A stretch of DNA of 64,000 nt from an uncultured delta proteobacterium. Its GTDB lineage: Bacteria; Desulfobacterota; DSM-4660; Desulfatiglandales; HGW-15. Both the position numbers and the translations under genes were made by a program. The stretch lies in contig CAVUFY010000004.1 of the NCBI GenBank assembly GCA_963740905.1, positions 387,735 through 451,734 on the forward strand. The letters run 5' to 3'. Shown here one piece after another: positions 1 to 64,000 of the stretch. Below the pieces are notes generated by a model. That model searched no databases. It was not told the DNA's origin and saw only the letters and a program-made list of their open reading frames with translations. Positions within the stretch are counted from its first letter, which is position 1; each line of letters begins with the position of its first letter.

Positions 1-2
1 AC

Positions 3-527
3 CCCCAATTTTTCAAACGTGTGCCTGTCCTTTTCCGCTTCCTTGGGCAAATCATCCAAGTCCGAAAAGGCCACGGTTTCTTGATGGGACATTTTTTGAG
101 TAACCCAAGGAAAATGCTCTTTTGAAACAAATGTGCCGCCCGCAGAGAGGACAAAAAACTCTGGAAGCCCCTCTCTGGCCCATGAGTGTGTAGCATGGAT
201 CTGACCAAGATCTTTAGAATATTGCATGACGGACCCACGGTCGAGTTCAAACATCCCGGCAACACGCCGGATTACGTCCTTAATTTCCCGATCGACCTCC
301 TTAGCAGGGATATTCGCGAACTTCGCCGATACCTCGGAAAGAAGTCTCTCGAATTCCAGATCCTGCTTCAGCTCCTTCCAGACTTTCTCCCGGAGGTCCT
401 TCTCGAATTTTATGCGCTCTTCGAGTCGCTTCCGCTGATCTTCAATAGATGCCATGAGAGCCCTGTTTTGCTCTTCCAAGCTCTGGACTCTCTGTTCCAG
501 TGCTTCATATGTAGGCTTTTTAGCCAC
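3..527 (-). CDS. Sensor/signalling protein, N-terminal part only (coiled coil followed by a GAF/PAS-like sensory region); runs off the left edge
   Basis: Absent from the ORF track. My reverse-strand translation starts at GTG (rc of cac 525-527) and stays open to the window edge: VAKKPTYEALEQRVQSLEEQNRALMASIEDQRKRLEE...LLSEVSAKFANIPAKEVDREIKDVIRRVAGMFELDRGSVMQY... This pattern is typical of N-terminal sensory domains. The + strand ORF 186..548 looks like its antisense shadow. Confidence 0.5.
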   Translation of the reverse strand, partial: MAKKPTYEALEQRVQSLEEQNRALMASIEDQRKRLEERIKFEKDLREKVWKELKQDLEFERLLSEVSAKFANIPAKEVDREIKDVIRRVAGMFELDRGSVMQYSKDLGQIHATHSWAREGLPEFFVLSAGGTFVSKEHFPWVTQKMSHQETVAFSDLDDLPKEAEKDRHTFEKLG

Positions 528-658
528 TCGGAAAGCCCGCTATCTTAATTTGCATCACAATTGAAGCAGTGGAGATTTTCGCACGTTTTGAGATTGTTAA
601 TCAATTGAGAAATTGAGTTCCAGGATCTGTTCCATTAGATCCATTGACGAGGAACACC

Positions 659-1038
659 ATGAAAGAACTTCGCGAACTTCAATTCCCTGACGATTTGTTC
701 CATTCCAAAGATCACGAATAGGCCAAGTTTAAAGGGGACAATATCCACCGCCCGGCATCAGCGACTATGCCCAAGATCAGCTCGGAGACATCGTATTCGT
801 GGAATTGCCGCAGGTCGGCACCATCGAATGCGCCAAAACCCTATCTAAACTGTACATGCCACTGGGAGGGGAAATCCCCTCCACCAACAAAGCGATGGAG
901 GGATCTCCTGAACTCATCAACACGCAGCCCTACGAGTCAGGCTGGATGATTGAAATCAAACCGAGCGACCCGACTGAACTCAAAGGTCTCATGAACCGGG
1001 ATGCCTATTTAGGTTTTCTGAAAGGCTTGAAGCTATGA
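659..1038 (+). pseudogene. gcvH: Glycine cleavage system H protein, disrupted (in-frame TAG plus frameshift)
   Basis: MKELRELQFPDDLFHSKDHE, then TAG at 719-721 where GcvH normally has Trp (..HEW..). It continues AKFKGDNI, and after a frame change near 750 reads GISDYAQDQLGDIVFVELPQVGTIECAKTLSKLYMPLGGEI...PYESGWMIEIKPSDPTEL, which is classic GcvH sequence. Confidence 0.75.
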
Positions 1039-1250
1039 GATACCAGCCTCACATGGACGAAGAGATTGACTCTATGCGCAGTGTGGCTGGAGCAAAAAAC
1101 CTCGATGATCTCTTTTCTGCAGCCCCCTCGGTTGTGACTAAACCCTCCACCTTTGCTACCTTTGCCGGAGGACTCGGACAGGTTCTACCGATCCGGGATG
1201 AAATGGACTTGGCTCTTCTCGGGGAACTTTCTAGATCTCATCGAAGAATG
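1035..1250 (+). pseudogene. gcvPA: Glycine dehydrogenase subunit 1 (GcvPA) N-terminal remnant
   Basis: MRYQPHMDEEIDSMRSVAGAKNLDDLFSAAP matches the conserved GcvPA start (MRYIPHT.E.I..ML..IG....DLF..IP). It then degenerates, and the ORF ends after 97 aa against about 450 aa expected. Confidence 0.6.
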
Positions 1251-1267
1251 AGGGGAAGAAGGAGACA

Positions 1268-1340
1268 GATCTGGGCGGATTGTACGACCGGATCGCCGGG
1301 CTTTTCAGCTCCTCACTGTTGGAGGTAACAGGCGAGGCCG
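1268..1340 (+). pseudogene. Short fragment resembling the N-terminus of a PLD-domain/SNF2-type helicase (copy A)
   Basis: The alternative frame reads DLGGLYDRIAGLFSSSLLEVTGEAV. This is paralogous at the protein level to YDRIAGFFSSSLLEVADEAL at 2300-2360. The nucleotide sequences differ at many synonymous positions. Confidence 0.35.
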
Positions 1341-1447
1341 TATCACTTCAATTTGACTCCAAATGGGCACCCCAAGCCGTCATTGACTATAGAGAACGAT
1401 TAACGGATAATGGTTCAGAATAGAATGAATTATTAAGAGGTTTTGTC

Positions 1448-1702
1448 ATGGCCACACGACAGATTGTAATCGATGTACCGGAAAAGGTCCTGCTGGCAGA
1501 GAAGACGGATGAAATCGGATTCAGCCGTGAATTGCCGATCCTGGCCGCCGTAAAGCTTTACGAGCTTGGGCGCTTATCTTCGGGGAGGGCCGCGGAACTG
1601 GCCGGCATGACCCGCGTAGAATTCCTCATCAGTTTATACCGTTACCGCGTGTTTCCTCTCGCCTCCGAACTGGAGGATCTGGAAGGAGCCCATGCCGGAT
1701 AA
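1448..1702 (+). CDS. UPF0175-family antitoxin-like protein
   Basis: An 84-aa ORF with ...AAVKLYELGRLSSGRAAELAGMTRVEFL... (UPF0175/COG2886-like HTH). It overlaps the downstream PIN-like gene by 11 nt. Confidence 0.75.
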   Translation: MATRQIVIDVPEKVLLAEKTDEIGFSRELPILAAVKLYELGRLSSGRAAELAGMTRVEFLISLYRYRVFPLASELEDLEGAHAG

Positions 1703-2180
1703 GGCCATCAGCAATACGTCACCCCTGCTCTATCTGCACCGATGCGGCGGTTTGGCGTGGCTTCCCCGCCTGTTTACTTTGGTTTGCGTTCCCGGCGCGG
1801 TGGCTTTTGAACTGGCGGAAGGAAGAAGCCGGGGATTTGACGTACCCAATCCCGAAGACCATTCTTGGATGAAAATCACGGATCCCCAAGCGACGCCTTC
1901 CGAGTGGTTTGCGGTGGATCTCGGCGCCGGAGAGATTGCCGCCATGGCTTTAGCTCTCGAACATCCCGATCATATTCTTCTCCTGGATGACGCCTTGGCA
2001 AGAAGAACGGCCATCGCAGCGGGGCTCACGGTTTGGGGAACTTTGCGGATCCTGCTGGAAGCCAAGTCATTCGGTTTGATCGAAAGCGTCAAGCCGGTGA
2101 TTCATCGTCTGGAGAAGAGCGGTATGTGGGTTTCAGAGGACATCCGGCGGCGCATCCTGGCGCTGGCCGAAGAATCGTAA
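1692..2180 (+). CDS. DUF3368/PIN-like nuclease toxin
   Basis: A 162-aa ORF with AISNTSPLLYL...VCVPGAVAFEL..., typical of COG2405/DUF3368 PIN-like proteins paired with UPF0175 antitoxins. Confidence 0.7.
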   Translation: MPDKAISNTSPLLYLHRCGGLAWLPRLFTLVCVPGAVAFELAEGRSRGFDVPNPEDHSWMKITDPQATPSEWFAVDLGAGEIAAMALALEHPDHILLLDDALARRTAIAAGLTVWGTLRILLEAKSFGLIESVKPVIHRLEKSGMWVSEDIRRRILALAEES

Positions 2181-2232
2181 GGGCAAAACCCCTGTCCAAT
2201 TCCGACCCTGACTTCTGGAACGGTGACAACGG

Positions 2233-2571
2233 ATGATCCATCGCTATTCTTCCCGCCGCAGTCCATTGAAGGATTTCCTGGCCAAACAACTGGCAGGCGC
2301 AAAACAGTATGACCGCATTGCAGGTTTCTTCAGTTCATCTCTACTTGAGGTCGCCGACGAGGCGCTTGAGCAGATGACGCCCGAGGGCGGCGAGACTTGC
2401 GTTAGGGTGGTATGCAACTCTTGCCTCAATCTCCTGGACACCGTCCAACTGGCCCTCGCCGCCAAGCCGATGGCCCTCTACGGCGACAGGCCGATCCTTA
2501 TACTCGTCTCCAAGCCGCTCATGATCCAGTGGCAGGACGAACTCTGGAACCTTCTGGAGATGCCCTCATAA
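2233..2571 (+). pseudogene. Remnant of a PLD-domain + SNF2/DEAD-type helicase (copy B) with a large internal deletion
   Basis: N-terminal-type sequence (KQYDRIAGFFSSSLLEVADEALE...VRVVCNS) is joined directly to a helicase motif-Ia-like stretch (RPILILVSKPLMIQWQDELWNLL). The ORF is only 112 aa, where such proteins are normally about 900 aa or more. Confidence 0.5.
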
Positions 2572-2598
2572 ACTGAAAGCTGCCCGGAATTGTTCATA

Positions 2599-3810
2599 AT
2601 GAAGACTCCATCCTCGAATACCGGCCGATCCTCTCCTGCTACGCTGAGCGCATTCCGGGCTTTGCCGGCGGGCATCTGGGCGTTGGGTCTTGTCTCGATG
2701 TCCATGGACATCTCCTCAGAGCTTATTCACAGCCTGCTGCCGGTATTCATGGCCTCTGTCCTCGGGGCCTCCATGACCACCATCGGCCTTATCGAGGGTG
2801 TTGCCGAGGCCACCGCCGCGATCACGAAAGTATTTTCCGGCGCGATTAGCGACTACCTTGGGAAGCGCAAGTGGCTCGCAGGGCTCGGCTACGGACTTGC
2901 GGCGCTTACAAAGCCGATCTTCCCGCTGGCCACCACCATCGGTTGGGTATTTGCCGCACGGTTCGTCGACCGTATCGGCAAAGGCATTCGCGGGGCGCCA
3001 CGTGATGCGCTGGTGGCGGATATCGCGCCTCCGGAACTGCTGGGGGCCGCGTATGGGCTCCGGCAATCGCTGGATTCTGTCGGTGCATTCGTTGGCCCAA
3101 TTGCTGCGGTGGTATTCATGGCATGGCTCGCGAACGACATCAGAGCCGTGCTATGGGTTGCGGTTGCCCCTGCCTTCGTTGCCGTTGCGCTCCTTATCTT
3201 TGGAGTCAAGGATCCCGAGAGGCCGGAGGTCAAATCCGGCATACGAAGTCCTCTGACTTTCGCGGATGTTAAGCGACTGCCGCTTCGCTATTGGCTCATT
3301 GTTCTACTCGGAGCGGTGTTTACCCTGGCACGGTTCAGCGAAGCATTCCTGGTGCTTCGCGCCCAGGATGTCGGATTGGCGCTCGGGTACGTGCCCTTCG
3401 TGCTGATCGTGATGAATGTCGCCTACACGGCGACTGCCTACCCGGCGGGAGTCGCCGCCGATCGGCTTAATCAACGGACGCTCCTTATCGTGGGACTTGG
3501 GATGCTGGCTGCCGCCGATCTTGTATTGGCTGCAACCACCTCGCCGTTGCTGGCATTGACCGGCGCAGCGCTCTGGGGAATTCATATGGGGCTCACCCAA
3601 GGCCTTTTCGCTAAGCTTGTGGCTGAGAATGCCCCTTCAGAGATTCGCGGCACCGCTTTTGGCATCTTCAACCTTGTTAGCGGCGGTGCGCTGTTGCTGG
3701 CGAGTGTCGTTGCCGGTGCCCTCTGGGCCGCCTTCGGTGCGCCGGCCGCTTTTCTGGCAGGTGCGGCCTTGGCTATCCTTGCAATCCTTGGACTGCTCGC
3801 CTACCGATGA
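2599..3810 (+). CDS. MFS transporter
   Basis: About 400 aa and highly hydrophobic, with about 12 predicted TM segments. It carries an MFS loop motif, DRIGKGIRGAPRDAL. The ATG at 2599 is preferred over the TTG at 2590. Confidence 0.85.
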   Translation: MKTPSSNTGRSSPATLSAFRALPAGIWALGLVSMSMDISSELIHSLLPVFMASVLGASMTTIGLIEGVAEATAAITKVFSGAISDYLGKRKWLAGLGYGLAALTKPIFPLATTIGWVFAARFVDRIGKGIRGAPRDALVADIAPPELLGAAYGLRQSLDSVGAFVGPIAAVVFMAWLANDIRAVLWVAVAPAFVAVALLIFGVKDPERPEVKSGIRSPLTFADVKRLPLRYWLIVLLGAVFTLARFSEAFLVLRAQDVGLALGYVPFVLIVMNVAYTATAYPAGVAADRLNQRTLLIVGLGMLAAADLVLAATTSPLLALTGAALWGIHMGLTQGLFAKLVAENAPSEIRGTAFGIFNLVSGGALLLASVVAGALWAAFGAPAAFLAGAALAILAILGLLAYR

Positions 3811-3911
3811 AAGTCTCAATCCGTCTTGGGAAAATAGCATCCCCCTTCATAGCTCCCTGTTCGAAAGCAAGGACAGAGTTTCGGCAGGACAAGACAAAAG
3901 CGGGAATAAAT

Positions 3912-3933
3912 CAGGGGGCCCGAAGGCCCCCTG
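3912..3933. terminator. GC-rich hairpin between convergent genes (probable bidirectional terminator)
   Basis: CAGGGGGCC-CGAA-GGCCCCCTG: a perfect 9-bp stem with a tetraloop. On the minus strand it is followed by ATTTATTCCCGCTTTT and lies 33 nt after the fhs stop. Confidence 0.6.
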
Positions 3934-3965
3934 TTCAGGATACAGATTAATCCGACTTACAATGC

Positions 3966-5729
3966 CTAGAACAGTCCCCTTACCTTGCCCGTCTTCACGT
4001 CCACGTCCACACGGCGGAAGGCCGGGTCGGAAGCGGTTCCGGGCATGAGGCTGATCGTTCCGGCGCAGGGGCAGAGGAACTTGGCGCCCGAGTAAATGAG
4101 CACGTCCCGGATGGGGAGGGTCCATCCCTTGGGAACGCCTTTCAGCGCGGGATCATGGGATAGACTCAAGTGGGTCTTCACCATCATGGTGGCGAACTCA
4201 TCGAACTTGGGATCCCCTTCGAGCATCTTCGCCTTGGCTTCGGCCTCGGGTGTCCAGGAAACCCCGTTCGCCCCGTACACCGTCTTCGCGATCTTCTCCA
4301 CCCTTTCGCGGAGTTTCATTTCCATGGGGTAAAGAAACTTGAACTTGGGCTTGGCCTCGCAGGCTTCCTTCACGGCCTCGGCAAGTTCGATGGCTCCATC
4401 GCCGCCTTTGGCCCAGTGCTCGGACACCGCGCATCGTGCGCCGGCCTCTTCGGCGTATTTCCTCACCATGGCAATTTCGGCCTTCGTATCCGTGTGGAAG
4501 CAGTTGATGCATACCACCGGATTCATGCCCGATTTGCGGATGGTGTTGATGTGGTGCACCATATTGGGAATTCCTGCTTCGAGGAGCTTGAAATTCTCTT
4601 TTGTGTACGCGGGATCGAGAGCGATACCGGCCACCACCTTGGGACCTCCGCCGTGCATCTTGAGGGCGCGGATGGTCGTGGTCAGCACCGACACATGGGG
4701 GGTGAGGCCGCTGTAACGGCACTTCACGTTCCAGAACTTCTCGAACCCGATGTCCGCCCCGAAACCGCTCTCCGTCACATGGTAGTCGAAAAGCTTGAGG
4801 CCCACGCGGTCGGCTATGATGGAAGACTGGCCGACGGCGATGTTCGCAAAAGGCCCGGCATGGACAAAGCATGGCTGATACTCGGCCGTGCTCATAAGAG
4901 TGGGGTTGATGGAGTCGACCATCCAGGCGGCCATTGCGCCGTCCACCTCGAGATCTCCGGTGGTCACGGGCTTGCCTGCCTTGTTGAAAGCCACGGTGAT
5001 CTCCCCAAGGCGTTTCCTGAGGTCCGCGAGGTCCGTGATGATCGCCAGGATGGCCATGATCTCGGATGAGACCGCGATCCCGAACTTGGATTGCATGGTG
5101 AAGCCGTCCTGCCGGCCCCCTAATCCGATGACGATGTTCCTCAAGCTCTGGGCGCAGAAGTCGATAATCCACCCCATTTCCACGCGGGTGGGATCCACGT
5201 CCAGCCTCTTCATCCTGGTCAGTCGCTTGAGTTGCTCGTCATTGTAGTTTCTTTCGTGCTGCATCCTTGCGGTGAGAGCGACCATGGCAAGGTTGTGGGC
5301 GTTCATGATGTTGTTGATGTCGCCTGTCAGCCCCATGGAGAATTCGGTCATGGGGATGATCAACGCGTTCCCGCCGCCCGCGGCTGTTCCCTTGATATTC
5401 ATGGTTGGGCCGCCGGAAGGCTGGCGAAGGGCGCCGCCCACACTCATCCCGAGCTTGCCCAGGCCTTCCATCAACCCGCACGAGGTAGTGCTTTTTCCTT
5501 CCCCGAGAGGCGTGGGGGTAATGGCGGTCACCTCGATGTACTTCCCGTCCTTCTTCTTCTCCAGACGTTTCATGACCTTCAGAAAGTCAATCCTCGCCAA
5601 CCTTCCGTGAGGGATCATTTCGTCTTTTTCGAGTCCCATTTTCTCGCGCCACTCGTCCGCAGACGGCATTTTCTTCTCGGCAGCTTCAGATATCTGCCAG
5701 TCCTTCATCTTTACCGCATCATAGGGCAT
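3966..5729 (-). CDS. fhs: Formate--tetrahydrofolate ligase
   Basis: Signature [12 protein letters not shown] and full-length similarity to Fhs. Start chosen at MPYD (ATG 5729), 9 nt after AGGAGG. The track ORF extends upstream to 5897 without support. Confidence 0.95.
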
Positions 5730-6040
5730 ACTCTTCATCCTCCTCTTCTTTCTGTGTTTTTTGTTGACCGCATAGCAAGTGTCATTCCGAACCCAAAAGG
5801 CAAACTTTCTTCGCTGACAGCCCGTCTCTTCGTTGCCGGACACTGGAAGCACCTTCGGACAGAGGCAGGCATTGCCCGCAGGACGGGATTTACCCAAGAA
5901 AACAACTCGTTAGATCTGATTACGGTGCTGACGGCCCGATCTTTCTGGAGAAGGGCACTTTTTCGTACCAAAAAAAAGATGGGGCGTCAAGCGTTTCCGA
6001 AACCCAAATGCGTCGGATTTCAGATATTTCCCTCAAACCC

Positions 6041-6241
6041 CTATCCTCCGGCGATCATCGGAATCAGAAAGATCTCCGCCCCGTCGGGAATGGCGGTTTT
6101 TTCAAAATTGGGCCTGGAAATCACACGACCGTTGATCTTAACCACAGCATAGGGATAAGAGTCGTTCAGCTCTTTCAGGAGACCCGCGACCGTCATTCCC
6201 TCTCGCCAGGTGCGCTCCTTTCCCCTGACCCTGATCATCAT
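6041..6241 (-). CDS. ThiS/MoaD-family ubiquitin-fold sulfur-carrier protein
   Basis: 66 aa ending in ...PMIAGG (C-terminal Gly-Gly). There is a 4-nt ATGA overlap with the AOR stop. Confidence 0.8.
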   Translation of the reverse strand: MMIRVRGKERTWREGMTVAGLLKELNDSYPYAVVKINGRVISRPNFEKTAIPDGAEIFLIPMIAGG

Positions 6242-8376
6242 TGCACTCCGTGAGTTCTTAGAAGATCGATCACCTCTGGGAAATCAAGGCCGAGCCGCTT
6301 CACCGTTTCCCTCTTCGGTATGCCATCGCGCGTCCAGCCCCGGCGCTCATAGACCGCATCTTTAAGAGTCTCATACTTCTCTTCCCTGATCTTCCTGAGA
6401 AGGGCGACTTTTTCTTCCGTGCTCCTGCCTGAGATGTCTGCCTTGTGCTCTTCCACGAGCTGCTTGTCGTATCTTTCTTTCCTGGACTCGTACTCGTCCG
6501 CAGTCACAGGCCCCATTGCACGGTAAGGGATGGCATCATACCGCCTGGTTCCGAACCCCATCTTCAGGTTGAAAATACGTTGAAAATTGTAAACCGCTTC
6601 ACTCATGGTGATCAAATCGTCAGGGCCGACCTTTCGCCCGGTGACGGCGCTGAAGTAACGCGCATACCATTCCACGTGCTTCGTGATTTTGGCCGGCTCC
6701 AGGGTCTCCTTGTTATCCTCAGGCACGACGTCGTTCCACGGCAGCTTGCACAGGCCGCACAATCCAAACCAGGTTCGAAACATGGGGAACCAGTGAAGGG
6801 CTTCGGCTTTCTGCTCAAAGGTGGGCAAGTAGTTGTCGACCATGTCCAGAAAGATCAGCCAGGCTTCGTCATGCTGCGGTCCCTTGAGAGCCAATCCGAA
6901 TCCGCCCTGCTGGGCAAGGGACTCCTTGGTCATGTACTCCGAGAACTCAAGACCCTTGGCCTCCATCCCGATATCCTGCATGATCGTCGGCTCCGCTCCA
7001 AAGTCCCGGCTAAAGATATCTTTCATTCTGCGAACGCCCTGGCCGACGATTTTCCCGAAGCCCTCGCCCCTCGCCATCTGGTGAAGCACTTCCAGGGCGC
7101 TCAGCCGGTTTCCGAAAGACAAATCCAGACCCGCCGTGTGCGTAGCATTGATCAACCCCATCTCGTAGCACTCCATGGCAAAGGCCGTCGCGGTCCCGAA
7201 GGAGATAGTGTCGATTCCGTAAGCGTCACAGTAAAAGTTGAGTTCCACGACAGTAAAAGGGTCAAAGATGCCCAGGTTGGACCCGCAGCCGGCGATGGTT
7301 TCGTACTCCGGCCCATCCACAAAGACCCTCCTGCCCTTATAAGGCCCGGTGAAGGGGATAAAGTCTTTGACGCCGTGAGAGCAGGCCATGGTGCAACCGA
7401 TCCAGCATCCGTCAAAGCCCTTGTCAAACATTCGTTTGTACACCTCCGCGCCCAGGTTGGGAGCCTGGGGGTGCCGGCCGTTGCGGAAATTGTGGACAGG
7501 AAGAAGGTCAAAGTCATTCATGATGGTTACCAGGTGGGTGGTTCCGATCCTGGCCATCTCGTTCTGCTCGGGATCAAGTTCCCCGATCTCACGGGAGTGA
7601 AGTCTGGCTACTTCCTTCAGGGCCGGTTCATCCGAAGGCTTGTTCGTGGACAGTGCCACAATGTTCCAACGCGCCACCACGGCCTTAACCCTCTTGTCCG
7701 CAAAAACGGTCCCGATGCCGCCCCGGCCTGCCTGCTTGTATCTTACTTTTTTCCGTCTCGTATCATACCAGCTGAAGTTGAGACATCCCATCAGCGTGTG
7801 TTTCGCACCGGGGCCGGTGGAAACCACGGAGATGTTGCGGGGATTGCCCTCCCCGAAATGCTCCGTAAGAAGCCCTGAGAGATCGTAGGCCGAATCAGGA
7901 AGCCCCTCTGCCTCCAGAATCCTTACCCGTTCCTCGATGCCGTCGACAAGGATGATGACGTCCGATCGGCTCTTTCCCTGGATTTCCAAGGCGTCGAAAC
8001 CCGAAAATTTCAGGTAAGGACCGAAGTGCCCGCCCACATTGGAGTCCATCACGGAGCCGGTGGTGGGAGAAAGGGATGTGACGATGCTCTTTCCCGATCC
8101 GGGATATATCGGTGTTCCCCCGAGGGGCCCGCAGGCGATGCAGATTTCGTTATCCGGGTCGTTCCACCGGGTCGTGCTTATCACCCCATTCCACAGAAGC
8201 CAGAGGTCAAACCCCTTTCCTCCGATGAAGAGGCGTTTCATTTTCTCGGTCACGGGCTTGATGGATACTTCCAACGAGGAAAGATGGACGTAAAGAGTTT
8301 GATTCGCGTAACCCTTTTCCATGGCCGGTCTGTCGTAATTCAGCGTCCTAATTTCCTTGAAGGCAATATCGCTCAT
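6238..8376 (-). CDS. aor: Aldehyde:ferredoxin oxidoreductase family (tungstopterin) enzyme
   Basis: AOR N-terminal domain (YANQTLYVHLS...FIGGKGF...) and AOR domains 2/3 (GPEYETIAGCGSNLGI, DTISFGTATAFAMECYE, GPQHDEAW). Start at MSDIAF (8376), 9 nt after GGAG. Confidence 0.9.
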   Translation of the reverse strand: MSDIAFKEIRTLNYDRPAMEKGYANQTLYVHLSSLEVSIKPVTEKMKRLFIGGKGFDLWLLWNGVISTTRWNDPDNEICIACGPLGGTPIYPGSGKSIVTSLSPTTGSVMDSNVGGHFGPYLKFSGFDALEIQGKSRSDVIILVDGIEERVRILEAEGLPDSAYDLSGLLTEHFGEGNPRNISVVSTGPGAKHTLMGCLNFSWYDTRRKKVRYKQAGRGGIGTVFADKRVKAVVARWNIVALSTNKPSDEPALKEVARLHSREIGELDPEQNEMARIGTTHLVTIMNDFDLLPVHNFRNGRHPQAPNLGAEVYKRMFDKGFDGCWIGCTMACSHGVKDFIPFTGPYKGRRVFVDGPEYETIAGCGSNLGIFDPFTVVELNFYCDAYGIDTISFGTATAFAMECYEMGLINATHTAGLDLSFGNRLSALEVLHQMARGEGFGKIVGQGVRRMKDIFSRDFGAEPTIMQDIGMEAKGLEFSEYMTKESLAQQGGFGLALKGPQHDEAWLIFLDMVDNYLPTFEQKAEALHWFPMFRTWFGLCGLCKLPWNDVVPEDNKETLEPAKITKHVEWYARYFSAVTGRKVGPDDLITMSEAVYNFQRIFNLKMGFGTRRYDAIPYRAMGPVTADEYESRKERYDKQLVEEHKADISGRSTEEKVALLRKIREEKYETLKDAVYERRGWTRDGIPKRETVKRLGLDFPEVIDLLRTHGVQ

Positions 8377-8437
8377 CGAGTCGGCTCCTTCGGTGTCTAT
8401 CCAGACATGGTGCACGGCAATACATTTCTTTGATTGT

Positions 8438-8479
8438 CTCTGCCTTGCACCGTGCGCCGTGCGCCTTGTGCCTTGTGCC
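8438..8479 (-). repeat. Six tandem heptamers in the intercistronic spacer
   Basis: On the transcript strand: GGCACAA GGCACAA GGCGCAC GGCGCAC GGTGCAA GGCAGAG. It lies between the FAD-oxidoreductase stop (8488) and the AOR start (8376). Confidence 0.85.
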
Positions 8480-8487
8480 GTCTATCT

Positions 8488-9648
8488 TTATTTAAGCGCT
8501 TCCTGCCCGCCGAATCTCCGGTAAGGGGAAAACCCTTCCAGAATAACTTTATCCTCATCTGTGCGTCTGTCCGTGATTAACCTGGCCACAACCTCGCCCA
8601 CGCCTGGCCCGAGCATAAAGCCCTGGCCGCACATGCCCGTGGCATGGATCAGTCCCTGAACTTCCTTGTTCCACCCCACCAGGGGAGATCCGTCAGGCGT
8701 CATTGGGTAAAGGCCCCGCCAGGTCCTCCTCACTCTCAGGTGCTTGAGCCTTGGCAGCAATTTCACCATCCTCGATCCCACTTGGGGCAGAAACACCGAG
8801 GTCTCCCGCTTATCGTTTCCCACAATGAGGGGTTCCGGGGTAATGCAAAAAACAACTTGACCCAGTTGGTTCTGATAGAAGTAGTAGTTTTTGGAATCGG
8901 GGCCCGGTCTCAAATCGACCACCATGCAGGTGAAGAAGGGCTTCACCGGTTCCGTGATGGCCGCTTCGTGCGAATCCGGGGTTACAGGCACATCCACTCC
9001 TGCGGTTTTGCACAGATCCCTTGAGTAAGGTCCCGCCGCATCCACTACGACAGGGGCCTCGTAGGTCCCGCTCTTCGCAGCGACCCCCAGTACCTTCCCC
9101 TCCCCCACCATGATTTTCTCTACCCTGTCCTTGAAAAGAAAACGAACGCCGAGCTCCCCGGCTCTCCGAAAGAAGGCATTGACAGCGCGAAGGGGAGAGG
9201 CTGAACCGTCGTCCGGTGAAATCGTGCCGCCAATAAGGCCTTCAGGGTTGATCCCTGGAACCACTTCGCGGATTCTCTCCGGGCCGACGAACTCAATGTC
9301 CAGTCCGTACTTCTTCTGTATCGGGAAAATGCTCTTGAGCGCCTTCTCTTCTTTTTCTCTGTAAACCGGAAAGGTGTAACCGCCCTTCAGCCACTCGATG
9401 TTGTCGCCGTATTTTTCCTTCCAGGTCGAAAAGATCCGGAGCGAGCCGAGGCAGGTGAGAATCTTGGCAGGATCAGAGTGAGTCGCCCTGATGCCGCCTA
9501 TGGCTTTCTTGTTCTCCCCCTGTCCGGGTGATGCGTTGTAATCCAGGACTAGAGTTTTCACTCCCATTTCGGCGAGTGCCACCGCAGTGGGAACGCCGAT
9601 TGAACCGGCGCCCACGATAATGACGTCATATTTTCCGCTGCTCACCAC
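8488..9648 (-). CDS. FAD-dependent oxidoreductase (DAO family; sarcosine/opine oxidase beta-like)
   Basis: N-terminal YDVIIVGAGSIGVPTAVALAE dinucleotide fold, 386 aa, and DAO-type C-terminus (HATGMCGQGFMLGPGVG). Confidence 0.85.
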   Translation of the reverse strand: MVSSGKYDVIIVGAGSIGVPTAVALAEMGVKTLVLDYNASPGQGENKKAIGGIRATHSDPAKILTCLGSLRIFSTWKEKYGDNIEWLKGGYTFPVYREKEEKALKSIFPIQKKYGLDIEFVGPERIREVVPGINPEGLIGGTISPDDGSASPLRAVNAFFRRAGELGVRFLFKDRVEKIMVGEGKVLGVAAKSGTYEAPVVVDAAGPYSRDLCKTAGVDVPVTPDSHEAAITEPVKPFFTCMVVDLRPGPDSKNYYFYQNQLGQVVFCITPEPLIVGNDKRETSVFLPQVGSRMVKLLPRLKHLRVRRTWRGLYPMTPDGSPLVGWNKEVQGLIHATGMCGQGFMLGPGVGEVVARLITDRRTDEDKVILEGFSPYRRFGGQEALK

Positions 9649-9674
9649 AACCTCTCCCTCCTGATACCTCCGAC

Positions 9675-11759
9675 CTAGTCCCCCTCCCCTCTCATCCCCG
9701 CGAGGATGCCCAGCGGCACCTCTACGAACAGAGGCCGATCAACCCTGTCCGTGACCTGTTCAAGGTCTACACCCTCCTCCTGAAACAGACGCCGGATCAT
9801 CGGCCCGCACGTCTTTGACCCGCAGGCACCCATGCCCGCTCTGTTCAGGGCCTTTAGCTGATTCATGTCCTTGACTCCTTCCCGAATCGCGGCCCGAATC
9901 TCTCCGGCCGTCACCCTTTCGCAGCGGCACACCACGGCCTCGTCAGGAGGGAGCTCCCGCTCATAGATCAGCGAAGGCTCGATCTGCTCTTCCTGTACCC
10001 AGATTCCCACCGCCCTTTTGGCCGCATCCTTCTCAACTTTGACCTGTACCAGCAGCGTACCCGGGTATTTCTTCGGGCTGGTGAGCACCCTCTCCACGGG
10101 ATAATTACCCAGGATCGCGCCCTCCACATCCGTGACAGGCACCCTGTGTCCCACTTCAACCTTCTCTCTCCACACTTCGTAGGGAAGGGTCACCGTAGGA
10201 TGTTCCGCATCCTTTCGATAATCCACCAGAGTAGCGGCAAGACCCGGGCAAATGTAGACACAACTCATGCAACCTTTGCAGAGTTTCACATCCATGATGT
10301 AGGGAAGACCCGTGATCTCATCCCTGTCGGTCTTGATCGCCCCCTCCGGGCAGACGGACGTGCAGGGGTTGCAGGGGACTTCCTGGGTACAATGAAATAT
10401 GGGCATGACCCCCTTTTCTTCACCGGGTTTCTCTCTCTCGATCACCGGGCCCGGTTTGGATTTGAGAACCCGTTCCTTGTCCTCCCACTCCCAGGGAATT
10501 TCTCCCGCAAAAAGCCCGAGGGACTTTGCTATCTTCAATCCCTCAATCTTTCCCGTAAACATCGCGGCGGAGGCCTCGGCGATCTCCTTTGCATCCCCGG
10601 CAGAGTGGACTTCCATGCCCCACTCCCTGGCTTTGGTGTAGAACTCGTTCACCTCCGCCAGCCCGACGGCGATGAGGACCGTGTCCACCGTAAAGGTCTT
10701 GTGCGTCCCCGGGACGACTTTCCACCGCGGGTCCAGGCAGGCAATGGTCACTTTTTCCACCTTCTCCCCGCCCGTCGCGGAAACCACCGTGTGGCTCGTG
10801 TAGATGGGCACGCCCAGCCTCTTAAGTTTGTCCGCATGGACTTTGTATCCCCCCACCTGGGAGAGCGCCTCCACAAGAGCGACAACTTCTATCCCCGCCT
10901 GAATCGCATGATAGCCCGCAATGAGGCCTACGTTGCCGCCCCCCACAATGAGGACCCGGTCTGAGGACTTGACAAGATCCCGATTGACCAGCGTCTGAAA
11001 TGCGCCGGCGCCGTAGATCCCCGGCAGGGTGTTGCCGGGAAAGGAGAGCATCTTCTCCCTTGCCCCTGTAGCCACGAGAAGCCTCTGGGGCTTGATCCTT
11101 CTGTACGTGTTCCCTTTCACCACACCCACGACGCGGTCCGAAAAAATGCCCACAGCGGTCGTATTGAGCCAGACCTCCACGGAATCCAGTGCTCTCACTT
11201 CTTCTTCGAGAATCCGGGCGATCTCAAACCCCCGGGTCCCGGCATGGGAGTCTTCCACGGAACCGAAGAACTTGTGTGTCTGGAGCACCAGTTTGCCTCC
11301 CGGCTTGCTCTTGTCATCCACGATGAGGGTGTCCACCCCGCGCTTTCCCATCTCGATGGCAGCCGAAAGCCCTGCCGGACCCGCGCCGAGGATAAGGACC
11401 TCCACAGCTCTGACAGGCGGCTCCTTCAGCAGAGGAGCGCGGTCATCATGAGGCAGTTCGGGCAGTCCTTCCAGGCTTGCCAATACCATGCCCGGCTTCA
11501 GGGAGGTCATGCACGCCTTGACCGGCAGTCCATCGGCGATAACCATGCACTGGGAACACTGGCCGTTGGCGCAGAACAGGCCCTGAGGGCTGTGATCTTT
11601 GGGATGATGACCCAGTATGCGGATGTCATTGGCCATGAGGGCCGATGAAATCATCTCTCCCTGGTAGCCTGTCAGGCTTTCCCCGTTCCAGGTAAATTCG
11701 ACCTCTTTTCTCTTGGGAATTTCCAGAACAGGATGTTTCTCGATTCTTCGCTTGTTCAT
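9675..11759 (-). CDS. Multi-cluster NAD(P)/FAD oxidoreductase (sarcosine/opine oxidase alpha-like, without the folate domain)
   Basis: N-terminal 2Fe-2S-type domain (FCANGQCSQCMVIADG..KAC). Two GxGxxG folds (LILGAGPAGLSAA; LIVGGGNVGL). Two ferredoxin-type motifs (CNPCTSVCPEGAI; CKGCMSCVYICPG). BFD-like C-terminus (VCRCERVTAGEI...CGSKTCGPM). ATG 11759 is preferred to TTG 11768. Confidence 0.8.
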   Translation of the reverse strand: MNKRRIEKHPVLEIPKRKEVEFTWNGESLTGYQGEMISSALMANDIRILGHHPKDHSPQGLFCANGQCSQCMVIADGLPVKACMTSLKPGMVLASLEGLPELPHDDRAPLLKEPPVRAVEVLILGAGPAGLSAAIEMGKRGVDTLIVDDKSKPGGKLVLQTHKFFGSVEDSHAGTRGFEIARILEEEVRALDSVEVWLNTTAVGIFSDRVVGVVKGNTYRRIKPQRLLVATGAREKMLSFPGNTLPGIYGAGAFQTLVNRDLVKSSDRVLIVGGGNVGLIAGYHAIQAGIEVVALVEALSQVGGYKVHADKLKRLGVPIYTSHTVVSATGGEKVEKVTIACLDPRWKVVPGTHKTFTVDTVLIAVGLAEVNEFYTKAREWGMEVHSAGDAKEIAEASAAMFTGKIEGLKIAKSLGLFAGEIPWEWEDKERVLKSKPGPVIEREKPGEEKGVMPIFHCTQEVPCNPCTSVCPEGAIKTDRDEITGLPYIMDVKLCKGCMSCVYICPGLAATLVDYRKDAEHPTVTLPYEVWREKVEVGHRVPVTDVEGAILGNYPVERVLTSPKKYPGTLLVQVKVEKDAAKRAVGIWVQEEQIEPSLIYERELPPDEAVVCRCERVTAGEIRAAIREGVKDMNQLKALNRAGMGACGSKTCGPMIRRLFQEEGVDLEQVTDRVDRPLFVEVPLGILAGMRGEGD

Positions 11760-12147
11760 GACTGTCAAACCCCTTGGATAGCCTTTTGGGTTAACGATTT
11801 CAGTAAGTTAGAATGGTTAGATTAACAGGATATATCAAAATGTCAAGTTTCGAGCACCCTATGTGTGCGATGAAAACGGAGGATTTCTTGGCACAAAGAG
11901 AGAATGTTCATCTATGTGAGGGGCAGGCACGTGCAGATATGTTCTCGCTACAGTTTTCCGAGGGAATGAAGCAAATGAATTCAACGGGGTTATCTGACAA
12001 AGCAATAGCGGAAAGACAGCAACAAGGGACTGAGACGTATCATTTAGTTCTCCGCGGTCAGAAAATCTATCATGCCCAACTCCTTGCGGAGGAGGAAAAA
12101 GGCTTTATAGTGTTTTAGAAATTGAACCATGGAAAGGAGATGGAACC

Positions 12148-12621
12148 ATGAACAAACATGTTGCAATTGGCGCGATCGTGTTGATTGCCTCCATCTTCGT
12201 TTCTGGATGCGCAAATTACGGCACAATATCGTCGACACGGGCTCAGGATGTAACAATCGACACATTAACGAAGAATTGGACGAATTAAACGGTTTACTGG
12301 ACAGGCCTGGATATAAAAGAACCGACTGCGATTATGTTCGATCCCAAGGCGGATGGCAAAGCCCTCACAGGCGCTGGCGACCGGTGGTACAGGGTGGATA
12401 GCCAAGAGTCACTGTCAAAGCTGGTCGGTTGGCCAAAATTTAATCCTCTCTATTATCCATACGTATGGAGGGTCGCCGGGCCGGATGGACAGTTTTATGG
12501 GTATGTCTACGCAGGTTACACCCAGTTCGGGATGAGAGTGGTTGATGAGAAAACGATGCTGGTTTACGGCATACCGGCAACGCTTCGAGGGGGAGAACGA
12601 AAGCTTTTTAGCAAAGACTGA
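12148..12621 (+). pseudogene. Small lipoprotein interrupted by an in-frame TAA
   Basis: AAGGAGA lies 7 nt before ATG 12148. MNKHVAIGAIVLIASIFVSGC has a signal peptide and lipobox. TAA at 12286-12288 is followed in the same frame by coding-looking sequence TVYWTGLDIKEPTAIMFDPKADGK..., running into track ORF 12334..12621. Confidence 0.45.
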
Positions 12622-12949
12622 TGGGTACCAACAAAACGATCCATGAGGAGCGATATCCGGCAGAAGGTTAGTTCCTAATACCGCTGCCGTCATTATGTTC
12701 GGGCGTCACGAAGACTCCCGGTTGTTTGAAAAATCCATTATCTTCTGCGAGACGGGATTGAGGGGCAGATTCGCGGAAGATCCGTGATAGAAAAGTCAAC
12801 AGACAGCAAGTAGTTTAAAACAAGGGTCTTAACATGCTTTTGTAACTTGGCTCTTCCGAGCGTATTTAGCGGCTCAGCAAAATTTTGTTTGCCCTGCGAT
12901 CAAAGTTTGACAAAACTGTGTTTCTGGCCACACAGGGAGGAGACTAGCA

Positions 12950-13333
12950 ATGTTCAAGAGAATCGATCATGTCGAAATTGTTCCGAGAAACGCAGAAAAG
13001 ACCATTGACTTCTATGTCGATATCCTGGGCTTTAGGGTTAAAGGCCGAAATGAAGTCAGAATGCCGCCTATGAGAGAGGTCATTTATCTTCAACTGGGCG
13101 ATACGGTCATCGAGGTTATTTCCGCAGATAACCCCAAACTGAAATCAGAAAATCCCTGGGAAGTAGGATATAGAGGCATTGCCCTTGAGGTGGAGGATAT
13201 GGCAAAAGCGGTGGATTATCTGAAAAGCAGGGGGATAGCCATAGCCCGTGAACCTGTGGACTTGGGGGATTCGTATCGTGGAGAAATAAGAGATCCTGAT
13301 GGACTCATTATTGAACTCCGACAGTGGAAATAG
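12950..13333 (+). CDS. VOC (glyoxalase/bleomycin resistance/dioxygenase) family protein
   Basis: 127 aa with IDHVEIVPRNAEKTIDFYVDILGF...GIALEVEDM..., typical of a single VOC module. GGAGG lies upstream. Confidence 0.8.
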   Translation: MFKRIDHVEIVPRNAEKTIDFYVDILGFRVKGRNEVRMPPMREVIYLQLGDTVIEVISADNPKLKSENPWEVGYRGIALEVEDMAKAVDYLKSRGIAIAREPVDLGDSYRGEIRDPDGLIIELRQWK

Positions 13334-13699
13334 CCGATTAATGCCATTTTGCAAATCGGGTAAAGGCGAGGAGTCGTGAACTCCTACGCGGGTCATCAGG
13401 GACGGTCACCCGTCTCCAACTCCCTCGGATCATAGCAAACGGATTTTCCTCACAACACTCTTCCAAACAAGATCTATTCACAGCACAGAGGGTGATTACA
13501 GTTCCCTATAGGAAAACGACAATCTTGGTCGCGGAAAGAGAAGACTGTCCATAACTTCTTGACTTTTGGCCGATTTTCATCCAGCATTACTCGCAATTTC
13601 GGCTACCCAATCAGGTTCGTTTGACTTTTCTTCAAGGAAGAATGAGCTGTGCCTATTTTTTAACCCTTCGTCGTTCAGGGGTTCTAAGGAGCTAAAGAG

Positions 13700-14674
13700 A
13701 TGCAGGGGTCATTCCGAGAATACTGCAGCAGCCTCAAGGGGCTCCTGGATGATGCGGTGGAAGCAATCCTGCGAAGGATCTTCGATCATTTGCACACCAG
13801 TCCCTGTGATGCCTTGAATCAGACTTTTCGGGGCGGAAAAATGATCAGAGGCTCCCTTGTTTGCATGGTCAATGAAAGCCTCGGAGGATTGCGGGACTCC
13901 GCCGTTCCTCGATCTGTAGCCGTGGAACTCATTCACGGGGCTACCCTGATTCACGATGATTTTGTCGATCAGGATCGGACGAGACGGGGCAAGCCTGCCG
14001 CGTGGACCCTGGAGGGTGCCCGGAAAGCCGTCCTTTTCGGCGATGTGGTCTTTGCTTCGGCCATTGAGATGATGAGCAAAGTGGGGTGGGAAGATGGCCT
14101 GGTTGTTTCTCGTGCCATCGCCAGTATTTCGAAGGGAGCTTTCCAGGAACCCCTCGATCCTGCTGAACTGGCCGGGCAGGTCGAATCCAATGCTGTGAAC
14201 GATCGGCTCTATGATGCGATTATCCGTCTGAAGACTGGTGTCCTTTTCGGCGTTGCCTGTGAATTGGGCGCTATTGCTGCGGGTGCTGAGAGTCATGCAA
14301 GGGAGGCTTTTCATCGCTACGGCTTACTCCTTGGTGAAGCCTATCAGATTGCAGACGACCTGAAGGAGATCCGGCATCACCTGATCACCCGGTCCATCGG
14401 CTCCAGAGAACTCGCGGCGCTTGCCCCTGCCGTTCTTCGCTTCGGAAAGGACTCGCGGCATGTAATCCCGCTTATGTTGAGAAAGACGCATTCCTTGCTC
14501 GAAGGCACTGTGCTGGAGGAGTGGGAACACGTTCGGCAATGCATGGAACAGGAGATAGGGATACACCTGGAAAAGGCACAGCTTCAAGTCTCGGGGCTTT
14601 TTCCGGAGATCCTTCAAGAAACGATGATCCGCCAAGCTCCCTATGAGCTGATTGAGATGTTTAACGACTTGTGA
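13700..14674 (+). CDS. Polyprenyl diphosphate synthase family protein
   Basis: First Asp-rich motif LIHDDFVDQDRTRRG and second motif region YQIADDLKE. AAGGAG lies upstream of the ATG. Confidence 0.8.
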   Translation: MQGSFREYCSSLKGLLDDAVEAILRRIFDHLHTSPCDALNQTFRGGKMIRGSLVCMVNESLGGLRDSAVPRSVAVELIHGATLIHDDFVDQDRTRRGKPAAWTLEGARKAVLFGDVVFASAIEMMSKVGWEDGLVVSRAIASISKGAFQEPLDPAELAGQVESNAVNDRLYDAIIRLKTGVLFGVACELGAIAAGAESHAREAFHRYGLLLGEAYQIADDLKEIRHHLITRSIGSRELAALAPAVLRFGKDSRHVIPLMLRKTHSLLEGTVLEEWEHVRQCMEQEIGIHLEKAQLQVSGLFPEILQETMIRQAPYELIEMFNDL

Positions 14675-15107
14675 AGTCCTGTTTGAGAGCCGTGGGGCTT
14701 TTTCAAACCTCTGCGTCTCGTGCTGTCCTCCGAAACTTGTGATCACTTGCCAAGACAACAGAACCATGGGAATTCCTGATACATTGGGTATCCCAAGTAT
14801 TTCCTTTAAACCCTGTGATAGCTTGCCTTGGCGCATCGCTTTAAATGGCGCTCCCGGTTCTGATTAACGTCAGGGTAGTTGAAAATTTGCCGATTTGAGG
14901 TTACCCCAAAGAAATGGTCACGTTCCCGGGTAATCGGCTCGCGGCCCCACTGCCTTGGCATGCACATCCGTAACTCATGAGGATCATTCCAAAAAGTAGG
15001 CATTTAGCCCCGGAGAACCCGCGACCCGCCGGCAGGTTCGAATTGGGGGTTAAGCTCATCCTAGTGGGGCCCCGCAGCCCTCGCAAGTATACGGTTCTCT
15101 TGACCTT

Positions 15108-16346
15108 TCAGCTAGCAGGACCGATATCATCACGGGGGCGTGGCCCCGCCTGGCTCTCACGCAACAGGGGCCACAGCCCCCCCACAGCACCGGCAAGAAC
15201 AATCGGGCTTACGCCGGCGAGGATGCCGAGGGCCGCCTGGTGCCAGAGGTTTCCGAGCGCCCTTCCCGCCAGGGCGGCGGCAGGACCCAGGACGAATCCT
15301 GATCCGATCAGACCTTCGTGAGTCCCGCCGGATTTGACGGCCGCATTGCTGATCACCATCGCGTAGTAGAGACTAGCGTAATAGGCCACACCATGCGAGG
15401 CCCCGTACACGACCAAGCCCAAGGCGATGATGCCACCTCGACCCGTCGAGAGCGCCATCAGGAAACCGATCGGCAGGAGAATCGCCGTCAGGGCGAGGAT
15501 AGACCGTCGGCCATGCCAAATTTCGGTGCGCTGCATCAGCACGAATGTTATGGCTCGCCCGGCATCCAGACAACCGACAAGCGCTGTCTGAGCCACGAGC
15601 GTGTAACCCAGCCGGCTGAGAAGGACGGGCAGCAACGGCGACAGAACGAACAGCATAGCGTACCCGGCGACCATGGATGATCGACTGGATATCATCAGGG
15701 CGCCGAGCCAGCGAAGGCGCTCGGGATCGGGGCGTTCAGGATGATCCGCGGCCAGATGCTCGGGCACGGCCCGGAGACGCAGGACGAGGGTCATGGCCAA
15801 CGCCATGCACCCGGCCGCGCACAGGAATAGGCCGGCCCCCAGGAACTGTATGATCGGACCTGAAGACCAGACGGCCAGTGGCACCGGCACGGACCAGGCG
15901 ATGTTGAACTTTCCAATGGCCCGTGAGGCCCACACAGGAATCAGTCCCACGCTGATGTAGCTTTCCACGATGGGCCACATCATCCCGTTCAAACCCGAGA
16001 ACATGAAAGAGCCACCCACAAGCAGCCATCCGTGCGGCCTGTGCCAAACAGACGCAAGCATTACGATCTGACCGATCAGGACGCCCAGAAGAGCTCGCCT
16101 CTCGCCGAACCGCGTGGCCACGCGATGGCTGGGCAAAGCCCCGATCACATAGACGGCGCCCATCCCCAGCGCCAGGAGGAGGTTCGCGTTCTCCCCGAAG
16201 CCCAGCGCCTCTTGCGTATAGAAATACACCCCACGCTGCACCAGGACGGTGGCGAAGCTCTCGATAGATGCGAAGACTAGCAATCGGGCGAGGTAGCTCA
16301 TGCAGAAATTTGATGACAAGAAGTCCCTTTTTAACAGCCGGACCAT
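15108..16346 (-). CDS. MFS transporter
   Basis: About 410 aa and strongly hydrophobic, with 12 TM-like segments. The start is uncertain (TTG 16370, ATG 16346 or ATG 16301). Confidence 0.75.
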   Translation of the reverse strand: MVRLLKRDFLSSNFCMSYLARLLVFASIESFATVLVQRGVYFYTQEALGFGENANLLLALGMGAVYVIGALPSHRVATRFGERRALLGVLIGQIVMLASVWHRPHGWLLVGGSFMFSGLNGMMWPIVESYISVGLIPVWASRAIGKFNIAWSVPVPLAVWSSGPIIQFLGAGLFLCAAGCMALAMTLVLRLRAVPEHLAADHPERPDPERLRWLGALMISSRSSMVAGYAMLFVLSPLLPVLLSRLGYTLVAQTALVGCLDAGRAITFVLMQRTEIWHGRRSILALTAILLPIGFLMALSTGRGGIIALGLVVYGASHGVAYYASLYYAMVISNAAVKSGGTHEGLIGSGFVLGPAAALAGRALGNLWHQAALGILAGVSPIVLAGAVGGLWPLLRESQAGPRPRDDIGPAS

Positions 16347-16746
16347 AGGGGATTTGGCCTTGTGTGTCAAGGATAGAGTCAGTTTATGATTGAGCTGTGA
16401 TCGTGAGAGGCCGGGGAGGCTATTCTCCGCCTGCGCCCGGCCTCTTCAAGGAATGAAGACTTCGGGAAAGAATCCTGTCATTCGGAGGCACATCGAGCCA
16501 ATCCGTATCGTAACATTGGCTTTGAGGCGCTCAATTCATTTTCCTTTACCATCACAAACCTTGAAGATTATGGGCTTGGAAGGATCAGATAGCACAAGAA
16601 TCAACTAGCCTCTGATACAGGTGTTGAGAGGTCAGCAGCCACAATAATTTGTGCTGCATTTGTCATTGACACGCATTGTGGATCTTCATAAACTTGGGTC
16701 CCGAAAAAGTGAGTTCTTATCCCCTGAATTTGGAGGTGTTGTGATC

Positions 16747-17181
16747 ATGACAGGAGAAGAACGCAAAGCATCGGCGCGGCAAGCCATCGACGAGGTAGTG
16801 AATAAAGGGAACTTGGCACCCGTTGACGAGTTTTTTGCGGCGAATTACATCGGACATCTTTCCGACGGAGCGGAACTGAATGGTCCGGCGGAATTCAAAC
16901 AGTTCATCACCTTGTTACGCAACGCTTTTCCGGACATCCAGTACAAAGTGGAGGATATGGCCTGCGACGGCGATATCTTAGCGGTTCGCACGAGTTTCAC
17001 CGGGACCATGACCGGTCCGTTGAGAGGAATACCGCCTACCGGCAAGAAAGTGGTCATGCAGGAGGCACTGTTCTATCGGTTCGAGGGCGACAAGATAGCC
17101 GAAGAATGGTCGTTCATCAACCAAATGGCCCTGTTACAACAGATCGGTTTAGCTCCTCCGGCCCCAACCCCAGGCGCCTAA
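16747..17181 (+). CDS. SnoaL-like (ester cyclase) family protein
   Basis: MTGEERKASARQAIDEVVNKGNLAPVDEFFAANYIGH...GIPPTGKKV...FYRFEGDKIAEEW is the typical predicted-ester-cyclase pattern. GGAGG lies 10 nt before ATG 16747. Confidence 0.75.
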   Translation: MTGEERKASARQAIDEVVNKGNLAPVDEFFAANYIGHLSDGAELNGPAEFKQFITLLRNAFPDIQYKVEDMACDGDILAVRTSFTGTMTGPLRGIPPTGKKVVMQEALFYRFEGDKIAEEWSFINQMALLQQIGLAPPAPTPGA

Positions 17182-17342
17182 TACGTCCACAGCAAAATCG
17201 CGGGCAAGGTGCTGAACAAGTCTCATCGAAAAAGGACTTGGCTCCAGACTACACCAACGAATATTGAGCATGGTGCGCAGGGAAGATGGTTTGGTCATAC
17301 GTTTACGCACTATCAGCATGGGTTTTTGCTAAAATACTAGCT

Positions 17343-17639
17343 TTAAATTACGCGATAGAACTGATCTACGGGCATGTCCCCGGTAGCGCTTATGATAGAC
17401 TTGACTAACTTCGAATACTCCTCGTCTTTGTCTAATTCAGCGTCGATTCGTTCGTAGTCGGCCAGCGAAGCATATCGTGTCTGAATCGTTGCGCGACCTC
17501 TCTCCCCTGCCAAGTTGTACATCAGCTCCACTGAGATTTCAGGATACTTCTTTTCCATGTGTGCCTTGGCTTTGACAAGTGCCTCGAAAAATTCCGAATA
17601 ATTCTCGCTATAACTGATTTCCCTCTGATGTATTATCAT
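17343..17639 (-). CDS. Hypothetical small protein (98 aa)
   Basis: Clean ORF with GGAGGA upstream (rc of tcctcc at 17645-17650). No family recognised. Confidence 0.5.
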   Translation of the reverse strand: MIIHQREISYSENYSEFFEALVKAKAHMEKKYPEISVELMYNLAGERGRATIQTRYASLADYERIDAELDKDEEYSKLVKSIISATGDMPVDQFYRVI

Positions 17640-18070
17640 TTGGTCCTCCTGATGCTATTTTGTCATAAAAAAGTGATAGGTTATAATTCAATAGCGCCGT
17701 AACCTCACTTATGTACAAGACAGGTAGCTCGTCGGCTCCTGGCGGAGGTTATGCAGCATCGATCTTCAACTTGGCAGAACTGGCTGTTCGTTACTTCCAC
17801 TCCGAACTCTCGTCCCGACAGTTAATCCTGATAAAAGGTGGAACAACATAATGGAATCCCCGTCTCGATTCCCACTTTAAGCATCTAAATGAAAGGAGGA
17901 AAATGGGGTGATCCCAGTATATTTTCACCAATAATCATGTACAGACGTCATGCAGTCCTATCCGTTTAGCCAACTGATTTCTGTGAAACCATAGGGGTGG
18001 AGCATTCGGCACTTAACGCTTGATCCTGCCCACCGAATGCGAAATACTATATGGCTACGGGAGAGCGTGG

Positions 18071-19504
18071 ATGAACACGATCAAGAGCAGGATCATCGTT
18101 TTCTTTATTCTGTGCCTGATATTTTTCAGCGTCTTAACTTTTCTGTACTACGATAACATATTTGTCCTTGAGAACAAGGTGCTCATCACAGAAAAATTCC
18201 ACGAAATTCTTGATAACATCCTTGAGTTGAGGCGCTATGAAAAGAACTACGTCTACTACCGGGACGGCGAAGACCGCTATGAAATCGTCTCTTATCTCTA
18301 CAGGACGGAAGACGCCTTGAAGCGGTCTGCGAATGAGATCAGGCCTGCCATCGGCGAGAACGAACTGGGGAAATTCAGGAACAATCTCGCGGATTACAAG
18401 GCAGCGCTAGAGGAGACCATGGCCTTCATGGGAGAAAACGGTGGAGAACAGATCTATCCGGAGGTTCTGAGGTCCAGGGGAAAAGTCCTGGTCGACTCCG
18501 CCCAAGAACTCATAAACCTCAACCGCTCCCGGATCCGGCAGGCCATGCGAAAGACCTTCACCATCCCTGTCGCCTTCGTGGGGATCTTTGTGGTTCTGGC
18601 CGTCTTCATATTCGTTCTCGTGGTCAGGAGTATCCTCAAGCCCTTGGCATTGATCCAGAGGGCGACGGAGCAGGTCGCCAAGGAGACCTTCGCCCCCATT
18701 TCCATTCAGACAGGCAAGAAAGACGAAGTATCCCGACTGATCGTAGCTTTCAACAACATGGCCGAAGAGCTTGAATCGAGACAGATGCAGCTCTTGCAGT
18801 CTCGAAAAATGGCATCCATCGGCACCCTCACGTCAGGTATTGCGCACGAACTCAATAACCCCCTCAACAACATTTCTCTCACTGCTGAGACCCTGATAAT
18901 GAACCACCGGGAGATGCCGGACGAGGAAAAGGAAGAGATGCTGGAGGAGATCATGCATCAGTCGGACAGGGGGAGCCAGGTGGTGAAGAACCTCCTGGAA
19001 TTTTCCAGGAGCGATCGTCCTTTCCTGAGCGCCCTCAGCGTACAGGAGACCATCAAGGGAACCATCAGACTCATCAGGAACCAACTGATGGTGAACGGGA
19101 TCAAGCTGCATGAAGAAATCCAGGACGACATCCCGTTCCTCAGAGGCAAACGCCAGGACTTGGAGCAGGCCTTTCTGAATATCCTGGTGAATTCCATCCA
19201 GGCCATGCCGGAGGGAGGGCGCATTACTATCAGGGCGGGCTTGGGACCGCAGGGTTACATTAGAGTAGATATCGAGGATACGGGAATCGGCATCAAACCG
19301 GAGGATTTGACCCACGTTTTTGACCCCTTTTACACGACCAAGCCCGTTGGTCAAGGCACAGGCCTCGGACTTTCCCTGGCCTACGGTATTGTCAGGAACC
19401 ACGGCGGGTACATCGAAACAAAGAGTCAGGTCAACAAGGGGACCGCCTTTTCCATCTATCTGCCCATTCCTGAGGAGAGGGAGGAGAGAGCCCATGCCCT
19501 TTAG
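18071..19504 (+). CDS. Sensor histidine kinase (TM - sensor - TM - HAMP - HisKA - HATPase)
   Basis: Two TM segments, H-box SGIAHELNNPLNNI, and G-boxes DTGIGI and GTGLGLS. Start at MNTIKSR. Confidence 0.9.
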   Translation: MNTIKSRIIVFFILCLIFFSVLTFLYYDNIFVLENKVLITEKFHEILDNILELRRYEKNYVYYRDGEDRYEIVSYLYRTEDALKRSANEIRPAIGENELGKFRNNLADYKAALEETMAFMGENGGEQIYPEVLRSRGKVLVDSAQELINLNRSRIRQAMRKTFTIPVAFVGIFVVLAVFIFVLVVRSILKPLALIQRATEQVAKETFAPISIQTGKKDEVSRLIVAFNNMAEELESRQMQLLQSRKMASIGTLTSGIAHELNNPLNNISLTAETLIMNHREMPDEEKEEMLEEIMHQSDRGSQVVKNLLEFSRSDRPFLSALSVQETIKGTIRLIRNQLMVNGIKLHEEIQDDIPFLRGKRQDLEQAFLNILVNSIQAMPEGGRITIRAGLGPQGYIRVDIEDTGIGIKPEDLTHVFDPFYTTKPVGQGTGLGLSLAYGIVRNHGGYIETKSQVNKGTAFSIYLPIPEEREERAHAL

Positions 19505-20855
19505 GATCGCCGTTGTTGACGACGAAGCCCCTGTCCGGAGGCACCTTCAGAAGGCTCTCGAAGGAGAAGGATACGAGGTGGAGACCTTCGACTCGGCGCG
19601 ACCCTTTTGGGACCGCATGGGTGAGAAGCCCTTCAACCTGGCCTTTCTGGATGTTAAGCTGCCTGATACCGACGGCATCGAGTTGCTCGCCCGTCTTAAG
19701 GCTCGCTATGAGCACACGGAGGCGATCATCATCACGGGCTACGGCTCGATTGATTCGGCTGTCGAGGCCATCAAGAAGGGCGCCTACCATTACGTGACCA
19801 AACCTTTCAGGCTCACCGAGGTATGTCTTCTCTCAAAGGGAGCCAGGGAAAAGATTGATGTGAGAGAGGAGAACCGTCGCCTGAAAGAGTCCCTGGAGGG
19901 ACCCGAAGTCCTCAAAGGGTTCATCGGTACGACCCCTGCCATGCAGGAGATCTTTGCCATGATTAAGAAGGTGGCCGCGGTCAATTGTAATGTGCTCCTG
20001 CAAGGTGAAAGCGGAACCGGAAAGGAACTGGTAGCAAGATCGATCCATGCCCTCAGTCCCCGGAAGGACCGGCCGTTTGTGTCCTTCAACTGCGGAGGAT
20101 TTACCGAAGAGTTGATCTGCAATGAGTTATTCGGCCACGAGAAGGGCGCCTTCACAGGGGCGACCTTGAGCAAGATCGGCCTCATTGAGTCGGCAGCGGG
20201 GGGCACGGTTTTCCTCGACGAGATTGGGGAAATGCCCCAGTCCATGCAGGTGAGGCTGCTCCACGTGATTCAGGAAAAACGGATCATCCGGGTTGGCGGC
20301 ACCAGACCCATCGATCTGGATATACGCATCATTGCGGCCAGTAACAGGGACATCAAGAAAGCGGCTTTTGAAGGCTATTTCCGAGAGGACCTTTTCTACC
20401 GGTTAAATGTGGTAACCCTTTATCTTCCCCCGCTGGCGGAAAGAAAAGAGGATATCCCCCTTCTGGTTTCCCGCTTCCTGGAAAAGTACAGCAGGCCTTT
20501 CGGCAAAAAGGTGAGGCGCATATCAGCTCAGGCACTTGAAATCCTGATGCACTACAATTTTCCCGGCAACGTGAGAGAACTGGAAAATATCACCCAACGG
20601 GCGGTAGCTCTTGCGGAGGGCGAAGTAATCCGGCCAAGAGACCTCCCCGCCGACCTCCAGGGCCTCGAATTCGACAGCTTCGAAGGAGAGGGGCTGCCTA
20701 CCCTCGAAGAAATGGAAAGGCAGCACATCGCCAGGGTTCTTGAGAAGACAGGGCACAACAAAGGCCTGAGCAGCAAGATCCTCAATCTCCCCCGGACCAC
20801 CCTCTGGAGGAAAATGAAAAAGTACGGCCTCCTCCGAAAGGATGAAACCCCTTAG
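19494..20855 (+). CDS. Sigma-54-dependent response regulator (NtrC family)
   Basis: Receiver domain (VVDDE...DVKLPDTDG...KPF), AAA+ domain with GESGTGKE and the GAFTGA motif, and a C-terminal HTH (LNLPRTTLWRKMKKYGL). It overlaps the kinase stop by 11 nt. Confidence 0.92.
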   Translation: MPFRIAVVDDEAPVRRHLQKALEGEGYEVETFDSARPFWDRMGEKPFNLAFLDVKLPDTDGIELLARLKARYEHTEAIIITGYGSIDSAVEAIKKGAYHYVTKPFRLTEVCLLSKGAREKIDVREENRRLKESLEGPEVLKGFIGTTPAMQEIFAMIKKVAAVNCNVLLQGESGTGKELVARSIHALSPRKDRPFVSFNCGGFTEELICNELFGHEKGAFTGATLSKIGLIESAAGGTVFLDEIGEMPQSMQVRLLHVIQEKRIIRVGGTRPIDLDIRIIAASNRDIKKAAFEGYFREDLFYRLNVVTLYLPPLAERKEDIPLLVSRFLEKYSRPFGKKVRRISAQALEILMHYNFPGNVRELENITQRAVALAEGEVIRPRDLPADLQGLEFDSFEGEGLPTLEEMERQHIARVLEKTGHNKGLSSKILNLPRTTLWRKMKKYGLLRKDETP

Positions 20856-20925
20856 GACTGCAATTTTTCATATTGAAACACCATTTTCCGCCTTGACCTA
20901 TCCGTTCCTGTTTCTTGAACAAATC

Positions 20926-20952
20926 TGAAACAGCTTCGTCCGCAGCGTTTCA
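20926..20952 (+). promoter_or_regulatory. Candidate upstream activator site for the NtrC-type regulator
   Basis: Inverted repeat TGAAAC-N15-GTTTCA about 75-100 nt upstream of the -24/-12 element. Extra TGAAAC half-sites lie at 20874-20879 and nearby. Confidence 0.35.
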
Positions 20953-21023
20953 AAATGAAAAGCTATTTTCTCTCTCTGTTTCCTCCCCTGTCATAACCCA
21001 ATGTTATCTTTAGATTTTTCTCC

Positions 21024-21039
21024 TGGCATGCCTCTTGCC
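21024..21039 (+). promoter_or_regulatory. Sigma-54 (-24/-12) promoter
   Basis: TGGCATgcctcTTGCc matches TGGCAC-N5-TTGCW with correct GG/GC spacing. It ends 25 nt upstream of the first gene of the block and lies directly downstream of an enhancer-binding-protein gene. Confidence 0.65.
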
Positions 21040-21064
21040 TTAATGTTCACGCGAGGAGGCTTCC

Positions 21065-21505
21065 ATGGAGAAGATTCTTGTGGGGGTGACACCGGAGAAT
21101 GATCGCCTATGGGCCGGCATGCACGCCCTCAGCCTGGCGAAAAGGATCGGGGCACAGGTCACCTTTCTCTTGATCTTGGACCCCGCTAGAAACAGCGCAA
21201 AACCCGGAGAAAGGAAAGAGGCGGAGCAGTCCGTCAGGAAAAGCCTGGAATCCATCATTGGTCAGGCTCGTTCCGAGGGGTTGCACGTGGAGTACTACGT
21301 GGCGCACGGCAGCTACGAGAGCGAGCTGATAAGATTCGTCAAGGAAAACAAGATGAGCATGCTCATCATCGATTGGCCGACTTGCGAAAAAGGGGCCGCT
21401 GGAAACGCTAAGGACATTTTGGAAAAGATCCGACATCAGATCGACTGCCGCGTGGAGGTTGTCCAGGAGAGAAGCTCGGATCTTGCGTGCAAAAGGAGAA
21501 GATGA
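21065..21505 (+). CDS. Universal stress protein (Usp)-like protein
   Basis: 146 aa with KILVGV...LLILD...ELIRFVKENKMSMLIID, a Usp-like alpha/beta fold pattern. No clear ATP-binding G-x2-G-x9-G(S/T) motif seen. Confidence 0.65.
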   Translation: MEKILVGVTPENDRLWAGMHALSLAKRIGAQVTFLLILDPARNSAKPGERKEAEQSVRKSLESIIGQARSEGLHVEYYVAHGSYESELIRFVKENKMSMLIIDWPTCEKGAAGNAKDILEKIRHQIDCRVEVVQERSSDLACKRRR

Positions 21506-22425
21506 TGATAGACTTGTACTTACCTATTGCCGGCGAGAGCGTCAATCTCCTTCTGGTGTTTGGCATGGGAGGCCTGGTGGGGGTCCTCTCGGGTATATTC
21601 GGTGTTGGAGGCGGTTTCCTGATGACCCCTTTGCTGATTATGCTGGGGATTCCTCCCACGGTGGCCGCGGCTTCCGATTCCAATCAGATCGTGGGCGCTT
21701 CAACCTCCGCCACCCTCGCCCATTACAAGATGGGCAATGTGGATTTCAAGATGGGCATCTTTCTCCTCATAGGAGGGGTGGCGGGCGGGACTCTGGGCGT
21801 CCAGATTATCAAGATTCTCCGTCAGATGGGAAATGCGGACTTCCTTATCAAGATCACCTATGTATTAATGCTTGGGCTCATAGGAACCTATATGTTTATC
21901 GAAAGCATCCAGGCCATGAGACACAAAGCCGTCAGGGAATCCGGCCCAAGGAAGGAGTCCAGGTACAGCCTTCTGGTGAACCGGCTTCCCTGGCAGATTG
22001 ATTTTGAGAAATCAGGGGTGAGGCGATCCATCCTTATGCCCCTCGGCCTCGGGATCTTTGTGGGCGTCATGGCTGCAATCATGGGGGTGGGCGGAGGATT
22101 TATCATGGTTCCCGTCATGGTGTATCTGCTGAGGATGCCCATGCATGTCGTGGTGGGGACCAGCCTTTTTCAGATTCTCTTCACCTGCATCAATGTCACT
22201 GTCATGCAAGCTTTAACCAACCACACCGTCGACTTCATCCTGGCGGTCATTCTTCTGGCAGGCTCCACCTCAGGGGCCCAGGTGGGCGCCCGATTGAGCA
22301 GGAGGCTGAAAGGCGAGCAACTGAAGATCCTCTTGGCATCTCTCGTTCTTCTCGTCATGCTCAAGATGCTGTTCGACCTTCTATTGCCCCCCGGAGTCCT
22401 GTTCTCAAGAATGGGAGGTCATTAA
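21502..22425 (+). CDS. TauE/SafE (TSUP) family anion permease
   Basis: GMGGLVGVLSGIFGVGGGFLMTPLLI and the second-half repeat IMGVGGGFIMVPVMVYLL are hallmark TSUP repeats. ATGA overlaps the upstream stop. Confidence 0.85.
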   Translation: MMIDLYLPIAGESVNLLLVFGMGGLVGVLSGIFGVGGGFLMTPLLIMLGIPPTVAAASDSNQIVGASTSATLAHYKMGNVDFKMGIFLLIGGVAGGTLGVQIIKILRQMGNADFLIKITYVLMLGLIGTYMFIESIQAMRHKAVRESGPRKESRYSLLVNRLPWQIDFEKSGVRRSILMPLGLGIFVGVMAAIMGVGGGFIMVPVMVYLLRMPMHVVVGTSLFQILFTCINVTVMQALTNHTVDFILAVILLAGSTSGAQVGARLSRRLKGEQLKILLASLVLLVMLKMLFDLLLPPGVLFSRMGGH

Positions 22426-22429
22426 ATTG

Positions 22430-23218
22430 ATGAAACGCCTTTCAGCAGTTCTCGTCCTATTGGTGACTGGTTTGTGGGCCTGCGCTCATGCCGCCCAGGC
22501 GTCAACTTCGGTGGAAGCTTACATGGAGCCCAGTGTTGTTTCCATCGGCGCCTTTTTCAACGGCGCCCGGATCACCGTTAAGGGGAAGGCTCCGGCGTCC
22601 AACGAGGTAATGATCACCGTGACCGGGAAGACGGAAGACCTGGAGCTCAACAAGAAGGGGCGCGCCTTCGGCCTTCTATGGATGAACGTCGGCACCATGA
22701 CCTTCCATCAGGTCCCCAGCGTGTATTTGTTTTACACATCAATGCCGCTCAATCCCTCTGCCCAGGCCTATCCCGAGTGGTGGCGTCAGATGCCGGGAGG
22801 ATTCGAATCCCTCGAAAAGAAAACTCAGATCACACCTGCCTCTGGAAAGGATGCCGGGGCTCTGTTCAAGGAATTCCTGAAGCTGAAGAAACAGGAAGGG
22901 CTTTACGCCCTTCACGGGGGTGAGATTCGATACGGCCGGGAAAAGGACAAAGAAAAATCCTATGAGGCTACGCTCTGTATTCCCGCCAAAATACCCCCAG
23001 GACGATACGAGGTGACGGTGTCCGCTCTCAACGGCGCATCCGTCGTGGGCTCCGCATCCGAGTATCTGACGGTTAAAGAGGTGGGCATGCCTGCTTATCT
23101 CTCGTCTTTTTCTCTGCACCATGGCCTCCTGTACGGTGTTCTCGCGGTCTTGATCGCTGTGGGAACAGGACTGCTCATGGACACGCTTTTTGGAAGCAAG
23201 AGGCCGCATTCCCATTAA
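22430..23218 (+). CDS. Secreted/membrane-anchored protein of unknown function (signal peptide + C-terminal TM; TIGR02186/Alph_Pro_TM-like from memory)
   Basis: MKRLSAVLVLLVTGLWACAHA signal peptide and C-terminal TM helix (LLYGVLAVLIAVGTGLLM). I recall this family being paired with TauE-like permeases. Confidence 0.5.
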   Translation: MKRLSAVLVLLVTGLWACAHAAQASTSVEAYMEPSVVSIGAFFNGARITVKGKAPASNEVMITVTGKTEDLELNKKGRAFGLLWMNVGTMTFHQVPSVYLFYTSMPLNPSAQAYPEWWRQMPGGFESLEKKTQITPASGKDAGALFKEFLKLKKQEGLYALHGGEIRYGREKDKEKSYEATLCIPAKIPPGRYEVTVSALNGASVVGSASEYLTVKEVGMPAYLSSFSLHHGLLYGVLAVLIAVGTGLLMDTLFGSKRPHSH

Positions 23219-23246
23219 GAAAGGGATCGCCTCGGAGGGACAGCCT

Positions 23247-25829
23247 GTGAGCGCATTTTCGGAACGGATCAGAGGGTTATTCGGGAAAAGGAGGGACCGC
23301 CCGGTCATGTTCCCCGCCCTTTTCACTCTGTTCCAGGAGGTTCTGGGCCTGAATAACGAGATCCTGGACACCATCGCCGATCTGGGCACCAAGCTGGGAG
23401 GAAATTATGTCTTTGACCAGCAGTACATTCGCTCCACATGTGCGCTCCTGGCCGACAAAGTCTACAGGATCATCAACAACCTGAATGCCATGACCGGCAA
23501 CAGACACATGGCTCTTTACGACACCTTTCAGCGTATCAACCATGAAATCACTGAAGAGCTGGAAGGAAGGCCCGTCATCGCCCAGACAGATTACACGATA
23601 CCCTACGAAGCGATAGGCACAGATCTTGTGGACGTGGTGGGCGCCAAGAACGCTACCCTGGCCGAAGTGGAGAACCTGCTCGGGCTCAAAGGTCCGGAAG
23701 GTTTTGCTATTACCGCTCGGGCCTTTCAGGCATTCTTGGAGCACAAGGATCTTGCAAAGAAGATCGCCTCTGTGACTTCACGGTGGGAAAAGGGGCACAT
23801 CATAAGCCGGGAGGCAGAGGAGATGATACGGGCCTTGATTAAAGCGGCCGAGGTGCCGGTCCCCTTGCAGAAGGCCCTTCGCAGGGCCACGGAAGCGCTT
23901 CGTGATAAAACGCAGGGCAACGAGGAGAAGCTCGCCTTTCGGAGCAGCGCCCTGAATGAGGACGGTGAACACTCTTTCGCCGGTCAATACATGAGCCTTC
24001 TCAATGAGGCGGCGGAAAAAATCATCGACTGCTACAAATCCGTGCTGGCAAGCACCTATTCCGCTTCCGCCATGGAGTACAGGCGCCAAAAGGGGTTTCT
24101 TGAAAGCGAAGTGGCCATGGCTGTCGGATGCCAGCGCATGGTTGCGGCAAAGGCGAGCGGAACTCTCTACACCCTTGATCCCCGTTCCCCTGAAGATGAG
24201 GTGATGGTCATTACGGCCACCTGGGGGTTGGGCGCCCCCCTGGTGGGAGGGACCGCGAAAGCAGACCTTTATGCGGTCACACGTGAGCCCTCCCACGAAA
24301 TCGTGCGCCTTGACATCGTGCGTAAAACGGAAAGACTCATGCCTAAGCAGGAGGGCGGAGTAGAGTTTCTCCCCGTTCCCGAGGAGCTTCAGAGCGTGAG
24401 TTGCCTTTCCGGCGATCAAGCAAGGCGTCTGGCTGATGCAGGGCTCCTCATCGAAAGGCATTTCAAAAAGCCCCAGGATGTCGAGTGGGCTCTTGACGAC
24501 CGCGACAGGCTCTTCATCCTGCAGACACGACCACTCAACATCCGGGCGAAAGTGGCCCAGATGGTCTGTGACATCTCGTCAGTGCTCCGGAACTATACGG
24601 TCCTCTTTGAGGGCAGAGGTTTCGTTGCCCAGGAAGGGATCGGGGCAGGAAAGGTTTTCATCGCCGACACGGATGAAGACCTGGATGTCTTTCCGGAAGG
24701 AGCCGTCCTGGTCACAAGGTATGCCTCTCCGCGGGTCGGAAGGGTCATCAAGAAGGCGAACGCAGTTCTCACTGACGTGGGATCTCCTACCGGACACATG
24801 GCTACCATCGCGCGGGAGTTCCGCGTCCCTGCCCTCGTCAATACGGAAGTGGCAACGGAACTACTCCGACCGGGCCAGGTCATCACAGTAGATGCCAGGC
24901 AGAACGTGGTGTACTCAGGCACGGTCAAAGAGCTTTGTCTCTATGAGTTCGCAGGGGAAGCCTTCGAAGAGATGTGGGAATATCGTCTCTTACGACGAGT
25001 TCTGAAAAGAATCGCGCCGCTGAACCTGATCGACCCCGCCGACAAAGATTTCTTGCCTTCCGCCTGCAAGACCTTCCACGACATTACGCGCTTCGTCCAC
25101 GAAAAAGCGGTGGAGGAACTGATCGACCTGAGATACTCCCATGCCTCTGAAGAGGCCATGGCGGGCCGGAAGAAGCTCAAGTTCGACGTCCCCCTTTCCT
25201 TGGTTCTGATCGATATCGGCGACGGCCTTAATCAATCGAGCGGCTTGACCGTAGAACCCAAAGACGTGGCCTCGGTGCCCATGCAGGCCTTTCTGCGCGG
25301 TCTGTCCGAGCCGGGAGCCTGGAGTACCCGGCCCCTGTCAGTGGATTTCACGAGCTTCATGTCAAGCCTGACGCGCACGCTGTCACTTGCAGGAACAGGG
25401 CCCAAGTACGTGGGGCAGAATCTTGCAATCATATCCAAAGAGTATGCGAACATTACCCTTCGGCTGGGTTACCACTTCAACATGATTGACGCCTATATCA
25501 GCGAGCAGTCCAACAGCAACTATGCTTATTTCCGCTTTCTCGGAGGAGTAACGGAGATGGTCCGCAGGTCCCGCAGGGCGCGGCTTCTCGCCGATATTCT
25601 TTTGCAGAAAGACTTTCGCGTGGATGTGCGGGGGGACCTGGTTGTGGCTAGGATCAAGAAATTGCCGAAGGAGAGAATGGAAGATAAGATGCGTCTTCTC
25701 GGTTCCTTGGTCGCCTTTACCCGCCAGCTCGACGTAAGGATGATCAGCGACGAGGAGATCCCCAGGGTCAGGGAAGAGTTCAACGAACTGAAAGAGACCG
25801 AGCAGGGTCACCACAACCTAACGGTATGA
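23247..25829 (+). CDS. PEP-utilising-enzyme family protein: ATP-grasp (PPDK_N) + swivelling His domain + non-canonical C-terminal domain
   Basis: PPDK_N-type region (VGAKNATLAEV...FRSSALNEDGEHSFAGQY...DVEWALD..LFILQTRP) and mobile domain TDVGSPTGHMATIAREFRVPALV. The C-terminal ~300 aa lack PpsA TIM-barrel motifs. Start set at GTG 23247 after GGAGGG. Confidence 0.85.
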   Translation: MSAFSERIRGLFGKRRDRPVMFPALFTLFQEVLGLNNEILDTIADLGTKLGGNYVFDQQYIRSTCALLADKVYRIINNLNAMTGNRHMALYDTFQRINHEITEELEGRPVIAQTDYTIPYEAIGTDLVDVVGAKNATLAEVENLLGLKGPEGFAITARAFQAFLEHKDLAKKIASVTSRWEKGHIISREAEEMIRALIKAAEVPVPLQKALRRATEALRDKTQGNEEKLAFRSSALNEDGEHSFAGQYMSLLNEAAEKIIDCYKSVLASTYSASAMEYRRQKGFLESEVAMAVGCQRMVAAKASGTLYTLDPRSPEDEVMVITATWGLGAPLVGGTAKADLYAVTREPSHEIVRLDIVRKTERLMPKQEGGVEFLPVPEELQSVSCLSGDQARRLADAGLLIERHFKKPQDVEWALDDRDRLFILQTRPLNIRAKVAQMVCDISSVLRNYTVLFEGRGFVAQEGIGAGKVFIADTDEDLDVFPEGAVLVTRYASPRVGRVIKKANAVLTDVGSPTGHMATIAREFRVPALVNTEVATELLRPGQVITVDARQNVVYSGTVKELCLYEFAGEAFEEMWEYRLLRRVLKRIAPLNLIDPADKDFLPSACKTFHDITRFVHEKAVEELIDLRYSHASEEAMAGRKKLKFDVPLSLVLIDIGDGLNQSSGLTVEPKDVASVPMQAFLRGLSEPGAWSTRPLSVDFTSFMSSLTRTLSLAGTGPKYVGQNLAIISKEYANITLRLGYHFNMIDAYISEQSNSNYAYFRFLGGVTEMVRRSRRARLLADILLQKDFRVDVRGDLVVARIKKLPKERMEDKMRLLGSLVAFTRQLDVRMISDEEIPRVREEFNELKETEQGHHNLTV

Positions 25830-25836
25830 GGACATC

Positions 25837-26235
25837 ATGAATGAGAACAAGAAGACGAGCGTTCTTATCCTGGACGATGAAACGATCGTGATCAAGCGAC
25901 TGAAGCCGGCCCTGGAGAAGACGGGCTATGAAGTGGAGGCCTTTTCCCAAAGTGCGGAAGCCTCAAGGCGTATCATGGAAAAGGACTTCGATATCGTCAT
26001 TACCGATCTCAAGATGGAAGGGCTTGACGGTATGCAATTCCTGACTCAGGTTAAGGAACGCTCCCCGTCCACGGAGGTCATTGTCATCACAGGCTTTGCC
26101 ACCATGGAGACGGCCAAGGAGTCCTTCCAGAAGGGAGTGTTCGATTTTCTGGCAAAGCCTTTCAAAATCGCAGAGATCCAAGAGGTCTTGAAAAGGGCGG
26201 AATTAAAAATAGGAGAGAGAAAATCGGTCCGGTAG
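25837..26235 (+). CDS. Single-domain response regulator (CheY-like receiver)
   Basis: VLILDDE...DIVITDLKMEGLDG...VIVITG...KPF, 132 aa, with no output domain. Confidence 0.9.
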   Translation: MNENKKTSVLILDDETIVIKRLKPALEKTGYEVEAFSQSAEASRRIMEKDFDIVITDLKMEGLDGMQFLTQVKERSPSTEVIVITGFATMETAKESFQKGVFDFLAKPFKIAEIQEVLKRAELKIGERKSVR

Positions 26236-26298
26236 AGGCGCCCGTTCGATCGGGGACCGCCCTCCACCGGCTCGGCAAAGAAGGAGTGGACAAGTACC

Positions 26299-27123
26299 AT
26301 GATTAGAGCTCTCGTTTCTCTGGACGTGGATCTGGCATCAAGCATCGCCCTAAGATATGCTTGCCAGATGGCTAAGATTGTCGAGATGGAGCTCCAACCT
26401 ATCCACGTTGAGGAGCCCGGGCGTGAGGGGCGCGTCCTCGGAACGGGCTGGGTCGAGCGAACATGGGAGAAAACCCTGCTCAAAACCGGACTGGAAGAGA
26501 TTAACCGGCTGATCATGACAGAAAGAGGCTCGTGTCCGGCCATCTTCCCTCCCAAAATCTCTGTCGGAAATCCTCAGAACGAGATCCTCCGTGAACTCAA
26601 AGAAGAACCCTATGACCTGCTTGTAAAAGGCGAGTTGTACGCATTCACTTCAGCCGGGTTTCACGAAAAGGTCCACTCCCGTCTCTTCCGCTATGCCCCC
26701 TGTCCCATCATGGTAGTCAACAACCTCGTTCATCTTCAGAAGGTGAGCCTTCTTCTGGAAGAAGGGACCGAAATCCAGCCCCTGATCGGAACTTTCCTAA
26801 AGCTGTTCGGTGCGACAGACGTTGATGCCGACCTGCTCTATTGCAGGTTTCGGCCTTCCGCCAGGCAAGGTACCCGCCAGGATGAGAAGCCTGATACGAT
26901 CATTCGCGCCGCAGAGGAAATGTTTTCCCGGCAAGGTCGTAGGCTGGGAAAAACCGAGGTCAGAGAGGAGGCGCCCGAGAAGCTGGGGGATCTCATGCGG
27001 GATTACGGTCTTGTCATGACTTCCATCCACCATGATCGAGGCCGGAAGAATCCGATGGCGGAGTTGTTGAGCCATACGCCGTCTCCCATCCTGCTGCTTA
27101 TCCGGCAGGGTGCAAACAGATAA
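26299..27123 (+). CDS. Tandem universal-stress-protein-like protein
   Basis: 274 aa with two Usp-like halves (...YDLLVKGE...CPIMVV... and ...SPILLL). Confidence 0.6.
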   Translation: MIRALVSLDVDLASSIALRYACQMAKIVEMELQPIHVEEPGREGRVLGTGWVERTWEKTLLKTGLEEINRLIMTERGSCPAIFPPKISVGNPQNEILRELKEEPYDLLVKGELYAFTSAGFHEKVHSRLFRYAPCPIMVVNNLVHLQKVSLLLEEGTEIQPLIGTFLKLFGATDVDADLLYCRFRPSARQGTRQDEKPDTIIRAAEEMFSRQGRRLGKTEVREEAPEKLGDLMRDYGLVMTSIHHDRGRKNPMAELLSHTPSPILLLIRQGANR

Positions 27124-27134
27124 AGGAGGATGGA

Positions 27135-28031
27135 ATGAGAATCCTTGTCGCAGTGGACCGAAACCCATACAGCGCCCTTGCCATCGCTGAAGCGGCGGCG
27201 CTCGCCAAGAATACGTGGGCCAACGTCACCCTGCTCGGTGTGGACGCCAAGAGGCTGCAGAAGGGAGAGAAATCCGCCGCGAGTCCCATGGGAAAGGACA
27301 TGAAACACCACCCGCTCATGGAGACGCTTCGCCGTTACCGGGAGGACTTTCTCGGGTATTTCGAGGCAGGCGATTCGCCTTACACGGGACAGGAGTTCGA
27401 TTATGAAGTCATTGAGATGAAGAAGGGCATATGGGAGGAACTCCGCGTGTGCCGGGCCGGGAAGAAGGACCTGAGGGTGCGCGTGAGAACCGGAAACCCC
27501 TTGAAGGAAATCCTGTCGGAATCCATCGAGAAGGAGAGCGACCTCATCGTCATCGCCTGTGACAAAGGAAATAACTGCGCGTGGGAGAAGGCCGGAAACC
27601 TTCCCCAGAAAGTCGCTAATGAAGCTTCCTGTTCTGTCATGGTGGTAAAGGGCAAGGAGAAGATCAACCAGGTGGTTTGCTGCTTGGATCATGCTCAAGT
27701 GAGCCAGGCCTCTCTCGAATTGATCAGCCAGATGGTGACCCTGCACCAGGCGACTTTGGACATTGTCGGGCTCACGGACAAGGAGAGCCTTAAAGCCGAA
27801 GTTGAGAGAAAGATGGATTGGATCCTCAAGTATTACGCAGCTCGGCAGATTAAGCCCTGGATTAAACTGGTAGACGGCTACTCTCTTGAAACTTTCATCA
27901 GCCAGGAAGCTCGTCGGGGTCTTATCGCCTTGTGGATGGGGGAGAAATCCGTCCTGAGCAGGATCTTTCCGCGAAGCAAAGTCGAGAAGTTGGTCAAATC
28001 CGCGGGCTCTTCCATCCTGATCCTGAGATGA
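27135..28031 (+). CDS. Tandem universal-stress-protein-like protein
   Basis: 298 aa with MRILVAVDRNPYSALAIAEAA...SDLIVIACDK...CSVMVVK and a second half ending SSILILR. Confidence 0.7.
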   Translation: MRILVAVDRNPYSALAIAEAAALAKNTWANVTLLGVDAKRLQKGEKSAASPMGKDMKHHPLMETLRRYREDFLGYFEAGDSPYTGQEFDYEVIEMKKGIWEELRVCRAGKKDLRVRVRTGNPLKEILSESIEKESDLIVIACDKGNNCAWEKAGNLPQKVANEASCSVMVVKGKEKINQVVCCLDHAQVSQASLELISQMVTLHQATLDIVGLTDKESLKAEVERKMDWILKYYAARQIKPWIKLVDGYSLETFISQEARRGLIALWMGEKSVLSRIFPRSKVEKLVKSAGSSILILR

Positions 28032-29370
28032 ACTCTGAGAAATCCTCCGGATCGGGGATGTCGAGTCCCAGGTGACGGCCCATCAATCCGAATTGCCCGT
28101 AGGCCATTTCCGCCCCGTACTGGACTGCGCAGCCCTTTTCGAGAGCTGCCGCCAACCATGGCGTGACTTTGGGGTTGGTGACCACATCGGCCACCAATGT
28201 TGGCGGGGACAGCGACTCCGTGGGAAACGGCACATGTGGATCGTCATTCATCCCCACCGGTGTGGCGTTCACCACGAGGTCGAAGCCCTCCAGCTCGGTG
28301 AGCTCAAAGGAAATTCTGACAGCCGGATTTCCCTTTTTGAGCAAACGCTCCAAGAATCCATGGCGCTCCGTCCGTATTTCTTTGATCACGATTTCATCGG
28401 CTCCGGACCGGGCTATCGCCTCGGCAATGGCCGCTCCGGCACAGCCCCCGCCGATCACCGCGACGCGTTTGCCATGGACAGACAGCCCGTGGTTCCTGAT
28501 CGCCACCATAAAACCAAGGCCGTCCACCATGTCCCCGATAAGACGTCCGTTTTGAGCCCTGACGACGTTGACCGCAAGAAGGTCTTTGACCCTCCCGGAT
28601 ATTTCGTCCATAAATTCCACCGCCGATTGCTTGTGGGGTACCGTCACGATACACCCCCCAAAGTTGGAAATAGTCCGCATCAACATGAAATGATCCTTTA
28701 CCCGGTCCACGGGCACGTCCATGGCGATCATGACGGCATCTATTTCGTGTTCGCCAAAATAGCGATTGTAAAGAAGGGGGGATTTTACCTGGATGACCGG
28801 CGTTCCGATCATGGTGTAAAACGTTGTGGTTCCCGTCGGGACAACCCCACTCGTGCTCTCGGCTCTCCTTTCCGTTTGCCTCTCAAGCCACGCTTCGTTT
28901 GCCAGAACAACGGAGGTTTCTACCTGGCGTCCGGGAACGGACCAGTATTTCCTGAGCAGCCGGTTCTTTTCCTGATCGGGGATCACGATGAATCCGCGCT
29001 TTTCATAGAAGCGAACAGCCCAGACAGCATCCGCCCATGTGCCGATGAGGATCGGCCTTGCAGTCTCTTTGCACAGAAAGGACAAAAGCTCGCTTCCGAT
29101 GCCCCTGCCCTGTTCAGAGGGCAAAACGTAGGCATGCCTGATCAGGGCAACATCTTTGACTTGCTGAAAACCCATGACACCTATCAACCGGTCACCGCGT
29201 CGGTATCCCCAGAACTCGATTCCCTCCCTGATCTCTTGTCCGAGTTCTTCCTCCGACATATAAGGCTCTTTCCAGCAGTCTTCGGAGATCACTCCTTGAT
29301 ACTTCTCGGCAGCCTTATTGATGATAGAATAAATGGCTGCAAAGTCTCCATCCTCACATCGTCGGATCAT
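27994..29370 (-). CDS. GNAT acetyltransferase fused to a shikimate/quinate dehydrogenase (AroE-like) domain
   Basis: The N-terminal half has a GNAT core (VLPSEQGRGIGSELL...FYEKRGF). The C-terminal half has AroE motifs (GTPVIQVKSPLLYN, VTVPHKQ, GDMVDGLGF, VIGGGCAGAAIA, NATPVGM). The start is uncertain (29370 or 29400). The 3' end overlaps the convergent Usp gene by 38 nt. Confidence 0.8.
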   Translation of the reverse strand: MIRRCEDGDFAAIYSIINKAAEKYQGVISEDCWKEPYMSEEELGQEIREGIEFWGYRRGDRLIGVMGFQQVKDVALIRHAYVLPSEQGRGIGSELLSFLCKETARPILIGTWADAVWAVRFYEKRGFIVIPDQEKNRLLRKYWSVPGRQVETSVVLANEAWLERQTERRAESTSGVVPTGTTTFYTMIGTPVIQVKSPLLYNRYFGEHEIDAVMIAMDVPVDRVKDHFMLMRTISNFGGCIVTVPHKQSAVEFMDEISGRVKDLLAVNVVRAQNGRLIGDMVDGLGFMVAIRNHGLSVHGKRVAVIGGGCAGAAIAEAIARSGADEIVIKEIRTERHGFLERLLKKGNPAVRISFELTELEGFDLVVNATPVGMNDDPHVPFPTESLSPPTLVADVVTNPKVTPWLAAALEKGCAVQYGAEMAYGQFGLMGRHLGLDIPDPEDFSEFISGSGWKSPRI

Positions 29371-29595
29371 CCTGTCTCTCCTCGCCTCCACTCCGGCCAT
29401 CGAATATCCAGGCAACCTATGAAACATGATACGATGGCGGACGCTAACCCGCAATCGCAAAAAGCAGATCTTTCTCAGGTGCTGCCCCCCAAGCTTGCCA
29501 ACTCCGCCCAAATCTGTTAAGCAAAGAATCTCCGGCTTTCAAATTTTACATTATCTTCGGGAATTCCGCTGGCTCGGAAGGAGATCATCACAAAA

Positions 29596-30519
29596 ATGCG
29601 GTCAGCCGCGGGCGGACTTTTGTGGCTTGGTTTAGCACCTCTCTTCTACAGCGCTTTAAGCAGTTCGGCTAAACTAGCAGGGACGCATCTCAGCGTCTGG
29701 CAGATTGGCGTGGGCCGCTTTGTCCTCGGCCTTATGCTTGTCCCGCCTGTCATTCGCCTTCTGGGCTTGAGCCTCTGGGGCAGGCAGCGCCCCCTTCTGA
29801 TTATGCGCGGATTATGCGGCGCTACGGCCTTCCTGCTTCAGGTGGCCTCCTTCCAGAGAATCCCACTGTCCGTTGCAATGGTCCTCTTTTACCTTTATCC
29901 GGCCTTCACAGCTCTCCTGTCCCCTTGTCTTACCGGAGAGCCGACGAGCAAGAAAGCCTGGCCTTTTATCATCGGTGCTTTTGCCGGCACCACCCTGATT
30001 CTTTGGCCCACGAAGTCTGCCGGCCGGGATTTGGACTTGGGACATCTCTTCATCCTGGCCGCTGCGGTACTGTGTGCGGTTACCCTTCTTTTGGTTCGCA
30101 GACTGGGCAAAGAGAACAACATCTACACCTTGTTTTATTATCTTTGTCTTGCAGGAACCCTGGCCGGTCTCGGTCCTTTGCTGTTTCAGGAAGGTCCGAT
30201 TTGGCCGGCAGGCTCTCAGGCCTGGCTGGAGTTGGTCGCGGTGGCCGTCTTTTCAGTCGGCGCCCAACTGTCCATCAACCAGGCTTTGATTCATATCCCG
30301 GCGCCGAAAGTCAGTGTCATGATGACTGCCGAAGTGCCCCTTGTTGCATGCTTCGGTGTTCTTTACCTGGGAGAACCTTTGGATTGGCGCCTGTTGGTGG
30401 GATCTCTTCTAATCTTCGGCTGCGGAGTCGGGCTCAACATTCTGCCTGCTAAGACAGATCTCCTCTCAACGGTTCGGACATACCTTCGTCTTCCTAAGAC
30501 ACGTCGATCAATCAGCTGA
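29596..30519 (+). CDS. DMT superfamily (EamA-like) transporter
   Basis: 307 aa with 10 TM-like segments in two EamA-type halves. Confidence 0.8.
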   Translation: MRSAAGGLLWLGLAPLFYSALSSSAKLAGTHLSVWQIGVGRFVLGLMLVPPVIRLLGLSLWGRQRPLLIMRGLCGATAFLLQVASFQRIPLSVAMVLFYLYPAFTALLSPCLTGEPTSKKAWPFIIGAFAGTTLILWPTKSAGRDLDLGHLFILAAAVLCAVTLLLVRRLGKENNIYTLFYYLCLAGTLAGLGPLLFQEGPIWPAGSQAWLELVAVAVFSVGAQLSINQALIHIPAPKVSVMMTAEVPLVACFGVLYLGEPLDWRLLVGSLLIFGCGVGLNILPAKTDLLSTVRTYLRLPKTRRSIS

Positions 30520-30568
30520 CGGTTGGTCAGTAAGTGAGCCGGAGACAATTGCACTTGGGAGAAACCGC

Positions 30569-30745
30569 ATGAACAAAACCATTATCGAATTGAATGATCA
30601 GGAAGTGATGCGTGTCGAAGCCATATTGATGGATGAGGATGCGGCCGACGCCCTTCTATTTCTCAAAGAAGTGATGAAGCCCAAACTCAGAGCGAAAGGC
30701 TCCAGGACGTTGGACAGTTCCAAGTCCACCGGAATCATGACGTAA
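30569..30745 (+). CDS. Hypothetical small protein (58 aa, below the ORF-track cutoff)
   Basis: My translation: MNKTIIELNDQEVMRVEAILMDEDAADALLFLKEVMKPKLRAKGSRTLDSSKSTGIMT. GGGAGA lies 6 nt upstream of the ATG. Confidence 0.4.
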   Translation: MNKTIIELNDQEVMRVEAILMDEDAADALLFLKEVMKPKLRAKGSRTLDSSKSTGIMT

Positions 30746-31020
30746 AGGGAGACGCTTCGCAACGCAAGAGACCTTTCTCATAGCGCTTGCGGGTTGACTA
30801 CATAGTCCCGATATCCATCTGCACGATGGCTCTCTGGTTGAGCTCAACCGTTCCTGTAAATTCCTTTTCTTCCATATCAGCGCCGTTTTTGCTTGACACG
30901 ACTAAGGCAAAAGAGTAATGGGCTAATAATTACAATGATTGTCAGATTCATTGATTTATCTTTTTCGGCCGTGTCTGTCCCGGAGGCCGGATTCAAGGGC
31001 TGCAATTTCAAGAAAAGCAT

Positions 31021-31728
31021 ATGTTTAGTCACATTGCCCAAAGAAAAGTGTCACATTTAATAGAAGCTGAGATCAAGAAGGCCATTTTCAACAATCGCTT
31101 TAAGATCGGCGACAAGCTTCCGCCCGAAAGACAACTATCCGAAGAGTTCAAGAGCAGCCGATCAAGCGTTCGCGAAGCTTTCCGTCTCCTCGAAAAATCA
31201 GGTCTCGTGGAGATCAGAAAGGGAGTTCACGGGGGAGCCTTTGTAAAGAAAACCGGCGCCATGCCGGTTGTAGACTCGCTAAAGGACATGCTTCATCTCG
31301 AGCAAATCAGTCTTGAGGAGATCAGGCAAGTTCGCCTGATGCTCGAACCCCCGATCGCCGCTGAAGCAGCGCGTAACGCGACCCCCCGCGACATCGAACG
31401 CATCGAAGAAGCCAACAGAGCGCTTCAGGAAGGGTACAAGTCGGGGGATCCCGCCATTGAAAACAATCCGGCAATCCACAAAGTCATTGCTGAAGCATCA
31501 AAGAACAGGCTGTGTGCTCTCCTTATGACGGCGCTCATGGATATCCATGCTTATAGGATGAGGAACAACAAGCTGGATGAAAGAGCTAAAAAAAAGATTA
31601 TCGGCCATCATAATAAAATTATCGAGTCCATAACAGAGAAAGACGCTGAGTCGGCCTATGAAAATATGAAAACCCATATTTTGGAGGTCCATAAGATTCA
31701 CACAAAAATTGAAAAGAAGAATGGCTAG
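31021..31728 (+). CDS. GntR-family (FadR/FCD subfamily) transcriptional regulator
   Basis: wHTH LPPERQLSEEFKSSRSSVREAFRLLEKSGLVEIRKGVHGGAFV plus a helical FCD-type C-terminal domain. Confidence 0.9.
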   Translation: MFSHIAQRKVSHLIEAEIKKAIFNNRFKIGDKLPPERQLSEEFKSSRSSVREAFRLLEKSGLVEIRKGVHGGAFVKKTGAMPVVDSLKDMLHLEQISLEEIRQVRLMLEPPIAAEAARNATPRDIERIEEANRALQEGYKSGDPAIENNPAIHKVIAEASKNRLCALLMTALMDIHAYRMRNNKLDERAKKKIIGHHNKIIESITEKDAESAYENMKTHILEVHKIHTKIEKKNG

Positions 31729-31809
31729 AGTGTCTAGGTCTAGGACCGCCGCCTGCGTGAACGAGTCTACAGCAGGCTGGCCAAGGGTGAGAGAGGCACG
31801 CAGACCACC

Positions 31810-33006
31810 ATGAATTATCACGGCTTTTACGATGAGGGCAAGGATCGCACGAAAGTGATTTTCGGCGAGGGTTCGCTGGAAAGTCTACCCAAAGAATCGA
31901 GTGCGTGCGGAGGAAAGGTGCTGCTGATAACAAGCAAGACCGTCTACTCCAACACGAACCTAGCCGGCAAAATCGCTCGTCTCCTGGGTTCGAGCCTGGT
32001 TGGCGTCTTCGCCGAGACACAGACGCATACCCCTCGAAACTTAGTGCTCAAGGCGACTGCCATGGCCCGATCTCTGAAAGCCAATTGTCTGGTTAACCTG
32101 GGCGGCGGTAGTACGACAGATACTGCAAAAGCGGTGAGATTAGCCATTTGCATGGGCATCTTCGGCGAAGGAGACTTTGATAAGGCTCGGACAAGATTGC
32201 AGGCCGAAGACGCCCAGAGCATTTCGGAATGCGGCATACCGCAAATCTGTCTTCCCACCACACTTGTAGGCGCAGAATATTCATTCGGCATGGGAATCAC
32301 GGATGAGTCAACCCGGACCAAACAGGTCTTCTCGCACGAGTTCCTGCGATGCCGCACGGTTATTCTTGATCCTCAACTCACATTGTGTACACCACCGGCC
32401 CTCTTTCTATCAACAGGGATTAAGTCCCTTGAACATGCTATAGGAAGACTTTCGACTCTGGAGCGCCATCCTATACTGGACGCGACAGCCGCCCTTGCGA
32501 TCGGGATTCTCGGGGCAGAATTACTTCGTGCGTTCGGGTATCCGGATGATCTCTCAGCCCGCAGTCAATTGCAGATAGGAGGCTGGCTGTCCAAATTCGG
32601 CAGCGGCGTAATCCCAGGCATGCACATGGGCCTGAGCCATGCGCTGGGGAGGCAGGTCGGGAGCGTATGCGGAGTTCCACACGGTCTGAGTTCATGTGTT
32701 ATCCTTCCGCTATCGATTGAATATAATGCCTCAGCATGCGAAGAAGGATTTCGCATGGCGGCTCAGGCGCTCGGTGTGAATACGGATGCGTTGTCGGGGA
32801 AAGACGTGGGTCGGGCTATGGCGAATAAAATTCGCTCCCTTGTCGCGGATCTGGGGCTGCCGGGCCGGCTCAGTCAAATCGGGGTGTCTAAAGACTCTCT
32901 TTCTCTCATCGCGCAACGCACGATGACGGACTGGTCCATAAAGGCAAACCCCCGGCCGATTGCTGACGCCGAAGAGATCCTCGCCATTCTGCATGAAGCC
33001 TGGTAG
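31810..33006 (+). CDS. Iron-containing alcohol dehydrogenase family (maleylacetate-reductase-like)
   Basis: LGGGSTTDTAKAV nucleotide-binding motif and His-rich metal site region (MHMGLSHALG...GVPHG). Confidence 0.8.
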   Translation: MNYHGFYDEGKDRTKVIFGEGSLESLPKESSACGGKVLLITSKTVYSNTNLAGKIARLLGSSLVGVFAETQTHTPRNLVLKATAMARSLKANCLVNLGGGSTTDTAKAVRLAICMGIFGEGDFDKARTRLQAEDAQSISECGIPQICLPTTLVGAEYSFGMGITDESTRTKQVFSHEFLRCRTVILDPQLTLCTPPALFLSTGIKSLEHAIGRLSTLERHPILDATAALAIGILGAELLRAFGYPDDLSARSQLQIGGWLSKFGSGVIPGMHMGLSHALGRQVGSVCGVPHGLSSCVILPLSIEYNASACEEGFRMAAQALGVNTDALSGKDVGRAMANKIRSLVADLGLPGRLSQIGVSKDSLSLIAQRTMTDWSIKANPRPIADAEEILAILHEAW

Positions 33007-33110
33007 CTGCAAAGCGTTCGGTATTGAAACCAGGAGAGTGACAAGACGCGAAATTCGAAGGTGAAGCGCTTTTATTTCCAATTTTGACCTATTTAAAGGA
33101 GGAGTCACGA

Positions 33111-34082
33111 ATGGACCCAAGACCGATTGCTATGATAAAAAACGCTTTAAAACCCTATAGAAAAGTGGGGAAGCCGGGGGAGAAAGTCGTCATTATCGCC
33201 GATACGACGACAGACCCAGTTATTTGGGAGACTTTCGCCATGGCAGCACAGGCCGTGGGTGTGGAACCTATGATTGCCCTGATGGTTCCTACGAAACGAG
33301 ACTATGAAAACCCCCCTGATCCGGTCCAAAAAATGGCCCAGGCTGCCGATATCATCCACTTCACTACAAGGCAGGGGTTGATACACAGCCTTTTCGGACG
33401 CGAATTGAGCAGGTCGGGCAAAAAGCGAATTATCTCTGAGGGTGTAGAGGTTCAAATGTTCACTGAAGGCGCGGCACTCGCCGAGGATGAAGAAATTAAC
33501 CAGTGGATCGGGAAGATCAGACCGATTTGGGATAACGGCAACAGTGTAAAGCTCACAACGGCTGCGGGCACGAATCTCGATATCAGCATAGAGGGGCATT
33601 ACAGCTTTGAAAGCGCAGGGGCTCAGCTCTTCAAGTCGCCTTCAGCCCAATTTCCCGGAGGAGAGTCCGCATGCACGCCGGCTGAGAACTCGGGCGACGG
33701 GGTACTTATCATCGATAAAGCCATCCACTATCCCCATGGCAAACTGATTCACCCCATCGAACTGCATCTTCGAGGAGGAAAGATAGACGAGATTCGTGGC
33801 GGATCCGAAGCGGATGAATTTCGCTGGTGGGTTGATTCTTACGGAGATAAAGAGGGCAAGACCATTTGCGAACTGTCCGTGGGCTGCAACCCCAAGGCGA
33901 AATTTATGGGCAGCATGCGGCAGGACCGTTTCGTGCTGGGTAGTTTTCACGTAGGGTTTGGTATGAACGCGGACGTAGGTGGAAAAATCGTCAGTAACAT
34001 TCACTACGACGCGATCATGGGCAAGCCAACGCTTGTTGTTGACGGTAAAACCATCATCGAAAATGGGACCATACTTATTTAG
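33111..34082 (+). CDS. Aminopeptidase T (M29) / NicX-like family protein
   Basis: Overall resemblance to the M29/NicX fold pattern (KPGEKVVIIADTTTD...; ELSVGCNP...GSFHVGFG...IHYD). GGAGG lies 8 nt upstream of ATG 33111. Confidence 0.55.
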   Translation: MDPRPIAMIKNALKPYRKVGKPGEKVVIIADTTTDPVIWETFAMAAQAVGVEPMIALMVPTKRDYENPPDPVQKMAQAADIIHFTTRQGLIHSLFGRELSRSGKKRIISEGVEVQMFTEGAALAEDEEINQWIGKIRPIWDNGNSVKLTTAAGTNLDISIEGHYSFESAGAQLFKSPSAQFPGGESACTPAENSGDGVLIIDKAIHYPHGKLIHPIELHLRGGKIDEIRGGSEADEFRWWVDSYGDKEGKTICELSVGCNPKAKFMGSMRQDRFVLGSFHVGFGMNADVGGKIVSNIHYDAIMGKPTLVVDGKTIIENGTILI

Positions 34083-34126
34083 GTTTCACCATCAGGACCT
34101 TGTGCCTTATGAAGGGAGGATTCATC

Positions 34127-35173
34127 ATGCAAAAGCGTTCCACTGGCTTAGGTATTCTGATTCTGTGCTTGTGTATCGTGGCTGGAACTCTAGCCTCGAA
34201 AACGGCTGAAGCCGCCACAGCTTCTGATTTTTACGCTAAACAGACGGTAACCGTCGTCGTTCCTTATGGAGCAGGCGGCGGGGTTGATTTCCTTGCGCGG
34301 CTCTTTGCCAGTTGTTGGCCGCAGATCGTTCCCGACGGTACCATGGTAGTCAAGAATGTCACCGGAGCCGCCGGGATAAGAGGAACAAATTACATTTATG
34401 CTGCAAACCCGGACGGCCTCACTATCGGGATCTCGGTTTTGGCAGGATCTCTGATTGCCCCGCCGCTCTGGAAAGATCCGGGGGTCAGGTTTGATCCCGA
34501 CAAATTTATCTATCTCGGCGCCATCACGAAGGATCCCTACATATTCACCATATCCTCAAAACTGCCTTATAAGTCGATGGAAGAGATCAAGGGAGTGAAG
34601 GGATTCAAATTTGCAGGCATCGAGAGGATCGGGCAGCCGGTACTGGGCGCCGCACTGATTGCTGATCTTTTTAAATTTGTGGACCCTCGTATCGTCGCAG
34701 GTTACTCAGGAACCAAAGAAGTGGCCTTGTCTGTTGCCAGAGGAGAAACGGATGGTTATGTACTTGCGGCGGCGAGCACGGTCGAAGACATTAAGGCTGG
34801 ATATGTCAAGAAACCATTGGTTGTTTTGGATTCGAAGAGGACTAAGTGGTTTCCTGATGTGCCCACCGTCTCGGAACTGGCACAACTCTCCCCCAAAATG
34901 AAGGTGTACTTTAATATTTTTGAATCCATGGCGGAAGGAAGGCCATTCCTGATGCCCCCGGGCGTGCCGCAGGACAAAGTCCAGTTCATGCGTGATGCCT
35001 TTAACAAGATAGTAAACACCAAAGACTTTCAGGCCCAGGCGATGACTCACTGGCCGGTATGGGAAGACCCCTTATCCGGTCAAGAGGTTCAAGCCCTCGT
35101 TAAAAATGTAATGAGCACTCCTGAAGGAGATGTAGAAGCGTTTAGGAAGTTGGCCGACAAGTATTTGCAATGA
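34127..35173 (+). CDS. tctC: Tripartite tricarboxylate transporter substrate-binding protein (TctC/Bug family)
   Basis: Signal peptide, then VVVPYGAGGGVDFLARLFA...NVTGAAG, the hallmark Bug-family N-terminus. Confidence 0.85.
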   Translation: MQKRSTGLGILILCLCIVAGTLASKTAEAATASDFYAKQTVTVVVPYGAGGGVDFLARLFASCWPQIVPDGTMVVKNVTGAAGIRGTNYIYAANPDGLTIGISVLAGSLIAPPLWKDPGVRFDPDKFIYLGAITKDPYIFTISSKLPYKSMEEIKGVKGFKFAGIERIGQPVLGAALIADLFKFVDPRIVAGYSGTKEVALSVARGETDGYVLAAASTVEDIKAGYVKKPLVVLDSKRTKWFPDVPTVSELAQLSPKMKVYFNIFESMAEGRPFLMPPGVPQDKVQFMRDAFNKIVNTKDFQAQAMTHWPVWEDPLSGQEVQALVKNVMSTPEGDVEAFRKLADKYLQ

Positions 35174-35274
35174 CGGACAGACTGCGCCTGATGGATATTT
35201 TTTGCAGAGATCGATGTTAAGAAGAATCTCCGTCAGGCGTGTTCATTTTGGGCAAGAAAGGGTGGTAGTGACTG

Positions 35275-36771
35275 GTGGTCATACATGCATTAAGTCAAGC
35301 CTTACTTGACTTCACCAATTTGGGACTCTGGCTGTTCCTGATTGCCGGAACCGTCATAGGCCTGATTGTGGGTATCATCCCCGGCATTGGCAGCCTGGTT
35401 GCTTTGGCTGTCTTTCTGTCCTTTATCTTCAAGATGAGCCCGGAGCAGGCTCTTCCGTTTATGGTGGCTACAACTGCGGCCAGTATAACTGGCGGCTCGA
35501 TAACTGCCATTTTAATAAACATTCCTGGGCAGGAGACGAATGCGGCAACCCTCATCGATGGGTATCCCATGACACAGAAGGGGGAAGCTGGCCGGGCATT
35601 AGGGGCGGCATTGACCAGTTCTGCGATGGGGGGTATTGCATCGGTGCTCTTTGCCCTGGCCATGATTCCCATAATATTGCCTATGATTATGGCGATTCAG
35701 TCCCCTGATCTTGTTTCCGTGGTATTGTTGGGAATCGTTTTCATCGGTGTTTTGGGTGCGGGCTCCATGACAAAGGGACTGATCAGCGGAGGATTCGGCC
35801 TGTTGATCAGCTTCATCGGGTTTCAGCCGTCAACCGGGGTGCCGCGCTTTACCTTTGGTATCGAATATCTTTATGACGGCATCGGCCTTGTTCCTCTTGC
35901 CATGGGTCTTTTTGCGATACCCGAAGCAATAAGCCTCACTGTCAAGGGCGGCACGATAGCCGAAACATCGGCGGTTGTCGGGAAAATGCGCGGGGTATGG
36001 CTCGGCGCGAGCGATGTGTTTCGCTGGTGGTGGCTGTGGCTGCGCTCAAGCCTCATAGGCTATTTCATCGGCCTCGTCCCCGGAATTGGCGCCATATCCG
36101 CCACCTTTATCGCCTATGGCCAAGCTCAGGCAACCTCGAAACACCCGGACAAATTCGGCAAAGGGGCCGTAGAAGGGGTTATCGCACCCGAAAGCGCCAA
36201 TAACGCCAGTGTCGCAGGCTCTTTGCTGACCCTTCTGGCTCTGGGCATACCCGGAGGAGCTACTGCGGCTTTGCTTATGGGAGCATTTCTGATGCTGGGT
36301 CTTATACCCGGTCCTGAAATGATGACGGCACACCTGGATCTATCACTCACCCTGATGTTCGTTATCATTATCGCCAATCTGCTGGCGGCAGGGCTATGTT
36401 TTCTCAGTTCCTCAACCTTGAGCAAAATCGCCCATGTCCCGAGCCGTATTTTGGCTCCGCTGGTCCTGGTTATTGCACTCGTCGGTGTTTTTGCCTATCG
36501 TGAAATTTTTGGCGATGTCCTTGTTGCTCTCATTTGCGGTATACTTGGATTGGCCATGAGGGAGTTTGGCTACAACCGACCGGCCCTCTTTTTGGGATAT
36601 ATTTTAGGGTTTGTGTTTGAAAAATATCTTTTCATATCCCTTGCAGCCGCCGGGCCGTTTTTTTTCCTGCGACCCATAAGCATTAGCTTTATCGTTATTA
36701 GCATCGCCGTTCTCTGCTTTGGGTGCATGAGGAGTTCATCGCGCAGCAGACAAGGAGCTAAAAAGGCATGA
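35275..36771 (+). CDS. tctA: Tripartite tricarboxylate transporter large permease
   Basis: 498 aa and polytopic, with TctA-type motifs (GIIPGIG..., PGQETNAATLIDGYPM, GLVPGIGA, APESANNA). Confidence 0.85.
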   Translation: MVIHALSQALLDFTNLGLWLFLIAGTVIGLIVGIIPGIGSLVALAVFLSFIFKMSPEQALPFMVATTAASITGGSITAILINIPGQETNAATLIDGYPMTQKGEAGRALGAALTSSAMGGIASVLFALAMIPIILPMIMAIQSPDLVSVVLLGIVFIGVLGAGSMTKGLISGGFGLLISFIGFQPSTGVPRFTFGIEYLYDGIGLVPLAMGLFAIPEAISLTVKGGTIAETSAVVGKMRGVWLGASDVFRWWWLWLRSSLIGYFIGLVPGIGAISATFIAYGQAQATSKHPDKFGKGAVEGVIAPESANNASVAGSLLTLLALGIPGGATAALLMGAFLMLGLIPGPEMMTAHLDLSLTLMFVIIIANLLAAGLCFLSSSTLSKIAHVPSRILAPLVLVIALVGVFAYREIFGDVLVALICGILGLAMREFGYNRPALFLGYILGFVFEKYLFISLAAAGPFFFLRPISISFIVISIAVLCFGCMRSSSRSRQGAKKA

Positions 36772-37229
36772 AGATGAAAGGCAACTCTTATTTCCTTATG
36801 GTGATCATGGCAATCATGCTGGTCATTGTTGGATCTTCACTGAGAATGGATTACTTTAAGTCCAAGCTGCTTCCCATCCTGGTCGGTAGTATTGTTTTCA
36901 TTTTGGCAGCGGTGGCGCTGAAACAGGAAATTTTCCCGGCAAAAAGGCAAGCTGCGGCTGGAACAGGATTAAGGGCAGGAGGAGAGGTCAAACAAACCGG
37001 GCGCGCATATTTGACTGCCTGGGCGTGGGTGATAGGTTTTTTCGTGGCTATCTATTTGATTGGTTTTATCATAGCTATACCCCTGTTTATTCTTGCTTAC
37101 ATGAAGTCGCATCGCATAGGATGGGCCACAGCCGTCACCTTTGCCATTTTGACGGTTGCTTTTGTCTATGGAGTATTTGATCTGGCGGTGGGAATTAATC
37201 TGTATCCAGGCCTTATATTCACTTTATAA
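36768..37229 (+). CDS. tctB: Tripartite tricarboxylate transporter small permease
   Basis: 153 aa with 4 TM segments. ATGA overlaps the tctA stop. Confidence 0.7.
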   Translation: MKMKGNSYFLMVIMAIMLVIVGSSLRMDYFKSKLLPILVGSIVFILAAVALKQEIFPAKRQAAAGTGLRAGGEVKQTGRAYLTAWAWVIGFFVAIYLIGFIIAIPLFILAYMKSHRIGWATAVTFAILTVAFVYGVFDLAVGINLYPGLIFTL

Positions 37230-37316
37230 GTGTAATTTGCGCCGACCGAAATGGGCGGCAGAGCGGACTGTCGGAACCCCGGCGTTATTCGTGGAATTTA
37301 GAAGGAGGCCACTCTT

Positions 37317-39384
37317 ATGAAGGCAACGGCTACCCGTACCATTTGCCAATTCTGCCACACCAATTGCGGTCTGGTGATTCATCGGGATGACGACGGCGCT
37401 CTCTCTGTGCGAGGAGATCCCGATCACCCCACAAACAGAGGCCGTATTTGTGTGAAAGGGGCGGCTGTCCCGGAGTTTATTCGTTCGGAGGATAGGCTGA
37501 AATACCCGATGCAGAAGACGTCGACAGGCTTCAAGAGAATCTCTTGGGACAACGCTCTCAAGTTCGCAGCGGATAAACTGGGAGAGATTCGAAGCAAGTT
37601 CGGGCCCCTGAGCCTCGTGCGATGCGCGGGCGCCCCGGTTTCCTATCAGGCCAGGGACGGCTTTCTTCAGTTCATGGGTGAATTCGGCTCGCCCAACATG
37701 ACCGGGGCCGCGAACCTTTGCATGGTACCCAGGATGACGGCGTTCCGCGCTGTAACGGGCAGTATCAGAGCTGAACCGGATTATGATCACACGGAGCTGG
37801 TCCTTTTTTGGGGTGTAAACCCCCTTGTCTCCGAGCGTTTCGGAGCCTATGCCTCCTACAACGGCATGACACAAATCCTTCCCCGTCTGAAAAAACGAGG
37901 GGCGAGAATCATCTCCATCGACCCCTTTCGAACGGCAACGGTGCAGCAAACGGATGAATGGGTACGGCTCAAACCGGGCAGTGATGTGGCGCTTGGCCTT
38001 GCCATGATCCATGTGATCATCGCAGAACAACTTTATGACAAGGCGTTCGTGGAGAGTTATGCCGGCGGATTCGAGGAACTAAAGGAACACGTCAGAGCAT
38101 GCAGCCCTAAATGGGCCGAAGACCGCACCGGAATCCCGGACAAGACAATAGAGGAATTAGCCAGGGTCTATGCGACTACAAAACCGGCTGTCATTTACGA
38201 GGGCAACGGCCTGGATATGTACACGAACGGCGTAGATGCCGTGCGGACCATCGCAATCTTGATCGCCCTCACGGGTAATCTGGACATACCCGGCGGGAAC
38301 GCATTCATGCCCTTTGCGCCCCAGTCCTCCCTCCCCACAAAGGCTGTGCCCAGAGAGAAGAGAGTGTGGCACGAAAGATTCTCGGTGTTCGGCGAGGTTC
38401 CGTTCCCGGCTGTGAAAGAGGCACTTTTGGGAAACGAAAACACCCGCCCACGAGCCATGATCGTTCATCACTGCAACCCGGTTCTTGTTCAAGCCAACGA
38501 GATCCGCACCAGGCAGGCCCTGGAGAAGTTGGATTTCCTCATGGTGAATGAGGTTTTTCCCACAGCCACCTCTGAAATGGCCGACCTGGTCTTGCCCATC
38601 GCGTCCGACTTTGAAACCTTTGGGTACAGGGCCTACTCCAGTGTGGAGGGAGGCTTCCTGGCCCTTGCCCGGCCGATCACGGCGCCCGTGGGCGAAGCAA
38701 GATGCGTATTCGAAGTGGAGCACGAACTGGCGGAAAGGATGGGGTTTAGCGATGGTTATCCTTTTCACGACGCGGTGAGTTGGATCCGATTCATGATCAA
38801 GCCGAGCGGCGTCACGTTTGAACGTCTTGATCGAGGAACAGATCGTGTATGCGACGCCACCCCTTCAATACCGGAAGTATGTGGGCGGGGGGTTCAAGAC
38901 CCCTTCCGGAAAAGTCGAATTCTATTCCCGGAGGTTTGAGGCGGCCGGCTACAGCCCGATCCCGGCATACACCGAGCCTGCGGGTGAACCTTTGGTACAG
39001 CGGGTTATGTCGGAGAAAGGGTTCCCTCTGCTTGGGACCAGCCGGCGTCCGTCTTCATTCGTCCACACCAAGTTGAAGAACCTTGAAGCCCTGTCCAAAG
39101 CCTACCCGGAACCTCTCATCTGGGTTCACCCGCTGGATGCCTCTAACAGGAAGATCACTGACGGCGATCCGGTAGAAGTCGTATCGCCCCAGGGGAAGAT
39201 CGTGCTGAGAGCGAAGCTCACTGAGGACACGAAGCCGGGGTTCGTCTGGATAGACTTCGGATGGGGGAATCCTACCGACGGAAAAGCTAACATTAACGTT
39301 CTGACGAACGACGCGTACTTCGACCCCATATCAGGGGGGACCCCGAACAGACTGTTCCCCTGCGAGGTTCAAAAGGTGACGTAG
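37317..39384 (+). pseudogene. Cytoplasmic molybdopterin (bis-MGD) oxidoreductase, split by a +1 frameshift near 38826-38832
   Basis: N-terminal CQFCHTNCG...CVKG 4Fe-4S motif with no Tat signal. Frame 0 reads ...IKPSGVTFERL and then nonsense. Frame +1 continues IEEQIVYATPPLQYRKYVGGGFKTPSGKVEFYS...GDPVEVVSPQGKIVLRAKLTEDTKPGFVWI (MopB C-terminal barrel). Confidence 0.7.
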
Positions 39385-39482
39385 AAAAGTATCCAGCGCG
39401 GATCACGGACCGTACGGAAAATTCAATCATTCGGCTTTTGACGCCGCAAGCAAGATCCCTGTCGTTTCTCTCCAGAGCGGTC

Positions 39483-40157
39483 CTATTTCAATCCCCGATG
39501 TGCTTTCCAGAATTCGTACTCATAGAGCCAATCTTGCTTGCGGAAAACCATCAGGCGCCTCATCCTCTCTTCAAATGACTTCTTAACCTCTTCCGCCTCC
39601 GGGATCACCGCCTTTTCCTCCCAAGCCCTCACCAGATGCTTCCCCAGTTCATGGGCCGCTCTCAGAATCTCTTCAGGAAAATAATCGCCGACTATTTCGC
39701 CCATGGTAGCCCACACCGAGCCCACAGGGATCACGCCGGTAGTGATGAGGAAATGGTTCATGTACTGGGTGATGGGTTCCTCATCCCCGCCTCCGGAGGT
39801 AACGACGGATGCCCCGTATTTCCCTTCAAAGGCCATACGGTGAATCACGCCGCAGCATCGGTCCATAAAGGCCTTGATCTGCGCACTCACGCTGGAGATA
39901 TAGTTCGGACTGGCGAGCACTATCCCGTCTGATTCGAAGATTTTCTTCTTGATGGACTCGAATTCGTCCTTCTGCGGGCACACCCCTTTCCGGTGACAGG
40001 TATCACACCCCAGGCACGGAAGCACGGTGGCCCCGGAAAGAACGATTGTTTCAGTCTCTGCTCCCTCTGCTTTGCTCCCTTCCAAGACATGGGAGAGCAA
40101 CCGCGCCGTATTGCCCTTAAGCCCATGGGGACTTCCGATGATACTTATGATCTTCAA
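39483..40157 (-). CDS. Iron-sulfur flavoprotein (Isf) / NADPH-dependent FMN reductase family
   Basis: MKIISIIGSPHG...CLGCDTCHRKGVCP (compact C-x2-C-x2-C-x5-C motif typical of Isf) ...GIVLASPNY. Confidence 0.8.
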   Translation of the reverse strand: MKIISIIGSPHGLKGNTARLLSHVLEGSKAEGAETETIVLSGATVLPCLGCDTCHRKGVCPQKDEFESIKKKIFESDGIVLASPNYISSVSAQIKAFMDRCCGVIHRMAFEGKYGASVVTSGGGDEEPITQYMNHFLITTGVIPVGSVWATMGEIVGDYFPEEILRAAHELGKHLVRAWEEKAVIPEAEEVKKSFEERMRRLMVFRKQDWLYEYEFWKAHRGLK

Positions 40158-40213
40158 GTTAAACCCTCCTGACGAACCCTCTGAGGAGATTCAATCCGCT
40201 GCTGTCGGATACA

Positions 40214-41948
40214 TCATCCGATCTTGATTTTGGAGAAATCAACGTGGTTATCCTTCACGCGCTGTGCCAGGAAAGCGAAAAAATCCTTGTCATTCTTTTC
40301 CGGAAAATCTGCACGGTAGAAACCGAAGGGAATCTTCCTGCTCTCCTTCCTTTCCACCGAGGCCCTCAAGACCATTTCAGCATTATCCAGGATAGACATC
40401 ACTTCGAAGCATCGCCCCATCTCGCTGAGGCGTCTCAGCCCTGAATAAGACATTGCTCTTGATATCATTCAGCCTATCCAACCCTCTTAACAACATCTTT
40501 TCGGTTCGCACATTTCCCGCGTAGTGGTCAACGATGTTCTGCACGGCGATTTCAACCTCACGCCAGTGAAGCCCGTTCTTATTCTCGGAGAGCCGATGGC
40601 AGGATTCAGTTAAAGCGCTCAGCTTATCTCCCTTCACTGCGAAAAAAGCTTTTTGATTCCTAGCCTCTTTGGCGGCCATCTCCCCTGCGTGCCAGCCCAT
40701 GGTGAATGCTCCTGGAGCACAAACCCACGGCAATCCACCCACCTCGTCTCCTGCGGCAAACAGACCCTTCATTTCGGTTTCCAGGTCTCTGTTTACCACC
40801 AAGCCGGAAGAAGCCGTACCAGCCATTTCCCGGCTGTTGGGCAACCACTCCAGTTTATCGCTCTTGAAGTCGAAGCCTTCCTGGCTTTTTAAGTAGTCCA
40901 GGAAGTAGGCCCCTTTGCCCTCATGACTGATAGACCATTCTATATACTCTAGTTCTTCTCTGGTGCCCCCGGTTAAATCCAGGTAGAAAGGCCCTTTGCC
41001 CTGATTATGCATGGCGAAATAATCCGGACGCTCCGGCGGGCGGGCGGTCAACTGTTCGTGTAATGCCCGGGAAGTATCCACCTTCTTTCCGCCCAGACCT
41101 TCCCAATCGTAAAAACTGGTTCTGGGCACAATGACTTTCCCGTCACCATCTACAACGGAACCCGCAGGTTGCGTCGTGTTTCTGGGCGCGCCCAGATTGA
41201 GTTCAAAGTTGCCGATGGCAAAAGCGGAAGGCGACAGGAACTCCATGTTGATGACGGGTAGTCCCGCACGAAGCGCCATGGAACGTCCGTCCCCGGTCTC
41301 ATAGGCAGGGACCCTCAGGTTGCCCCAGACGCCTGTGAGGCTTCTGCTCAGGCGGTTGACTCTGCCCGTAGATGACACGACAGCCTTGGCCTTAAAAGAG
41401 TAAACCTTGCCGTCTCTTGTGCCCACTCCCAGTGCGCCGCAAACATGACCTTCAGGAGAGGCAAGCAGATCCATGACTGTGACCCGATTCACGATCTGCA
41501 CCCCCCTCTTCTTCGCCTCTCTCGTCAGATGAATCTTCACATCTCTCCCGTCAAAGTTGAAGGTGGTGGGCACACTGTGAAACTGGCTGACGACCCTGAA
41601 TTTACCCGGCCATTTGCTGTCTTCGTACCTGAAATTAAGGCCGAAACTCTCAAGGTCCAGCATACGGCTGTAGCTTTCTTGCGCGATCAGGCGAAGCAAC
41701 TCTGGATCGATGAAGCCGTGGGCAATAGCCTTTGTATGGCTTTCAAGCAAATCGTCGATGGAGTAGCCCATCTTTTCATGCACGGGCGGAATGTAACCCC
41801 ACATGTGATCCACACCTGTCCCTGCACAACCGCTTGCCAGGGTATTCGCTTTTTCCACAAGCGTGACACTTACGTCAAGTTCGCTTGCTTTGATGGCAGC
41901 CATACACCCTGCTAAGCCGCCACCGATGATCAGAACATCAGATTCCAA
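40214..41948 (-). pseudogene. FAD flavoprotein of the fumarate reductase/AprA-like family, split by a +1 frameshift near 40440-40456
   Basis: SDVLIIGGGLAGCMAAI...FAAGDEVGG... The upstream frame ends ...LDRLNDIKSNVLFRAETP. The downstream frame (ORF 40214..40468) carries the conserved C-terminal block SGLRRLSEMGRCFEVMSILDNAEMVLRASVERKESR...FYRADFPEKNDKD. Confidence 0.7.
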
Positions 41949-42014
41949 GGAAATAACCCCATTACTGTACGCATAGATTTTTCTCCGACTACGACAAAGT
42001 TTCAGAAGCTTTAG

Positions 42015-42251
42015 CTATCCCCTGAGAATGGACACCCTCATGGGAAGCGGCGGTATCACTTTGATGGCGCCTTGATCCCGATGAGGGCACCGCAGCCAGC
42101 AGGCGCCGTCATAGCAGCATTCTTCAGGATACTTTACGACAGGGGGTTTGCCTTTTACGGAATTTCGTTCGAATACATCACCGGGGCAAATGTCAACGCA
42201 AAGATTGCACCCGTTGCAAACTTCCTCGTTAAAGGTAACGGGGTTGAACAT
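42015..42251 (-). CDS. Small 2x[4Fe-4S] ferredoxin (AprB-like)
   Basis: CNGCNLCVDICPGDV and a second, spaced Cys set (ECCYDGACWLRCP). GAGGAGGAG lies 4 nt before ATG 42251. Confidence 0.8.
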   Translation of the reverse strand: MFNPVTFNEEVCNGCNLCVDICPGDVFERNSVKGKPPVVKYPEECCYDGACWLRCPHRDQGAIKVIPPLPMRVSILRG

Positions 42252-42355
42252 TGTTCTCCTCCTCAATTAAGATTCATCACTCTTTGTTCTTGACGAAGAA
42301 GTTGCAGGTTGAGAATCTATAGTATAACAAATCGTCAAAGCACCCGCAAGCAGCC

Positions 42356-43652
42356 CTACTTCATCAAGCTCGGTATGAAGAGCGCTATCTGCGGAAAAAT
42401 CGTAATGATGATCAAACAGACGATCATCGCGAAAACGAAAGGAACGACTCCCCTGAAAATCCTGGATATCGCGACATCACTCACTCCTCCGAGAATGAAC
42501 ACGTTCATGCCGAAGGGCGGGGTGATCATTCCCATTTCCTGGGTGATGACGATGACGACCCCGAACCATATGGGGTCAAAACCCATTGCTACGACTGAAG
42601 GGAAAATGATCGGCAACGTGAGAATTTGCGCCGCCATGACATCCAGGAACATCCCGAGTATAATGTAGACGACCACAATCGCAGAGAAAATGACATACTT
42701 TGACAAGGCGACCCCTGGGATAACATTGGCCAGCGCGAACGGGAGTTTGCTTATGGCCATAAAATTCATGAAGATCATTGCACCGATGATCAGGAGAAGG
42801 ATCATGGCCGTAATCTGCCCGGTATCGACCAGCGCCTTCACGAATAACTTCCAGGAAAGACGCCCGGCTATGGACGTGATAACGATAGCTCCAAAGGCTC
42901 CGATGGCCCCTGCTTCATTCGGAGTAAATATCCCGGTATAGATGCCTCCCATAACCAGCACGAAGAGACAGAGCATTGCCCAGGTTCGTCTGAGCGATGA
43001 GATTTTCTCCCTGAAAGTGGTCTTTGGACCTCGCGGACCAAACTGTGGCTTGTACTTCGTGATGACAGCAATGGTGACAATGAACAGGCCGGCCAAGAGA
43101 TTCTCCGGGATGATGCTGGCCATACAGAGTATTGGAACGGACTCTTCCGTAAGAATGGCATACAGAATGAATCCGAGGCTCGGCGGGATGAGAATCTGAA
43201 GTCGCTCCGGATGCCACACATCCTGAAGCCAATTCCAGGTTGTAGTTGTATTTTTTCATTTCTGGAAGCGCCACACGTCCCATGGTTCCCGAGGTAGCCA
43301 TGCTTGAACCGCAGATAGCGGCGAAGCCGGTGCATGCTGCGATGGTCGCTATGGCCAGTCCTCCTCTCAGGTGTCCCATCCACTTGTATCCCGTGTCATA
43401 AAGATCCGCGCTTATTCCTCCGATGGAAGTCACCGTGCCCATAAGGAGGAAAAGGGGTATCACGGTCAGATTGTAGCTGGACACGGTGCTGTAAGGAACG
43501 GTAGCCAAGACCCCGAGTGCCGCCTTGAGCCCTCCGATGTATGCAAAGCCCAGAAAGCCGACCAGCGCAAGGGCGAAGCCGATCCACATCCTGAGAGAAA
43601 GCAGGATAAGAAGGAGCAACAAACCGAGAAGACCTGCAAGACTTGGATTCAT
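42356..43652 (-). pseudogene. dctM: TRAP transporter large permease, split by a +1 frameshift near 43195-43205
   Basis: The upstream frame reads ...PEMKKYNYNLELASGCVASGAT, then nonsense. The downstream frame reads LQILIPPSLGFILYAILTEES... The intact paralogue at 54259..55563 reads MKKYRYLDTLSTGTVAAAGSLGILIPPSTVFILYGILVEES across the same point. Confidence 0.75.
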
Positions 43653-44164
43653 CCTTTTACGGCCTGATATATCGTTTGAATCAAAGTGATCAGAAGGACC
43701 GTCCACAAGATCAGAGAACCGATAGCCAGTATCAGGTAAAACGGATAGGCCGGCACGCCCAGCATGTCCGACACTCGGTTGGCTTCCACCATCTCATTGA
43801 ACTCAAGAAAGGCCTGCCACGTCATGAGAGAAAGGATTCCCAGACTGAGAAAGCAGGTGATGCTGTCCACGACAGCCAACAGCTTAGGCGGGAAGCGGAC
43901 GGTCAAAATCTCTACCCTCGCGTTGCCCCCTCTGACGGCACAGAGCGGCAATGCGAGGTACACGACGGCAACCATCAAGTATTCGCAGAGTTCTACGGTA
44001 CCCAATATGGGCTTATTGAAGGCGTAACGGAGGAAAACATCCGCTACGGTGACAAGCATCATGAAAGTCAGGACGGCCATGCCCACGCCGTTGGCGATGC
44101 GACTCACGGTCCTGATGGTTGTCTCAACTGAACGGAACGGGCTCCTTCGCTCCATATTTGTCAT
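43649..44164 (-). CDS. dctQ: TRAP transporter small permease
   Basis: About 170 aa with 4 TM segments, and ...VTVADVFLRYAFNKPILGT..., typical of DctQ. The start is uncertain (44164 or 44155). Confidence 0.75.
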   Translation of the reverse strand: MTNMERRSPFRSVETTIRTVSRIANGVGMAVLTFMMLVTVADVFLRYAFNKPILGTVELCEYLMVAVVYLALPLCAVRGGNARVEILTVRFPPKLLAVVDSITCFLSLGILSLMTWQAFLEFNEMVEANRVSDMLGVPAYPFYLILAIGSLILWTVLLITLIQTIYQAVKG

Positions 44165-44168
44165 TTCT

Positions 44169-45209
44169 CTATTTGCTGTATTTCGCAATCAGCCTTTTTG
44201 TCTCCTCGAACACTGCCCTGGCCGGCAGGCCCTTAGCTTCATTTTCTTCGATCCATTTCTCCTGAATCGGCCTGGCGCCGTCGTACCACTTCTTAAGCTC
44301 CTCTGGGGAGAGTGTGATCATGGTGTGACCAAGCTTCTGCATCACCTCCTGGGCCTCAGCGGCTTCCGCCTGTTCATTCTGCAACAGCTTTTCCGTGACC
44401 CAGGGTTCGAGGTCATCGATAATTTTCTGGATGTCCGGGGAAAGCCTGTTCCAGACATCCTTATTCATGATGGCGCCCTGCCCGAGGTAAGCCAGGTTCA
44501 TTCTCACATGGTATGGCAGCAGTGTATGCACTTTATGATTATAGATCGTCGTCCAGCCGGAACATGCTCCTTTGACAATCCCCCTTTCCAGGGATGTATA
44601 CCAATCAGGAGGCAGGAGGACGATCGGGCTCGCGCCCATGTCTTTCAATGCCTTGGCGGTCACTCCTGAAGCGATGATTTTGATACCCTTCATGTCTTCC
44701 GGAACCCTCACCGCCTTATCCACGAAGTGCATCAATCGAGGGTTGGTATCGATCTGCCACAACACCTTGACATCCTTGAATTCCGCCTGGAGGGCCGGAA
44801 ATTTCATGAACAGTTCTCGCCTGATACGAGTGGCCACCTTGTCGTCCGGCCAACCCATCAAGGGCATATCGACAATGGAATTGAGCGGAAACCGGCTGGC
44901 GTCATTCACCAGGACCTGGAAGGCGATGTCGCAAATGCCCTTGACTGTTGCAGGATAGGTATCCTGAGGCTTGACCAGAGACGCAGCAGGATAGAATGTC
45001 ACCTTGACTTTCCCCCCACTCCTCTTTTCAAGCTCTTTGGCCCACAGAGCAAAAACCTGATGGGTGCCCGATTGAGGGGGAATATGGCTCGCAAACTTCA
45101 GTTCCACCACGCCTTTCTCGCTTGCCGTGGCCCCACTCAGGGCTGCAAGCGTCATCCCAACGCTCAGACAAACAGCCAGAAGACAAAACCAGTAGTTTCT
45201 TTGCAACAT
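44169..45209 (-). CDS. dctP: TRAP transporter substrate-binding protein
   Basis: Signal peptide, then VELKFASHIPPQSG... in a DctP-family pattern. GGAGG lies 6 nt before ATG 45209. Confidence 0.85.
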   Translation of the reverse strand: MLQRNYWFCLLAVCLSVGMTLAALSGATASEKGVVELKFASHIPPQSGTHQVFALWAKELEKRSGGKVKVTFYPAASLVKPQDTYPATVKGICDIAFQVLVNDASRFPLNSIVDMPLMGWPDDKVATRIRRELFMKFPALQAEFKDVKVLWQIDTNPRLMHFVDKAVRVPEDMKGIKIIASGVTAKALKDMGASPIVLLPPDWYTSLERGIVKGACSGWTTIYNHKVHTLLPYHVRMNLAYLGQGAIMNKDVWNRLSPDIQKIIDDLEPWVTEKLLQNEQAEAAEAQEVMQKLGHTMITLSPEELKKWYDGARPIQEKWIEENEAKGLPARAVFEETKRLIAKYSK

Positions 45210-45487
45210 TTTGCGCCTCCTTCTTTTCTCGATCACCTAAAATGAAGATTCCCTTCAAAACCCGAGTTTTTAGGATCTTGACCTTCAACTTCTTCGCAAT
45301 CGGCGGAGAAAGTCTATGGCCCGGTCTGAGAATCTTCCCAGCCGATTCTTTTCTGCTATTCTCGATGTGCAGTATACAGGACAGGGGTGAAGGATCGTCT
45401 CTTCGCATGGCGCGTTTGAGAACATTCCTCAAATGCACGAGTAACAAGGCCCCCTGGGGAAGTCAACAAAAAATTTGGCAACCCGCT

Positions 45488-46243
45488 TCAGTGGAATGTC
45501 ACGCCTCCATCGACATTGATGGTCTGTCCCGTAAGGAAGTTGCTGTCATCCGAAGCAAGAAAGACCGCAGTCCCGGTGAGATCTTCGGGGACTTCAGGCC
45601 GTTTGAAGCATCGGCTCCCCGCCGCCGCCTTTAGATACTCTTCGGGGTACATCCGATTTCCTCGGACTGCCTCACTGGACGTCAGTCCCGGAGCGATGGC
45701 GTTGACTCCGATCCCCGAATCGCCCACTTCGCGGGCCAAGGCCCTGGTCAACGCGATAACGCCACCCTTCGATGAAACATAGTGCAGAAAATACGGCACC
45801 CCCTGGAAAAAGGTTGATGAGGCCACATTGATGATCTTTCCTTTCCCTTGTTTCTTCATCTGAGGATAGACTGCCTTGCAGCAGTGAAACATGCCCTTGA
45901 GGTTGATTCCGAGCACCCGGTCCCATTCTTCGCTCGATATCTCGAAGAAAGGTTTTTTGGAAAGATCCGCAAAGACCCCTGCGTTGTTCATCAGGATGTC
46001 GATGCTCCCAAAACGCTCTACAGCGGCCCGCGCCATTTCTTTTGTGCTTTCCTGATCCGATACGTCCGTGTGCAAGGCGATTGCCTCACCGCCTTGCTTG
46101 ACTATTTCATCTTTGGCCGGTGTTCCGTCGAGAACATCTGCGATCACGATCCGGGCGCCTTCCTCCGCAAAACGGAGGCCGCAGGCCTTCCCGATCCCTC
46201 GCGCCCCGCCCGTAATAATTGCCACTTTCCCTTTAAGCCTCAT
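45488..46243 (-). CDS. SDR-family oxidoreductase (FabG-like)
   Basis: MRLKGKVAIITGGARGIGKA, NNAG, and the Y-x3-K region (YVSSKGGV). The ATG at 46243 is preferred to the extended track ORF. Confidence 0.9.
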   Translation of the reverse strand: MRLKGKVAIITGGARGIGKACGLRFAEEGARIVIADVLDGTPAKDEIVKQGGEAIALHTDVSDQESTKEMARAAVERFGSIDILMNNAGVFADLSKKPFFEISSEEWDRVLGINLKGMFHCCKAVYPQMKKQGKGKIINVASSTFFQGVPYFLHYVSSKGGVIALTRALAREVGDSGIGVNAIAPGLTSSEAVRGNRMYPEEYLKAAAGSRCFKRPEVPEDLTGTAVFLASDDSNFLTGQTINVDGGVTFH

Positions 46244-46817
46244 ACTGCCTCCTTTCTTGTACCACTTCAGCTCTTTCAAGCAACGGAAAGGATCATGACT
46301 TTCTTTCCATATCCCCTCCATCATCCTCGCTTTCAACAAATGCCGTCTCTAAAGTCAAATAAATTCTTCAGCATGTAAAATAGGAACGTTGGCAATGCAC
46401 TCTTGCGGGTCTTCTGTCCCATTCAAGCCCTCAATCCGGCTTTTGAACCTCAATGTGATCCTATCCACGCTACCGAATTCTTTCAAGAAAACAGTTGACA
46501 ATGCTGATCGAAGAAACCTAACATCAAATGCTCCTCATCAGAAGATTTCCTGAAAAGGCCCTTATAACATCAACATCACCCTGTGCTTCTCTGTGCCGGC
46601 CGCTTAACGAATTTGGGGGCACGGGACCGCATTGAACGTTTCTCGGTGGAGTCGACCGAAGGCCCGGAACGCCCCAATTTGAACAATAGAGCAGATGAGC
46701 AGACCTCACCATAGCGTGCCATCGTCCGACGGCTGTGGACCAGCGCAGGGTGAGTCTCACGGAAGAAAGGGTGGTATCAGATCACGCTATTCTGCTGTTT
46801 AAATAAGGAGGAGAAAA

Positions 46818-48582
46818 ATGGCTTTTGATGAATTCAAAGGGGCAATGTTCAGCCCGAAATGGAAGTGTTCGGAGAGAAAACATAGGTACATCGTCGAACG
46901 GGATGTCAGGATTGCTGTGAGCGACGGGACCAAACTCAATTGTGACCTCTGGCGGCCTGACAGCCAAGGCAAGTTTCCAGCGGTCCTGAGCTTCCACAAC
47001 TATCATTCCCATGGACAGACCGGACCTATCAAGCCTGCGGCTATATCCACGGCTCAGTGGCGCCATCCCGGTCAGGAAAGAACCAACGCTTCCCTGGAAA
47101 GCGGGGATCCCGTTTTCTTTGCTCGCCGGGGTTATGCGCACGTGGTCTGTAATGCTCGCGGAACCGGGAAGTCCGAGGGGAAATGGCACTTTACAGGGCC
47201 GCAAGAAGTCAAAGACGCCTATGACGTCATTGAGTGGATCGCAGCACAACCGTGGTGCGATGGCAACGTCGGCATGTTCGGGGTCTCTTACTTTGCCTGG
47301 ATCCAGTTGTTTGTAGCTCAGCTCAATCCGCCCCATCTGAAGACCATTTTCTGTCCCTGGGGGTCTACCGATTTCTATCGGGACATCTGCTATCGCGGCG
47401 GAATATTCGCATGCAAGTGGCCCATTGGCTGGAGCCAAACTTCCCTCATCTATGGAAACATCAGGCCGGAAAACTACTCCAAAAACGACCTCGGCGCGGA
47501 AGGGTACAGAAAAGCTATTGCCACATTGCTGGAGGACGAAGACATTCGCTCAGTCCCCGAGCTACCGAACATCCTGAAAAACCCGGAGGAAGGAGTCAAT
47601 CCATTCATTGTGGACTTAGCCCTTCATCCAGACCTATGACAAGTACTGGGAGGATCGCACCGTCGACTACAGCAAGATAAAGATTCCAGCTTACATCGGC
47701 GGCGACTGGGAGTGTTTCGGCATACATCTGCCCGCCGCGTTTCGGAGTTGGGAATACCTCAACGTCCCCAAGAAGATGATCATAGGTCCTCCGGTCTACC
47801 TTGACCGTCCCCTCTATCAGCTTCAACATGAAGCGGTCCGATGGTTCGACTACTGGATCAAAGGGATTGACACAGGGATCATGGAAGAGCCGCCGGTGCG
47901 TGTCTTCGTCATGGGTACCGGTGAGTGGAAGGCCGGAAACGATTGGCCTTTTCCGGAGACAAAGTTCACCCCCTTCTTCCTCCATGAGTACGGTCTCCTG
48001 AGCGAGCACGAGCACTGGAGCTACGAGGGAAGCGATTCCTTCGAGGAATCTCCCTGGATGCGCGGAAGCCTCAAGTACATGACACCGCCGCTGGTAGAAA
48101 ACACGGAGATCGTGGGGCCCATCATGCTGAAGCTATACGCGGCCACCACCGATGTGGATGTGCACTGGATCATTTCGCTTATCGAGGTCGACGGTGAAGG
48201 AAACGAACGTCTCCTCACCAAGGGCTGGCTGAAGGGCTCTCACAGAGAACTCGATTCACAAAAGTCCAAACCCTGGGAGCCCATCTATACACATAAAAAG
48301 TCCGAGCCCCTCACACCGGGCAGAATCTACGAATTCGATATCAAACTGGTGGCTACGGGCAACCTGTTCAAGGCCGGTTCCAGGGTGGCGGTAAAGATCA
48401 GTTGCGTCGACGACGAGCCGAAGAATCCCCTTGAGCTTATCGGCACTGGAAGTCTTCGTAGGACAGCTGTTGCGAGGGTGACGGTTTTTCACAACGAGGA
48501 TTACCCTTCATATCTCCTCTTACCCATCACCCGAGGCAACCTATTGAATACCTATTTCTCGGGAGGCAAGTTTCCAGGCTAA
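46818..48582 (+). pseudogene. CocE/NonD (X-Pro dipeptidyl-peptidase S15) family hydrolase, split by a +1 frameshift between 47620 and 47639
   Basis: N-terminal alpha/beta-hydrolase part (ARGTGKSEGKW..., nucleophile GVSYFA) ends ...ALHPDL-TGA. The +1 frame continues YDKYWEDRTVDYSKIKIPAYIGGDWECFG...PPVRVFVMGTGEWK... through to the C-terminal jelly-roll domain. Confidence 0.75.
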
Positions 48583-48686
48583 TCCAGGCCGCAGGCAGCG
48601 AGCAAGAGATCTCCTCGGCCGCCATCGTTTTCTTATCAGTGTCCTTCGTGTCTGTGGCGAAAATCTTATTTTGGACAAGACTGACA

Positions 48687-49412
48687 TCAACTGATTTTCC
48701 GTGTCCGAGAGTTTGCTGCGGCCTGTAAATAGGCAAGAATCAGCGGGTGGGGATTCCCCGGCTTTGAAGCAACCTGGGGCAAAAAAAGTGTCGCCACGAA
48801 GAAAGGATGATCAGTGAGTTCCACGATCCGCACTTCTCCCTCAGGATCAACGCCCGTGATGTTAAGGTTTACGTTGTCGATCTTGTCTCGGAATACCGGA
48901 TTGAGGCCATAGTTGCAGAAGAACTGCTCCGTGGCTTTTTGCTCCCCGTAAGCGCGATGGGCAATCGAGCCTGACGCTAACTCTATCTCCTGAGTTTTGC
49001 CGACCAGAGAGCAGGCCAGCCTGCTGATAAAAAGGGTCGATGCCCCGGGCGCGGATTCTTCGTGCTCGGCATCCTTGATTCCCAACACGTTGCGTGCATA
49101 CTCTAACAGAGCATGTTGAAATCCTCCTCAGGTTCCGATAAACGGCAGTTTCCTCTCACGAGCGAAACGGATCGCCCGGAGCGCTCCGTCCATCCTCCTG
49201 TAAGGGCTTCCGGGGGAGCACCATAGGGCATCAAACTGCTCTAGGTTTTTCTGCCCGGTCTTACCCTCCAGCGACTGCGTCGGCAGCCATTGAAAATCAA
49301 GAGCGAATGACAAGGCCTTTGCGGCATGCTCCAAGCCTTCGTTGGTGGCCTTGTGGAACCGGAGACCCGGATTGTAATCCCCGATGATTCCCACCCTGAT
49401 TATCGGTTTCAT
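48687..49412 (-). CDS. CTP-synthase C-terminal (class-I glutamine amidotransferase)-related protein with in-frame UGA; candidate selenoprotein (241 aa if read through)
   Basis: Track ORFs 49128..49451 and 48687..49088 share one frame and are separated by one TGA (49128-49130) plus 13 sense codons. The joined sequence ...RFARERKLPFIGT-U-GGFQHALLEYARNVLG aligns with PyrG ...[28 protein letters not shown], placing the UGA on the nucleophile Cys. GGAGG lies 8 nt before ATG 49412. Confidence 0.6.
49097..49130 (-). promoter_or_regulatory. UGA codon plus SECIS-like hairpin
   Basis: UGA-GGAGGAUUUCAA-[CAUGCUCU]-GUU-[AGAGUAUG]: an 8-bp stem with one G-U pair. The apical loop starts 21 nt after the UGA with G as its first loop base. 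Confidence 0.45.
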
Positions 49413-49726
49413 GTTTTGTACCTCCTGGATTTGACGCTTAGTGCCTACCATACACGGTCGGCGTCTGAATTAAAACAGCAATCTCCTTGATTTTCATTCG
49501 CGAGTGAACTGATCTTGATCGGAACGACCCGCACTTCCCCGTTAAGGGGACCACTTTTTGCCGACCTCGATGGCGAAGCATGTCTTTTCGGCTCGGCTTG
49601 CGAGGATAAACATCTTGCAGCCGATAAACAAAAGGAATACAAGTATAAATCTGTGCGGTGAGAAGCGATAAAAGGATCCGCCTTTTCGATGTCACCGCTG
49701 GGGATTGTTTGCGAAGGGAATAGCTT

Positions 49727-52600
49727 ATGAAGAGAGGGTGGTTAATCGGCTTGGTGTTCGCCGGCCTGATCCTGTTCTGGTGGGCGTTTTCCATTTATCC
49801 CGACTGGCTCTGGTTCGGGAAACTTAACTATTCGTCGGTTTTTTGGACGGTGCTCGTGAGCAAATTTGGCTTTGGTCTTGCAAACTGGCTCCTTTTCATC
49901 CTTATCCTTGCCGTGAACCTTTACGTTGCCTCTCGTTTCAAGCCTCGATTTCCAGTCAAATCAGCTCTTGGAAGAGAAGCTGACTCCTACGGTCCACTGG
50001 GGATCTCCGCAAAATCGGGCGGTTTTCTTCTTGGAGCAATTGTGCTCGTGATCAGTCTCGTTCTTGCCTCAACGGGCTCCTCTGAATGGGATGTGATTCT
50101 CCGCTTCCTTCATCAACAACCCTTTGGCGGCAAGGACCCTATTTTCGGCAGGAATATAGCATTTTACGTGTTTTCTTTGCCTTTCTATCTCTTCCTCCAG
50201 GGCGACCTTCTTGCCCTGTTCATCCTTTCAGCCATCATCACGGTCGGGTGGTGCCTGAAGAACGGCGCCATTCGAGTGAGTAATCTGGAGGGATTCGGAC
50301 AGGCTGAAGGTAAACAGGCCGCCCCGCCCAAAATCGATGTTGACCCCCGGGTGATCAGGCACCTCATTTTTCTGGGAGGTATTGTCGTGCTGCTCCTGGC
50401 CTGGGGTTATCGCCTCAAGATGTTCAACCTCCTTTATTCGACCGCAGGGGCCGCCCCCGGGGCCGGCTACACCGACGTCCATGTCAATCTCATTTCATAC
50501 GGTGTAATGATTTTTGTTTCTCTCGCTTTTGCCTTGCTCCTCTTCCTCAGTGCCTTTAGGACCAGGACGAAACTGGTCTGGCTGAGCGGTGGAGTCTGGC
50601 TGGGAATGATATTGCTGCTTACTACCATTGTCCCCGTAGTGGTGCAAAAGACGGTGGTCAAGCCGAATGAATTGGCAAAGGAGTCTCCTTACATTAATTA
50701 CAATATCCACCACACCCGGGAGGCCTATAATCTGAACATGATTAACGAGGTCAGTTTCCCGGCGGGTGAGAAGCTGACCGCACAGAACATCAAATCGAAC
50801 CAGGCAACCATCAATAATATCAGGATTTGGGATGAGCGCCCCTTGCTGCAAACCTACAATCAGCTCCAATCAATACGGCTCTATTTTGAGTTCAACGACG
50901 TGGACGTTGATCGTTATCAGGTAAACGGTAGTTACAGGCAGGTGATGTTGTCCGGGCGGGAACTCAACGTGAACGCGCTTCCGCCTCAGGCCGACACATG
51001 GGTCAACAGGCATCTGATTTACACCCATGGTTACGGCTTGATCATGAATCCGGTCAACAAGGTGACGAGTGAAGGGCTTCCAGACCTCCTGATCAAGGAT
51101 CTGCCCCCTGTTATTGATTTTGACATGAAGATAGAGCATCCGGAGATCTATTACGGAGAAAAGACAGATGGGTATGTTCTTGTCAAGACCAAAACCGAGG
51201 AATTTGATTACCCCAAGGGCGACCAGAATGTTTACACCCATTATGAAGGAGCGGGAGGGGTCTCCATAAACTCATTCACCAGAAGGATCTTGTTTTCCCT
51301 GGAATTCGTGGACCCCCAAATACTATTCACCAACTCCCTGGGTCCCCAGAGCAGGATCATGTACAATCGAAGGATCGATAGGCGGGTACGGGCAATTGCC
51401 CCATTCTTGGATTATGACGGCGACCCCTACCTCGTTGTCTCAGGGGGAAGGCTCAAGTGGATTCAGGACGCTTACACCACTTCCGACATGTATCCCTATT
51501 CCACCCGGTCCTATGACTACTTCAACAAGGCCTTGAACTACGTCCGCAATTCGGTCAAGGTCGTTATCGATGCCTACAATGGCGATGTATCGTTCTACAT
51601 GATTGATCAAAAGGACCCCATCATAAAGACTTATTCGAGTATATTTCCGGGTCTGTTTAAACCCTTTAGTGAAATGCCCGATGATCTGAAAAAGCACATT
51701 CGCTATCCCAAGGATCTGTTCAAGATCCAGGCAAACATGTACAGCACCTATCACATGAAAGATGCGCAGGTCTTTTACAACCAGGAAGACCTCTGGCAGA
51801 CCCCTAATGAAATCTATGCGAGTAAGAGACAAAAAATGGAGCCCTACTACATCATAGCGCGGCTCCCTCAGGAAAAAAACGAAGAGTTCGTCCTGATGCT
51901 TCCCTTCACCCCTTCCAACAAAGACAATATGATCGCATGGCTCGCGGCAAGATGTGACATGCCCGATTACGGGAATCTGATTGTGTACAAATTGCCCAAA
52001 GACAAGCTCATCTTCGGTCCGATGCAGGTTGAAGCAAGGGTCGACCAGCAAACGAGTATTTCAAGAGAACTGACCTTATGGGGGCAGAGAGGTTCAAGCG
52101 TGATCAGAGGCAACCTTCTCGTTATTCCCATTGATGACAACTTTATCTACGTGGAGCCTGTATATCTGCAAGCTAACCAGCTTGGAGCGGAATCTTCTCC
52201 ACCTGGTCCTAATCAAGCGAGAGGGCCGAGAACGTCGAGGTCAACGGGTGCGGATGATTCAGCCGGAATGAGAGAGCAGGCTGTCACGGCGCTGCCGGAA
52301 CTCAAGAGGGTCATCGTTTCTTTCGGAGATCATCTGGTCATGAGCGAAAATCTTGAGAGTGCCATCTACGGTGTTTTAGGCGAAGCAGTCCCTACCCAAG
52401 AATCCGTCTCAACAGTCATCGCCCCCACGCTGCCGGGTGCTGTCAGCTCTGCGGTGTCAGAAGCCCTGGAACACTTTGAAAAGGCCAAGGCCTATTCGCG
52501 TCAGGGCAACTGGGCTGAATATGGGAAGGAACTGGAAACTCTGGAAAAGATACTGAACCAGATGGCCGCCGAAACGTCAAAGGCCCAGAAAAAACCATAA
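49727..52600 (+). CDS. UPF0182-family large membrane protein (957 aa)
   Basis: Multiple N-terminal TM helices and a large extracytoplasmic part. Remembered UPF0182 blocks are present (HLIYTHGYG, YYIIARLPQE, LLVIPIDDNFIYVEPVYLQA). Confidence 0.7.
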   Translation: MKRGWLIGLVFAGLILFWWAFSIYPDWLWFGKLNYSSVFWTVLVSKFGFGLANWLLFILILAVNLYVASRFKPRFPVKSALGREADSYGPLGISAKSGGFLLGAIVLVISLVLASTGSSEWDVILRFLHQQPFGGKDPIFGRNIAFYVFSLPFYLFLQGDLLALFILSAIITVGWCLKNGAIRVSNLEGFGQAEGKQAAPPKIDVDPRVIRHLIFLGGIVVLLLAWGYRLKMFNLLYSTAGAAPGAGYTDVHVNLISYGVMIFVSLAFALLLFLSAFRTRTKLVWLSGGVWLGMILLLTTIVPVVVQKTVVKPNELAKESPYINYNIHHTREAYNLNMINEVSFPAGEKLTAQNIKSNQATINNIRIWDERPLLQTYNQLQSIRLYFEFNDVDVDRYQVNGSYRQVMLSGRELNVNALPPQADTWVNRHLIYTHGYGLIMNPVNKVTSEGLPDLLIKDLPPVIDFDMKIEHPEIYYGEKTDGYVLVKTKTEEFDYPKGDQNVYTHYEGAGGVSINSFTRRILFSLEFVDPQILFTNSLGPQSRIMYNRRIDRRVRAIAPFLDYDGDPYLVVSGGRLKWIQDAYTTSDMYPYSTRSYDYFNKALNYVRNSVKVVIDAYNGDVSFYMIDQKDPIIKTYSSIFPGLFKPFSEMPDDLKKHIRYPKDLFKIQANMYSTYHMKDAQVFYNQEDLWQTPNEIYASKRQKMEPYYIIARLPQEKNEEFVLMLPFTPSNKDNMIAWLAARCDMPDYGNLIVYKLPKDKLIFGPMQVEARVDQQTSISRELTLWGQRGSSVIRGNLLVIPIDDNFIYVEPVYLQANQLGAESSPPGPNQARGPRTSRSTGADDSAGMREQAVTALPELKRVIVSFGDHLVMSENLESAIYGVLGEAVPTQESVSTVIAPTLPGAVSSAVSEALEHFEKAKAYSRQGNWAEYGKELETLEKILNQMAAETSKAQKKP

Positions 52601-52621
52601 TAACATACGAGGAGGAACCAA

Positions 52622-53719
52622 ATGGAAAAGGCGAAAAAGTTTATCCTGCTGGGAAGTATTTTTTTGGCCTTCGGATTCATGGTATACTCAATTGTCCTTG
52701 GCCAGGCGCTGGCGGCGTCGCAGATACGGCTTAAGTTCAGCAACTTCTTTCCACCCGCATCCGATCTGAGCAAAATCTGCGAAGCGTTCATCTCGGACAT
52801 CGAAAAACGTACGGACGGCAGGGTAAAGATCGCCTATTATCCGGGTGGCTCACTGCTCAAAGCTCCTGCCATGTTCATGGGCGTGGTGGAGGGAGCGTCC
52901 GACATAGGCTTTGCCTCCATTATGTATACTCCGGGCAGGATGCCCGTTACCGAAGTCCTCGGGCTGCCTTTAGGCTACCCCAATCCGTGGGTAGGTGGTC
53001 ATGTGGCCAACGACTTTTATAAGCAATTCAAGCCCAAAGAGTGGGACCCGGTTCATGTTCTCTGGATGCATTCCTCCGGCATCACCGTCCTGATGACCAA
53101 GCAGCCGGTGCACAAAATGCAAGACCTTAAGGGGCTGATCATAAGGGCTCCCGGCCGCATCGGTGAGGCAATCAAGGCGTTAGGCGGGACTCCTGCGCCT
53201 ACGGAGATGGGGGAAGTGTACGATGCGTTGTCCAAGGGCGTTATTCACGGCGTCTACACCGGCGTTATGGGACTTAAGGACTGGCGCTTCGCCGAGGTTG
53301 CCAAGCACACGACCCTATGCTGGGAGGTGAGCAGCATCTATCCATTCTACGTGGTGATGAACAAGAAGAGCTGGGACAAATTGCCCCAGGACATCAAAGA
53401 GATTTTCAATAAGGCCGCTGACGAGTATGAAGAGAAATTCGCGATGGTTTGGAACGGAGCGGAGGTCCGGGGCAAAGAATTCGGCGCGAAGTCTGGGGTG
53501 GAGTTCATCAAATTGTCCCGTGAAGAAGCAGCCTCGTGGCGGCAGGCGGTTAAGCCCGTGATAGCGGGATATGAAAAGGAAATGGTTGGCAAAGGGTTCG
53601 CAAACAAAGATGTGGCAAATTGGGTCGATTTTATAGAAGGAAAAATCGATTACTGGACGAAAAAACAGGCACAACTTGGGATCAAGTCTGCAACCGGTCC
53701 TGAAGAGGTCCTAAAGTGA
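52622..53719 (+). CDS. dctP: TRAP transporter substrate-binding protein
   Basis: Signal/anchor sequence, then IRLKFSNFFPPAS... in a DctP-family pattern. It starts 21 nt after the UPF0182 stop and is preceded by GAGGAGG. Confidence 0.85.
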   Translation: MEKAKKFILLGSIFLAFGFMVYSIVLGQALAASQIRLKFSNFFPPASDLSKICEAFISDIEKRTDGRVKIAYYPGGSLLKAPAMFMGVVEGASDIGFASIMYTPGRMPVTEVLGLPLGYPNPWVGGHVANDFYKQFKPKEWDPVHVLWMHSSGITVLMTKQPVHKMQDLKGLIIRAPGRIGEAIKALGGTPAPTEMGEVYDALSKGVIHGVYTGVMGLKDWRFAEVAKHTTLCWEVSSIYPFYVVMNKKSWDKLPQDIKEIFNKAADEYEEKFAMVWNGAEVRGKEFGAKSGVEFIKLSREEAASWRQAVKPVIAGYEKEMVGKGFANKDVANWVDFIEGKIDYWTKKQAQLGIKSATGPEEVLK

Positions 53720-53767
53720 AGCTCGCAGGCCGGAGGCAAATCCGAAAACGGAGGAAAGGTTCCCGCG

Positions 53768-54262
53768 ATGCTGGAGGAGATTAAGAGGATCAACCGTTCG
53801 GTCAGCAAGTTGTTTGAACGGGTGGGGATCGTTGCGCTCCTGTTCATGATCGGCGTGACGTGCGTGGATGCATTTGGAATTAAGGTTCTTCGCAGGCCTA
53901 TCACGGGCGCAATCGACCTGGTAATGCTTTGTCAGGTGGTGGGGATTGCGTTTGCCATCGCCTCGACACAAATCTTGGGCAAGCATGTCCGGGTCGATTT
54001 CTTTATCGACAGGCTGTCGGCAACGATGCAAGCGGTCGTCGATAGCGTTGTCTACTTTCTCCTGTTCCTCTTCTTCTGTTTGGTCGTATGGCGGTTATAC
54101 GTCCTCGCTCATTCCTTTCAGATAGCGAGGGAGGTTACCGCGACCTTGTATGTACCGCTTTATTTCTTCGTTTACGGAGCCGCTCTTGCCTGCGTTCCCG
54201 TGGGACTGGTTTTTCTGATCGAATTTTTGAGTTGCCTTGTGAGGGTGGTGGAAAGAAGATGA
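53768..54262 (+). CDS. dctQ: TRAP transporter small permease
   Basis: 164 aa with 4 TM segments, in a DctQ-like pattern (...GVTCVDAFGIKVLRRPITGA...). Confidence 0.8.
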   Translation: MLEEIKRINRSVSKLFERVGIVALLFMIGVTCVDAFGIKVLRRPITGAIDLVMLCQVVGIAFAIASTQILGKHVRVDFFIDRLSATMQAVVDSVVYFLLFLFFCLVVWRLYVLAHSFQIAREVTATLYVPLYFFVYGAALACVPVGLVFLIEFLSCLVRVVERR

Positions 54263-55563
54263 GCTTCATTACCATAGGGTTCATTGGAATCGGCATTCTG
54301 CTCCTCGTATTTTTCCTCAGGATGCCGATTTCCTTCGCCATGTTGCTGGTAGGATTCGCAGGCCTCGCCTGCCTGGACGGCTCGCAGGCAGCATTCTACA
54401 CCCTTTCCAGGGACATCTTCGACGATTTGTCTTCGTACCCTTTGACCGTCATCACCACCTTCATCTTCATGGGCACATTTGCATTCGCATCCGGAATGGG
54501 CACAAGACTTTACAAGGCGGCCTACATTTGGGTGGGACAATTGGGCGGCGGTCTCGTGATAGCGACCGTCCTCGCATGCGCCGGTTTCAGCGCCATCTGC
54601 GGGTCGAGCCCGGCCGCAGCAGCTACCATGGGAAAAATCGCGCTTCCGGAGATGAAGAAGTATCGGTATCTGGACACCCTGTCTACCGGCACGGTTGCCG
54701 CGGCCGGCTCTCTCGGTATTCTTATCCCACCCAGCACCGTATTCATCCTGTACGGTATACTGGTTGAAGAATCCATAGGGAAGCTGTTTGCCGCCGGGAT
54801 ATTGCCGGGCCTGCTGCTCACGTGTTTTTTTGTGGCGACAGTTGTATTTGTTTGTCGCCGCAATCCTGCTCTCGCTCCATCCGGTCCGCGCACCGGATGG
54901 AAGGAGAAGGTCAGGGCGATTCCGGCGGTTATTGAACCCCTCATTCTATTTGCATTCGTGGTCGGGGGTTTGCTAAACGGCTGGTTCAGTCCCACTCAGG
55001 CAGGGGCCATAGGTGCCGCGGGCGCCTTGATCATCGGTTTGGTCAGGAAAGACATTAACTGGAAAAGATTTGTCGAGGCCTGCGAAGACGGAATACGAAC
55101 ATCTTGCATGGTTATGTTTCTTATCACAGGGGGTACCGTGTTCGGCCATTTTCTGGCAGTGACAACCATACCCTTCGTGCTCGTGGATTGGGTAAAGGGC
55201 ATTCCCTGGCCCCCGGCAGCCATTGTGGGGCTTATAGCGTTTATGTTCTTCATAGGAGGCATGTTCATCTCCTCAATGGCTCTGCTCATGTTGCTCGTCC
55301 CTATCGTTCTCCCCGTTCTGGTCTATCTCAAAGTCGACCTGATCTGGTTTGGGGTTATACTCGTGCTCCTCACCGAGGCAGGTGTTATTACTCCTCCAGT
55401 TGGAGTGAATGTGTTTGTGGTTAAAGGCATTGCAGTGGATACCCCTCTCGAAAATATCTTCAAGGGAACACTTCCTTTTCTCGCCGCGATCGCTGCGTTG
55501 GTCATCATTCTGATATTTTTTCCTCACCTTGCGACCTTCTTGCCCTCGATCGTTGCTCGTTAG
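54259..55563 (+). CDS. dctM: TRAP transporter large permease (intact)
   Basis: MSFITIGFIGIGILLL...CGSSPAAAATMGKIALPEMKKY...ILIPPS... ATGA overlaps the dctQ stop. The track ORF start at 54088 is an upstream extension. Confidence 0.88.
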   Translation: MSFITIGFIGIGILLLVFFLRMPISFAMLLVGFAGLACLDGSQAAFYTLSRDIFDDLSSYPLTVITTFIFMGTFAFASGMGTRLYKAAYIWVGQLGGGLVIATVLACAGFSAICGSSPAAAATMGKIALPEMKKYRYLDTLSTGTVAAAGSLGILIPPSTVFILYGILVEESIGKLFAAGILPGLLLTCFFVATVVFVCRRNPALAPSGPRTGWKEKVRAIPAVIEPLILFAFVVGGLLNGWFSPTQAGAIGAAGALIIGLVRKDINWKRFVEACEDGIRTSCMVMFLITGGTVFGHFLAVTTIPFVLVDWVKGIPWPPAAIVGLIAFMFFIGGMFISSMALLMLLVPIVLPVLVYLKVDLIWFGVILVLLTEAGVITPPVGVNVFVVKGIAVDTPLENIFKGTLPFLAAIAALVIILIFFPHLATFLPSIVAR

Positions 55564-55745
55564 CGAAGCCGTCAAGTTTGAAGAGTATCCTGGGGCGGGG
55601 GAAAACGAGAGTCAAAGAAAACGACGAGGGGAGAGGCTTGCGGGAGAGCCGGGAAGAATGTCCAAGAAGAGCATGCCTGAGAATCGAGTATCCAAACTTC
55701 TCCACCGACCAAGACAAGGAATTTTCTCCCCGCGGCGGTCATTGA

Positions 55746-55934
55746 TTATTGTTCTTTTATTACTTCAAATTCATTCTCGTATAAGGCAAGTCCTCTCTCC
55801 GATTCTTGATCTTCGATTTCCACCCTGTAGCATCTTCCTTTGTAGAAATCGAAAGGCTCTTCTCGTATCACTCCGATTTTCCCGATCCACATGGGATCTA
55901 TTGTTGGAACACTTAATATTCGCACTTTGACCAT
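55746..55934 (-). CDS. Hypothetical small protein (62 aa)
   Basis: Clean ORF with AAGGAG 5 nt upstream of the ATG. No family recognised. Confidence 0.45.
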   Translation of the reverse strand: MVKVRILSVPTIDPMWIGKIGVIREEPFDFYKGRCYRVEIEDQESERGLALYENEFEVIKEQ

Positions 55935-56374
55935 TTCAACTCCTTGCCCTCTTCTTCGCGAGAGCGCGAAGATCGATCAAATTTTCCCCGCAAAATCGAG
56001 GATTCTGAAGCGGTGACTTTCCATAATGGCCGCTTCACTTTTGTGTAAAGATGTCCCAACTGGAGATTTATAGGTTTTGCCTAAGGCCGGGTTTTTCTAT
56101 CCGAATATGCAAATTGTGTGCTAGAAGCTCTCGCACATAAAAGGTAACAATTATGAGAGGTTATTCCCTTGCCTGGCGAGACAAATATGGCGCCTCCTGT
56201 AAAACAACGTGACAGGATGGAAAAAAAGGCGACACCTGAGCCGGTTGGTCACTTTCGGGAGTGCGGGTGATTTCAATCATCGTTTTCTGAGAAGCCGGGC
56301 CATAGACGAGGGCTTGGAGACGTCGAAATCTGAACCTGATTCATCTTGAAACCCTTCAGCGTAAAATGAGAGAC

Positions 56375-56450
56375 ATGTCAAGCAAACCAAGCATATTGGC
56401 CATTGTTTGATAAATCACAGGTATCAGATTAGCAAGAATTTGCTTGACAT
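56375..56450. repeat. Perfect 12-bp inverted repeat (ATGTCAAGCAAA ... TTTGCTTGACAT) with a 52-nt spacer
   Basis: Left arm 56375-56386, right arm 56439-56450. The right arm contains a TTGACA -35-like hexamer (56444-56449), with TAAAAC 16 nt downstream. The repeat lies about 230 nt upstream of the reductase-like operon. Confidence 0.8.
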
Positions 56451-56682
56451 CTTTTGAACAACAACTAAAACTGAACCAGATTCAATTTCGATGTCAACTC
56501 ATTTTCCGGGAGGGGACAAGACAAATATCAGACATGGCGGCGGTACCAGGTGAAGAAGTAGCGGAGAGAGAGTATTGATTGAATCGTTTGAAACCATCAG
56601 AAAGCGACGGTGAATTCAAGAGCGATAGAGACAATCCGTATGTTCCGGCTCCGAACACCGGGATACCGGATAGGAGGTTGAA

Positions 56683-57999
56683 ATGTCGTATACCTTAAAA
56701 ATTTGGAACGACTTCAAGAATTACCAGAGCACTTGTTACAGGAACTACGCGTATGTTTCGGAAGGTCTTCGCTGCATGGGCTCTACTTGGAGCGTGCTGG
56801 CCCCCCTTAAGGGGTTAGGGGAAGATGTATACCTGCTGGGCGGCGAGCCCCACGCCGCGTCAACCGCCGGAACATTCCCTGAAGAGGCCCGCGAGGATAT
56901 TTCGGCGGCTGAAATCGCAGGCTTGGGGTTTCACGCTTGCAGTTACCTGAAGCTGTTCGTAGGGGAAGTGGTCCGCGACAAGATGGGGATCACAGATGGA
57001 ACAATCAAGGAGGGATATCCCAAACCGAATTTGATCTGGACTACGCATTTGTGCAATCTGCATTCAAAGTGGTACCAGGAAGTTTCGAGGCGCCTAGGCG
57101 GCATACCCATGTACCCTATAGATATGATCGGCGGGGGGAATGCGGAGAAAGATCCTAAGATCGTAAAATACGTGTGCGACCAGATGGAGGAGGGAATACG
57201 CTGGCTCGAGAGAGTCACCGGCAGGGATTTTTCGGATGAGTTGTTCATCAAGGCAGCCAGAAATGAGATCAAGGTGCTGGTGCTATGGGGCAATATATGT
57301 GCACTGAACATGCATGCCCCCGCGCCGTTGGATGAGCGTCGGCTCATAGCTCTATTTCCGCCGGCCATGGTGGACAGGACGACGGATGAAGCGGTGCGGA
57401 TATATGAGGCATTGCTGAAAGAAGTGCGATACATGGTCGAAACCGGACAGAGTGTGGTTCCGGATCAACGCTACAGAATCGTCTATTTTGGACTGGCACA
57501 TACTTATGGCCACCCGGAAATCGCGAGAATCCTCAGGGACGCAGGAGCCGAGATTGTGGCCTCAGTCTATACTTTTGGCACGGCCGGCAATTTCAAGGGA
57601 TTTGTGAACGGAAAATGGTCATGGGAACCCATCAACCCTGCATGGGTCGACGAACTGGATTTCTCCACCAGAAGAGATGCCTTGTCTGCGCTGGCCAAAA
57701 TAGCGTTGGGCTGGCCGACCTGGCAAGGGGTAAGGTCCTATTGGGCACTGGAACAAATGGCCAGGGCGATGGTGACAGAATATGGGGCAGACGGCCTTTT
57801 GTTGGCCCCTACCCGTACGTGTGAAACGGACTTCAGGAACGGCTACATAGCGATGCAGCGCATCTTTAAGAACCAAATTCCGACCGTTGAATACGATACC
57901 GAAACCGTAGATGTCCGAAAAATGGATTTGCCCGGTTCCAAACGAAAAACAGAGTTATTCGTGCATCTCATGGAAGCGCACAAGAAAGGAAGGGCATGA
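56683..57999 (+). CDS. 2-hydroxyacyl-CoA dehydratase / benzoyl-CoA reductase B-type subunit (BcrB/BzdO-like)
   Basis: 438 aa with an HGD-D-family pattern (conserved Cys context ...THLCNLHSKWY..., ...APTRTCE...). First gene of a tightly packed four-gene set. Confidence 0.7.
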   Translation: MSYTLKIWNDFKNYQSTCYRNYAYVSEGLRCMGSTWSVLAPLKGLGEDVYLLGGEPHAASTAGTFPEEAREDISAAEIAGLGFHACSYLKLFVGEVVRDKMGITDGTIKEGYPKPNLIWTTHLCNLHSKWYQEVSRRLGGIPMYPIDMIGGGNAEKDPKIVKYVCDQMEEGIRWLERVTGRDFSDELFIKAARNEIKVLVLWGNICALNMHAPAPLDERRLIALFPPAMVDRTTDEAVRIYEALLKEVRYMVETGQSVVPDQRYRIVYFGLAHTYGHPEIARILRDAGAEIVASVYTFGTAGNFKGFVNGKWSWEPINPAWVDELDFSTRRDALSALAKIALGWPTWQGVRSYWALEQMARAMVTEYGADGLLLAPTRTCETDFRNGYIAMQRIFKNQIPTVEYDTETVDVRKMDLPGSKRKTELFVHLMEAHKKGRA

Positions 58000-58005
58000 G
58001 AAGAG

Positions 58006-59169
58006 ATGAACAGAAGTTCTGAATCAATAATCGAACATTTTCGCCACGTCACTGAGAATACGCATGAATACGCTAAATCCCTCCAGGAGAAAGGACGTCT
58101 CTTGGCTGGATATATGTGCACCCATGTGCCGGAGGAAATTCTATACGCAGCCGGAATCATACCGCTGAGAATTCTCAGCGCCCATGTTTCGCAAGCCATG
58201 ACAAGGAGCTACATTCACGAAACCTACTGTTCCTTTTCGCATGATTGCGCATACCAAGGACTGCAGCACAACTATGATTACCTGGACTTGATCGTGCATA
58301 GCAGCAGTTGCATACACATGGCTGAAGCGTTTAACGTTTGGGTCAGGTTTGCAGGCTTCCAGGAAAAAAGCTTCCTGATCCCCTACCCTCATATCATCCA
58401 TGCCAAACCTGCGGCCGGGTTTATGGCAGAGTCTTTTGCAGAGTTTAAACAATTCATTGAAAAGTTTGCGAAGACGTCCATAACGGATGATGACATCGAA
58501 CGGGCGATTAAGGTGTACAATCACACCAGAAGACTCCTCAAGCGACTCTGGGGGTTCCTGAAGCTGGACAGCTCCCCTATAACGGGGTCGGAAGTCGCGA
58601 CGGTCACTTTGGCTTCCCAAGTCATGGAAAAGCAAGAGTGCAATCAAATGCTGGAGCAACTGGTTCAGCAAATAGAAAACGCGCCCGGCAAAGCGTCCCC
58701 AGGGGTAAGGCTGATGGTGACGGGAGGCGCGTGTGACGACTTGCGGATTTTCGATTTAATTGAACATCTGAACCACAATACAAGCCTGATCTTCATTGAT
58801 TCTTGTACGGCGGCCAGGTACTTCTGGTTTGAAGTGCCTGAGGATCGCCCTGATAAGCTGGGAGCGATCGCTGAGGGACTCATCAATAGAATTCCGTGTC
58901 CTGCAAAGGACAATGTTCCCGGCACCGGGGAGAAAAAACGGTTCAGGTTCATACAACAGTTCATCGAGGACTTCAAGCCGGATGGAATAATATTTCTCTA
59001 CCAGCGATTTTGCAGCCCCCAATCCATGGACGTTGTGGCACTGAAGCCCATCGTGAACATGTTGGGAATCCCGTGGACCGAGCTCGAACTTGATACGACG
59101 GTGCCAATCGTTCAGTTCGGAACACAGCTGGAAGCCCTCGTAGAAATCATAAAGCAGGTGGCGCCATGA
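58006..59169 (+). CDS. 2-hydroxyacyl-CoA dehydratase / benzoyl-CoA reductase C-type subunit (BcrC/BzdN-like)
   Basis: 387 aa with LLAGYMCTHVPEEILYAAGIIPLRI... and ...FLYQRFCSPQ..., typical of HGD-D family subunits. Confidence 0.7.
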   Translation: MNRSSESIIEHFRHVTENTHEYAKSLQEKGRLLAGYMCTHVPEEILYAAGIIPLRILSAHVSQAMTRSYIHETYCSFSHDCAYQGLQHNYDYLDLIVHSSSCIHMAEAFNVWVRFAGFQEKSFLIPYPHIIHAKPAAGFMAESFAEFKQFIEKFAKTSITDDDIERAIKVYNHTRRLLKRLWGFLKLDSSPITGSEVATVTLASQVMEKQECNQMLEQLVQQIENAPGKASPGVRLMVTGGACDDLRIFDLIEHLNHNTSLIFIDSCTAARYFWFEVPEDRPDKLGAIAEGLINRIPCPAKDNVPGTGEKKRFRFIQQFIEDFKPDGIIFLYQRFCSPQSMDVVALKPIVNMLGIPWTELELDTTVPIVQFGTQLEALVEIIKQVAP

Positions 59170-59954
59170 ATAAGGGAAAAGTAATTGCCGGACTGGATGC
59201 AGGTCATATAAATACCAAGGCCATAATCATGGAGGGGCGGGAAATCCTTGGGTACCGCACGGTCCCCACAGGGTTTGATGTCGCCGCTGCGGCCCAAACA
59301 GCACTCAATGAAGCTTCGGAGAGTGCGGGAATCTCCCGCAGTGAACTGGGCGGAATCACGGCTACTGGAATCTTTAAAGATACGACCAACGGACCGTCCC
59401 TGAACATAAGCAAGACCGTCCCCGAATACGTGGCGGATGCTAAAGGCGCTTTGTTCCTCAATAAGAATTCCAGAACAGTCATCGACATCGGCGGCAATAT
59501 ACATAAAGTTGTCCAGTATGACGAAAGCGCGAATCTTCTGGATGTTGTTCAGAATGATAAGTGTGCCGACGGTTTGGGCATTTTTTACACCAACATGGCC
59601 AAGGCCATAGGATTAAACGAGCGGGAAATGTCCGATTTGGCACTTCAATCCACCAAGACTCTATCAGTCGCCATTCAGTGCGCACTATCCGCTGAATCAG
59701 ATGCGATTGATTTGATCTGCCAAGGCAGTGACATCGCGGATGTGGCGGATGCTGTCTTGAGATTCATAGTTGAACGGGTTGCGGATATGTGCACCTATAT
59801 GCCTCTTACCAGAGAGATCGTGGTAGCGGGAGGATTAGCCAAATCCGAAGCGCTTGTTAAGCACCTTGCGAGTCTGATAAAACAAGACCTGAGCACAGTG
59901 GACCTTCCGGAATACGTATGTGCCATAGGTGCGGCCATTTGTGATGGGGGTTGA
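59166..59954 (+). CDS. BadF/BadG/BcrA/BcrD-type ATPase subunit (BcrD/BzdP-like)
   Basis: Acetate/sugar-kinase-fold ATPase with GLDAGHINTKAII, cluster-ligand contexts NDKCADGLG and CALSAESD, and VVAGGLAKS. ATGA overlaps the upstream stop. Confidence 0.75.
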   Translation: MNKGKVIAGLDAGHINTKAIIMEGREILGYRTVPTGFDVAAAAQTALNEASESAGISRSELGGITATGIFKDTTNGPSLNISKTVPEYVADAKGALFLNKNSRTVIDIGGNIHKVVQYDESANLLDVVQNDKCADGLGIFYTNMAKAIGLNEREMSDLALQSTKTLSVAIQCALSAESDAIDLICQGSDIADVADAVLRFIVERVADMCTYMPLTREIVVAGGLAKSEALVKHLASLIKQDLSTVDLPEYVCAIGAAICDGG

Positions 59955-59956
59955 AA

Positions 59957-60808
59957 ATGAGCGGGTGGGTTTCAATGAAAGAACAGCTGGATTGGAAAAA
60001 GGCTGAGGTTATAGCAGCCGGTGTGGATGTTGGAGCCGTGAGTTCCAAAGCCGTGTTGCTGTTGGATGGGCAGCCATATGCCTTTTCTCAAGTCAGAACT
60101 CGAACGCCCAAAGAGTCTGCTTTAGGCGCCATGAACACGGCATTAGCGAAAGCTCATTTGAAGCTGGATAATATCCATTGCCTGGTGGCGACCGGCCGCG
60201 GCAGGTCCCAGGTTCCGTTCGCTCGCGAAACCGTGTCTGAAATCGCGTGCGCCGCCGCAGGGGCGGTACACATTTGGGGTCCATCGGTGCGAACAGTGCT
60301 GGATGCTGGAGGTCAAAGTTGCAGGGTCATTCACTGCACCGGCAAAGGCAGAGCAACCGCTTTCCTTTGGAATGACAAATGTGCCGCGGGCATTGGACGC
60401 TCGATAGAAGCATTTTCCGGGCTGATTAAGAAAGATGTAAATGAGATTGGAATCATAGCTCTTCAGACTGATCAGTTCCCGAGGCTGAGTGACTTTTGCG
60501 CCGTGTATGCTCAATCCGAGGCTCTGGACTTGATTCGAAGCAAGATCCCCCTGGAACAAGCAATAGCCGCTTACCACTATGCCATGGCTAAGAGAATCAG
60601 CACATTGGCGGCCAGATCAGGAGTGAAAAGGGATTTTGTAATTATTGGAGGGCTGAGCAAGAACCCAGGAATAAGATCTCGCGTTGAAAGCATCCTGAAG
60701 GTAAACCCGTTGGTTCCTGAACCTGAATGGGATCCTGCCTTGACCACGGCTTTAGGTGCTGCCCTATTTGCAGATAGTCTCTATAGGAGGCAAGCGCCTG
60801 ACAAGTAA
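59957..60808 (+). CDS. BadF/BadG/BcrA/BcrD-type ATPase subunit (BcrA/BzdQ-like)
   Basis: GVDVGAVSSKAVLL, WNDKCAAGIGRSIE, FCAVYAQSEA and IIGGLSKNPG. It could instead start at TTG 59951, overlapping the upstream stop. Confidence 0.78.
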   Translation: MSGWVSMKEQLDWKKAEVIAAGVDVGAVSSKAVLLLDGQPYAFSQVRTRTPKESALGAMNTALAKAHLKLDNIHCLVATGRGRSQVPFARETVSEIACAAAGAVHIWGPSVRTVLDAGGQSCRVIHCTGKGRATAFLWNDKCAAGIGRSIEAFSGLIKKDVNEIGIIALQTDQFPRLSDFCAVYAQSEALDLIRSKIPLEQAIAAYHYAMAKRISTLAARSGVKRDFVIIGGLSKNPGIRSRVESILKVNPLVPEPEWDPALTTALGAALFADSLYRRQAPDK

Positions 60809-60840
60809 ACCATAGCGCTGGCAAACACTCCACCCTTATC

Positions 60841-61440
60841 ATGTCCAAAAAGAAGATCGTCAGAAGAGAATCCATCATCCAGGCAGCCATTGAGGTCTTC
60901 AGCAAGAAAGATTTCAAGAGCGCAAGTATTTCGGAAATAGCTCAAAAGGCGGGTGTGGCTGATGGGACGATCTATCAGTATTTCAAAAGCAAGGAAGACC
61001 TTTTTTTCTCCATCCCCATAGAAAAGACCAACGAATTTCGGAGTCAGCTCGAATTACATCTCGAGGGGATTTCGGGCGCTTTTAACAAAATCAGGAAATT
61101 CGTATGGTTTTTTCTGTATTTCTTCAAGACGAATCCCGAGTACGGACGGATACTGATGCTCGAAATGCGGGTGAGCAAGACTTTTGCTAAAACGGAAACG
61201 TATGGATTTCTGAAGCAATCGGTCAGCCAGGTGATGAATATCATAGAAGAAGGCCGGAACGAAGGCGTCATTCGGCAGGATACAGACGTCTACGTCCTGC
61301 GCCATTTGATTCTGGGCACCCTTGAGCACATGGTCTCCCGCTGGCTGCTCAAGGAAGAGAAGTACAACCTTCTCGAGCATCATCAGGAGGTGAGCCAAAT
61401 ACTAATCGACGGCTTGAGGGCGACCGCCCCAATCGGTTGA
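60841..61440 (+). CDS. TetR/AcrR-family transcriptional regulator
   Basis: N-terminal HTH FKSASISEIAQKAGVADGTIYQYFKSKEDLF plus a helical ligand domain. Confidence 0.9.
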   Translation: MSKKKIVRRESIIQAAIEVFSKKDFKSASISEIAQKAGVADGTIYQYFKSKEDLFFSIPIEKTNEFRSQLELHLEGISGAFNKIRKFVWFFLYFFKTNPEYGRILMLEMRVSKTFAKTETYGFLKQSVSQVMNIIEEGRNEGVIRQDTDVYVLRHLILGTLEHMVSRWLLKEEKYNLLEHHQEVSQILIDGLRATAPIG

Positions 61441-61623
61441 CGTTTGACCTATTCCCATTCACGCTACCGCTATTGGGGTCGCCGATCCGCACCCGCAGGT
61501 ACGTCGCACCACGAAGGATGAAGGCAACACCGCTCGCAGATCCCGGCTTGACGGGGAGATAGGCGTTTTTGAGCAACATGCTGGTAATTTCAGATGCGCC
61601 GGAGATTCTCTTTGAGGGCCAAA

Positions 61624-62169
61624 TTAACGAATGGGATCAGGCCGGTACCTGCCGTAGCCCTCGTCGAACTTGTCTTCGAGGAACTGATTTACACCTCTGC
61701 ACCCATCCACGACGTCGCGAGCCCAATCGAAGTATTCGCGCTTTCGCTCCTCACTCCAACCTGCCGGGGGACTGCATAGAATCGACTCAAGATTACTGAT
61801 CTTGTCCGCCATCTTGATCATCTTCGCTTTCCTCGACTTTTGTGGAACCGTCAGTACCTGAAGACGCTTGCGCTCTTCTTTCGGCAGGGACCTGTCGTAG
61901 GTTACCTCACGCACCAAGTCGGCTACTTCACAGCCGAATTCTTCGGCCAGTTCTGCATGGGATGTTGCCGTGTCCTCGATTGTGTCGTGCAACAGGCCAG
62001 CCAGCACGAGATTCAAGTCCCTGCCCCCCGTTGCCTGTGCCAGGAGAAAAGCAACCTCAGCCAAGTGGTTGATGTAGGGTTCATGGGCCACTCCTTTTCG
62101 ACGCTGCGCCGTATGCTTCCGAGCAGCGAAATCCAAAGCACGCGCAAAAGAGATAATTTCATCCCCCAT
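61624..62169 (-). CDS. HD-domain protein of the RelA/SpoT hydrolase type (small alarmone hydrolase-like)
   Basis: FAARKHTAQRRKG...PYINHLAEVA...LLHDTIEDT...KMADKISNL is the typical (p)ppGpp hydrolase HD domain. Start at MGDEII (62169). Confidence 0.75.
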   Translation of the reverse strand: MGDEIISFARALDFAARKHTAQRRKGVAHEPYINHLAEVAFLLAQATGGRDLNLVLAGLLHDTIEDTATSHAELAEEFGCEVADLVREVTYDRSLPKEERKRLQVLTVPQKSRKAKMIKMADKISNLESILCSPPAGWSEERKREYFDWARDVVDGCRGVNQFLEDKFDEGYGRYRPDPIR

Positions 62170-62422
62170 ACATACTCCCTCCTCATATGCAATAATCAGC
62201 AAATCGGCTGGCAGACGAACGACCAGTTTAATCCAAAAAGGAAACTTCAAGACGAATATCGAATGTCAAAGGAAGGTATTTGGCGAAAAAACCTTCGAAA
62301 TTTCGCGGTTCATTATTCTGCTGTTCTGCGGTTCGCTGTTCAGGTCAGGTGAACTTTCATACAAGATTTCTGACGGAACAAGCATTCCTGGAGATTGGAT
62401 CGCGGACGATGACGGAGGGATC

Positions 62423-62908
62423 TTAGACGCTTTTGAACAATTGCCCTTTGGGGCGTGCTGCTTTCTTTTGCGAAGAGTCAGTCAGGAGCCCAAGAACCCA
62501 ACCCATCCTTTGGACCCACTTCGTATAGCTCTCGGGCTTGGTTATAAGACCGTTGGCTTTGAGCCGCTGGCAGATTTCAGCGTCATTCGGCAGCTCTGTG
62601 CCGGTCAGAGCAACAACCTTGATTTCTCGAAGATCGGGGTCGGCTCTTATATCCTTGAGTGCTTCACGGCCGTTTTCCCCCGGCATATTCAGATCGAGTA
62701 AAATCAAGTCCGGACGCGGACAGGCTTCCGCCTCTTCCTGGCGCTTGCTGCAATGCAGATACCTCAAAACACCTGCGCCGTCGTTCACAAACTGCAAGTT
62801 CCCTGTAAAACCTGCATCTTCAAGCGCCCGCGTTACGAGCAGACGATCATCCGGATCGTCTTCTCCAACAAGAATATTCGCACTAAGGTTCTCGGTATGT
62901 TCCATCAT
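62423..62908 (-). CDS. Orphan single-domain response regulator
   Basis: ILVGEDDPDD...PDLILLDLNMPGENG...VVALTG...KP, with a short C-terminal tail. Confidence 0.85.
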   Translation of the reverse strand: MMEHTENLSANILVGEDDPDDRLLVTRALEDAGFTGNLQFVNDGAGVLRYLHCSKRQEEAEACPRPDLILLDLNMPGENGREALKDIRADPDLREIKVVALTGTELPNDAEICQRLKANGLITKPESYTKWVQRMGWVLGLLTDSSQKKAARPKGQLFKSV

Positions 62909-63214
62909 TCTCCTTTTGATGCACTCGCCCGAGAATGAATCACCTTTCCTTTGGTTCCGAAGAATCCTGGATTTGGTTGTAAGTACTTTAGCCTATCTGC
63001 GTCCGGGCAGGCAATACAGTCAATCCAGTATTTTTACGGTACGTATTTAGAGAAAAGGCTTGAGAAGAATTCCTCGGCTGGCGGGGTGCTGAAAAAAAAG
63101 TAAACCTGGGTGAAACCGGCAGTAAAATCTTGCATTACGCCATTTTCTGTCACAAGATGGTCATATTACGGGGAAATCAAGAATTAGGCAGCAGGAATAA
63201 ACGGGAGGTATGTT

Positions 63215-63928
63215 GTGACTGATGGGATAATCGTCCTTGCGGGAACTGCCGCCACGATTGGATTCGTGCACACCGTTTTGGGACCGGACCACTATATCCC
63301 GTTCATTGCAATGTCCAAGGCAAGGGGCTGGAGCGGCACGAGAACCGGGGTCGTTACTGCGCTCTGTGGGCTTGGCCACGTGATGAGTTCCGTCATCCTA
63401 GGGTTCGTTGGCATCGCTCTTGGCACCGTTGTTTTCAAATTGAAGTCCCTGGAATCCATCCGAGGAGATCTAGCCGGGTGGCTCTTCATCGCCTTTGGGT
63501 TTACTTACCTTCTCTGGGGCATCCGTCGCGCCGTCCGAGGTAAGTCTCACGAACATAAGCATATTCACATCGACGGAGAAAGCCATTCTCACACTCATTC
63601 TCATGTCACCGCCCATTCTCATGTTCATACTGGTGTCCAGCCCGACGTCTTGACGCCATGGGTCCTTTTCACGATCTTCGTCTTGGGTCCCTGCGAACCC
63701 CTCATCCCGCTCATCATGTATCCGGCCGCCAAGTCGAGCCCGTTGACGGTGGCAGTTGTCGCGCTGACCTTCAGTGCCACGACCATTGCGACCATGCTCG
63801 CCTGCGTGATGGCGTCTTACTTCGGTCTTTCCAAGATTCCTCTGCCCCAGCCTGAGAGATACTCTCATGCGATTGCGGGGCTGACCATCCTTATCTGCGG
63901 AGGCACTATCAAGTTCCTTGGATTGTAG
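63215..63928 (+). CDS. Membrane protein with a His-rich cytoplasmic loop; putative Ni/Co-type metal transporter
   Basis: 6 TM-like segments with a GPDHYIPF motif in TM1 and the loop GKSHEHKHIHIDGESHSHTHSHVTAHSHVHTG. GTG start after GGGAGG. Confidence 0.6.
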   Translation: MTDGIIVLAGTAATIGFVHTVLGPDHYIPFIAMSKARGWSGTRTGVVTALCGLGHVMSSVILGFVGIALGTVVFKLKSLESIRGDLAGWLFIAFGFTYLLWGIRRAVRGKSHEHKHIHIDGESHSHTHSHVTAHSHVHTGVQPDVLTPWVLFTIFVLGPCEPLIPLIMYPAAKSSPLTVAVVALTFSATTIATMLACVMASYFGLSKIPLPQPERYSHAIAGLTILICGGTIKFLGL

Positions 63929-64000
63929 AAATAAGAGGGGAAAACCGATAAGCGATGGTGACAAGATTCGTAAGAGACAGCCGGTTTCGCGCCTCACTTG

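Follow-up and report, generated by a model that had tools for sequence, protein, structure and literature searches.

Dye-linked L-proline dehydrogenases of the Thermococcales are known in two forms, the alpha4beta4 PDH1 (PH1363/PH1364 of P. horikoshii, PDB 1Y56) and the alpha-beta-gamma-delta PDH2 of Thermococcus profundus. We know of no report linking these archaeal enzymes to an AOR and, to our knowledge, their physiological acceptor is not known. A three-module architecture (2Fe-2S, Pyr_redox_2+BFD and DAO) is common to the cyanide synthase HcnABC, the opine dehydrogenase OdhABC/OoxAB and D-hydroxyproline dehydrogenase, which yield HCN or keto-acid imines instead of aldehydes and none of which is AOR-linked. 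The AOR family itself, including the archetypes AOR (PfAOR, 1AOR) and FOR (1B25) of P. furiosus, has been resolved into a WOR tree of 92 clades (Schut 2021; Putumbaka et al. 2026, PMC13328260). In the bacterial tungsten enzyme AorABC of Aromatoleum aromaticum (Class III WOR; PDB 8C0Z), the AOR is accompanied by an FAD/NAD-binding protein, which only relays aldehyde electrons to NAD+, a MoaD-like gene and a separate four-cluster polyferredoxin (WorS), and nanowire filaments are formed. PutA, finally, converts proline via delta-1-pyrroline-5-carboxylate (P5C)/glutamate semialdehyde to glutamate by means of a quinone-linked TIM-barrel flavoenzyme and an NAD-dependent aldehyde dehydrogenase. Here we analyse a bacterial gene cluster in which a homologue of the first of these systems adjoins an AOR-family enzyme.

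The gene cluster and its products

The window analysed, a 64,000-nucleotide stretch of DNA from an uncultured delta proteobacterium related to sulfate reducers, contains five co-directional minus-strand genes, and a check of its ORFs found all five where, and in the order in which, an earlier note had placed them. The first two encode an alpha subunit (9675..11768; 697 aa from a TTG or 694 aa from the likely start, the ATG at 11759) and a beta subunit (8488..9648; 386 aa), followed by a 111-nt spacer (8377..8487) in which no terminator was predicted. Next come the large subunit of an AOR/WOR-family enzyme (WorL, here simply the AOR; 6238..8376; 712 aa, the length of its orthologues, with a longer GTG ORF extending to 8415), the ThiS/MoaD-like WorX (6041..6241; 66 aa) and formate-tetrahydrofolate ligase, fhs (3966..5729; 587 aa, the 643-aa version in the ORF list being the same frame begun at an upstream TTG). 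Directly after fhs, a strong intrinsic-terminator-like hairpin on the same strand (3912..3933; nine pairs, eight of them G-C, then a T-rich tail) ends the block.

In the alpha subunit, an N-terminal 2Fe-2S domain (Fer2_4, residues 21-98) is fused to an FAD/NAD(P)-binding reductase (Pyr_redox_2, 123-389; Pyr_redox, 271-342), an insert with two [4Fe-4S] ferredoxin motifs (Fer4, 460-509) and a BFD-like 2Fe-2S domain (Fer2_BFD, 612-664), in agreement with the first description of this protein. Its modules (2Fe-2S, FAD, NAD(P)-type Rossmann, 2x4Fe-4S, BFD) are those of a heteromeric dehydrogenase family (PMC4575208); it also matches the soxA family partially, and its PDB matches include 2gag_A (E 1e-19) and 1y56_A (E 4e-18). 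The 2Fe-2S segment and the FAD/nucleotide-binding reductase core are shared with the Thermococcales enzymes. Two further subunits of the four-subunit type, one ferredoxin-like and one a small Fe-S protein (PMC4575208), are present here as fused domains; a single protein covers what delta, alpha and gamma provide in the archaeal enzyme. Orthologues in relatives are 67-84% identical.

The beta subunit (Pfam DAO family, E 4e-57) matches the beta subunit of the P. horikoshii enzyme (1y56_B) end to end (residues 6-381 against 5-372 of the chain; E 2.9e-53), which places it 30 orders of magnitude ahead of any sarcosine or glycine oxidase in the PDB search (next match, glycine oxidase, E 2e-22). Domain searches found no folate-binding (GCV_T) domain in alpha or beta, and the pair is indeed, as had been claimed, of the sarcosine/opine/proline dehydrogenase type without that domain. 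We regard beta as a DAO-fold FAD dehydrogenase and as a probable catalytic subunit of an L-proline (imino-acid) dehydrogenase. The differences from the Thermococcales enzymes lie in the bacterial, mesophilic host, in the union of all parts other than beta in a single chain of 694 aa, which also has an additional BFD-like domain, and in the genomic linkage to an AOR; relative to the HcnABC/OdhABC type, modules one and two form a single chain that has gained a ferredoxin domain.

The AOR carries AFOR_N (E 5e-47) and AFOR_C (E 3e-99) domains and shares with P. furiosus AOR and FOR the pterin motifs, the [4Fe-4S] cysteines (CxxxCxxxC) and the catalytic glutamate (GPEYE) and histidine (QHDEAW), although it exceeds these archetypes in length by about 100 aa and is only about 30% identical to them. 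Its best PDB match is 1aor (E 6e-50), 1b25 scores nearly as high (E 9e-49), and 8C0Z is distant (E 8e-40). More than 8000 homologues were found, with 74-89% identity within the top 120, and orthologues span Desulfobacterota, Chloroflexota and Bathyarchaeia at 58-80% identity. A clade tree, the kind of check proposed earlier, puts the protein in a distinct, well-separated long clade that is distant from all solved or characterised AORs and has no characterised member. From its length and neighbourhood, not from sequence comparison, we infer that this is 'clade 7' of the WOR tree, whose 712-718-aa WorL genes in Clostridia have matching neighbours, with the alpha/beta module in split form (PMC13328260 supplement). 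DAO+OCD+aminotransferase contexts also occur among the supplement's entries, for which the paper makes no functional proposal, and the AOR-flavoprotein partnership seen here lies outside all of its Classes I-V.

The worX start and the AOR stop share 4 nt (ATGA), indicating translational coupling; this overlap and the GG C-terminus of the product, a beta-grasp protein, were both noticed before and are confirmed in the sequence. The protein matches Pfam ThiS (E 6e-11) and TIGR01683 (41.5 bits, cut-off 37.45 bits), and genes of this kind have been named WorX (PMC13328260). As in many Class I WORs, it follows the AOR, here and in most orthologous loci, and its probable role is in maturation of the pterin cofactor, not as a subunit. 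The earlier view that the partners differ from those of AorABC holds, because a separate WorS gene is absent and the flavoprotein is a different one, predicted to be a substrate dehydrogenase in its own right.

Conservation and genomic context

The order alpha-beta-AOR-WorX is preserved co-directionally in at least 23 loci from many genera of Desulfobacterota, with beta-AOR spacers of 14 to 486 nt. At the same time, at least six genomes have the AOR but not alpha/beta, and at least three have alpha/beta but not the AOR. The synteny expected by the earlier note is thus real, but the partnership is facultative, which is easier to reconcile with successive steps of a pathway than with a single fixed complex.

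Besides the flavoprotein pair, the recurrent neighbours of AOR orthologues are P5C reductase (proC), ornithine cyclodeaminase (OCD), class-III aminotransferase and a prolidase-like peptidase. P5C reductase lies directly upstream of, and co-directional with, the AOR in four loci (L026, L037, L053, L066), adjoins the cluster in two genomes (G039, G020) and is divergently oriented in two loci of Bathyarchaeota (L068, L070). Ornithine cyclodeaminase is found near the AOR or the cluster in six cases (L030, L040, L045, L046, G164, G282), in one of which (G164) the order is GntR, alpha, beta, proC, OCD. Class-III aminotransferases occur in L040, L045 and two loci of Chloroflexota (L079, L085), and an Aminotran_3 gene lies 22 nt upstream of a 47%-identical member of the AOR clade; the M24 peptidase occurs in L086 and L093. 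These neighbours converge on the P5C/glutamate-semialdehyde node, suggesting that the aldehyde is glutamate semialdehyde/P5C, and the GntR/FCD regulators and Liv-type binding proteins/ABC transporters that flank many AOR loci indicate substrate-induced catabolism. Part of the proC adjacency in Desulfobacterales, on the other hand, reflects insertion beside a housekeeping pilT-yggT-proC block. Full-text searches found no literature linking an AOR with P5C/proline or with sarcosine oxidase.

A proposed route from proline to glutamate

We lean, with moderate confidence, towards the cluster being an anaerobic proline (imino-acid) catabolic module of two consecutive enzymes and a maturation factor, the substrates, reaction directions and electron carriers of which we infer from homology and gene neighbourhoods. 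Alpha/beta, as a fused bacterial dye-linked L-proline dehydrogenase, would oxidise L-proline to P5C, which would open spontaneously to glutamate-5-semialdehyde. The long AOR, a tungsten or molybdenum pterin enzyme, would then oxidise the semialdehyde to glutamate, as suggested by neighbourhoods in several phyla, and its single [4Fe-4S] cluster would pass low-potential electrons to ferredoxin. This proposed glutamate-5-semialdehyde/P5C:ferredoxin oxidoreductase would stand in for the half of PutA that acts as an NAD-dependent P5C dehydrogenase and would save the reducing power of the aldehyde, although neither half of PutA is homologous to the module. WorX would serve maturation of the AOR cofactor. 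The two enzymes may be coupled via the metabolite and perhaps also via ferredoxin; since each is found without the other in some genomes, they need not form one complex.

Several observations count against this reading, among them the solitary occurrences of the AOR and of alpha/beta and the other substrates used within the beta family (see below). Electrons from proline (about -120 mV) require some acceptor, and proC beside a proline-oxidising enzyme seems futile. Moreover, a 1307-aa frame elsewhere in the genome carries a PutA-type Pro_dh, which would make a further route for proline dispensable.

Alternative interpretations

It is conceivable, if rather unlikely, that alpha/beta acts on L-pipecolate, hydroxyproline, an opine or another secondary amine and the AOR on the matching semialdehyde (for instance that of alpha-aminoadipate, succinate or glutarate). 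Members of the beta family at similar overall similarity use opines, D-hydroxyproline and glycine, the substrate range of the family shifts readily (PMC4575208), and an opine dehydrogenase branching near the archaeal L-proline dehydrogenases is inactive on proline (Watanabe et al., PMC4575208). The class-III aminotransferases beside clade members could yield several omega-semialdehydes, and one clade-7 WorL gene lies among genes for 2-oxoglutarate:ferredoxin oxidoreductase, glutamate dehydrogenase and aminotransferase (PMC13328260 supplement). The proC, OCD and prolidase-like neighbours are, however, specific to proline/ornithine, and established chemistry gives keto-acid imines, not aldehydes, as the products of D-hydroxyproline and opine dehydrogenases (PMC4575208), so that an AOR partner would be left without a substrate.

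We hold it similarly improbable that the module runs in reverse, with alpha/beta as an NAD(P)H/ferredoxin-driven P5C reductase replacing ProC and the AOR perhaps reducing glutamate to the semialdehyde with reduced ferredoxin, in an ATP-free route to proline. No proC was found in the window's genome (best TIGR00112 score 30 bits, on a ketopantoate-reductase-like ORF), which retains obg-proB-proA, whereas 285 of 301 genomes from the phylum have ProC. Among 41 genomes (the window's own and 40 relatives), 13 have alpha without ProC, two have both (with proC adjoining the cluster in each), 24 have ProC alone and two have neither; proA is kept in 10 of the 13, three ProC-less genomes that lost the AOR (G002, G009, G013) retain alpha/beta, and two more lineages (G035 and the Thermoflexia genome G343) combine alpha with a lack of ProC. 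Operons of the form proC-AOR-WorX also exist. Yet one ancestral event in a single subclade may explain most of this correlation, and alpha/beta and proC occur together in many other genomes. The very position of proC is taken by a different candidate: directly upstream of yggT, here and in other metagenomic genomes, lies a gene for a 241-aa Rossmann protein from PF27252, an uncharacterised family. With proBA present, semialdehyde supply by an AOR would be unnecessary, and the GntR regulators, like the transporters for uptake, suggest a catabolic role.

The link to formate/C1 metabolism suggested by the earlier note is not supported. In such a scheme, alpha/beta would demethylate sarcosine or another N-methyl amine without folate, releasing formaldehyde, the AOR would be a formaldehyde:ferredoxin oxidoreductase, and Fhs (PRK13507, 1086 bits, above cut-off) would convert the resulting formate to 10-formyl-THF for the Wood-Ljungdahl pathway. 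The missing folate-binding domain, the near-equal scores of the AOR against P. furiosus FOR and PfAOR, and the lack of a predicted terminator between WorX and fhs are in its favour. So is gene order in the window's family: fhs adjoins the cluster in nine relatives (G001, G002, G003, G007, G008, G009, G013, G017, G018), and the alpha-beta-(AOR-WorX)-fhs block spans nine genera, the window's own included, while the outer flanks differ. However, fhs lies next to the cluster in none of 80 AOR loci from outside this family, only L104 having an fhs, of 51% identity, about 3.7 kb upstream, and alpha/beta orthologues elsewhere adjoin proC, OCD, aminotransferase, GntR and Liv genes, not C1 genes. Within the family, fhs stays beside alpha/beta even in the three relatives lacking the AOR; it is the sole, housekeeping copy in the genome (one tblastn match), and beta is much nearer to proline dehydrogenase than to SoxB.

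The spacer ahead of fhs, 311 nt here and 314-986 nt across the loci compared, holds the possible promoter noted previously on the minus strand (5962..5990; TTGACG at 5990-5985, then 17 nt, then TACGAA at 5967-5962). A consensus promoter scan missed this element and an Rfam search of the spacer matched no family, but it is conserved in four of the five genera aligned (the window, G001, G017, G008) while the remaining spacer diverges. Being confined to one family, kept without the AOR and equipped with its own promoter-like element, fhs is probably an independently promoted, lineage-specific neighbour, and a C1 role of the cluster is unlikely. The decayed gcvH nearby is a real remnant (799-1038, matching positions 50-119 of 122 of the GCV_H profile); it lies in a decayed patch and is uninformative about function. 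The earlier interpretation is partly upheld, in the identity of the flavoprotein pair, the position of the AOR outside the characterised clades, the co-conservation and the contrast with AorABC.

A reading without any functional link, with the AOR as a Class I WOR for general aldehyde detoxification next to an unrelated flavoprotein dehydrogenase, could draw on the solitary occurrences of each, the placement of clade 7 under Class I/II (PMC13328260) and the variable beta-AOR spacer, but is very improbable given the co-directional adjacency across several families, the split form in Clostridia and the independent neighbours in other phyla that indicate the same metabolite.

If the proline-catabolic reading is true, the cluster would represent a tungsten analogue of PutA, taking proline to glutamate without oxygen.

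Organization of the gene cluster

The cluster is real and conserved, and it combines an enzyme of the aldehyde ferredoxin oxidoreductase (AOR) family with a dehydrogenase of the proline dehydrogenase type. It resides in a Desulfobacterota genome (G000, the window being C4:387735-451734) of 5.29 Mb that is 99% complete, and a renewed search for ORFs and Pfam domains found its five minus-strand genes with the coordinates and anatomy that the earlier note had described. The gene for the flavoprotein alpha subunit (9675-11768) encodes 697 aa if read from a TTG codon or 694 aa if read from an ATG, with the Pfam domains Fer2_4, Pyr_redox_2, Pyr_redox, 4Fe-4S dicluster and Fer2_BFD. It is followed by the genes for the beta subunit (8488-9648; 386 aa, DAO family), the AOR itself (6238-8376; 712 aa, AFOR_N plus AFOR_C), the ThiS-family protein WorX (6041-6241; 66 aa, with a GG C-terminus) and formate-tetrahydrofolate ligase (fhs, 3966-5729; 587 aa). 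The ATG at 8376 is probably the start of the AOR gene, since the orthologues are 712-713 aa long. The intergenic distances are, in this order, 26, 111, -4 and 311 nt, the negative value reflecting a 4-nt overlap between the WorX gene and the AOR stop. Inside the five-gene block no site resembling a terminator was predicted; a strong one was predicted 3' of fhs (3933-3912, minus strand). The 111-nt spacer between beta and the AOR (8377-8487, minus strand) corresponds to 14 to 486 nt in orthologous loci, and elements within it lack broad conservation.

The AOR belongs to a distinct long clade

Both AOR domains score far above the Pfam cut-offs (PF02730, AFOR_N, 160.6 bits; PF01314, AFOR_C, 333.2 bits). 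The GCWIGCTMAC motif aligns with the Cys288/291/295 motif of the [4Fe-4S] cluster in PfAOR, the fourth cluster cysteine presumably coming from a GLCKLPW motif, and the equivalents of the catalytic Glu313 and His448 (PfAOR numbering) are kept in GPEYE and QHDEAW. By its family, the protein would be a pterin enzyme containing either tungsten or molybdenum.

When placed, as the earlier note had proposed, among AOR, FOR, GAPOR, WOR4/5, BamB, AorB and also YdhV, the enzyme proved close to none of them, and its clade stands apart in a tree. Its identity to PfAOR, FOR, AorB, WOR5 and BamB in the PDB is about 30% (E 6e-50 to 1e-21), and it reaches 96.9 bits against NCBIfam YdhV (cut-off 868) and 25.7 bits against the GAPOR equivalog (cut-off 1300). 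Among 1.8 billion cluster representatives searched, a handful of proteins of 700-740 aa score 426-1239 bits against it, as opposed to less than 300 bits for ordinary AORs of about 600 aa, which assigns the enzyme to a distinct long clade. More than 8000 AOR homologues were retrieved, and the clade spans Desulfobacterota, Chloroflexota, Bathyarchaeia and Clostridia. The source genome has nine AOR paralogues, i.e. the present one and eight others; two of the latter (G000:C15:227068-228297 and G000:C16:118406-119512) carry an in-frame stop, one a TGA and one a TAG, and the TGA-bearing one may be a BamB-type selenoprotein or a pseudogene.

Putumbaka et al. 2026 (PMC13328260) sorted tungsten-containing oxidoreductases (WORs) into Classes I-V by their subunits. 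Their 'clade 7', abundant in gut genomes, was filed under Class I/II with no function proposed. In the rows examined of the supplementary neighbourhood table, clade-7 WorL genes encode 712-718 aa. Two organisms listed, Thermotalea metallivorans and a Clostridiaceae bacterium, have the order Fer2_4, Pyr_redox_2, Fer4, SO_alpha_A3/BFD, DAO, Fer4, WorL, ThiS, which is the present module in a split form. Other clade-7 genes in these rows adjoin DAO, ornithine cyclodeaminase and aminotransferase genes, and further ones stand among genes for 2-oxoglutarate oxidoreductase and glutamate dehydrogenase; Desulfobacterales is absent from the rows examined. By its length and neighbourhood, the present AOR would belong to clade 7. 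Class III enzymes (WorL+WorS+WorN) have a separate four-cluster polyferredoxin, WorS, and an FAD subunit, WorN, whereas here no WorS gene lies between beta and the AOR, the gap being a 111-nt spacer; a WorS-like gene occurs near AOR orthologues only in the Chloroflexota and Clostridia relatives. The partnership of an AOR with this flavoprotein falls outside the Class I-V scheme (PMC13328260), and none of the full texts searched combines 'aldehyde ferredoxin oxidoreductase' with P5C (delta-1-pyrroline-5-carboxylate)/proline or with sarcosine oxidase.

The flavoprotein pair is of the proline dehydrogenase type

In a comparison with the PDB, the top structural relative of beta is chain B of 1Y56, the L-proline dehydrogenase beta subunit of Pyrococcus horikoshii (PH1364; E 2.9e-53), and the alignment runs end to end (query residues 6-381 against chain residues 5-372), while matches to glycine oxidase, dimethylglycine oxidase and SoxB have E values of 1e-22 or weaker. 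Alpha matches SoxA and chain A of 1Y56 over the N-terminal 2Fe-2S and reductase part only. Watanabe et al. (PMC4575208) described a family of heteromeric flavin/Fe-S dehydrogenases acting on opines, D-hydroxyproline, glycine (HcnABC) and archaeal L-proline, whose members have in common a pair of ADP-binding motifs and [2Fe-2S] motifs of two types. Each motif listed for that family occurs in alpha, namely the Rossmann motifs GAGPAG and GGGNVG, Cx4Cx2Cx11C within Fer2_4, and CxC...Cx4C within the BFD domain.

The earlier note had taken the two proteins for a pair of the sarcosine/opine/proline dehydrogenase type without a folate-binding domain, and this is borne out by the match to 1Y56 and by the lack of any Pfam GCV_T match in alpha. 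The pair differs from the heterotetrameric sarcosine oxidase SoxABGD in lacking the GCV_T-type C-terminal domain of the alpha subunit and in falling below both equivalog cut-offs: alpha reaches 159.8 bits against TIGR01372 (soxA; cut-off 1164), over profile positions 169-422 only, and the score against TIGR01373 (soxB) is 111.6 bits (cut-off 529). To our knowledge, a product equivalent to an aldehyde arises within this dehydrogenase family only from the L-proline type; the dehydrogenases for D-hydroxyproline and opines give keto-acid imines. Homology makes alpha/beta a proline dehydrogenase-type enzyme, and gene context suggests L-proline as its putative substrate.

Split alpha-like paralogues (43-46% identity), each with one in-frame TGA, occur at L118 (G035:C7) 8493-10383, G004:C26:16976-18073, G010:C240:5912-7009 and G018:C33:14748-15533, and may be selenocysteine-containing relatives of alpha.

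Conservation and distribution

Among relatives from the family of the source genome (f1), the alpha-beta-AOR-WorX-fhs block recurs at 67-92% identity per protein, whole in three (G018, G003, G007) and in part on the short contigs of three others (G017, G008, G001); the outer flanks differ. A genome of another family (G035) has alpha-beta-AOR-WorX without fhs. A scan for AOR orthologues with one genome per species gave 80 loci at 58-75% identity from Desulfobacterales, Bathyarchaeia, Chloroflexota, Bipolaricaulota and others; for the distant representatives of the clade, most contigs are too short for informative neighbourhoods. Within the Desulfobacterota clade (40 rows, 100% support), alpha/beta lies directly upstream of the AOR and co-directional with it in 15 loci and nearby in another orientation in four, and is missing within 8-10 kb in 11.

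The co-conservation of the pair with the AOR that the earlier note had put forward for checking stands in so far as the association recurs across families; it is not strict, because each partner is also found alone. At least six AOR-bearing genomes lack any alpha in a whole-genome check. Conversely, three relatives have alpha-beta-fhs with no intervening AOR or WorX (L121 in G002, 1625-7116; L122 in G009, 6159-12033; L113 in G013, 7060-12339), with beta-fhs gaps of 231-508 nt; at the threshold applied, these genomes have no AOR orthologue, and they also lack proC, the P5C reductase gene. These adjacency counts and single-partner genomes make the partnership frequent and old, yet facultative.

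Neighbouring genes point to P5C/glutamate semialdehyde

All ORFs lying up to 8 kb from any of the 80 AORs were clustered, and representatives were compared with Pfam. A P5C reductase gene (P5CR_dimer) lies directly upstream of the AOR and co-directional with it in four loci (L026, L037, L053, L066), is divergent from it in two Bathyarchaeota loci (L068, L070), and adjoins it also in G039 and G020. Other recurrent neighbours are ornithine cyclodeaminase (OCD), class-III aminotransferase (Chloroflexota included), an M24 peptidase of the prolidase/creatinase type, a second DAO enzyme, GntR/FCD regulators, and Liv-type binding proteins with ABC transporters. The gene order is GntR, alpha, beta, proC, OCD in G164 and alpha, beta, proC, OCD in G282, and an Aminotran_3 gene sits 22 nt upstream of a clade member 47% identical to the present AOR. 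Proline dehydrogenase, ornithine delta-aminotransferase, OCD, ProC and prolidase converge on proline and P5C/glutamate semialdehyde, and the latter is the sole aldehyde common to these contexts.

In Desulfobacula-type loci (L051, L055, L057-L060), AOR-WorX directly follows yggT-divIVA-pilT, a position taken by proC-AOR-WorX in L026, L037 and L053; proC lies elsewhere in the genome in the three cases checked (L055, L057, L058). The source genome also has a class-III aminotransferase (G000:C6:318135-319460), 73.5% identical to one beside alpha/beta-AOR in L045. In the source genome its gene follows a glycogen-phosphorylase-like gene away from the cluster, and the enzyme could supply glutamate semialdehyde from ornithine.

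The absence of proC

The source genome encodes a PutA-type Pro_dh and an intact obg-proB-proA, and tblastn with ten ProC sequences found no proC in it. A divergent ProC was considered and rejected, the sole weak TIGR00112 match being a ketopantoate-reductase-like ORF. ProC is present in 285 of the 301 genomes of the phylum. Across the source genome and 40 relatives (41 genomes), alpha occurs without ProC in 13 and with it in two, where proC adjoins the cluster in both; alpha-less genomes have ProC in 24 cases and lack it in two. Of the 13 genomes with alpha but no ProC, 10 retain proA. G035 and one Thermoflexia genome are further cases of alpha without ProC.

This phyletic pattern may reflect an additional role of alpha/beta as a P5C reductase in place of ProC. 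However, many genomes carry alpha/beta together with proC, and the usual proC slot directly upstream of yggT(-yggU) is occupied by a 241-aa Rossmann-type protein of the PF27252 family (G000:C20:185817-186542), which is a candidate non-orthologous P5C reductase. For these two reasons we retain the replacement of ProC by alpha/beta only as a minor alternative to a dehydrogenase role. PF27252 genes fill the same slot in metagenomic genomes (L129:5001-5714, L131:5001-5720, L133:5001-5696), and the order dnaG-rpoD-NIF3-CT398-[PF27252]-yggT recurs in other genomes; the family (AF_1314_C) is uncharacterised, nearly all of its 675 homologues being 'hypothetical protein' or without a name.

fhs is probably not part of the module

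The ligase is securely identified (PF01268, 716.9 bits; NF010032, PRK13507, 1086 bits against an equivalog cut-off of 938) and single-copy. It adjoins alpha/beta in the source genome and in nine relatives of the same family, which together represent nine genera and include some without AOR-WorX, and it lies beside the cluster in none of the 80 other AOR loci; in one Chloroflexota locus (L104) an fhs 51% identical is found about 3.7 kb upstream of the AOR. The spacer before it is always long (314-986 nt in relatives, 311 nt here). A possible promoter noted earlier, TTGACG...TACGAA, turned out to be a conserved promoter-like element (TTGACG-N17-TACGA) kept in four genera while the remaining spacer diverges. 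A ZTP or THF riboswitch in the WorX-fhs spacer was rejected for want of an Rfam match. We therefore read fhs as a housekeeping gene with a putative promoter of its own and lineage-specific synteny, into which transcription may read through, and the suggested tie of the cluster to formate/C1 metabolism is probably wrong. The decayed gcvH reported nearby is indeed a truncated remnant (799-1038, plus strand), a 79-aa ORF matching GCV_H positions 50-119 of 122 (E 1e-19) in a decayed patch about 3 kb from fhs.

Proposed function

We propose that L-proline would be oxidised at the FAD of beta, with electrons leaving through the flavin and Fe-S chain of alpha; the P5C formed would hydrolyse to glutamate semialdehyde, which the AOR, its pterin cofactor matured by WorX, would oxidise to glutamate with reduction of ferredoxin. 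The cluster, with these putative substrates and carriers, would be a functional analogue of PutA, with the same overall role, that additionally saves the low-potential electrons of the aldehyde.

Proline electrons, at about -120 mV, are too high in potential to reduce NAD+ alone. An extension that we consider unlikely is electron confurcation by alpha/beta and the AOR together, in which proline electrons and AOR-derived ferredoxin electrons would be joined at the flavins and Fe-S clusters of alpha (proline + 2 NAD+ -> glutamate + 2 NADH, no quinone), by analogy with lactate dehydrogenase and Etf. Such a scheme would be compatible with the NAD(P)-type Rossmann fold and ferredoxin-like domain of alpha. 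If true, both the WOR class and the type of flavin-based confurcation would be new, and a reversible complex of this kind could double as P5C reductase in those genomes of the family that lack proC.

As for the proposed pathway itself, P5C/glutamate semialdehyde and a proline dehydrogenase-type partner would give a large AOR clade a role and add a subunit or partner class beyond the Class I-V scheme. The pathway would account for the oxidation of proline and ornithine to glutamate by strict anaerobes, with the low-potential electrons of the aldehyde retained in reduced ferredoxin, and it would hint at what the dye-linked proline dehydrogenases of archaea do physiologically.

Follow-up and report, generated by a model that had tools for sequence, protein, structure and literature searches.

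A conserved sigma-54 operon of sulfur-cycling Desulfobacterota with its own sensor-activator pair and a probable role in sulfur-oxyanion transport

The region described here, part of the 64-kb stretch of DNA that was analysed as a whole (the window), is a nine-gene unit in which a sensor pair is followed by a seven-gene sigma-54 operon. The seven genes lie on the + strand at 21065-28031, with the kinase and NtrC-type activator genes directly 5', and their successive open reading frames are separated by -4, +4, +28, +7, +63 and +11 nt. A sequence-only reading had proposed these frames and spacings; recomputed from the sequence, all of them agree, and its domain calls are those given by Pfam, which assigns the products in order to Usp, TauE, Alph_Pro_TM (PF09608), PPDK_N with PEP-utilizers, Response_reg, Usp and Usp.

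The gene of the sensor histidine kinase (18020-19504, + strand), whose translation likely starts at the ATG at 18071, encodes two transmembrane helices around a periplasmic domain of about 140 aa, followed by HAMP, HisKA and HATPase_c domains (transmembrane scan, Pfam). The motif LExRRYEKN of the periplasmic domain is invariant in 50 orthologues. The kinase stop and the activator start overlap by 8 nt. The latter gene (19497-20855, + strand) encodes an NtrC-type enhancer-binding response regulator composed of a REC domain, an AAA+ sigma-54 interaction domain with GAFTGA (Sigma54_activat, 224 bits) and a Fis-type HTH (HTH_8). Pfam and the sequence bear out the kinase/NtrC-type pair that had been placed upstream of the block and, judging from its position, this pair is likely the activator of the sigma-54 promoter.

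The predicted sigma-54 promoter (21024-21039, + strand) reads TGGCAT-N5-TTGCc. What had been seen as a near-consensus -24/-12 element is an exact match, and TGGCATgcctcTTGC at 21024-21038 is the sole exact TGGCAY-N5-TTGC within the 64 kb. From the window alone this match is not significant: 0.31 matches are expected, and at least one is found in 26 of 100 shuffles. The position of the element is kept in related loci, 46 of 66 having a strict -24/-12 element no more than 400 nt 5' of the first gene, versus about 0.6% of random 250-nt segments. The promoter ends 25 nt before the ATG of the first gene, with a GAGGAGG ribosome-binding site between them.

Upstream of the promoter, the TGAAAC hexamers announced by the sequence-only reading are present, four of them lying in 20843-20952, and TGAAAC/GTTTCA is found at this place in 96-98% of related loci against a background of 17-19%. 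The activator is predicted to recognise a 17-bp palindrome, TGTTTCA-N3-TGAAACA, which usually occurs twice at a spacing of about 82 bp. The putative distal copy, TTTTTCATATTGAAACA (20864-20880), starts 159 nt 5' of the -24 TGG and the putative proximal copy, CGTTTCAAAATGAAAAG (20946-20962), 77 nt 5' of it, a distance of 82 bp; neither is assigned a strand, and each has one mismatch to GTTTCA-N3-TGAAAC. If at most two mismatches are allowed, 52 of 54 related upstream regions contain the palindrome, versus 3.4% of random segments, and pairs spaced by about 82-84 bp occur in many related loci. The window contains three matches at no more than one mismatch, where 0.20 are expected, and two of the three are at this promoter. 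The pairing TGAAAC-N15-GTTTCA, formerly suggested as the activator site, was rejected, since the arrangement conserved across related loci is that of two palindromes; it combines an isolated half-site with one half of the GTTTCA-N3-TGAAAC unit.

Relatives of the 860-aa protein of the block are encoded in 267 species genomes, and the gene-neighbourhood search decisively reveals co-occurrence: the 80 best loci repeatedly show the gene order kinase, activator, (Usp1), TauE, TIGR02186 partner, PEP-synthase-like enzyme, receiver, Usp2, Usp3. Among these, it is held in Desulfobacterales, Desulfatiglandales, Desulfobulbales, Desulfarculales, Syntrophobacterales-type (Desulfacinum) and Desulfohalobiaceae genomes and in one Nitrospirae MAG. 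In a majority of the 80, the kinase gene precedes the block, and the activator shows 52-76% identity across loci. No further gene family is consistently linked, the other flanking families each occurring in at most 12 of these 80. The operon, together with the sensor-activator pair that belongs to it, is real and is kept in many sulfur-cycling Desulfobacterota, and the idea of a single block of signalling and transport character is supported. Its universal core consists of TauE, partner, enzyme and receiver. These four are present in Desulfovibrio sp. TomC, where the kinase and the activator are divergent, and at one locus (L050) a duplicated TauE / 229-aa protein / enzyme / receiver module adjoins the main cluster.

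The first two core genes encode a TauE/TSUP-family permease of 307 aa (21502-22425, + strand; Pfam TauE, 175 bits) and its TIGR02186/Alph_Pro_TM partner (22430-23218, + strand; PF09608, 145 bits; AlphaFold2 pLDDT 89). The partner comprises an N-terminal signal or transmembrane helix, two beta-sandwich domains and a C-terminal transmembrane helix (sequence scan, AlphaFold2 model), and its fold search returns only generic Ig/arrestin-like matches. The earlier description of an anion permease with a secreted partner holds for the permease, whereas the partner is membrane-anchored by its terminal helices.

The third core gene (23247-25829, + strand) starts with a GTG at 23247, 7 nt after a GGAGGG ribosome-binding site, and encodes the PEP-synthase-like phosphotransferase of 860 aa (Pfam PPDK_N and PEP-utilizers), whose homologues measure 856-860 aa. 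It opens with a helical extension of about 95 aa, continues with an ATP-grasp (PPDK_N) and a swivelling His domain (GSPTGH), and closes with a C-terminal domain that measures about 300 aa. Homologues retain both the catalytic His and the ATP-grasp. The C-terminal domain, for which Pfam, PDB-sequence and fold searches gave no match, is apparently new. It is found in about 1160 protein clusters, nearly always as the C-terminal end of proteins of about 850 aa, and about 27 of its positions are invariant, many being occupied by Cys, His, Asp, Arg or Asn; its invariant motifs are C-x3-HD-x5-HE, RLGYHF, FxGG, RRxRR and TRQLD. The enzyme had been taken for a truncated PEP-utilising protein devoid of its substrate domain; the TIM barrel is indeed missing, but this conserved domain stands in its place and the protein is not truncated. 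The fourth core gene (25837-26235, + strand) encodes the stand-alone receiver of 132 aa, confirmed by its Pfam match (Response_reg) and by the phospho-acceptor residues conserved in 77 sequences (LDDE, TDLKM, ITGFAT, KPF); its sequence identity with the receiver domain of the upstream activator is 36%. The enzyme stop and the receiver start are at most 15 nt apart or overlap in 53 of 74 loci, and a natural enzyme-receiver fusion exists (P0140). This adjacency, the frequent start/stop overlap, the fusion and the duplicated four-gene modules show that the two proteins are partners.

The enzyme could also be a metabolic dikinase (X + ATP -> X-P + AMP + Pi) acting on a small molecule imported by the permease, the receiver being an on/off switch only. 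The enzyme is the largest core member and is invariably present, it has NCBIfam similarity to PEP synthase, rifampin phosphotransferase and PigC, and these relatives, like phenylphosphate synthase, phosphorylate small molecules. Furthermore, the first of the above motifs, the RRxRR cluster and several Asp/Asn compose an active-site-like set. Against substrate trapping, which we judge distinctly unlikely, the flanks of the 80 loci contain no linked enzyme that would use the phosphorylated product, and one paralogue of the enzyme has no detectable ATP-grasp. In addition, paralogous enzyme-receiver pairs adjoin unrelated transporters, such as the Kup K+ transporter (L041) and DASS genes (L082), which argues for a general regulatory device. 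As to the C-terminal domain itself, its invariant Cys, His, Asp and Arg resemble a small-molecule active site; this feature speaks for a metabolic rather than a purely regulatory role and counts against the control-unit model proposed below.

The remaining genes encode Usp-fold proteins: the single-domain Usp1 (21065-21505, + strand; Pfam Usp, 37.8 bits) and the tandem Usp2 (26299-27123, + strand; 274 aa, 25.3 bits) and Usp3 (27135-28031, + strand; 298 aa, 56 bits). Usp2 has the conserved N-terminal motifs DLASSIALRYA and GTGWVxRTWE, and Usp3 conserved cysteines (GC-x5-C-W, CSV, CC). All three had been recognised as Usp-fold proteins, one of them lacking the ATP motif; in fact G-x2-G-x9-G(S/T) is absent from each of the three. 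Usp1, detected in 38 of 80 loci and missing in other lineages, is a lineage-specific accessory. The presence of three such proteins might suggest a general stress or energy-state module, in which they would report energy or stress together with the receiver and the AMP-forming enzyme, the permease being incidental. Stress functions are common among sigma-54 regulons (PMC4641369), and genes of the nitrate cluster discussed below trend upward in D. vulgaris under nitrate and nitrite stress (PMC4001038). We nevertheless regard this explanation as very improbable: the permease surpasses all other proteins of the block in conservation (67-81% identity across orders by tblastn) and is never missing among related loci, while the Usp proteins are dispensable, Usp1 being absent from about half of the loci and enzyme paralogues taking the place of Usp2/3 in Desulfovibrio sp. 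TomC.

The model we propose, with moderate confidence, is that of a signal-induced transporter of a sulfur oxyanion, probably of the thiosulfate type, with a built-in phosphotransfer control unit. The membrane histidine kinase would detect an external signal with its periplasmic helical sensor and, as suggested by architecture and linkage, phosphorylate the adjoining activator. The latter would bind the two palindromes and open the 21024-21039 promoter, as their conservation in about 50 species suggests. The permease and its membrane-anchored beta-sandwich partner would form the membrane transporter, whose cargo is most likely an inorganic sulfur oxyanion. In the cytoplasm, the enzyme would phosphorylate its own swivelling histidine from ATP and pass the phosphoryl group to the ligand of the new C-terminal domain, acting with the receiver as the control unit, and the three Usp-fold proteins would probably be protein-binding modulators.

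The choice of cargo draws on published genetics and proteomics of relatives, experimental leads that the verdict of "unknown function" in the sequence-only reading had overlooked. In the Desulfovibrio "nitrate cluster" (DVU0251-DVU0245 / Dde_0597-Dde_0605), each of the TauE, hypothetical, receiver and PPDK-like genes confers nitrate resistance when disrupted by a transposon, the G20 mutants are mildly sick on thiosulfate, and thiosulfate uptake was proposed as the role (Korte et al. 2014, PMC4001038); the shared phenotype places the components in one pathway. In Dissulfuribacter thermophilus, thiosulfate disproportionation is accompanied by log2 changes of +1.56 for TauE, +1.79 for the partner and +3.40 for a "PEP synthase" whose locus tag is given as the following one, although that tag is inconsistent (1988 in the table, 1161 in the text; PMC13490349). 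Thiosulfate-type uptake would thus be the leading candidate. On the other hand, the permease and its partner could export accumulating sulfite or sulfate, the other proteins tuning this export. Both the Pfam family name and the TauE/SafE members that have been characterised point to export of sulfite and sulfoacetate (PMC5840216), and the D. thermophilus authors propose export of sulfite or sulfate during thiosulfate disproportionation, which yields sulfate (PMC13490349). We consider export unlikely, because the resistance to external nitrate and the slightly poorer growth on thiosulfate after loss of the Desulfovibrio relatives are more easily explained by uptake (PMC4001038), and because the periplasmic sensor domain of the kinase suggests an external cue. 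The D. thermophilus data fit export of sulfate or sulfite as well as uptake, and this was counted against our preferred reading.

Comparison with known families shows how the enzyme departs from its relatives. It shares with PEP synthase and pyruvate phosphate dikinase an N-terminal ATP-grasp followed by a swivelling phosphohistidine domain, and its best PDB sequence matches are the PEP synthases 8a8e and 2ols (residues ~95-545), but the PEP-utilizers_C TIM barrel is replaced by an unrelated conserved domain, the N-terminal helical extension is additional, and the NCBIfam scores are far under cut-off (330 vs 598, 317 vs 740). Rifampin phosphotransferase and the prodigiosin ligase PigC/RedH belong to the same superfamily, their ATP-grasp and swivelling His phosphorylating a non-pyruvate substrate (NCBIfam partial matches); their His domain is however C-terminal, after the substrate-binding domain, and the alignment is limited to the ATP-grasp part (enzyme residues ~95-420). 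The His domain also has weak PDB matches to PTS Enzyme I / EI-Ntr, in which a swivelling phosphohistidine domain donates its phosphate to another protein docked on a separate domain; this sets a precedent both for phosphorylating a protein and for regulating transport. Enzyme I takes its phosphate from PEP via a TIM barrel, not from ATP via an ATP-grasp, and works with HPr/NPr instead of a receiver domain. TeaD of the TeaABC TRAP transporter and the Usp domain of KdpD are Usp-fold precedents, encoded with a transporter that they modulate, but they bind ATP, whereas the three Usp proteins of the window have no ATP motif.

Of the systems studied so far, the nearest is the nitrate cluster, a putative orthologue according to published domain annotations. 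In it, a TauE-family permease gene precedes genes for a small conserved hypothetical protein, a receiver that stands alone and a PPDK-like protein in which ATP-grasp and mobile His domains, but no PEP/pyruvate TIM barrel, are annotated; the cluster also includes a histidine kinase and, like the present operon, is poorly annotated. It differs by its own PtxB-like periplasmic protein, DUF169 protein, phosphatase and embedded PAS/HAMP kinase (a pseudogene in DvH), by having neither Usp proteins nor an NtrC-type activator in the cluster, and by a receiver that precedes a shorter enzyme (744 aa). The Desulfovibrio sp. TomC cluster, in contrast, is of the window's type. Established cases of TSUP operons under sigma-54 control come from D. 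vulgaris, where DVU2956 activates DVU2957-2964 and DVU0110/DVUA0057 activates DVU0132-0133 (Kazakov et al. 2015, PMC4641369), and the highly conserved TSUP "clade B" includes DVU2958 and Dret_2118 (Marietou et al. 2018). In these operons too, a -24/-12 promoter drives a TSUP/TauE permease operon and an adjoining gene encodes an activator that recognises an upstream site, but the binding motif is unlike that of the window, and DVU2956 is a single-component activator without receiver, whereas the window encodes a two-component response regulator with its own kinase.

The seven-gene block is real and, together with the histidine kinase and the NtrC-type activator encoded directly upstream, forms a unit of nine genes, all on the + strand. 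The kinase gene (18020-19504), whose product has two transmembrane helices around a periplasmic domain of ~140 aa followed by HAMP, HisKA and HATPase_c domains, has a stop that is overlapped by 8 nt by the start of the activator gene (19497-20855; REC, AAA+ with GAFTGA, HTH), and an intergenic region of 209 nt leads from the activator to the block. The block itself comprises Usp1 (21065-21505; PF00582, 37.8 bits), a TauE permease (21502-22425), a TIGR02186/Alph_Pro_TM protein, hereafter the partner (22430-23218), a PEP-synthase-like enzyme of 860 aa (23247-25829), a stand-alone receiver (25837-26235) and two tandem-Usp proteins, Usp2 (26299-27123; PF00582, 25.3 bits) and Usp3 (27135-28031; PF00582, 56 bits). 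An ORF check and Pfam searches reproduced all the coordinates, spacings and domain calls that the sequence-only reading had given for the block. The GTG start of the enzyme at 23247 is preceded, 7 nt upstream, by a GGAGGG site and yields a protein of the same length as its homologues.

The block is bounded by a convergent ORF (27994-29511, - strand) encoding a GNAT acetyltransferase fused to a shikimate-dehydrogenase-like domain, whose 3' end overlaps that of Usp3 by 38 nt. The genes flanking the unit are unrelated and include those of a SnoaL-like protein, an MFS transporter, an EamA transporter, a GntR regulator and a Fe-type alcohol dehydrogenase. No match to an Rfam family was found in 17000-30000, and a terminator scan inside the block gave nothing exceeding the shuffled expectation. 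Some 330-380 nt upstream of the kinase gene lies a near-consensus sigma-70-type promoter (TTGTCA-16-TATAAT, 11/12; 17660-17687, + strand), next to which a small ORF (17343-17639) begins on the - strand.

Relatives of the 860-aa protein, sought in one genome per species, were found in 267 genomes, and the gene order was checked in the best 80 loci by tblastn with the window proteins. These loci cover Desulfobacterales, Desulfatiglandales, Desulfobulbales, Desulfarculales, Desulfacinum, Desulfohalobiaceae and one Nitrospirae MAG. Among the carriers, Desulfobacter curvatus DSM 3379, Desulfacinum hydrothermale DSM 13146 and Desulfovibrio sp. TomC are in culture. This neighbourhood search, which had been proposed from the sequence as a check on the block, recovered nearly everywhere the same succession of kinase, activator, (Usp1), TauE, partner, enzyme, receiver, Usp2 and Usp3. 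Relative to the window proteins, the receivers are 52-79%, the activators 52-76% and the enzymes 45-65% identical; with a permease 67-81% identical across orders and a presence in at least 267 species genomes, the cluster ranks among the most conserved units of Desulfobacterota that are still unassigned. The clustering of all other flank ORFs gave no family shared by over 12 of the 80 loci, and the nine genes therefore constitute the unit.

The universal core consists of TauE, the partner, the enzyme and the receiver. Usp1 was detected in 38 of the 80 loci; about two dozen truly lack it and have instead a leader of 100-350 nt between the promoter and TauE. In Desulfovibrio sp. TomC, two further enzyme paralogues stand in place of Usp2 and Usp3, and both the kinase and the activator are divergent. 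In seven loci (L021, L023, L024, L026, L035, L036 and L064), Usp3 is directly followed by the gene of another histidine kinase, which shares 33-39% identity with the upstream one; in L022, L025 and L027, where Usp2 and Usp3 were undetected, a second histidine kinase gene comes after the receiver.

The expression of the block would be driven by a sigma-54 promoter, TGGCATgcctcTTGCc (TGGCAT-N5-TTGCC; 21024-21039, + strand), which ends 25 nt before the Usp1 ATG and combines the -24 GG and -12 GC elements with exact spacing and in the correct orientation upstream of the first gene. The consensus taken for this comparison was TGGCAC-N5-TTGCW. The only exact match to TGGCAY-N5-TTGC in the 64-kb window is the one at 21024-21039; since 0.31 matches are expected by chance and 26 of 100 shuffles contained at least one, the window alone proves nothing about the promoter. 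The comparison of the predicted element across related loci settles the question: 46 of 66 related loci have a strict -24/-12 element at most 400 nt ahead of their first gene, against a background of ~0.6% of random 250-nt segments from the same loci, and in most loci with Usp1 it begins ~40-70 nt upstream of the Usp1 start. The activator combines a Sigma54_activat domain (PF00158, 224 bits) and an HTH_8 domain (PF02954) with the GAFTGA motif in its sequence. The regulatory reading made initially from the sequence, that of a sigma-54 promoter with an adjacent activator, was largely right. In the Usp1-less loci, ~100-560 nt separate the sigma-54 promoter from TauE downstream (100-360 nt if L070 is set aside), leaving a long leader without an ORF (L038, L045, L048, L050, L053, L054, L056, L059, L062, L063, L065, L066, L069-L072, L074, L077 and L078).

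The TGAAAC/GTTTCA hexamer pointed out in the sequence-only reading occurs in 96-98% of the promoter's upstream regions, compared with 17-19% of background segments. Its pairing as TGAAAC-N15-GTTTCA, the upstream site then suggested, is not conserved; a spacer analysis of 54 loci revealed no recurrent N15 arrangement, GTTTCA-N3-TGAAAC recurring instead. When up to two mismatches are allowed, a 17-bp palindrome, TGTTTCA-N3-TGAAACA, is found in 52 of the 54 loci, versus 3.4% of random segments, and the related loci typically hold two copies 82-84 bp apart. In the window, the distal copy, TTTTTCATATTGAAACA (20864-20880), starts 159 nt and the proximal copy, CGTTTCAAAATGAAAAG (20946-20962), 77 nt upstream of the -24 TGG, and both positions fit the distance of ~70-200 bp expected for upstream activator sites. 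The two copies have the classic tandem-enhancer layout of NtrC-type activators, and we infer that they would be bound by the activator of the unit. At a maximum of one mismatch, the window contains three matches against 0.20 expected, two of which are this pair. The third, GATTCATCTTGAAAC (56338-56352, one mismatch), lies ~330 nt upstream of the ORF 56683-57999; it has no -24/-12 element beside it, was not retained as a regulatory site and is probably a chance match.

The annotation of the enzyme as a "PEP synthase" is wrong. Its residues ~95-545 match the PEP synthases 8a8e and 2ols among the PDB sequences, the ATP-grasp being present (PPDK_N, 267 bits) together with a swivelling domain (PEP-utilizers, 64 bits) in which the catalytic His of GSPTGH is invariant in 12 homologues; rifampin phosphotransferases and PigC-type proteins align over the ATP-grasp only. 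No NCBIfam model reached its cut-off on the protein. Its last ~300 residues, where the PEP-utilizers_C TIM barrel would be expected, gave no Pfam match of any kind even at E-values up to 10 and matched no PDB sequence, whether as a single sequence or as a 15-sequence profile. The sequence-only reading had called this PEP-utilising enzyme truncated, a description that no longer holds: its C-terminus is filled by a conserved domain of ~300 aa, found by an exhaustive HMMER search in ~1160 clusters at 50% identity and located nearly always at the C-terminus of ~850-aa proteins. The enzyme is therefore no truncated PEP synthase.

Among 15 members sharing 32-52% identity with the window protein, ~27 positions of the C-terminal domain are invariant, in motifs that include C-x3-HD-x5-HE, DxGGG, RLGYHF, FxGG, RRxRR and TRQLD. 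The invariance of C-x3-HD-x5-HE and RRxRR in this domain (24909-25826) suggests a metal site and an anion-binding site. Its AlphaFold2 model (pLDDT 72.6, pTM 0.77) has a mixed alpha/beta fold and no TIM barrel. A Foldseek search of this model against the PDB gave no significant match (best E-value 0.014, TM-score at most 0.23), and the matches to YbjN or secretion-chaperone-like proteins were weak and were discarded as unreliable. The domain order of a rifampin phosphotransferase or PigC was also rejected, for the swivelling His should then be C-terminal, but it is central in the enzyme (His domain at ~480-550 of the 860-aa protein, that is 501-571 in the translated 879-aa ORF), with the new domain after it. 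The enzyme represents a distinct, widespread and uncharacterised subfamily endowed with its own acceptor domain. It could alternatively be read as a substrate-trapping dikinase, which we regard as quite unlikely.

The enzyme and the stand-alone receiver are partners. The receiver gene comes after the enzyme gene in every complete locus of the best 80, the two genes overlap or are at most 15 nt apart in 53 of 74 loci (with an approximate start-codon call), and P0140, a 987-aa representative of the enzyme family, is a natural enzyme-receiver fusion, the only one to carry a receiver among the five longest representatives scanned. All the phospho-acceptor residues of the receiver are kept in 77 sequences, and the stand-alone receiver is 36% identical to that of the activator. 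The features of a two-component system are present, with a HisKA and HATPase_c kinase and receivers possessing the acidic pocket, the phospho-Asp, the Thr and the Lys. The upstream kinase may feed both receivers, or the phosphohistidine of the enzyme may feed the stand-alone one.

We tentatively consider, while holding it to be unlikely, that the enzyme and the receiver form a new phosphorelay, in which the His charged by the ATP-grasp (ATP to AMP) would donate to, or be controlled by, the Asp of a receiver docked on the C-terminal domain, the output being the post-translational gating of the TSUP oxyanion transporter and of other transporters, such as Kup, in paralogous modules. Such a relay would fit the C-terminal receiver of P0140, which mimics hybrid kinases, the frequent start/stop overlap of the two genes, the duplicated four-gene modules and the strong phenotypes of D. 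vulgaris receiver and enzyme mutants though the kinase of the cluster is a pseudogene (PMC4001038). If true, it would provide an entry into two-component signalling without a histidine kinase. The enzyme-receiver pair with its new domain could represent new biochemistry and, whether as a new phosphorelay or as a new dikinase chemistry, would then be of interest well beyond sulfur metabolism.

Paralogous modules of enzyme and receiver are found in several other contexts. A second module of TauE, a 229-aa protein, enzyme and receiver lies beside the main cluster in L050 (1-4536), the 229-aa protein having no detectable relationship to TIGR02186. In L041 (12841-16546), a membrane-anchored receiver (a DUF202-receiver fusion) and an enzyme paralogue adjoin a Kup K+ transporter. 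The Desulfovibrio sp. TomC locus, L081 (5998-13970), contains three consecutive enzyme paralogues, one of which is without detectable ATP-grasp, and two paralogues are found in Desulfomicrobium (L082, 9001-14268) beside the gene of a PAS-type sigma-54 activator and DASS transporter genes.

The TauE permease matches PF01925 with 175 bits (cut-off 32.6) over profile positions 2-237 of 237 and has multiple hydrophobic segments. The partner gene adjoins that of TauE in all of the best 80 loci; its product scores 145 bits against PF09608 (cut-off 24.5) and 85.5 against the NCBIfam hypothetical-equivalog TIGR02186 (cut-off 255), of which it is a distant member. The model of the partner (pLDDT 89) consists of a signal or transmembrane helix, two beta-sandwich domains and a C-terminal transmembrane helix. 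A specific binding-protein or SoxYZ-type fold was not retained, the structure comparison having given only generic beta-sandwich (Ig-/arrestin-like) neighbours, and literature searches on TIGR02186, Alph_Pro_TM and PF09608 found nothing. That the TauE/partner pair works in export rather than uptake is an unlikely reading.

The three Usp proteins have the Usp fold and are above the PF00582 cut-off of 24. The ATP motif G-x2-G-x9-G(S/T), thought at first to be missing from one of them, is in none of the three window proteins, and the orthologues of Usp1, Usp2 and Usp3 have it in 0/38, 1/60 and 1/59 cases, respectively. The presence of three Usp genes could evoke a general stress role for the unit, of which Usp1 is a dispensable member in about two dozen loci; this we judge very unlikely. 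Usp3 (27135-28031) and its orthologues possess conserved cysteines (GC-x5-C-W, A-x-CSV, CC-LD) in a Usp fold without the ATP motif, and these may form a redox or metal site.

By analogy with the systems known in other sulfur-metabolising bacteria, the unit would most likely combine a signal-induced sulfur-oxyanion transporter, of the thiosulfate type by indirect evidence, with an ATP-driven phosphohistidine enzyme and a receiver controlling or completing the process. A large share of the anaerobic sulfur cycle depends on sulfate reducers and sulfur disproportionators, and the movement of thiosulfate, sulfite and sulfate across their membranes is still largely unassigned (PMC5840216). With the unit, its promoter and its predicted activator site defined and the annotation of the enzyme corrected, the system becomes directly testable.

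Our literature searches found no paper on the unit of nine genes, on its palindrome or on the new domain of the enzyme. Parts of comparable systems have been described. TSUP permeases are encoded by several of the operons that sigma-54 controls in D. vulgaris (Kazakov et al. 2015, PMC4641369), and a highly conserved TSUP clade present in 25 of 44 sulfate reducers has been suggested as a candidate for sulfate transport (Marietou et al. 2018, PMC5840216). In Dissulfuribacter thermophilus, thiosulfate disproportionation is accompanied by log2 changes of +1.56 for TauE, +1.79 for a "co-occurring transmembrane protein" and +3.40 for a "PEP synthase", A0A1B9F8F1, read as gluconeogenic by the authors (PMC13490349). 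The tag of the latter is DITHS69_1988 in their Table 2, next to the TauE partner 1989, versus DITHS69_1161 in their section 3.2.1 (PMC13490349); if it is DITHS69_1988, A0A1B9F8F1 is more likely the enzyme of this cluster.

The closest parallel in composition is the poorly annotated Desulfovibrio cluster DVU0251-DVU0245/Dde_0597-Dde_0605, in which Tn insertions confer strong resistance to 100-150 mM nitrate, not to nitrite (Korte et al. 2014, PMC4001038). It encodes TauE, a hypothetical protein, a PtxB-like protein, a kinase, a receiver, a PPDK-like enzyme and a phosphatase, and its G20 mutants are mildly impaired on thiosulfate, for which the authors propose a leaky thiosulfate transporter (PMC4001038). 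The TauE permease, the stand-alone receiver and the PPDK-like enzyme without a TIM barrel are common to both systems (Table 3 of PMC4001038), whereas the PtxB-like periplasmic protein, the embedded PAS/HAMP kinase and the DVU0245-type phosphatase belong to the nitrate cluster only, none being found in the window block or the 80 loci. By its composition, the unit belongs with two known kinds of system, to which it would be orthologous: the TSUP operons under sigma-54 control in D. vulgaris and the nitrate cluster of Desulfovibrio. The latter relative sets the sensitivity to nitrate, an agent used against oil-field souring.

Follow-up and report, generated by a model that had tools for sequence, protein, structure and literature searches.

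A PpsA-like swivelling-histidine enzyme that lacks the PEP/pyruvate barrel is encoded with a CheY-like receiver and a TauE permease module

We analyzed a 64,000-nucleotide stretch of DNA from an uncultured delta proteobacterium (here called the window), in which a run of genes on the forward strand includes one for a PpsA-like swivelling-histidine enzyme of 860 amino acids (23247..25829), recognized from Pfam, NCBIfam and PDB comparisons and from a family alignment. The run begins with genes that Pfam identifies as a sensor histidine kinase of HAMP-HisKA-HATPase_c layout (18020..19504; start codon uncertain) and an NtrC-type sigma-54 EBP response regulator of REC-AAA+-HTH_8 layout (19500..20855; the listed open reading frame begins at 19320 and the true start is probably near 19500). 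A consensus scan placed a sigma-54 -24/-12 promoter-like element, TGGCATGCCTCTTGC, at 21024..21038 (+), the sole match with one mismatch in the region, 26 nt before the operon's first gene. That gene encodes a single-domain Usp (21065..21505; Pfam; position kept in the related loci L001, L002 and L004) and is followed by genes for a TauE/SafE (TSUP) family permease (21487..22425; Pfam, 2.5e-51) and a TIGR02186/Alph_Pro_TM protein (22427..23218; Pfam, 2.9e-42, and NCBIfam), whose signal peptide is followed by ~200 aa of periplasmic domain and a single TM helix at the C-terminus. After the enzyme gene come a stand-alone receiver (25837..26235), a tandem-Usp-like protein of 274 aa (26299..27123; weak Pfam Usp match) and, as the last gene of the unit, a tandem-Usp protein of 298 aa (27135..28031; Pfam, 8e-15), the last two also keeping their positions in related loci. 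The gene order Usp-TauE-TIGR02186-enzyme-receiver-Usp-Usp is that of a sigma-54-type operon beside a histidine kinase and an NtrC-type activator; RNA evidence is lacking. Scans for promoter and terminator consensus sequences inside the operon gave nothing above chance, and PADLOC, searched for defence systems, gave no match for the enzyme or the TIGR02186 protein.

When related loci were compared, the TauE permease and TIGR02186 genes were upstream of the enzyme gene in 64 of 65, a histidine kinase lay within 8 kb in 61 of 80, Usp genes were co-encoded in 47 of 80 and the EBP was found in 45 of 80. In 21 of 31 loci the DNA between the EBP gene and the operon contained a TGGCAY-N5-TTGC element (at least 9 of 10 positions). 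A paper on the D. vulgaris sigma-54 regulome reported that TSUP transporters are often sigma-54 targets; nothing further of relevance was noted there. Myxococcales have a minimal module, HK-TauE-TIGR02186-enzyme-RR-RR, without a DNA-binding output. The 80 loci are the closest relatives of the window's locus, and the adjacency figures best describe the enzyme's own subfamily. An earlier note on this DNA mentioned neither the wider conserved module (TauE, TIGR02186, histidine kinase, sigma-54 EBP and Usp) nor the Desulfovibrio genetics described below.

The enzyme gene lies in an open reading frame of 23190-25829 and starts with a GTG at 23247, with GGAGGG 8 nt before it; its stop codon, TGA, is at 25827-25829. 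Residues ~1-115 (23247..23591) have no Pfam match and are predicted to form an N-terminal domain of three long helices (residues 22-49, 58-83 and 89-105 in the model). This domain is specific to the family, being conserved in our family alignment (A1) and, from residue 26, in a D. vulgaris paralogue, whereas PpsA lacks it. There follow an ATP-grasp nucleotide domain (PPDK_N, PF01326; residues 129-435; 23631..24551; Pfam, 2.5e-79), in which K134, R232, E238, D239 and E413 are invariant and Q426 and R428 nearly so in A1, and a swivelling phospho-His domain (PEP-utilizers, PF00391; residues 482-552; 24690..24902; Pfam, 9e-18). Both had been recognized in the earlier note, and the motif that it quoted, TDVGSPTGHMATIAREFRVPALV, corresponds to residues 509-531; the C-terminal strings that it quoted were likewise found. 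His517 (codon 24795-24797) is invariant in A1 and pairs, in an alignment, with the catalytic histidine of the canonical PpsA of the same genome. PpsA of known structure (PDB 2OLS, 8A8E and 9DAE) has the ATP-grasp and swivel-His domains in the same order and shares their catalytic residues. Judged from the sequence, then, the enzyme has a complete ATP-grasp and has retained its catalytic swivel histidine. Pfam gave no match for residues 1-128 or 553-860, and found no HisKA, HATPase_c or HPt domain in the enzyme.

Alignment with the NCBIfam PpsA models and the PDB PpsA chains ends at residue ~562-564, in keeping with the earlier remark that no C-terminal motif of PpsA or PPDK follows about residue 560. 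Searches, models and the alignment delimit an undescribed C-terminal alpha/beta domain of ~290 aa (residues ~565-855; 24939..25811), in which C607, H611, D612, H618, D656 and H743, and further G766, G767, R774, R777, D797 and D829, are invariant across the family. Its motifs are CxxxHD-x5-HE, GYHF and FRxxGG, and a Gly-Gly loop is followed by an Arg-rich helix. The earlier note would have been refuted had this domain been a divergent but canonical barrel, and no such barrel was detected. In 46 family members Pfam gave no match for the domain at E<=1, PEP-utilizers_C (PF02896) included, hhalign of the domain against the barrel of the genome's own PpsA gave a probability of 0.09%, and a PDB profile search with the domain gave 0 matches at E<=10. 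The predicted secondary structure consists of antiparallel sheets and helices and not of a (beta-alpha)8 arrangement. Foldseek against the PDB returned no barrel for a model of the domain alone and nothing at E<=0.001 (best E 0.026, TM <=0.22), and for the full-length model it recovered only the N-terminal parts of PpsA, rifampin phosphotransferase (RPH) and PPDK. The weak top matches for the domain, to DHHA1/C-Ala-like, RecJ and arginine kinase folds (TM <=0.22), were not relied on, and the models of the domain are of moderate confidence only (pLDDT 67-76). As far as sequence and predicted fold can tell, the C-terminal domain replaces the PEP/pyruvate barrel and is not a divergent TIM barrel; no counterpart was found in Pfam, NCBIfam, PDB sequences or PDB folds. 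The short homologues that turned up proved to be contig-end fragments, and two that were checked on long contigs were frameshift-split genes in error-prone assemblies; thus, no independent architecture of the domain was found.

The receiver (132 aa; Asp57 codon 26005-26007) is CheY-like and matches Response_reg only (Pfam, 2e-29). Its ATG at 25837 follows the stop codon of the enzyme gene after 7 nt, exactly as first noticed, and a GAGG sequence overlaps that stop codon. D13, D14, D57, T85 and K107 are invariant in 73 orthologues. A lack of conservation of this adjacency had been named as a second ground for refutation; instead, the receiver gene is directly downstream of the enzyme gene in 72 of 79 related loci from several phyla, with a median gap of 4 nt, and in three independent representative clusters (50% identity) a receiver is fused to the C-terminus of the enzyme. 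The fused receiver is 44% identical to that of the window and keeps D57, T85 and K107. Hybrid kinases typically have their phospho-accepting receivers at the C-terminus. Paralogue loci without an adjacent receiver also exist (L107, L109 and L112). A functional link between enzyme and receiver is well supported; direct phosphotransfer between them is only hypothetical, genomic coupling and the fusions being the sole evidence for it. The cautious proposal of the earlier note, with the receiver as one candidate partner among possible acceptors, holds up.

The family to which the enzyme belongs comprises at least 1154 clusters at 50% identity and occurs in at least 577 species genomes of several phyla. 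Up to 9 paralogues are found per genome in Desulfovibrionaceae, and paralogues also sit among histidine kinase and response regulator genes, a pattern typical of signalling families that we counted in favour of a signalling role. It is a large, widespread and biochemically uncharacterised family of PpsA-like swivelling-histidine phosphotransferases, without activity data. Literature searches on the family, on TIGR02186/Alph_Pro_TM and on combinations of PpsA-like proteins with receivers found nothing beyond one study of Desulfovibrio (Korte et al. 2014, PMC4001038).

That study described a nitrate cluster, DVU0251-DVU0245 / Dde_0597-Dde_0605, which includes the dikinase-like gene DVU0246/Dde_0604 (PMC4001038). 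By BLASTP, a D. vulgaris protein aligned with our enzyme from end to end (30% identity over 866 columns, E 5e-99), and its gene was found in the published order of the cluster, so that this paralogue is evidently DVU0246. DVU0246/Dde_0604, for which no database model exists, has the same architecture throughout, including the N-terminal helical domain, the motifs of the C-terminal domain and the invariant residues; DVU0246 is a distant paralogue of the enzyme and not an orthologue. Like the window, the D. vulgaris cluster encodes a TauE permease, a small hypothetical protein, a histidine kinase and a single-domain receiver, but there the receiver gene is upstream of the enzyme gene, a phosphonate-binding-type periplasmic protein and a dual-specificity phosphatase are present, and Usp genes and a sigma-54 activator are absent. 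Nitrate resistance followed, in D. vulgaris and D. alaskensis G20, from transposon insertion into the TauE gene, the receiver gene or the dikinase-like gene; in G20 the histidine kinase mutant also showed this phenotype, and the mutants of the cluster were mildly sick on thiosulfate (PMC4001038). The phenotypes, published for these two organisms only, show that the permease, the receiver and the enzyme of the nitrate cluster act in one pathway; biochemistry and domain analysis were not part of that work (PMC4001038). We had considered an argument that only the enzyme could charge the receiver, the D. vulgaris histidine kinase being listed in that paper as a pseudogene, and dropped it because the frame of the kinase is intact in the genome copy examined (704 aa, all domains) and because the G20 kinase mutant has a phenotype.

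Because the enzyme is nearly always encoded beside, and sometimes fused to, a receiver and lies with an anion-permease pair, it probably serves phospho-signalling and not metabolism. The reading we prefer, at a probability of about 0.4, is that of an ATP-driven phospho-His enzyme that acts together with the receiver in controlling the permease module; which acceptor it uses, and which way the phosphoryl group moves, are matters of hypothesis. His517 would be autophosphorylated from ATP by dikinase chemistry (ATP to AMP + Pi), and the swivel domain would ferry the phosphoryl group to the C-terminal domain, which would pass it, directly or through an invariant histidine, to Asp57 of the receiver, whose translation is coupled to that of the enzyme. 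Once phosphorylated, the receiver would in turn control the TauE/TIGR02186 anion-permease module. The enzyme would thus be an ATP-grasp/swivel-His counterpart of a (hybrid) histidine kinase, beside the canonical kinase of the cluster. Hybrid histidine kinases (HisKA-HATPase_c-REC) carry a C-terminal receiver, as do some members of the family, and these kinases and PTS Enzyme I follow the logic proposed here, in which a histidine charged from ATP or PEP hands its phosphate to a partner protein. In PTS Enzyme I, the swivel histidine of the PEP-utilizers type can phosphorylate a protein (on His). However, the HisKA/DHp and GHKL ATPase domains of histidine kinases are not in the enzyme, whose chemistry would differ in yielding AMP and Pi, and the resemblance is functional and hypothetical only.

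The retained catalytic residues, the non-barrel C-terminal domain, the adjacent receiver with its invariant residues, the fusions, the number of paralogues, the Myxococcales module without DNA-binding output and the shared Desulfovibrio nitrate phenotype all speak for the preferred reading. Against it, there is no biochemical evidence of autophosphorylation or of any acceptor, and the canonical histidine kinase of 61 of 80 clusters could be the receiver's sole donor, in which case the receiver would regulate the enzyme and not accept from it. With so many invariant polar residues, the C-terminal domain looks more suited to catalysis or ligand binding than to docking, and a small-molecule acceptor stays plausible. 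The receiver-less paralogue loci, the limited confidence of the domain models and a sample made up of the closest relatives weigh on the same side.

Other explanations were considered. The database names of such proteins, 'pyruvate, water dikinase', and the 29% identity to the genome's own PpsA over residues 115-561 would suit a true PEP synthase whose barrel has diverged strongly. We give this virtually no chance and consider that sequence and predicted fold already rule it out: Pfam, hhalign, the PDB profile search and Foldseek gave no PEP-utilizers_C signal, the secondary structure is not (beta-alpha)8, and the NCBIfam PpsA cut-offs were not reached (NF005057, 329.7 bits vs 598; TIGR01418, 317 vs 740). 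Elsewhere, the genome encodes a canonical PpsA that has the full set of three domains, and the enzyme gene is therefore not the housekeeping PEP synthase; it also differs from PpsA in its signalling and transport surroundings. RPH and the PigC/RedH ligases are precedents for re-targeting the ATP-grasp plus swivel-His chassis to new acceptors, and partial NCBIfam matches to RPH, PigC and RedH over the ATP-grasp, with Foldseek matches to RPH structures, raise the idea of an RPH-like phosphotransferase acting on xenobiotics or antibiotics, or of a PigC-like ligase of secondary metabolites. This is already disfavoured and in our view highly improbable: the scores are far under the cut-offs (212 vs 999; 225 vs 1300), biosynthetic or resistance surroundings are missing and the genes conserved beside it serve signalling and transport. 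The domain order also differs, since RPH (PDB 5HV1 and 5FBS) and PigC/RedH have the acceptor domain between the ATP-grasp and a C-terminal His domain, whereas the His domain of the enzyme is central (482-552 of 860), and its C-terminal domain resembles them in neither sequence nor fold.

Usp proteins bind adenine nucleotides, and with Usp genes co-encoded in over half of the loci and no enzyme activity ever shown, the protein might be an inactive scaffold or sensor that binds nucleotide and reports the energy state to the receiver and the Usp proteins. The family-wide invariance of the ATP-grasp catalytic residues and of the phospho-His argues for retained chemistry and makes such a pseudo-enzyme very unlikely. 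More room has to be left for a receiver-regulated dikinase, only somewhat less likely than the preferred reading, in which the histidine kinase phosphorylates the receiver, the receiver binds and switches the enzyme, and phosphorylated His517 phosphorylates a small molecule in the C-terminal domain, for example an anion or organic compound moved by TauE/TIGR02186, in an ATP-driven trapping or group translocation. The invariant C607, H611, D612, H618, H743, GG766-767 and R774/R777 are typical of a catalytic or anion-binding pocket, the linkage to the permease pair is near-universal, most clusters include a histidine kinase, and the thiosulfate sickness of the G20 mutants fits as well (PMC4001038). 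To our knowledge, all characterised members of the chassis (PpsA, PPDK, rifampin phosphotransferase and PigC/RedH), among which are the best NCBIfam matches of the enzyme, act on a small molecule or a glucan by phosphorylating or activating it. On the other hand, no candidate substrate is known, 9 paralogues per genome and paralogues among kinase and regulator genes without TauE are unusual for a metabolic enzyme, and the fused receivers occupy the usual position of a phospho-acceptor and not of a regulatory receiver.

The names 'pyruvate, water dikinase' and 'PEP synthase' are attached to thousands of such genes, in sulfate reducers and in several other phyla, although their products, lacking the barrel, cannot make PEP, and this annotation misleads metabolic reconstructions. 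The C-terminal domain, without counterpart in Pfam, NCBIfam or the PDB, would be a new domain family. The only genetic handle is the nitrate resistance of the Desulfovibrio mutants, which has a bearing on how oil-field souring is treated with nitrate. An unstudied mechanism of signalling or transport control is suggested by the family's tight links with receivers, sensor kinases and TSUP permeases, by its expansion and by its fusions. Going beyond our preferred reading of an enzyme that works with its receiver, the family may be an unrecognized class of receiver kinase, in which an ATP-grasp/swivel-histidine dikinase charges itself from ATP (yielding AMP + Pi) and a new phosphotransfer domain relays the phosphate to a CheY-like receiver; we regard this as less likely than not. 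If true, it would give many anaerobes a second, chemically distinct route into two-component signalling, controlling TSUP-type anion permeases.

The enzyme lies within a long open reading frame on the plus strand (23190-25829) and begins at a GTG codon at 23247, 8 nt 3' of GGAGGG, giving a product of 860 aa. Pfam matches were confined to PPDK_N (residues 129-435) and the PEP-utilizers mobile domain (482-552), leaving residues 1-128 and 553-860 without a match. The NCBIfam PpsA equivalogs matched only to about residue 562, with scores far under the cut-offs (330 vs 598), and alignments to PpsA chains in the PDB were limited to residues ~115-564. The stop codon (25827-25829), overlapped by GAGG, is followed after a 7-nt spacer by the receiver ATG (25837), and the 132-aa product has Response_reg as its sole Pfam domain. 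Because of these results, the earlier note was right in every element of what it had observed: an ATP-grasp and a swivelling phospho-His domain, no PpsA/PPDK C-terminal motifs past about residue 560, and a stand-alone receiver 7 nt after the enzyme. The machinery needed to phosphorylate His from ATP was found to be intact; the activity itself is inferred, and we consider it unlikely that the enzyme is an inactive scaffold. The chassis was already known, and phenotypes have been published for one paralogue. We found no paper on the family, on its coupling to receivers or on the C-terminal domain at residues ~565-855 (C-domain), which is covered by no model in Pfam or NCBIfam.

A canonical PpsA (825 aa) that has all three domains, PPDK_N, PEP-utilizers and PEP-utilizers_C, is encoded elsewhere in this genome. 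The enzyme aligned with it over residues 115-561 at 29% identity, with His517 opposite the catalytic His, and the alignment ended there; that the enzyme is a true PEP synthase is unlikely, as is a rifampin phosphotransferase/PigC-type enzyme. The earlier note had proposed examining residues ~560-860 by HMM, structure prediction and Foldseek, and this revealed no canonical PEP-utilizers_C barrel. Comparison by hhalign of a profile of 46 C-domains with the canonical barrel gave a probability of 0.09%, a Pfam scan of the same 46 C-domains at E<=1 returned only scattered noise, and a profile search with the C-domain across all PDB sequences gave no match at E<=10. AlphaFold models of the full-length enzyme (pLDDT 76) and of the C-domain only (pLDDT 67, core strands 80-96) both predicted antiparallel sheets with helices packed against them rather than (beta-alpha)8. 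The C-domain-only model drew no Foldseek match at E<=0.001 (best match E 0.026, TM <=0.22). A hidden TIM barrel was ruled out on these grounds. Because there was no Pfam, PDB or Foldseek match, the C-domain is undescribed in the libraries searched, and we conclude that a new domain has replaced the barrel.

Among 146 diverse sequences, C607, H611, D612, H618, D656, H743, G766, G767, R774, R777, D797 and D829 were conserved in at least 95%, and E619 in 92%. The first long helix of the C-domain carries C607, H611 and H618 at positions i, i+4 and i+11, and the domain's FRFxGG strand-loop leads into an Arg-rich helix. That the conserved residues form a metal, phosphoryl or anion site is inference only.

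When only the C-domain was used as query, an exhaustive search returned 1154 clusters at 50% identity (E<=1e-3), in which full-length members were essentially all 800-900 aa with the C-domain at about 560-850. A word-index search gave over 2230 proteins after clustering at 90%, each with PF01326 and PF00391 and no other domain, the majority named 'pyruvate, water dikinase'. The family is encoded in at least 577 species genomes, most of them Desulfobacterota, with others in Gemmatimonadota, Myxococcota, Acidobacteriota, Planctomycetota, Zixibacteria and Ignavibacteria; in Desulfovibrionaceae it occurs in 42/61 genomes, in up to 9 copies per genome. Short 'C-domain only' proteins gave no sign of an independent architecture: those found were contig-end fragments or, in the two cases checked on long contigs, frameshift-split genes. 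In the family representative P0269 (1061 aa) the C-terminus is extended by ~220 aa, with a weak lectin-like (Glyco_hydro_59_C) match there, and P0160 (319 aa), which joins an S9-peptidase-like N-terminus (GGSYGG) to the C-domain, probably reflects a gene call that is chimeric or frameshifted.

The window's genome holds a second copy on another contig (865 aa; locus L096, G000:C19:103000-122000, 8842-11439, minus strand), in a dense signalling cluster where its neighbours are a TauE permease, four receivers and three dCache histidine kinases. This minus-strand cluster (L096 4741-16755) reads dCache kinase, three receivers, TauE, a 228-aa protein without Pfam match, enzyme, dCache kinase, receiver, dCache kinase. 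The genome also encodes, on contig C23 (L091:988-3960, minus strand), a 990-aa protein with an N-terminal Response_reg and a PPDK_N ATP-grasp at 436-820, without a swivel-His or barrel match, a receiver/ATP-grasp combination different from the enzyme/receiver pair.

The window and three other loci (L001, L002, L004) share a nine-gene order between unrelated flanks: histidine kinase, sigma-54 enhancer-binding protein (EBP), universal stress protein (Usp), TauE, TIGR02186/Alph_Pro_TM, enzyme, receiver and two tandem-Usp genes. Across the 80 genome loci closest to the enzyme, the receiver gene was directly downstream in 72/79 (median inferred gap 4 nt), so the adjacency to which the earlier note had drawn attention is conserved. 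TauE and the TIGR02186 protein were upstream in 64/65, and within 8 kb there was a histidine kinase in 61/80 loci, an EBP in 45/80 and Usp genes in 47/80. A TGGCAY-N5-TTGC element (21024-21038) precedes the first operon gene and recurs at >=9/10 positions in 21/31 EBP-containing loci; because of this element and the lack of internal promoter or terminator signals above chance in the operon, the data are consistent with a single sigma-54 transcript from 21065 to 28031. Repeated TGAAAC/GTTTC half-sites (20873-20952), among them an inverted repeat TGAAAC-N15-GTTTCA (20926-20952), are found 70-150 nt upstream of this sigma-54 -24/-12 element, and the neighbouring EBP may bind there. The last Usp gene overlaps the 3' end of a convergent GNAT-AroE-like fusion gene (27994-29511, minus strand) by 38 nt (27994-28031). 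Six loci of Syntrophobacterales and Desulfovibrio type (L031, L035, L037, L040, L043, L070) have one or two further paralogues in tandem after the enzyme-receiver pair, with kinase and EBP genes divergently upstream. A minimal version of the module, in a Myxococcales locus, is histidine kinase-TauE-TIGR02186-enzyme-response regulator-response regulator without a DNA-binding protein, and therefore its output must be post-transcriptional.

Receiver residues D13, D14, D57, T85 and K107 were invariant in 73 orthologues, which, judged from sequence, indicates that its phosphorylation is important. In three independent representative clusters (P0145, P0144, P0174) the enzyme continues at its C-terminus into a fused receiver, that of P0145 being 44% identical to the window's stand-alone receiver with the acceptor residues kept; none of 150 representatives had an N-terminal fusion. 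In Maridesulfovibrio paralogues the receiver can sit immediately upstream of the enzyme, inside strings of kinase and response-regulator genes. Enzyme, receiver and permease pair are inherited as a unit, with enzyme and receiver sometimes fused.

We infer, with a probability of about 0.4 for the whole route, that His517~P would be delivered to the C-domain, which would pass the phosphoryl group to receiver Asp57, and that the receiver would then control the TauE/TIGR02186 module. Such an enzyme would be the dikinase-type counterpart of hybrid histidine kinases. The main rival route is also quite possible, if short of even odds: the cluster kinase may charge the receiver, which would switch the enzyme to phosphorylate a small molecule, possibly the permease substrate, in a C-domain pocket. 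That most clusters include a kinase and that the invariant residues look catalytic both speak for phosphorylation of a small molecule, but transfer to the receiver is favoured by the C-terminal place of the receivers in the fusions, by the expansion in paralogues and by neighbourhoods rich in two-component genes.

Both D. vulgaris Hildenborough and D. alaskensis G20 become resistant to 100-150 mM nitrate, not nitrite, when transposons insert into one poorly annotated cluster (DVU0251-DVU0245/Dde_0597-0605), and the G20 mutants are mildly sick on thiosulfate (Korte et al. 2014, PMC4001038). The paper gives the cluster as TauE, a hypothetical protein, a PtxB-like protein, a histidine kinase (its gene, DVU0248, entered as a pseudogene), a receiver, a protein annotated 'pyruvate phosphate dikinase, PEP-utilizing mobile domain', and a phosphatase (PMC4001038). 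A D. vulgaris-type genome (G047, locus L114) matched this order exactly at ~278 kb on the minus strand. There the kinase (L114:11314-13428, minus strand) reads intact, with 704 aa and sCache, HAMP, PAS, HisKA and HATPase_c domains, and the last gene (L114:7060-8169, minus strand) encodes a phosphatase of dual specificity (DSP/PTP-type) that also bears a fused CxxCxxCC domain. Such a neighbouring dikinase and DSP phosphatase are reminiscent of glucan-water-dikinase and SEX4 in plants. The 859-aa dikinase-like protein aligned to window protein residues 26-837 (30% identity, E 5e-99), C-domain motifs included. The nitrate phenotype cannot simply be transferred to the window gene, because that gene is in a different paralogue subgroup (sigma-54/Usp type). 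Since the D. vulgaris protein is homologous to the window protein, the family therefore has a genetic phenotype, common to permease, receiver and enzyme.

Follow-up and report, generated by a model that had tools for sequence, protein, structure and literature searches.

A locus on the minus strand of the stretch of uncultured delta-proteobacterial DNA analysed here (64,000 nt; hereafter the window) is very probably one intact gene that encodes a 241-residue selenoprotein of the family NF004836. Two minus-strand open reading frames (49128..49451 and 48687..49088) lie in the same frame and are separated only by a TGA (49130..49128) and 13 sense codons, as the initial annotation had described, and the 241-residue read-through product proposed there matches the translation from an ATG at 49412. 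Read from this codon, the gene spans 48687..49412, with 241 sense codons including UGA-95 (49128..49130) and a stop codon at 48689..48687. As a Shine-Dalgarno-like AGGAGG, found by direct reading of the sequence, stands 8 nt 5′ of this ATG (49421..49426), and as the match to the NF004836 profile begins at residue 5 of the resulting protein (MKPII...), ATG 49412 is likely the start, rather than the in-frame ATG further upstream at 49451. The UGA codon falls within the elbow G-T-U-G-G, in alignment with the catalytic Cys of CTP synthase. The open reading frames that automatic callers split at 49128 would accordingly be annotated as one selenoprotein gene. That the locus is a selenoprotein candidate, in which selenocysteine (Sec) takes the place of the nucleophile in a protein resembling the C-terminal half of CTP synthase, had been proposed from the first reading of the DNA; both the HMM matches and the occupancy of the UGA column among homologues agree with this proposal.

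Codons at the UGA column were compared in 160 related loci, collected from metagenome contigs and from the contigs of genomes taken one per species, and residue statistics were drawn from 271 unique family sequences. A Cys codon was present at this column in 121 of the 160 loci (TGC in 107, TGT in 14) and TGA in the other 39. At the protein level, residue 95 was Cys in 233 of the 271 sequences, Sec in 37 (31 with an in-frame TGA and six mis-called as Trp) and Leu in one. All six database homologues with 'W' at this position correspond to TGA, and verification of the codon for one of them (P0001, locus L081) showed a TGA within an otherwise standard-code contig; the database copies with 'W' at residue 95 are mistranslations. 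One relative (P0029, locus L169) has TTA at the column, a single substitution away from TGA, together with an intact hairpin. TGA forms were found in Desulfobacterota- or Desulfobacterales-like bacteria, Chloroflexota and Rokubacteria, and Cys forms in Pseudomonas, Xanthomonadales, Burkholderiales, Acidobacteriota, Actinomycetota and others. Fitch parsimony on a neighbour-joining tree gave Cys as the root state and at least nine switches between Cys and Sec. Downstream of the UGA, every family invariant is present in the window protein, and dN/dS of this 3′ part against TGA-bearing relatives was 0.12–0.28, with a similar value 5′ of the codon, which marks the frame beyond the UGA as subject to purifying selection. 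Overall, these comparisons of sequences make a strong case for Sec at residue 95. UGA-95 would be decoded by SelB and tRNA-Sec, aided by a hairpin 12 nt downstream.

This selenoprotein family is already catalogued and published, and its discovery is not new. Against NF004836, the window protein scored 348.6 bits (cutoff 260), with residues 5–232 on profile positions 1–227/228, from one end of the profile to the other. A 2026 review of prokaryotic selenoproteins names the family with the motif GxUxG (PMC13188914) and takes it from deep-Sep (2025), in which a new selenoprotein was predicted in Desulfosediminicola ganghwensis and both TGA- and Cys-containing homologues were reported (PMC12013277). 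The suspicion voiced in the initial annotation, that the family might have been catalogued before, was borne out by this score and by these two publications. In the accessible portions of the two papers, the function label is 'glutamine amidotransferase' and nothing beyond, and no mention of a family-wide loss of the triad His was found; a literature search under NF004836 or the family name returned nothing besides the 2026 review. The gene in the window is one more member of the published family, alike in length, in the GxUxG position of Sec and in the mixture of Sec and Cys forms, and the nearest sequence found was 79% identical to the window protein. The sole Pfam match was PF00117 (GATase; 39.3 bits, gathering threshold 22.8). 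Models of PyrG (TIGR00337/NF003792) gave 139.1 bits against a cutoff of 462.75, with only the C-terminal 237 profile positions (290–526) matched. The protein of 241 residues is a stand-alone one, without the amidoligase (synthase) domain of CTP synthase, and its upstream neighbour is a divergent, unrelated gene. An identity as glutamine-hydrolysing CTP synthase (PyrG) was rejected, the score being below the cutoff, the N-terminal synthase domain absent and the catalytic triad incomplete.

Residues were mapped by HMMER alignments to three solved CTP synthases. UGA-95 aligned with the catalytic Cys (Cys379 in E. coli, Cys391 in T. thermophilus), in agreement with the initial placement of the UGA on the nucleophile of the elbow. 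In the E. coli enzyme, the triad is completed by His515 and Glu517 (PMC9138612). Leu211 aligned with His515 and Gln213 with Glu517, codons 211–213 (48774..48782) reading Leu-Pro-Gln at the His-Pro-Glu site of the triad. Across the 271 sequences, the His515 position held Gln (112), Val (102), Leu (50), Cys (4), Met (2) or Glu (1) and in no case His, and the Glu517 position held Gln in 148, Glu in 99 and Pro in 22, with Gln in all 37 Sec forms. The earlier statement that both the His and the Glu had been lost holds for the His throughout, and for the Glu in this protein and in every Sec form, but not for the Glu family-wide, where 99 of the 271 sequences keep it. The family is a widespread one in which the His that defines the parent class has been lost and the reactive Cys/Sec retained. 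Of the class I GATase features of PF00117, the window protein has the domain score and the elbow signature but neither the catalytic His nor the Glu that follow the last strand. The elbow, G93-T-U95-G-G97-F-Q99, corresponds to the GATase signature G-x-U-x-G-x-Q, with Gln99 invariant, and the oxyanion-loop Gly/Ala68 is likewise kept from CTP synthase.

An AlphaFold2 model of a Cys homologue with 68% identity and the same numbering (P0003) reached a pLDDT of 96.3 and a pTM of 0.93. Its best PDB matches were the glutaminase domains of CTP synthases (TM ∼0.9, 23–31% identity), and no solved structure of a stand-alone family member was found among the PDB matches. With the PyrG glutaminase domain (PDB 1S1M, 1VCO, 3NVA and 2VKT), the family shares the fold, the nucleophile elbow with G-x-C-x-G-x-Q, the IEYARNVLG helix, Glu119 (E. 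coli Glu403) and the strand that precedes the triad loop, HP(F/W)F...(T/Q)xF. Unlike PyrG, the family has no synthase domain, its nucleophile can be Sec, and it carries Q/V/L at His515 and often Q/P at Glu517. Differences extend to the GTP cleft, where PyrG has Phe353, the L13 wing and Arg468/Arg470, whereas the family has Ser69, a shortened loop with Cys134, and Cys166.

Several residues are nearly invariant in the family, whose mean column identity is ∼45%, and differ from their counterparts in CTP synthase: His20 (Tyr in CTP synthase), Ser69 (Phe353), His100 (Val384), His117 (Ser), Cys134 (in the shortened L13 'wing'), Cys166 (a His of RHRHRYE) and Arg195 (Glu). His117 (codon 49062..49064), two residues before Glu119, is present in 269 of the 271 sequences. 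Cys134 (49011..49013), placed by alignment at the counterpart of the L13 loop, is found in 264, and Cys166 (48915..48917) in 270, including all 37 Sec forms. The lid, the L13 'wing' loop and the GTP cleft of CTP synthase have been described (PMC9138612, PMC8325340); in the family, the GTP-binding segments are replaced by His20, His100, His117, Cys134 and Cys166. In the stand-alone protein, we infer, the new invariants may build a new or enlarged active site that surrounds residue 95. What is of interest beyond the published discovery is the function of the family, and the loss of the His throughout it, together with the His and Cys residues that have become invariant instead.

As the machinery for an acyl intermediate is invariant, we favour, at a little below an even chance, a function in which Sec/Cys95 acts as a covalent catalyst on a substrate with a carbonyl group and the acid-base group has been relocated. 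The substrate, held in the former glutamine pocket, would be of carbonyl type (amide, thioester or aldehyde) and would be attacked by Sec/Cys95 as a covalent nucleophile, and the acid-base role would be supplied by one of the new His residues or by a Glu. The selenol of the Sec forms, with its low pKa, would need no activating base, and no ammonia would be channelled to a partner domain. A parallel in mechanism is offered by the DJ-1/PfpI superfamily (glyoxalase III, deglycases), whose reactive Cys likewise stands on an elbow of a related flavodoxin-like fold and which can use a Glu and not the classical His-Glu relay; the likeness is one of mechanism only, and no sequence relationship of these proteins to the window protein was detected. 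Natural Sec is far commoner in redox enzymes than as a hydrolase-type nucleophile, which counts against the proposal of covalent catalysis. More tentatively, the family may represent a re-engineered amidotransferase fold in which the His-Glu relay was discarded and Sec/Cys95 became the centre of a chemistry so far undescribed for this fold, together with His117, His20, His100, Cys134 and Cys166, placed where the GTP cleft used to be. If so, the protein would be a selenol-dependent hydrolase or transferase working via a selenoester, or would run a selenylsulfide redox cycle, and it would be the first selenoenzyme built on the nucleophile elbow of a class I amidotransferase. Were the substrate identified, a very well-studied fold would gain a further activity, and it would become clear what makes selenium worth its cost at residue 95.

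A redox role, which the initial annotation had inferred, is a somewhat doubtful alternative. Here, Sec95 would cycle via a selenenic acid or a selenylsulfide, and the resolving thiol would be that of Cys166 or Cys134. None of the 271 sequences has the catalytic His, and the two candidate resolving residues, conserved in 270 and 264 of them, map to CTP synthase loops that border the entrance of the glutamine pocket (PMC8325340). Near some family members lie genes with redox or detoxification functions (OsmC, nitroreductase, aldo-keto reductase), although the neighbours differ from locus to locus. Sec occurs in 37 of the 271 sequences, with at least nine Cys/Sec switches, and a pattern of such switching is typical of redox Cys residues. 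However, G-x-C-x-G-x-Q, the oxyanion-loop Gly/Ala68 and Glu119, by which amidotransferases keep hold of an acyl intermediate and of a glutamine-like substrate, are all invariant, and no motif of the CxxC/CxxU type is present. The retained GATase signature, the oxyanion-loop Gly/Ala and Glu119 argue equally for continued covalent catalysis as for a redox role.

It is unlikely that residue 95 belongs to a metal or cofactor site, in which it would be grouped with His20, His100, His117, Cys134 and Cys166, Sec serving as a ligand as in formate dehydrogenase and [NiFeSe] hydrogenase. Three His and three Cys/Sec residues are indeed family-specific invariants in spite of the low mean column identity, which would suit such a site. 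However, no metal site is known in this fold, and no metallochaperone or cofactor genes were found near the gene.

A reading of the TGA as a true stop, in a pseudogene, through an assembly error or between two small proteins of 94 and 133 residues, is very improbable. Automatic gene callers do split the locus in this way (L168), three apparently frameshifted genes nearby, at 47627, ∼38830 and ∼43100, could speak for poor assembly quality or for gene decay, and neither selA, selB, selD nor tRNA-Sec was found within the 64-kb window. However, TGA recurs in 39 of the 160 loci, in several phyla and always at the Cys column, and the low dN/dS persists after the TGA. An independent Logan assembly (run ERR11571143, locus L168), 99.6% identical over 47589..49743 of the window, carries the same TGA, which speaks against the assembly error that had been considered at the outset. 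A split would also cut the fold exactly at the nucleophile, and the frameshifts are indels, whereas a TGA in place of a Cys codon is a substitution.

As conserved neighbouring genes end in TGA, the genetic code of the window is standard: the codon is an ordinary stop elsewhere in the window (gene ends at, for example, 53717 and 57997), and both the conserved DctP gene and a bzdO-like gene terminate with it. A genome-wide reassignment of UGA to Trp or Gly (genetic codes 4 or 25), to which the six homologues with W at column 95 might point, is effectively refuted, as the contigs in which these 'W' codons stand as TGA otherwise follow the standard code, the DctP and bzdO-like genes stop at TGA, and sequences without TGA have Cys at the column and never Trp or Gly.

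Published bacterial SECIS models have an apical loop that carries a G and lies 16–37 nt from the UGA. In the window, a SECIS-like hairpin (49097..49115, minus strand) starts 12 nt 3′ of the UGA, with an 8-bp stem and a GUU loop (CAUGCUCU-GUU-AGAGUAUG), and the G of its loop stands 21 nt 3′ of the A of that codon. Every TGA form has a hairpin equally far from the codon, with a loop that starts 23–24 nt after the U of UGA. Three versions of the stem were found, in shifted registers relative to the codons. Type A, of the window and its clade (CAU(G/A)CUCU-G(G/U)U-AGAGUAUG), is shared by the TGA homologues of that type without exception; type B, of a Rokubacteria-type clade, reads CGCGAuC-GUCGA-GuUCGCG, and type C reads CGUACU-GGUCG-AGUACG. 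The loops of the three versions are GGU/GUU, GUCGA/GUAGA/AUCGA and GGUCG, respectively. GU or GGUC recurs in these loops, as it does in that of the E. coli fdhF element. The window hairpin resembles this element in its position in the coding sequence right after the UGA and in a loop G and U ∼23–25 nt from the UGA, and relatives of type C have the GGUC loop itself; unlike in fdhF, the window hairpin has a shorter stem, of 8 bp below a 3-nt loop, shows no evident bulged U and places its loop ∼2 nt further from the UGA.

The folding of the hairpin was less distinctive than its geometry. A 71-nt context around it gave a folding z of −0.58, and of synonymous recodings of the window sequence with the protein fixed, 18% folded at least as well (P = 0.18); in the same test, type B gave P values of 0.01–0.06 and type C of 0.4–0.6. 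The hairpin of the window and those of all TGA homologues fit the published distance and loop G, but Cys forms also have hairpins: a G-loop stem of at least 8 bp was found in 12 of 73 Cys homologues, and a 9-bp hairpin is often nearby in the Pseudomonas Cys forms. These arise because the sequence coding for FQHAVLE or FQHA(L/V)(L/V)EYA is naturally palindromic. Compared as groups, TGA forms folded better than Cys forms, among sequences that share phylogeny and are not independent. No SECIS family of Rfam was matched, either in the whole window at the gathering threshold or in 49000..49200 at a permissive one; the sole Rfam match, a chance snoRNA on the opposite strand, was discarded. Of the SECIS-like hairpin first noted here, the geometry, the stem and the position hold, but its stability does not set it apart, as nearly a fifth of synonymous recodings equal it and Cys forms share such stems. 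It is plausible that the hairpin is a SECIS element for which a coding stretch with a natural palindrome was the starting point; it lends modest support to Sec and is no independent proof of it.

The genomic context offers no firm functional lead, because the neighbours vary and none is conserved across phyla. Clustering of open reading frames from 80 genome loci recovered no neighbour shared across phyla, and the recurrent 'clusters' were mostly shadow reading frames of high-GC genomes; the neighbours in the window showed no synteny with those of the closest relatives. An orthologous LysR gene adjoins the family member at L001 and L082–L087, and a different LysR adjoins ∼40 Pseudomonas loci. 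A divergent LysR was considered as a defining partner and rejected, being found neither in the window nor at 19 other TGA loci; it is a frequent neighbour only. The NCBIfam model that matched this LysR best, 'selenium metabolism-associated LysR', reached 120 bits against a cutoff of 250 and was given no weight. Other neighbours, which vary among family members, include OsmC, nitroreductase, aldo-keto reductase, aminotransferase and acyl-CoA dehydrogenase. In the window, the selenoprotein gene stands alone; it is transcribed away from a UPF0182-type gene (49727..52600) and towards a convergent CocE/NonD hydrolase gene, with TRAP transporter genes on both sides. The genes of the window are typical of an anaerobe and include formate-tetrahydrofolate ligase, bzd-type reductase-like genes and a molybdopterin oxidoreductase. 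Three genes near the selenoprotein gene appear to be frameshifted.

The selenocysteine codon is translated as Trp in the public gene calls of six family proteins (P0001, P0002, P0005, P0006, P0023 and P0096), and for P0001, encoded at locus L081, the 'Trp' codon was verified to be TGA. In the call for L168, an independent Logan assembly, the gene is split in two, giving proteins of 94 and 133 residues. In the window (49119-49130, minus strand; mRNA UGAGGAGGA), the UGA is directly followed by two Gly codons, GGA GGA, so that the site of recoding carries a stretch of purines similar to a Shine-Dalgarno sequence. Because other TGA forms have GGN GGN at the same place with varying third bases, this run is probably only a by-product of coding.

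Hairpins were also found in genes with a Cys codon at the selenocysteine position. A perfect 9-bp hairpin, UUUCAGCAU-GCC-GUGCUGGAA, is frequent in Pseudomonas Cys-form genes (for example, at loci L027, L028, L039 and L046), where it lies ∼10-30 nt 3' of the Cys codon and arises from self-complementarity within the F-Q-H-A-V-L-E coding sequence. Such a hairpin is a ready-made SECIS precursor, and its occurrence in Cys forms cautions against taking a hairpin alone as evidence. In one close relative (L169, 838-1569; protein P0029), the Sec/Cys codon is TTA (Leu) and the type A hairpin, the SECIS-like stem-loop of the window gene and its clade, is kept. The TGA may have mutated to TTA recently, the allele may be inactive, or the TTA may be an error of sequencing.

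Directly upstream of many homologues of the selenoprotein gene lies a divergently transcribed gene for a LysR-family regulator (L001, 1764-2717; L082, 6009-6899; L083, 3703-4653; L086, 4943-5848; L087, 4946-5824), which is also present in ∼40 Pseudomonas loci (for example, L023, 9030-9968). The neighbouring regulators of the closest clade form one orthologous group, whereas those of the Pseudomonas loci belong to a separate, YafC-like group. The LysR neighbour is absent at the window locus and at 19 other TGA loci. At five Xanthomonadales loci (L048, L057, L062, L071 and L076), the Cys-form gene is flanked by glyA (serine hydroxymethyltransferase) and nrdR, both assigned from N-terminal sequences only.

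Three genes at most 12 kb from the selenoprotein gene appear frameshifted. A CocE/NonD-family hydrolase gene (46818-48582, plus strand) is split over two frames, with ORFs at 46818-47639 and 47776-48582. As L168, 99.6% identical, is one base shorter at the junction (∼47627) and has an unbroken ORF, the extra nucleotide in the window is either an erroneous 1-nt insertion or a frameshift specific to the strain. The gene for DctM, a TRAP transporter large permease (42356-43706, minus strand), consists of an N-terminal ORF (42915-43706) and a C-terminal ORF (42356-43219), with the frame junction close to '...ASGAT | LQILIPPSLGF...'. The third is a formate dehydrogenase/thiosulfate reductase-like molybdopterin oxidoreductase gene (37317-39384, plus strand), in which a second frame takes over after ∼38830.

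As for the host, the window encodes a formate-tetrahydrofolate ligase (3966-5897, minus strand), four clustered gene products similar to bzd-type benzoyl-CoA reductase or to double-cubane reductases with their activase (56683-60808, plus strand), many TRAP transporters and sigma-54 regulators. Together, this gene content suggests that the host is an anaerobe and probably belongs to the Desulfobacterota.
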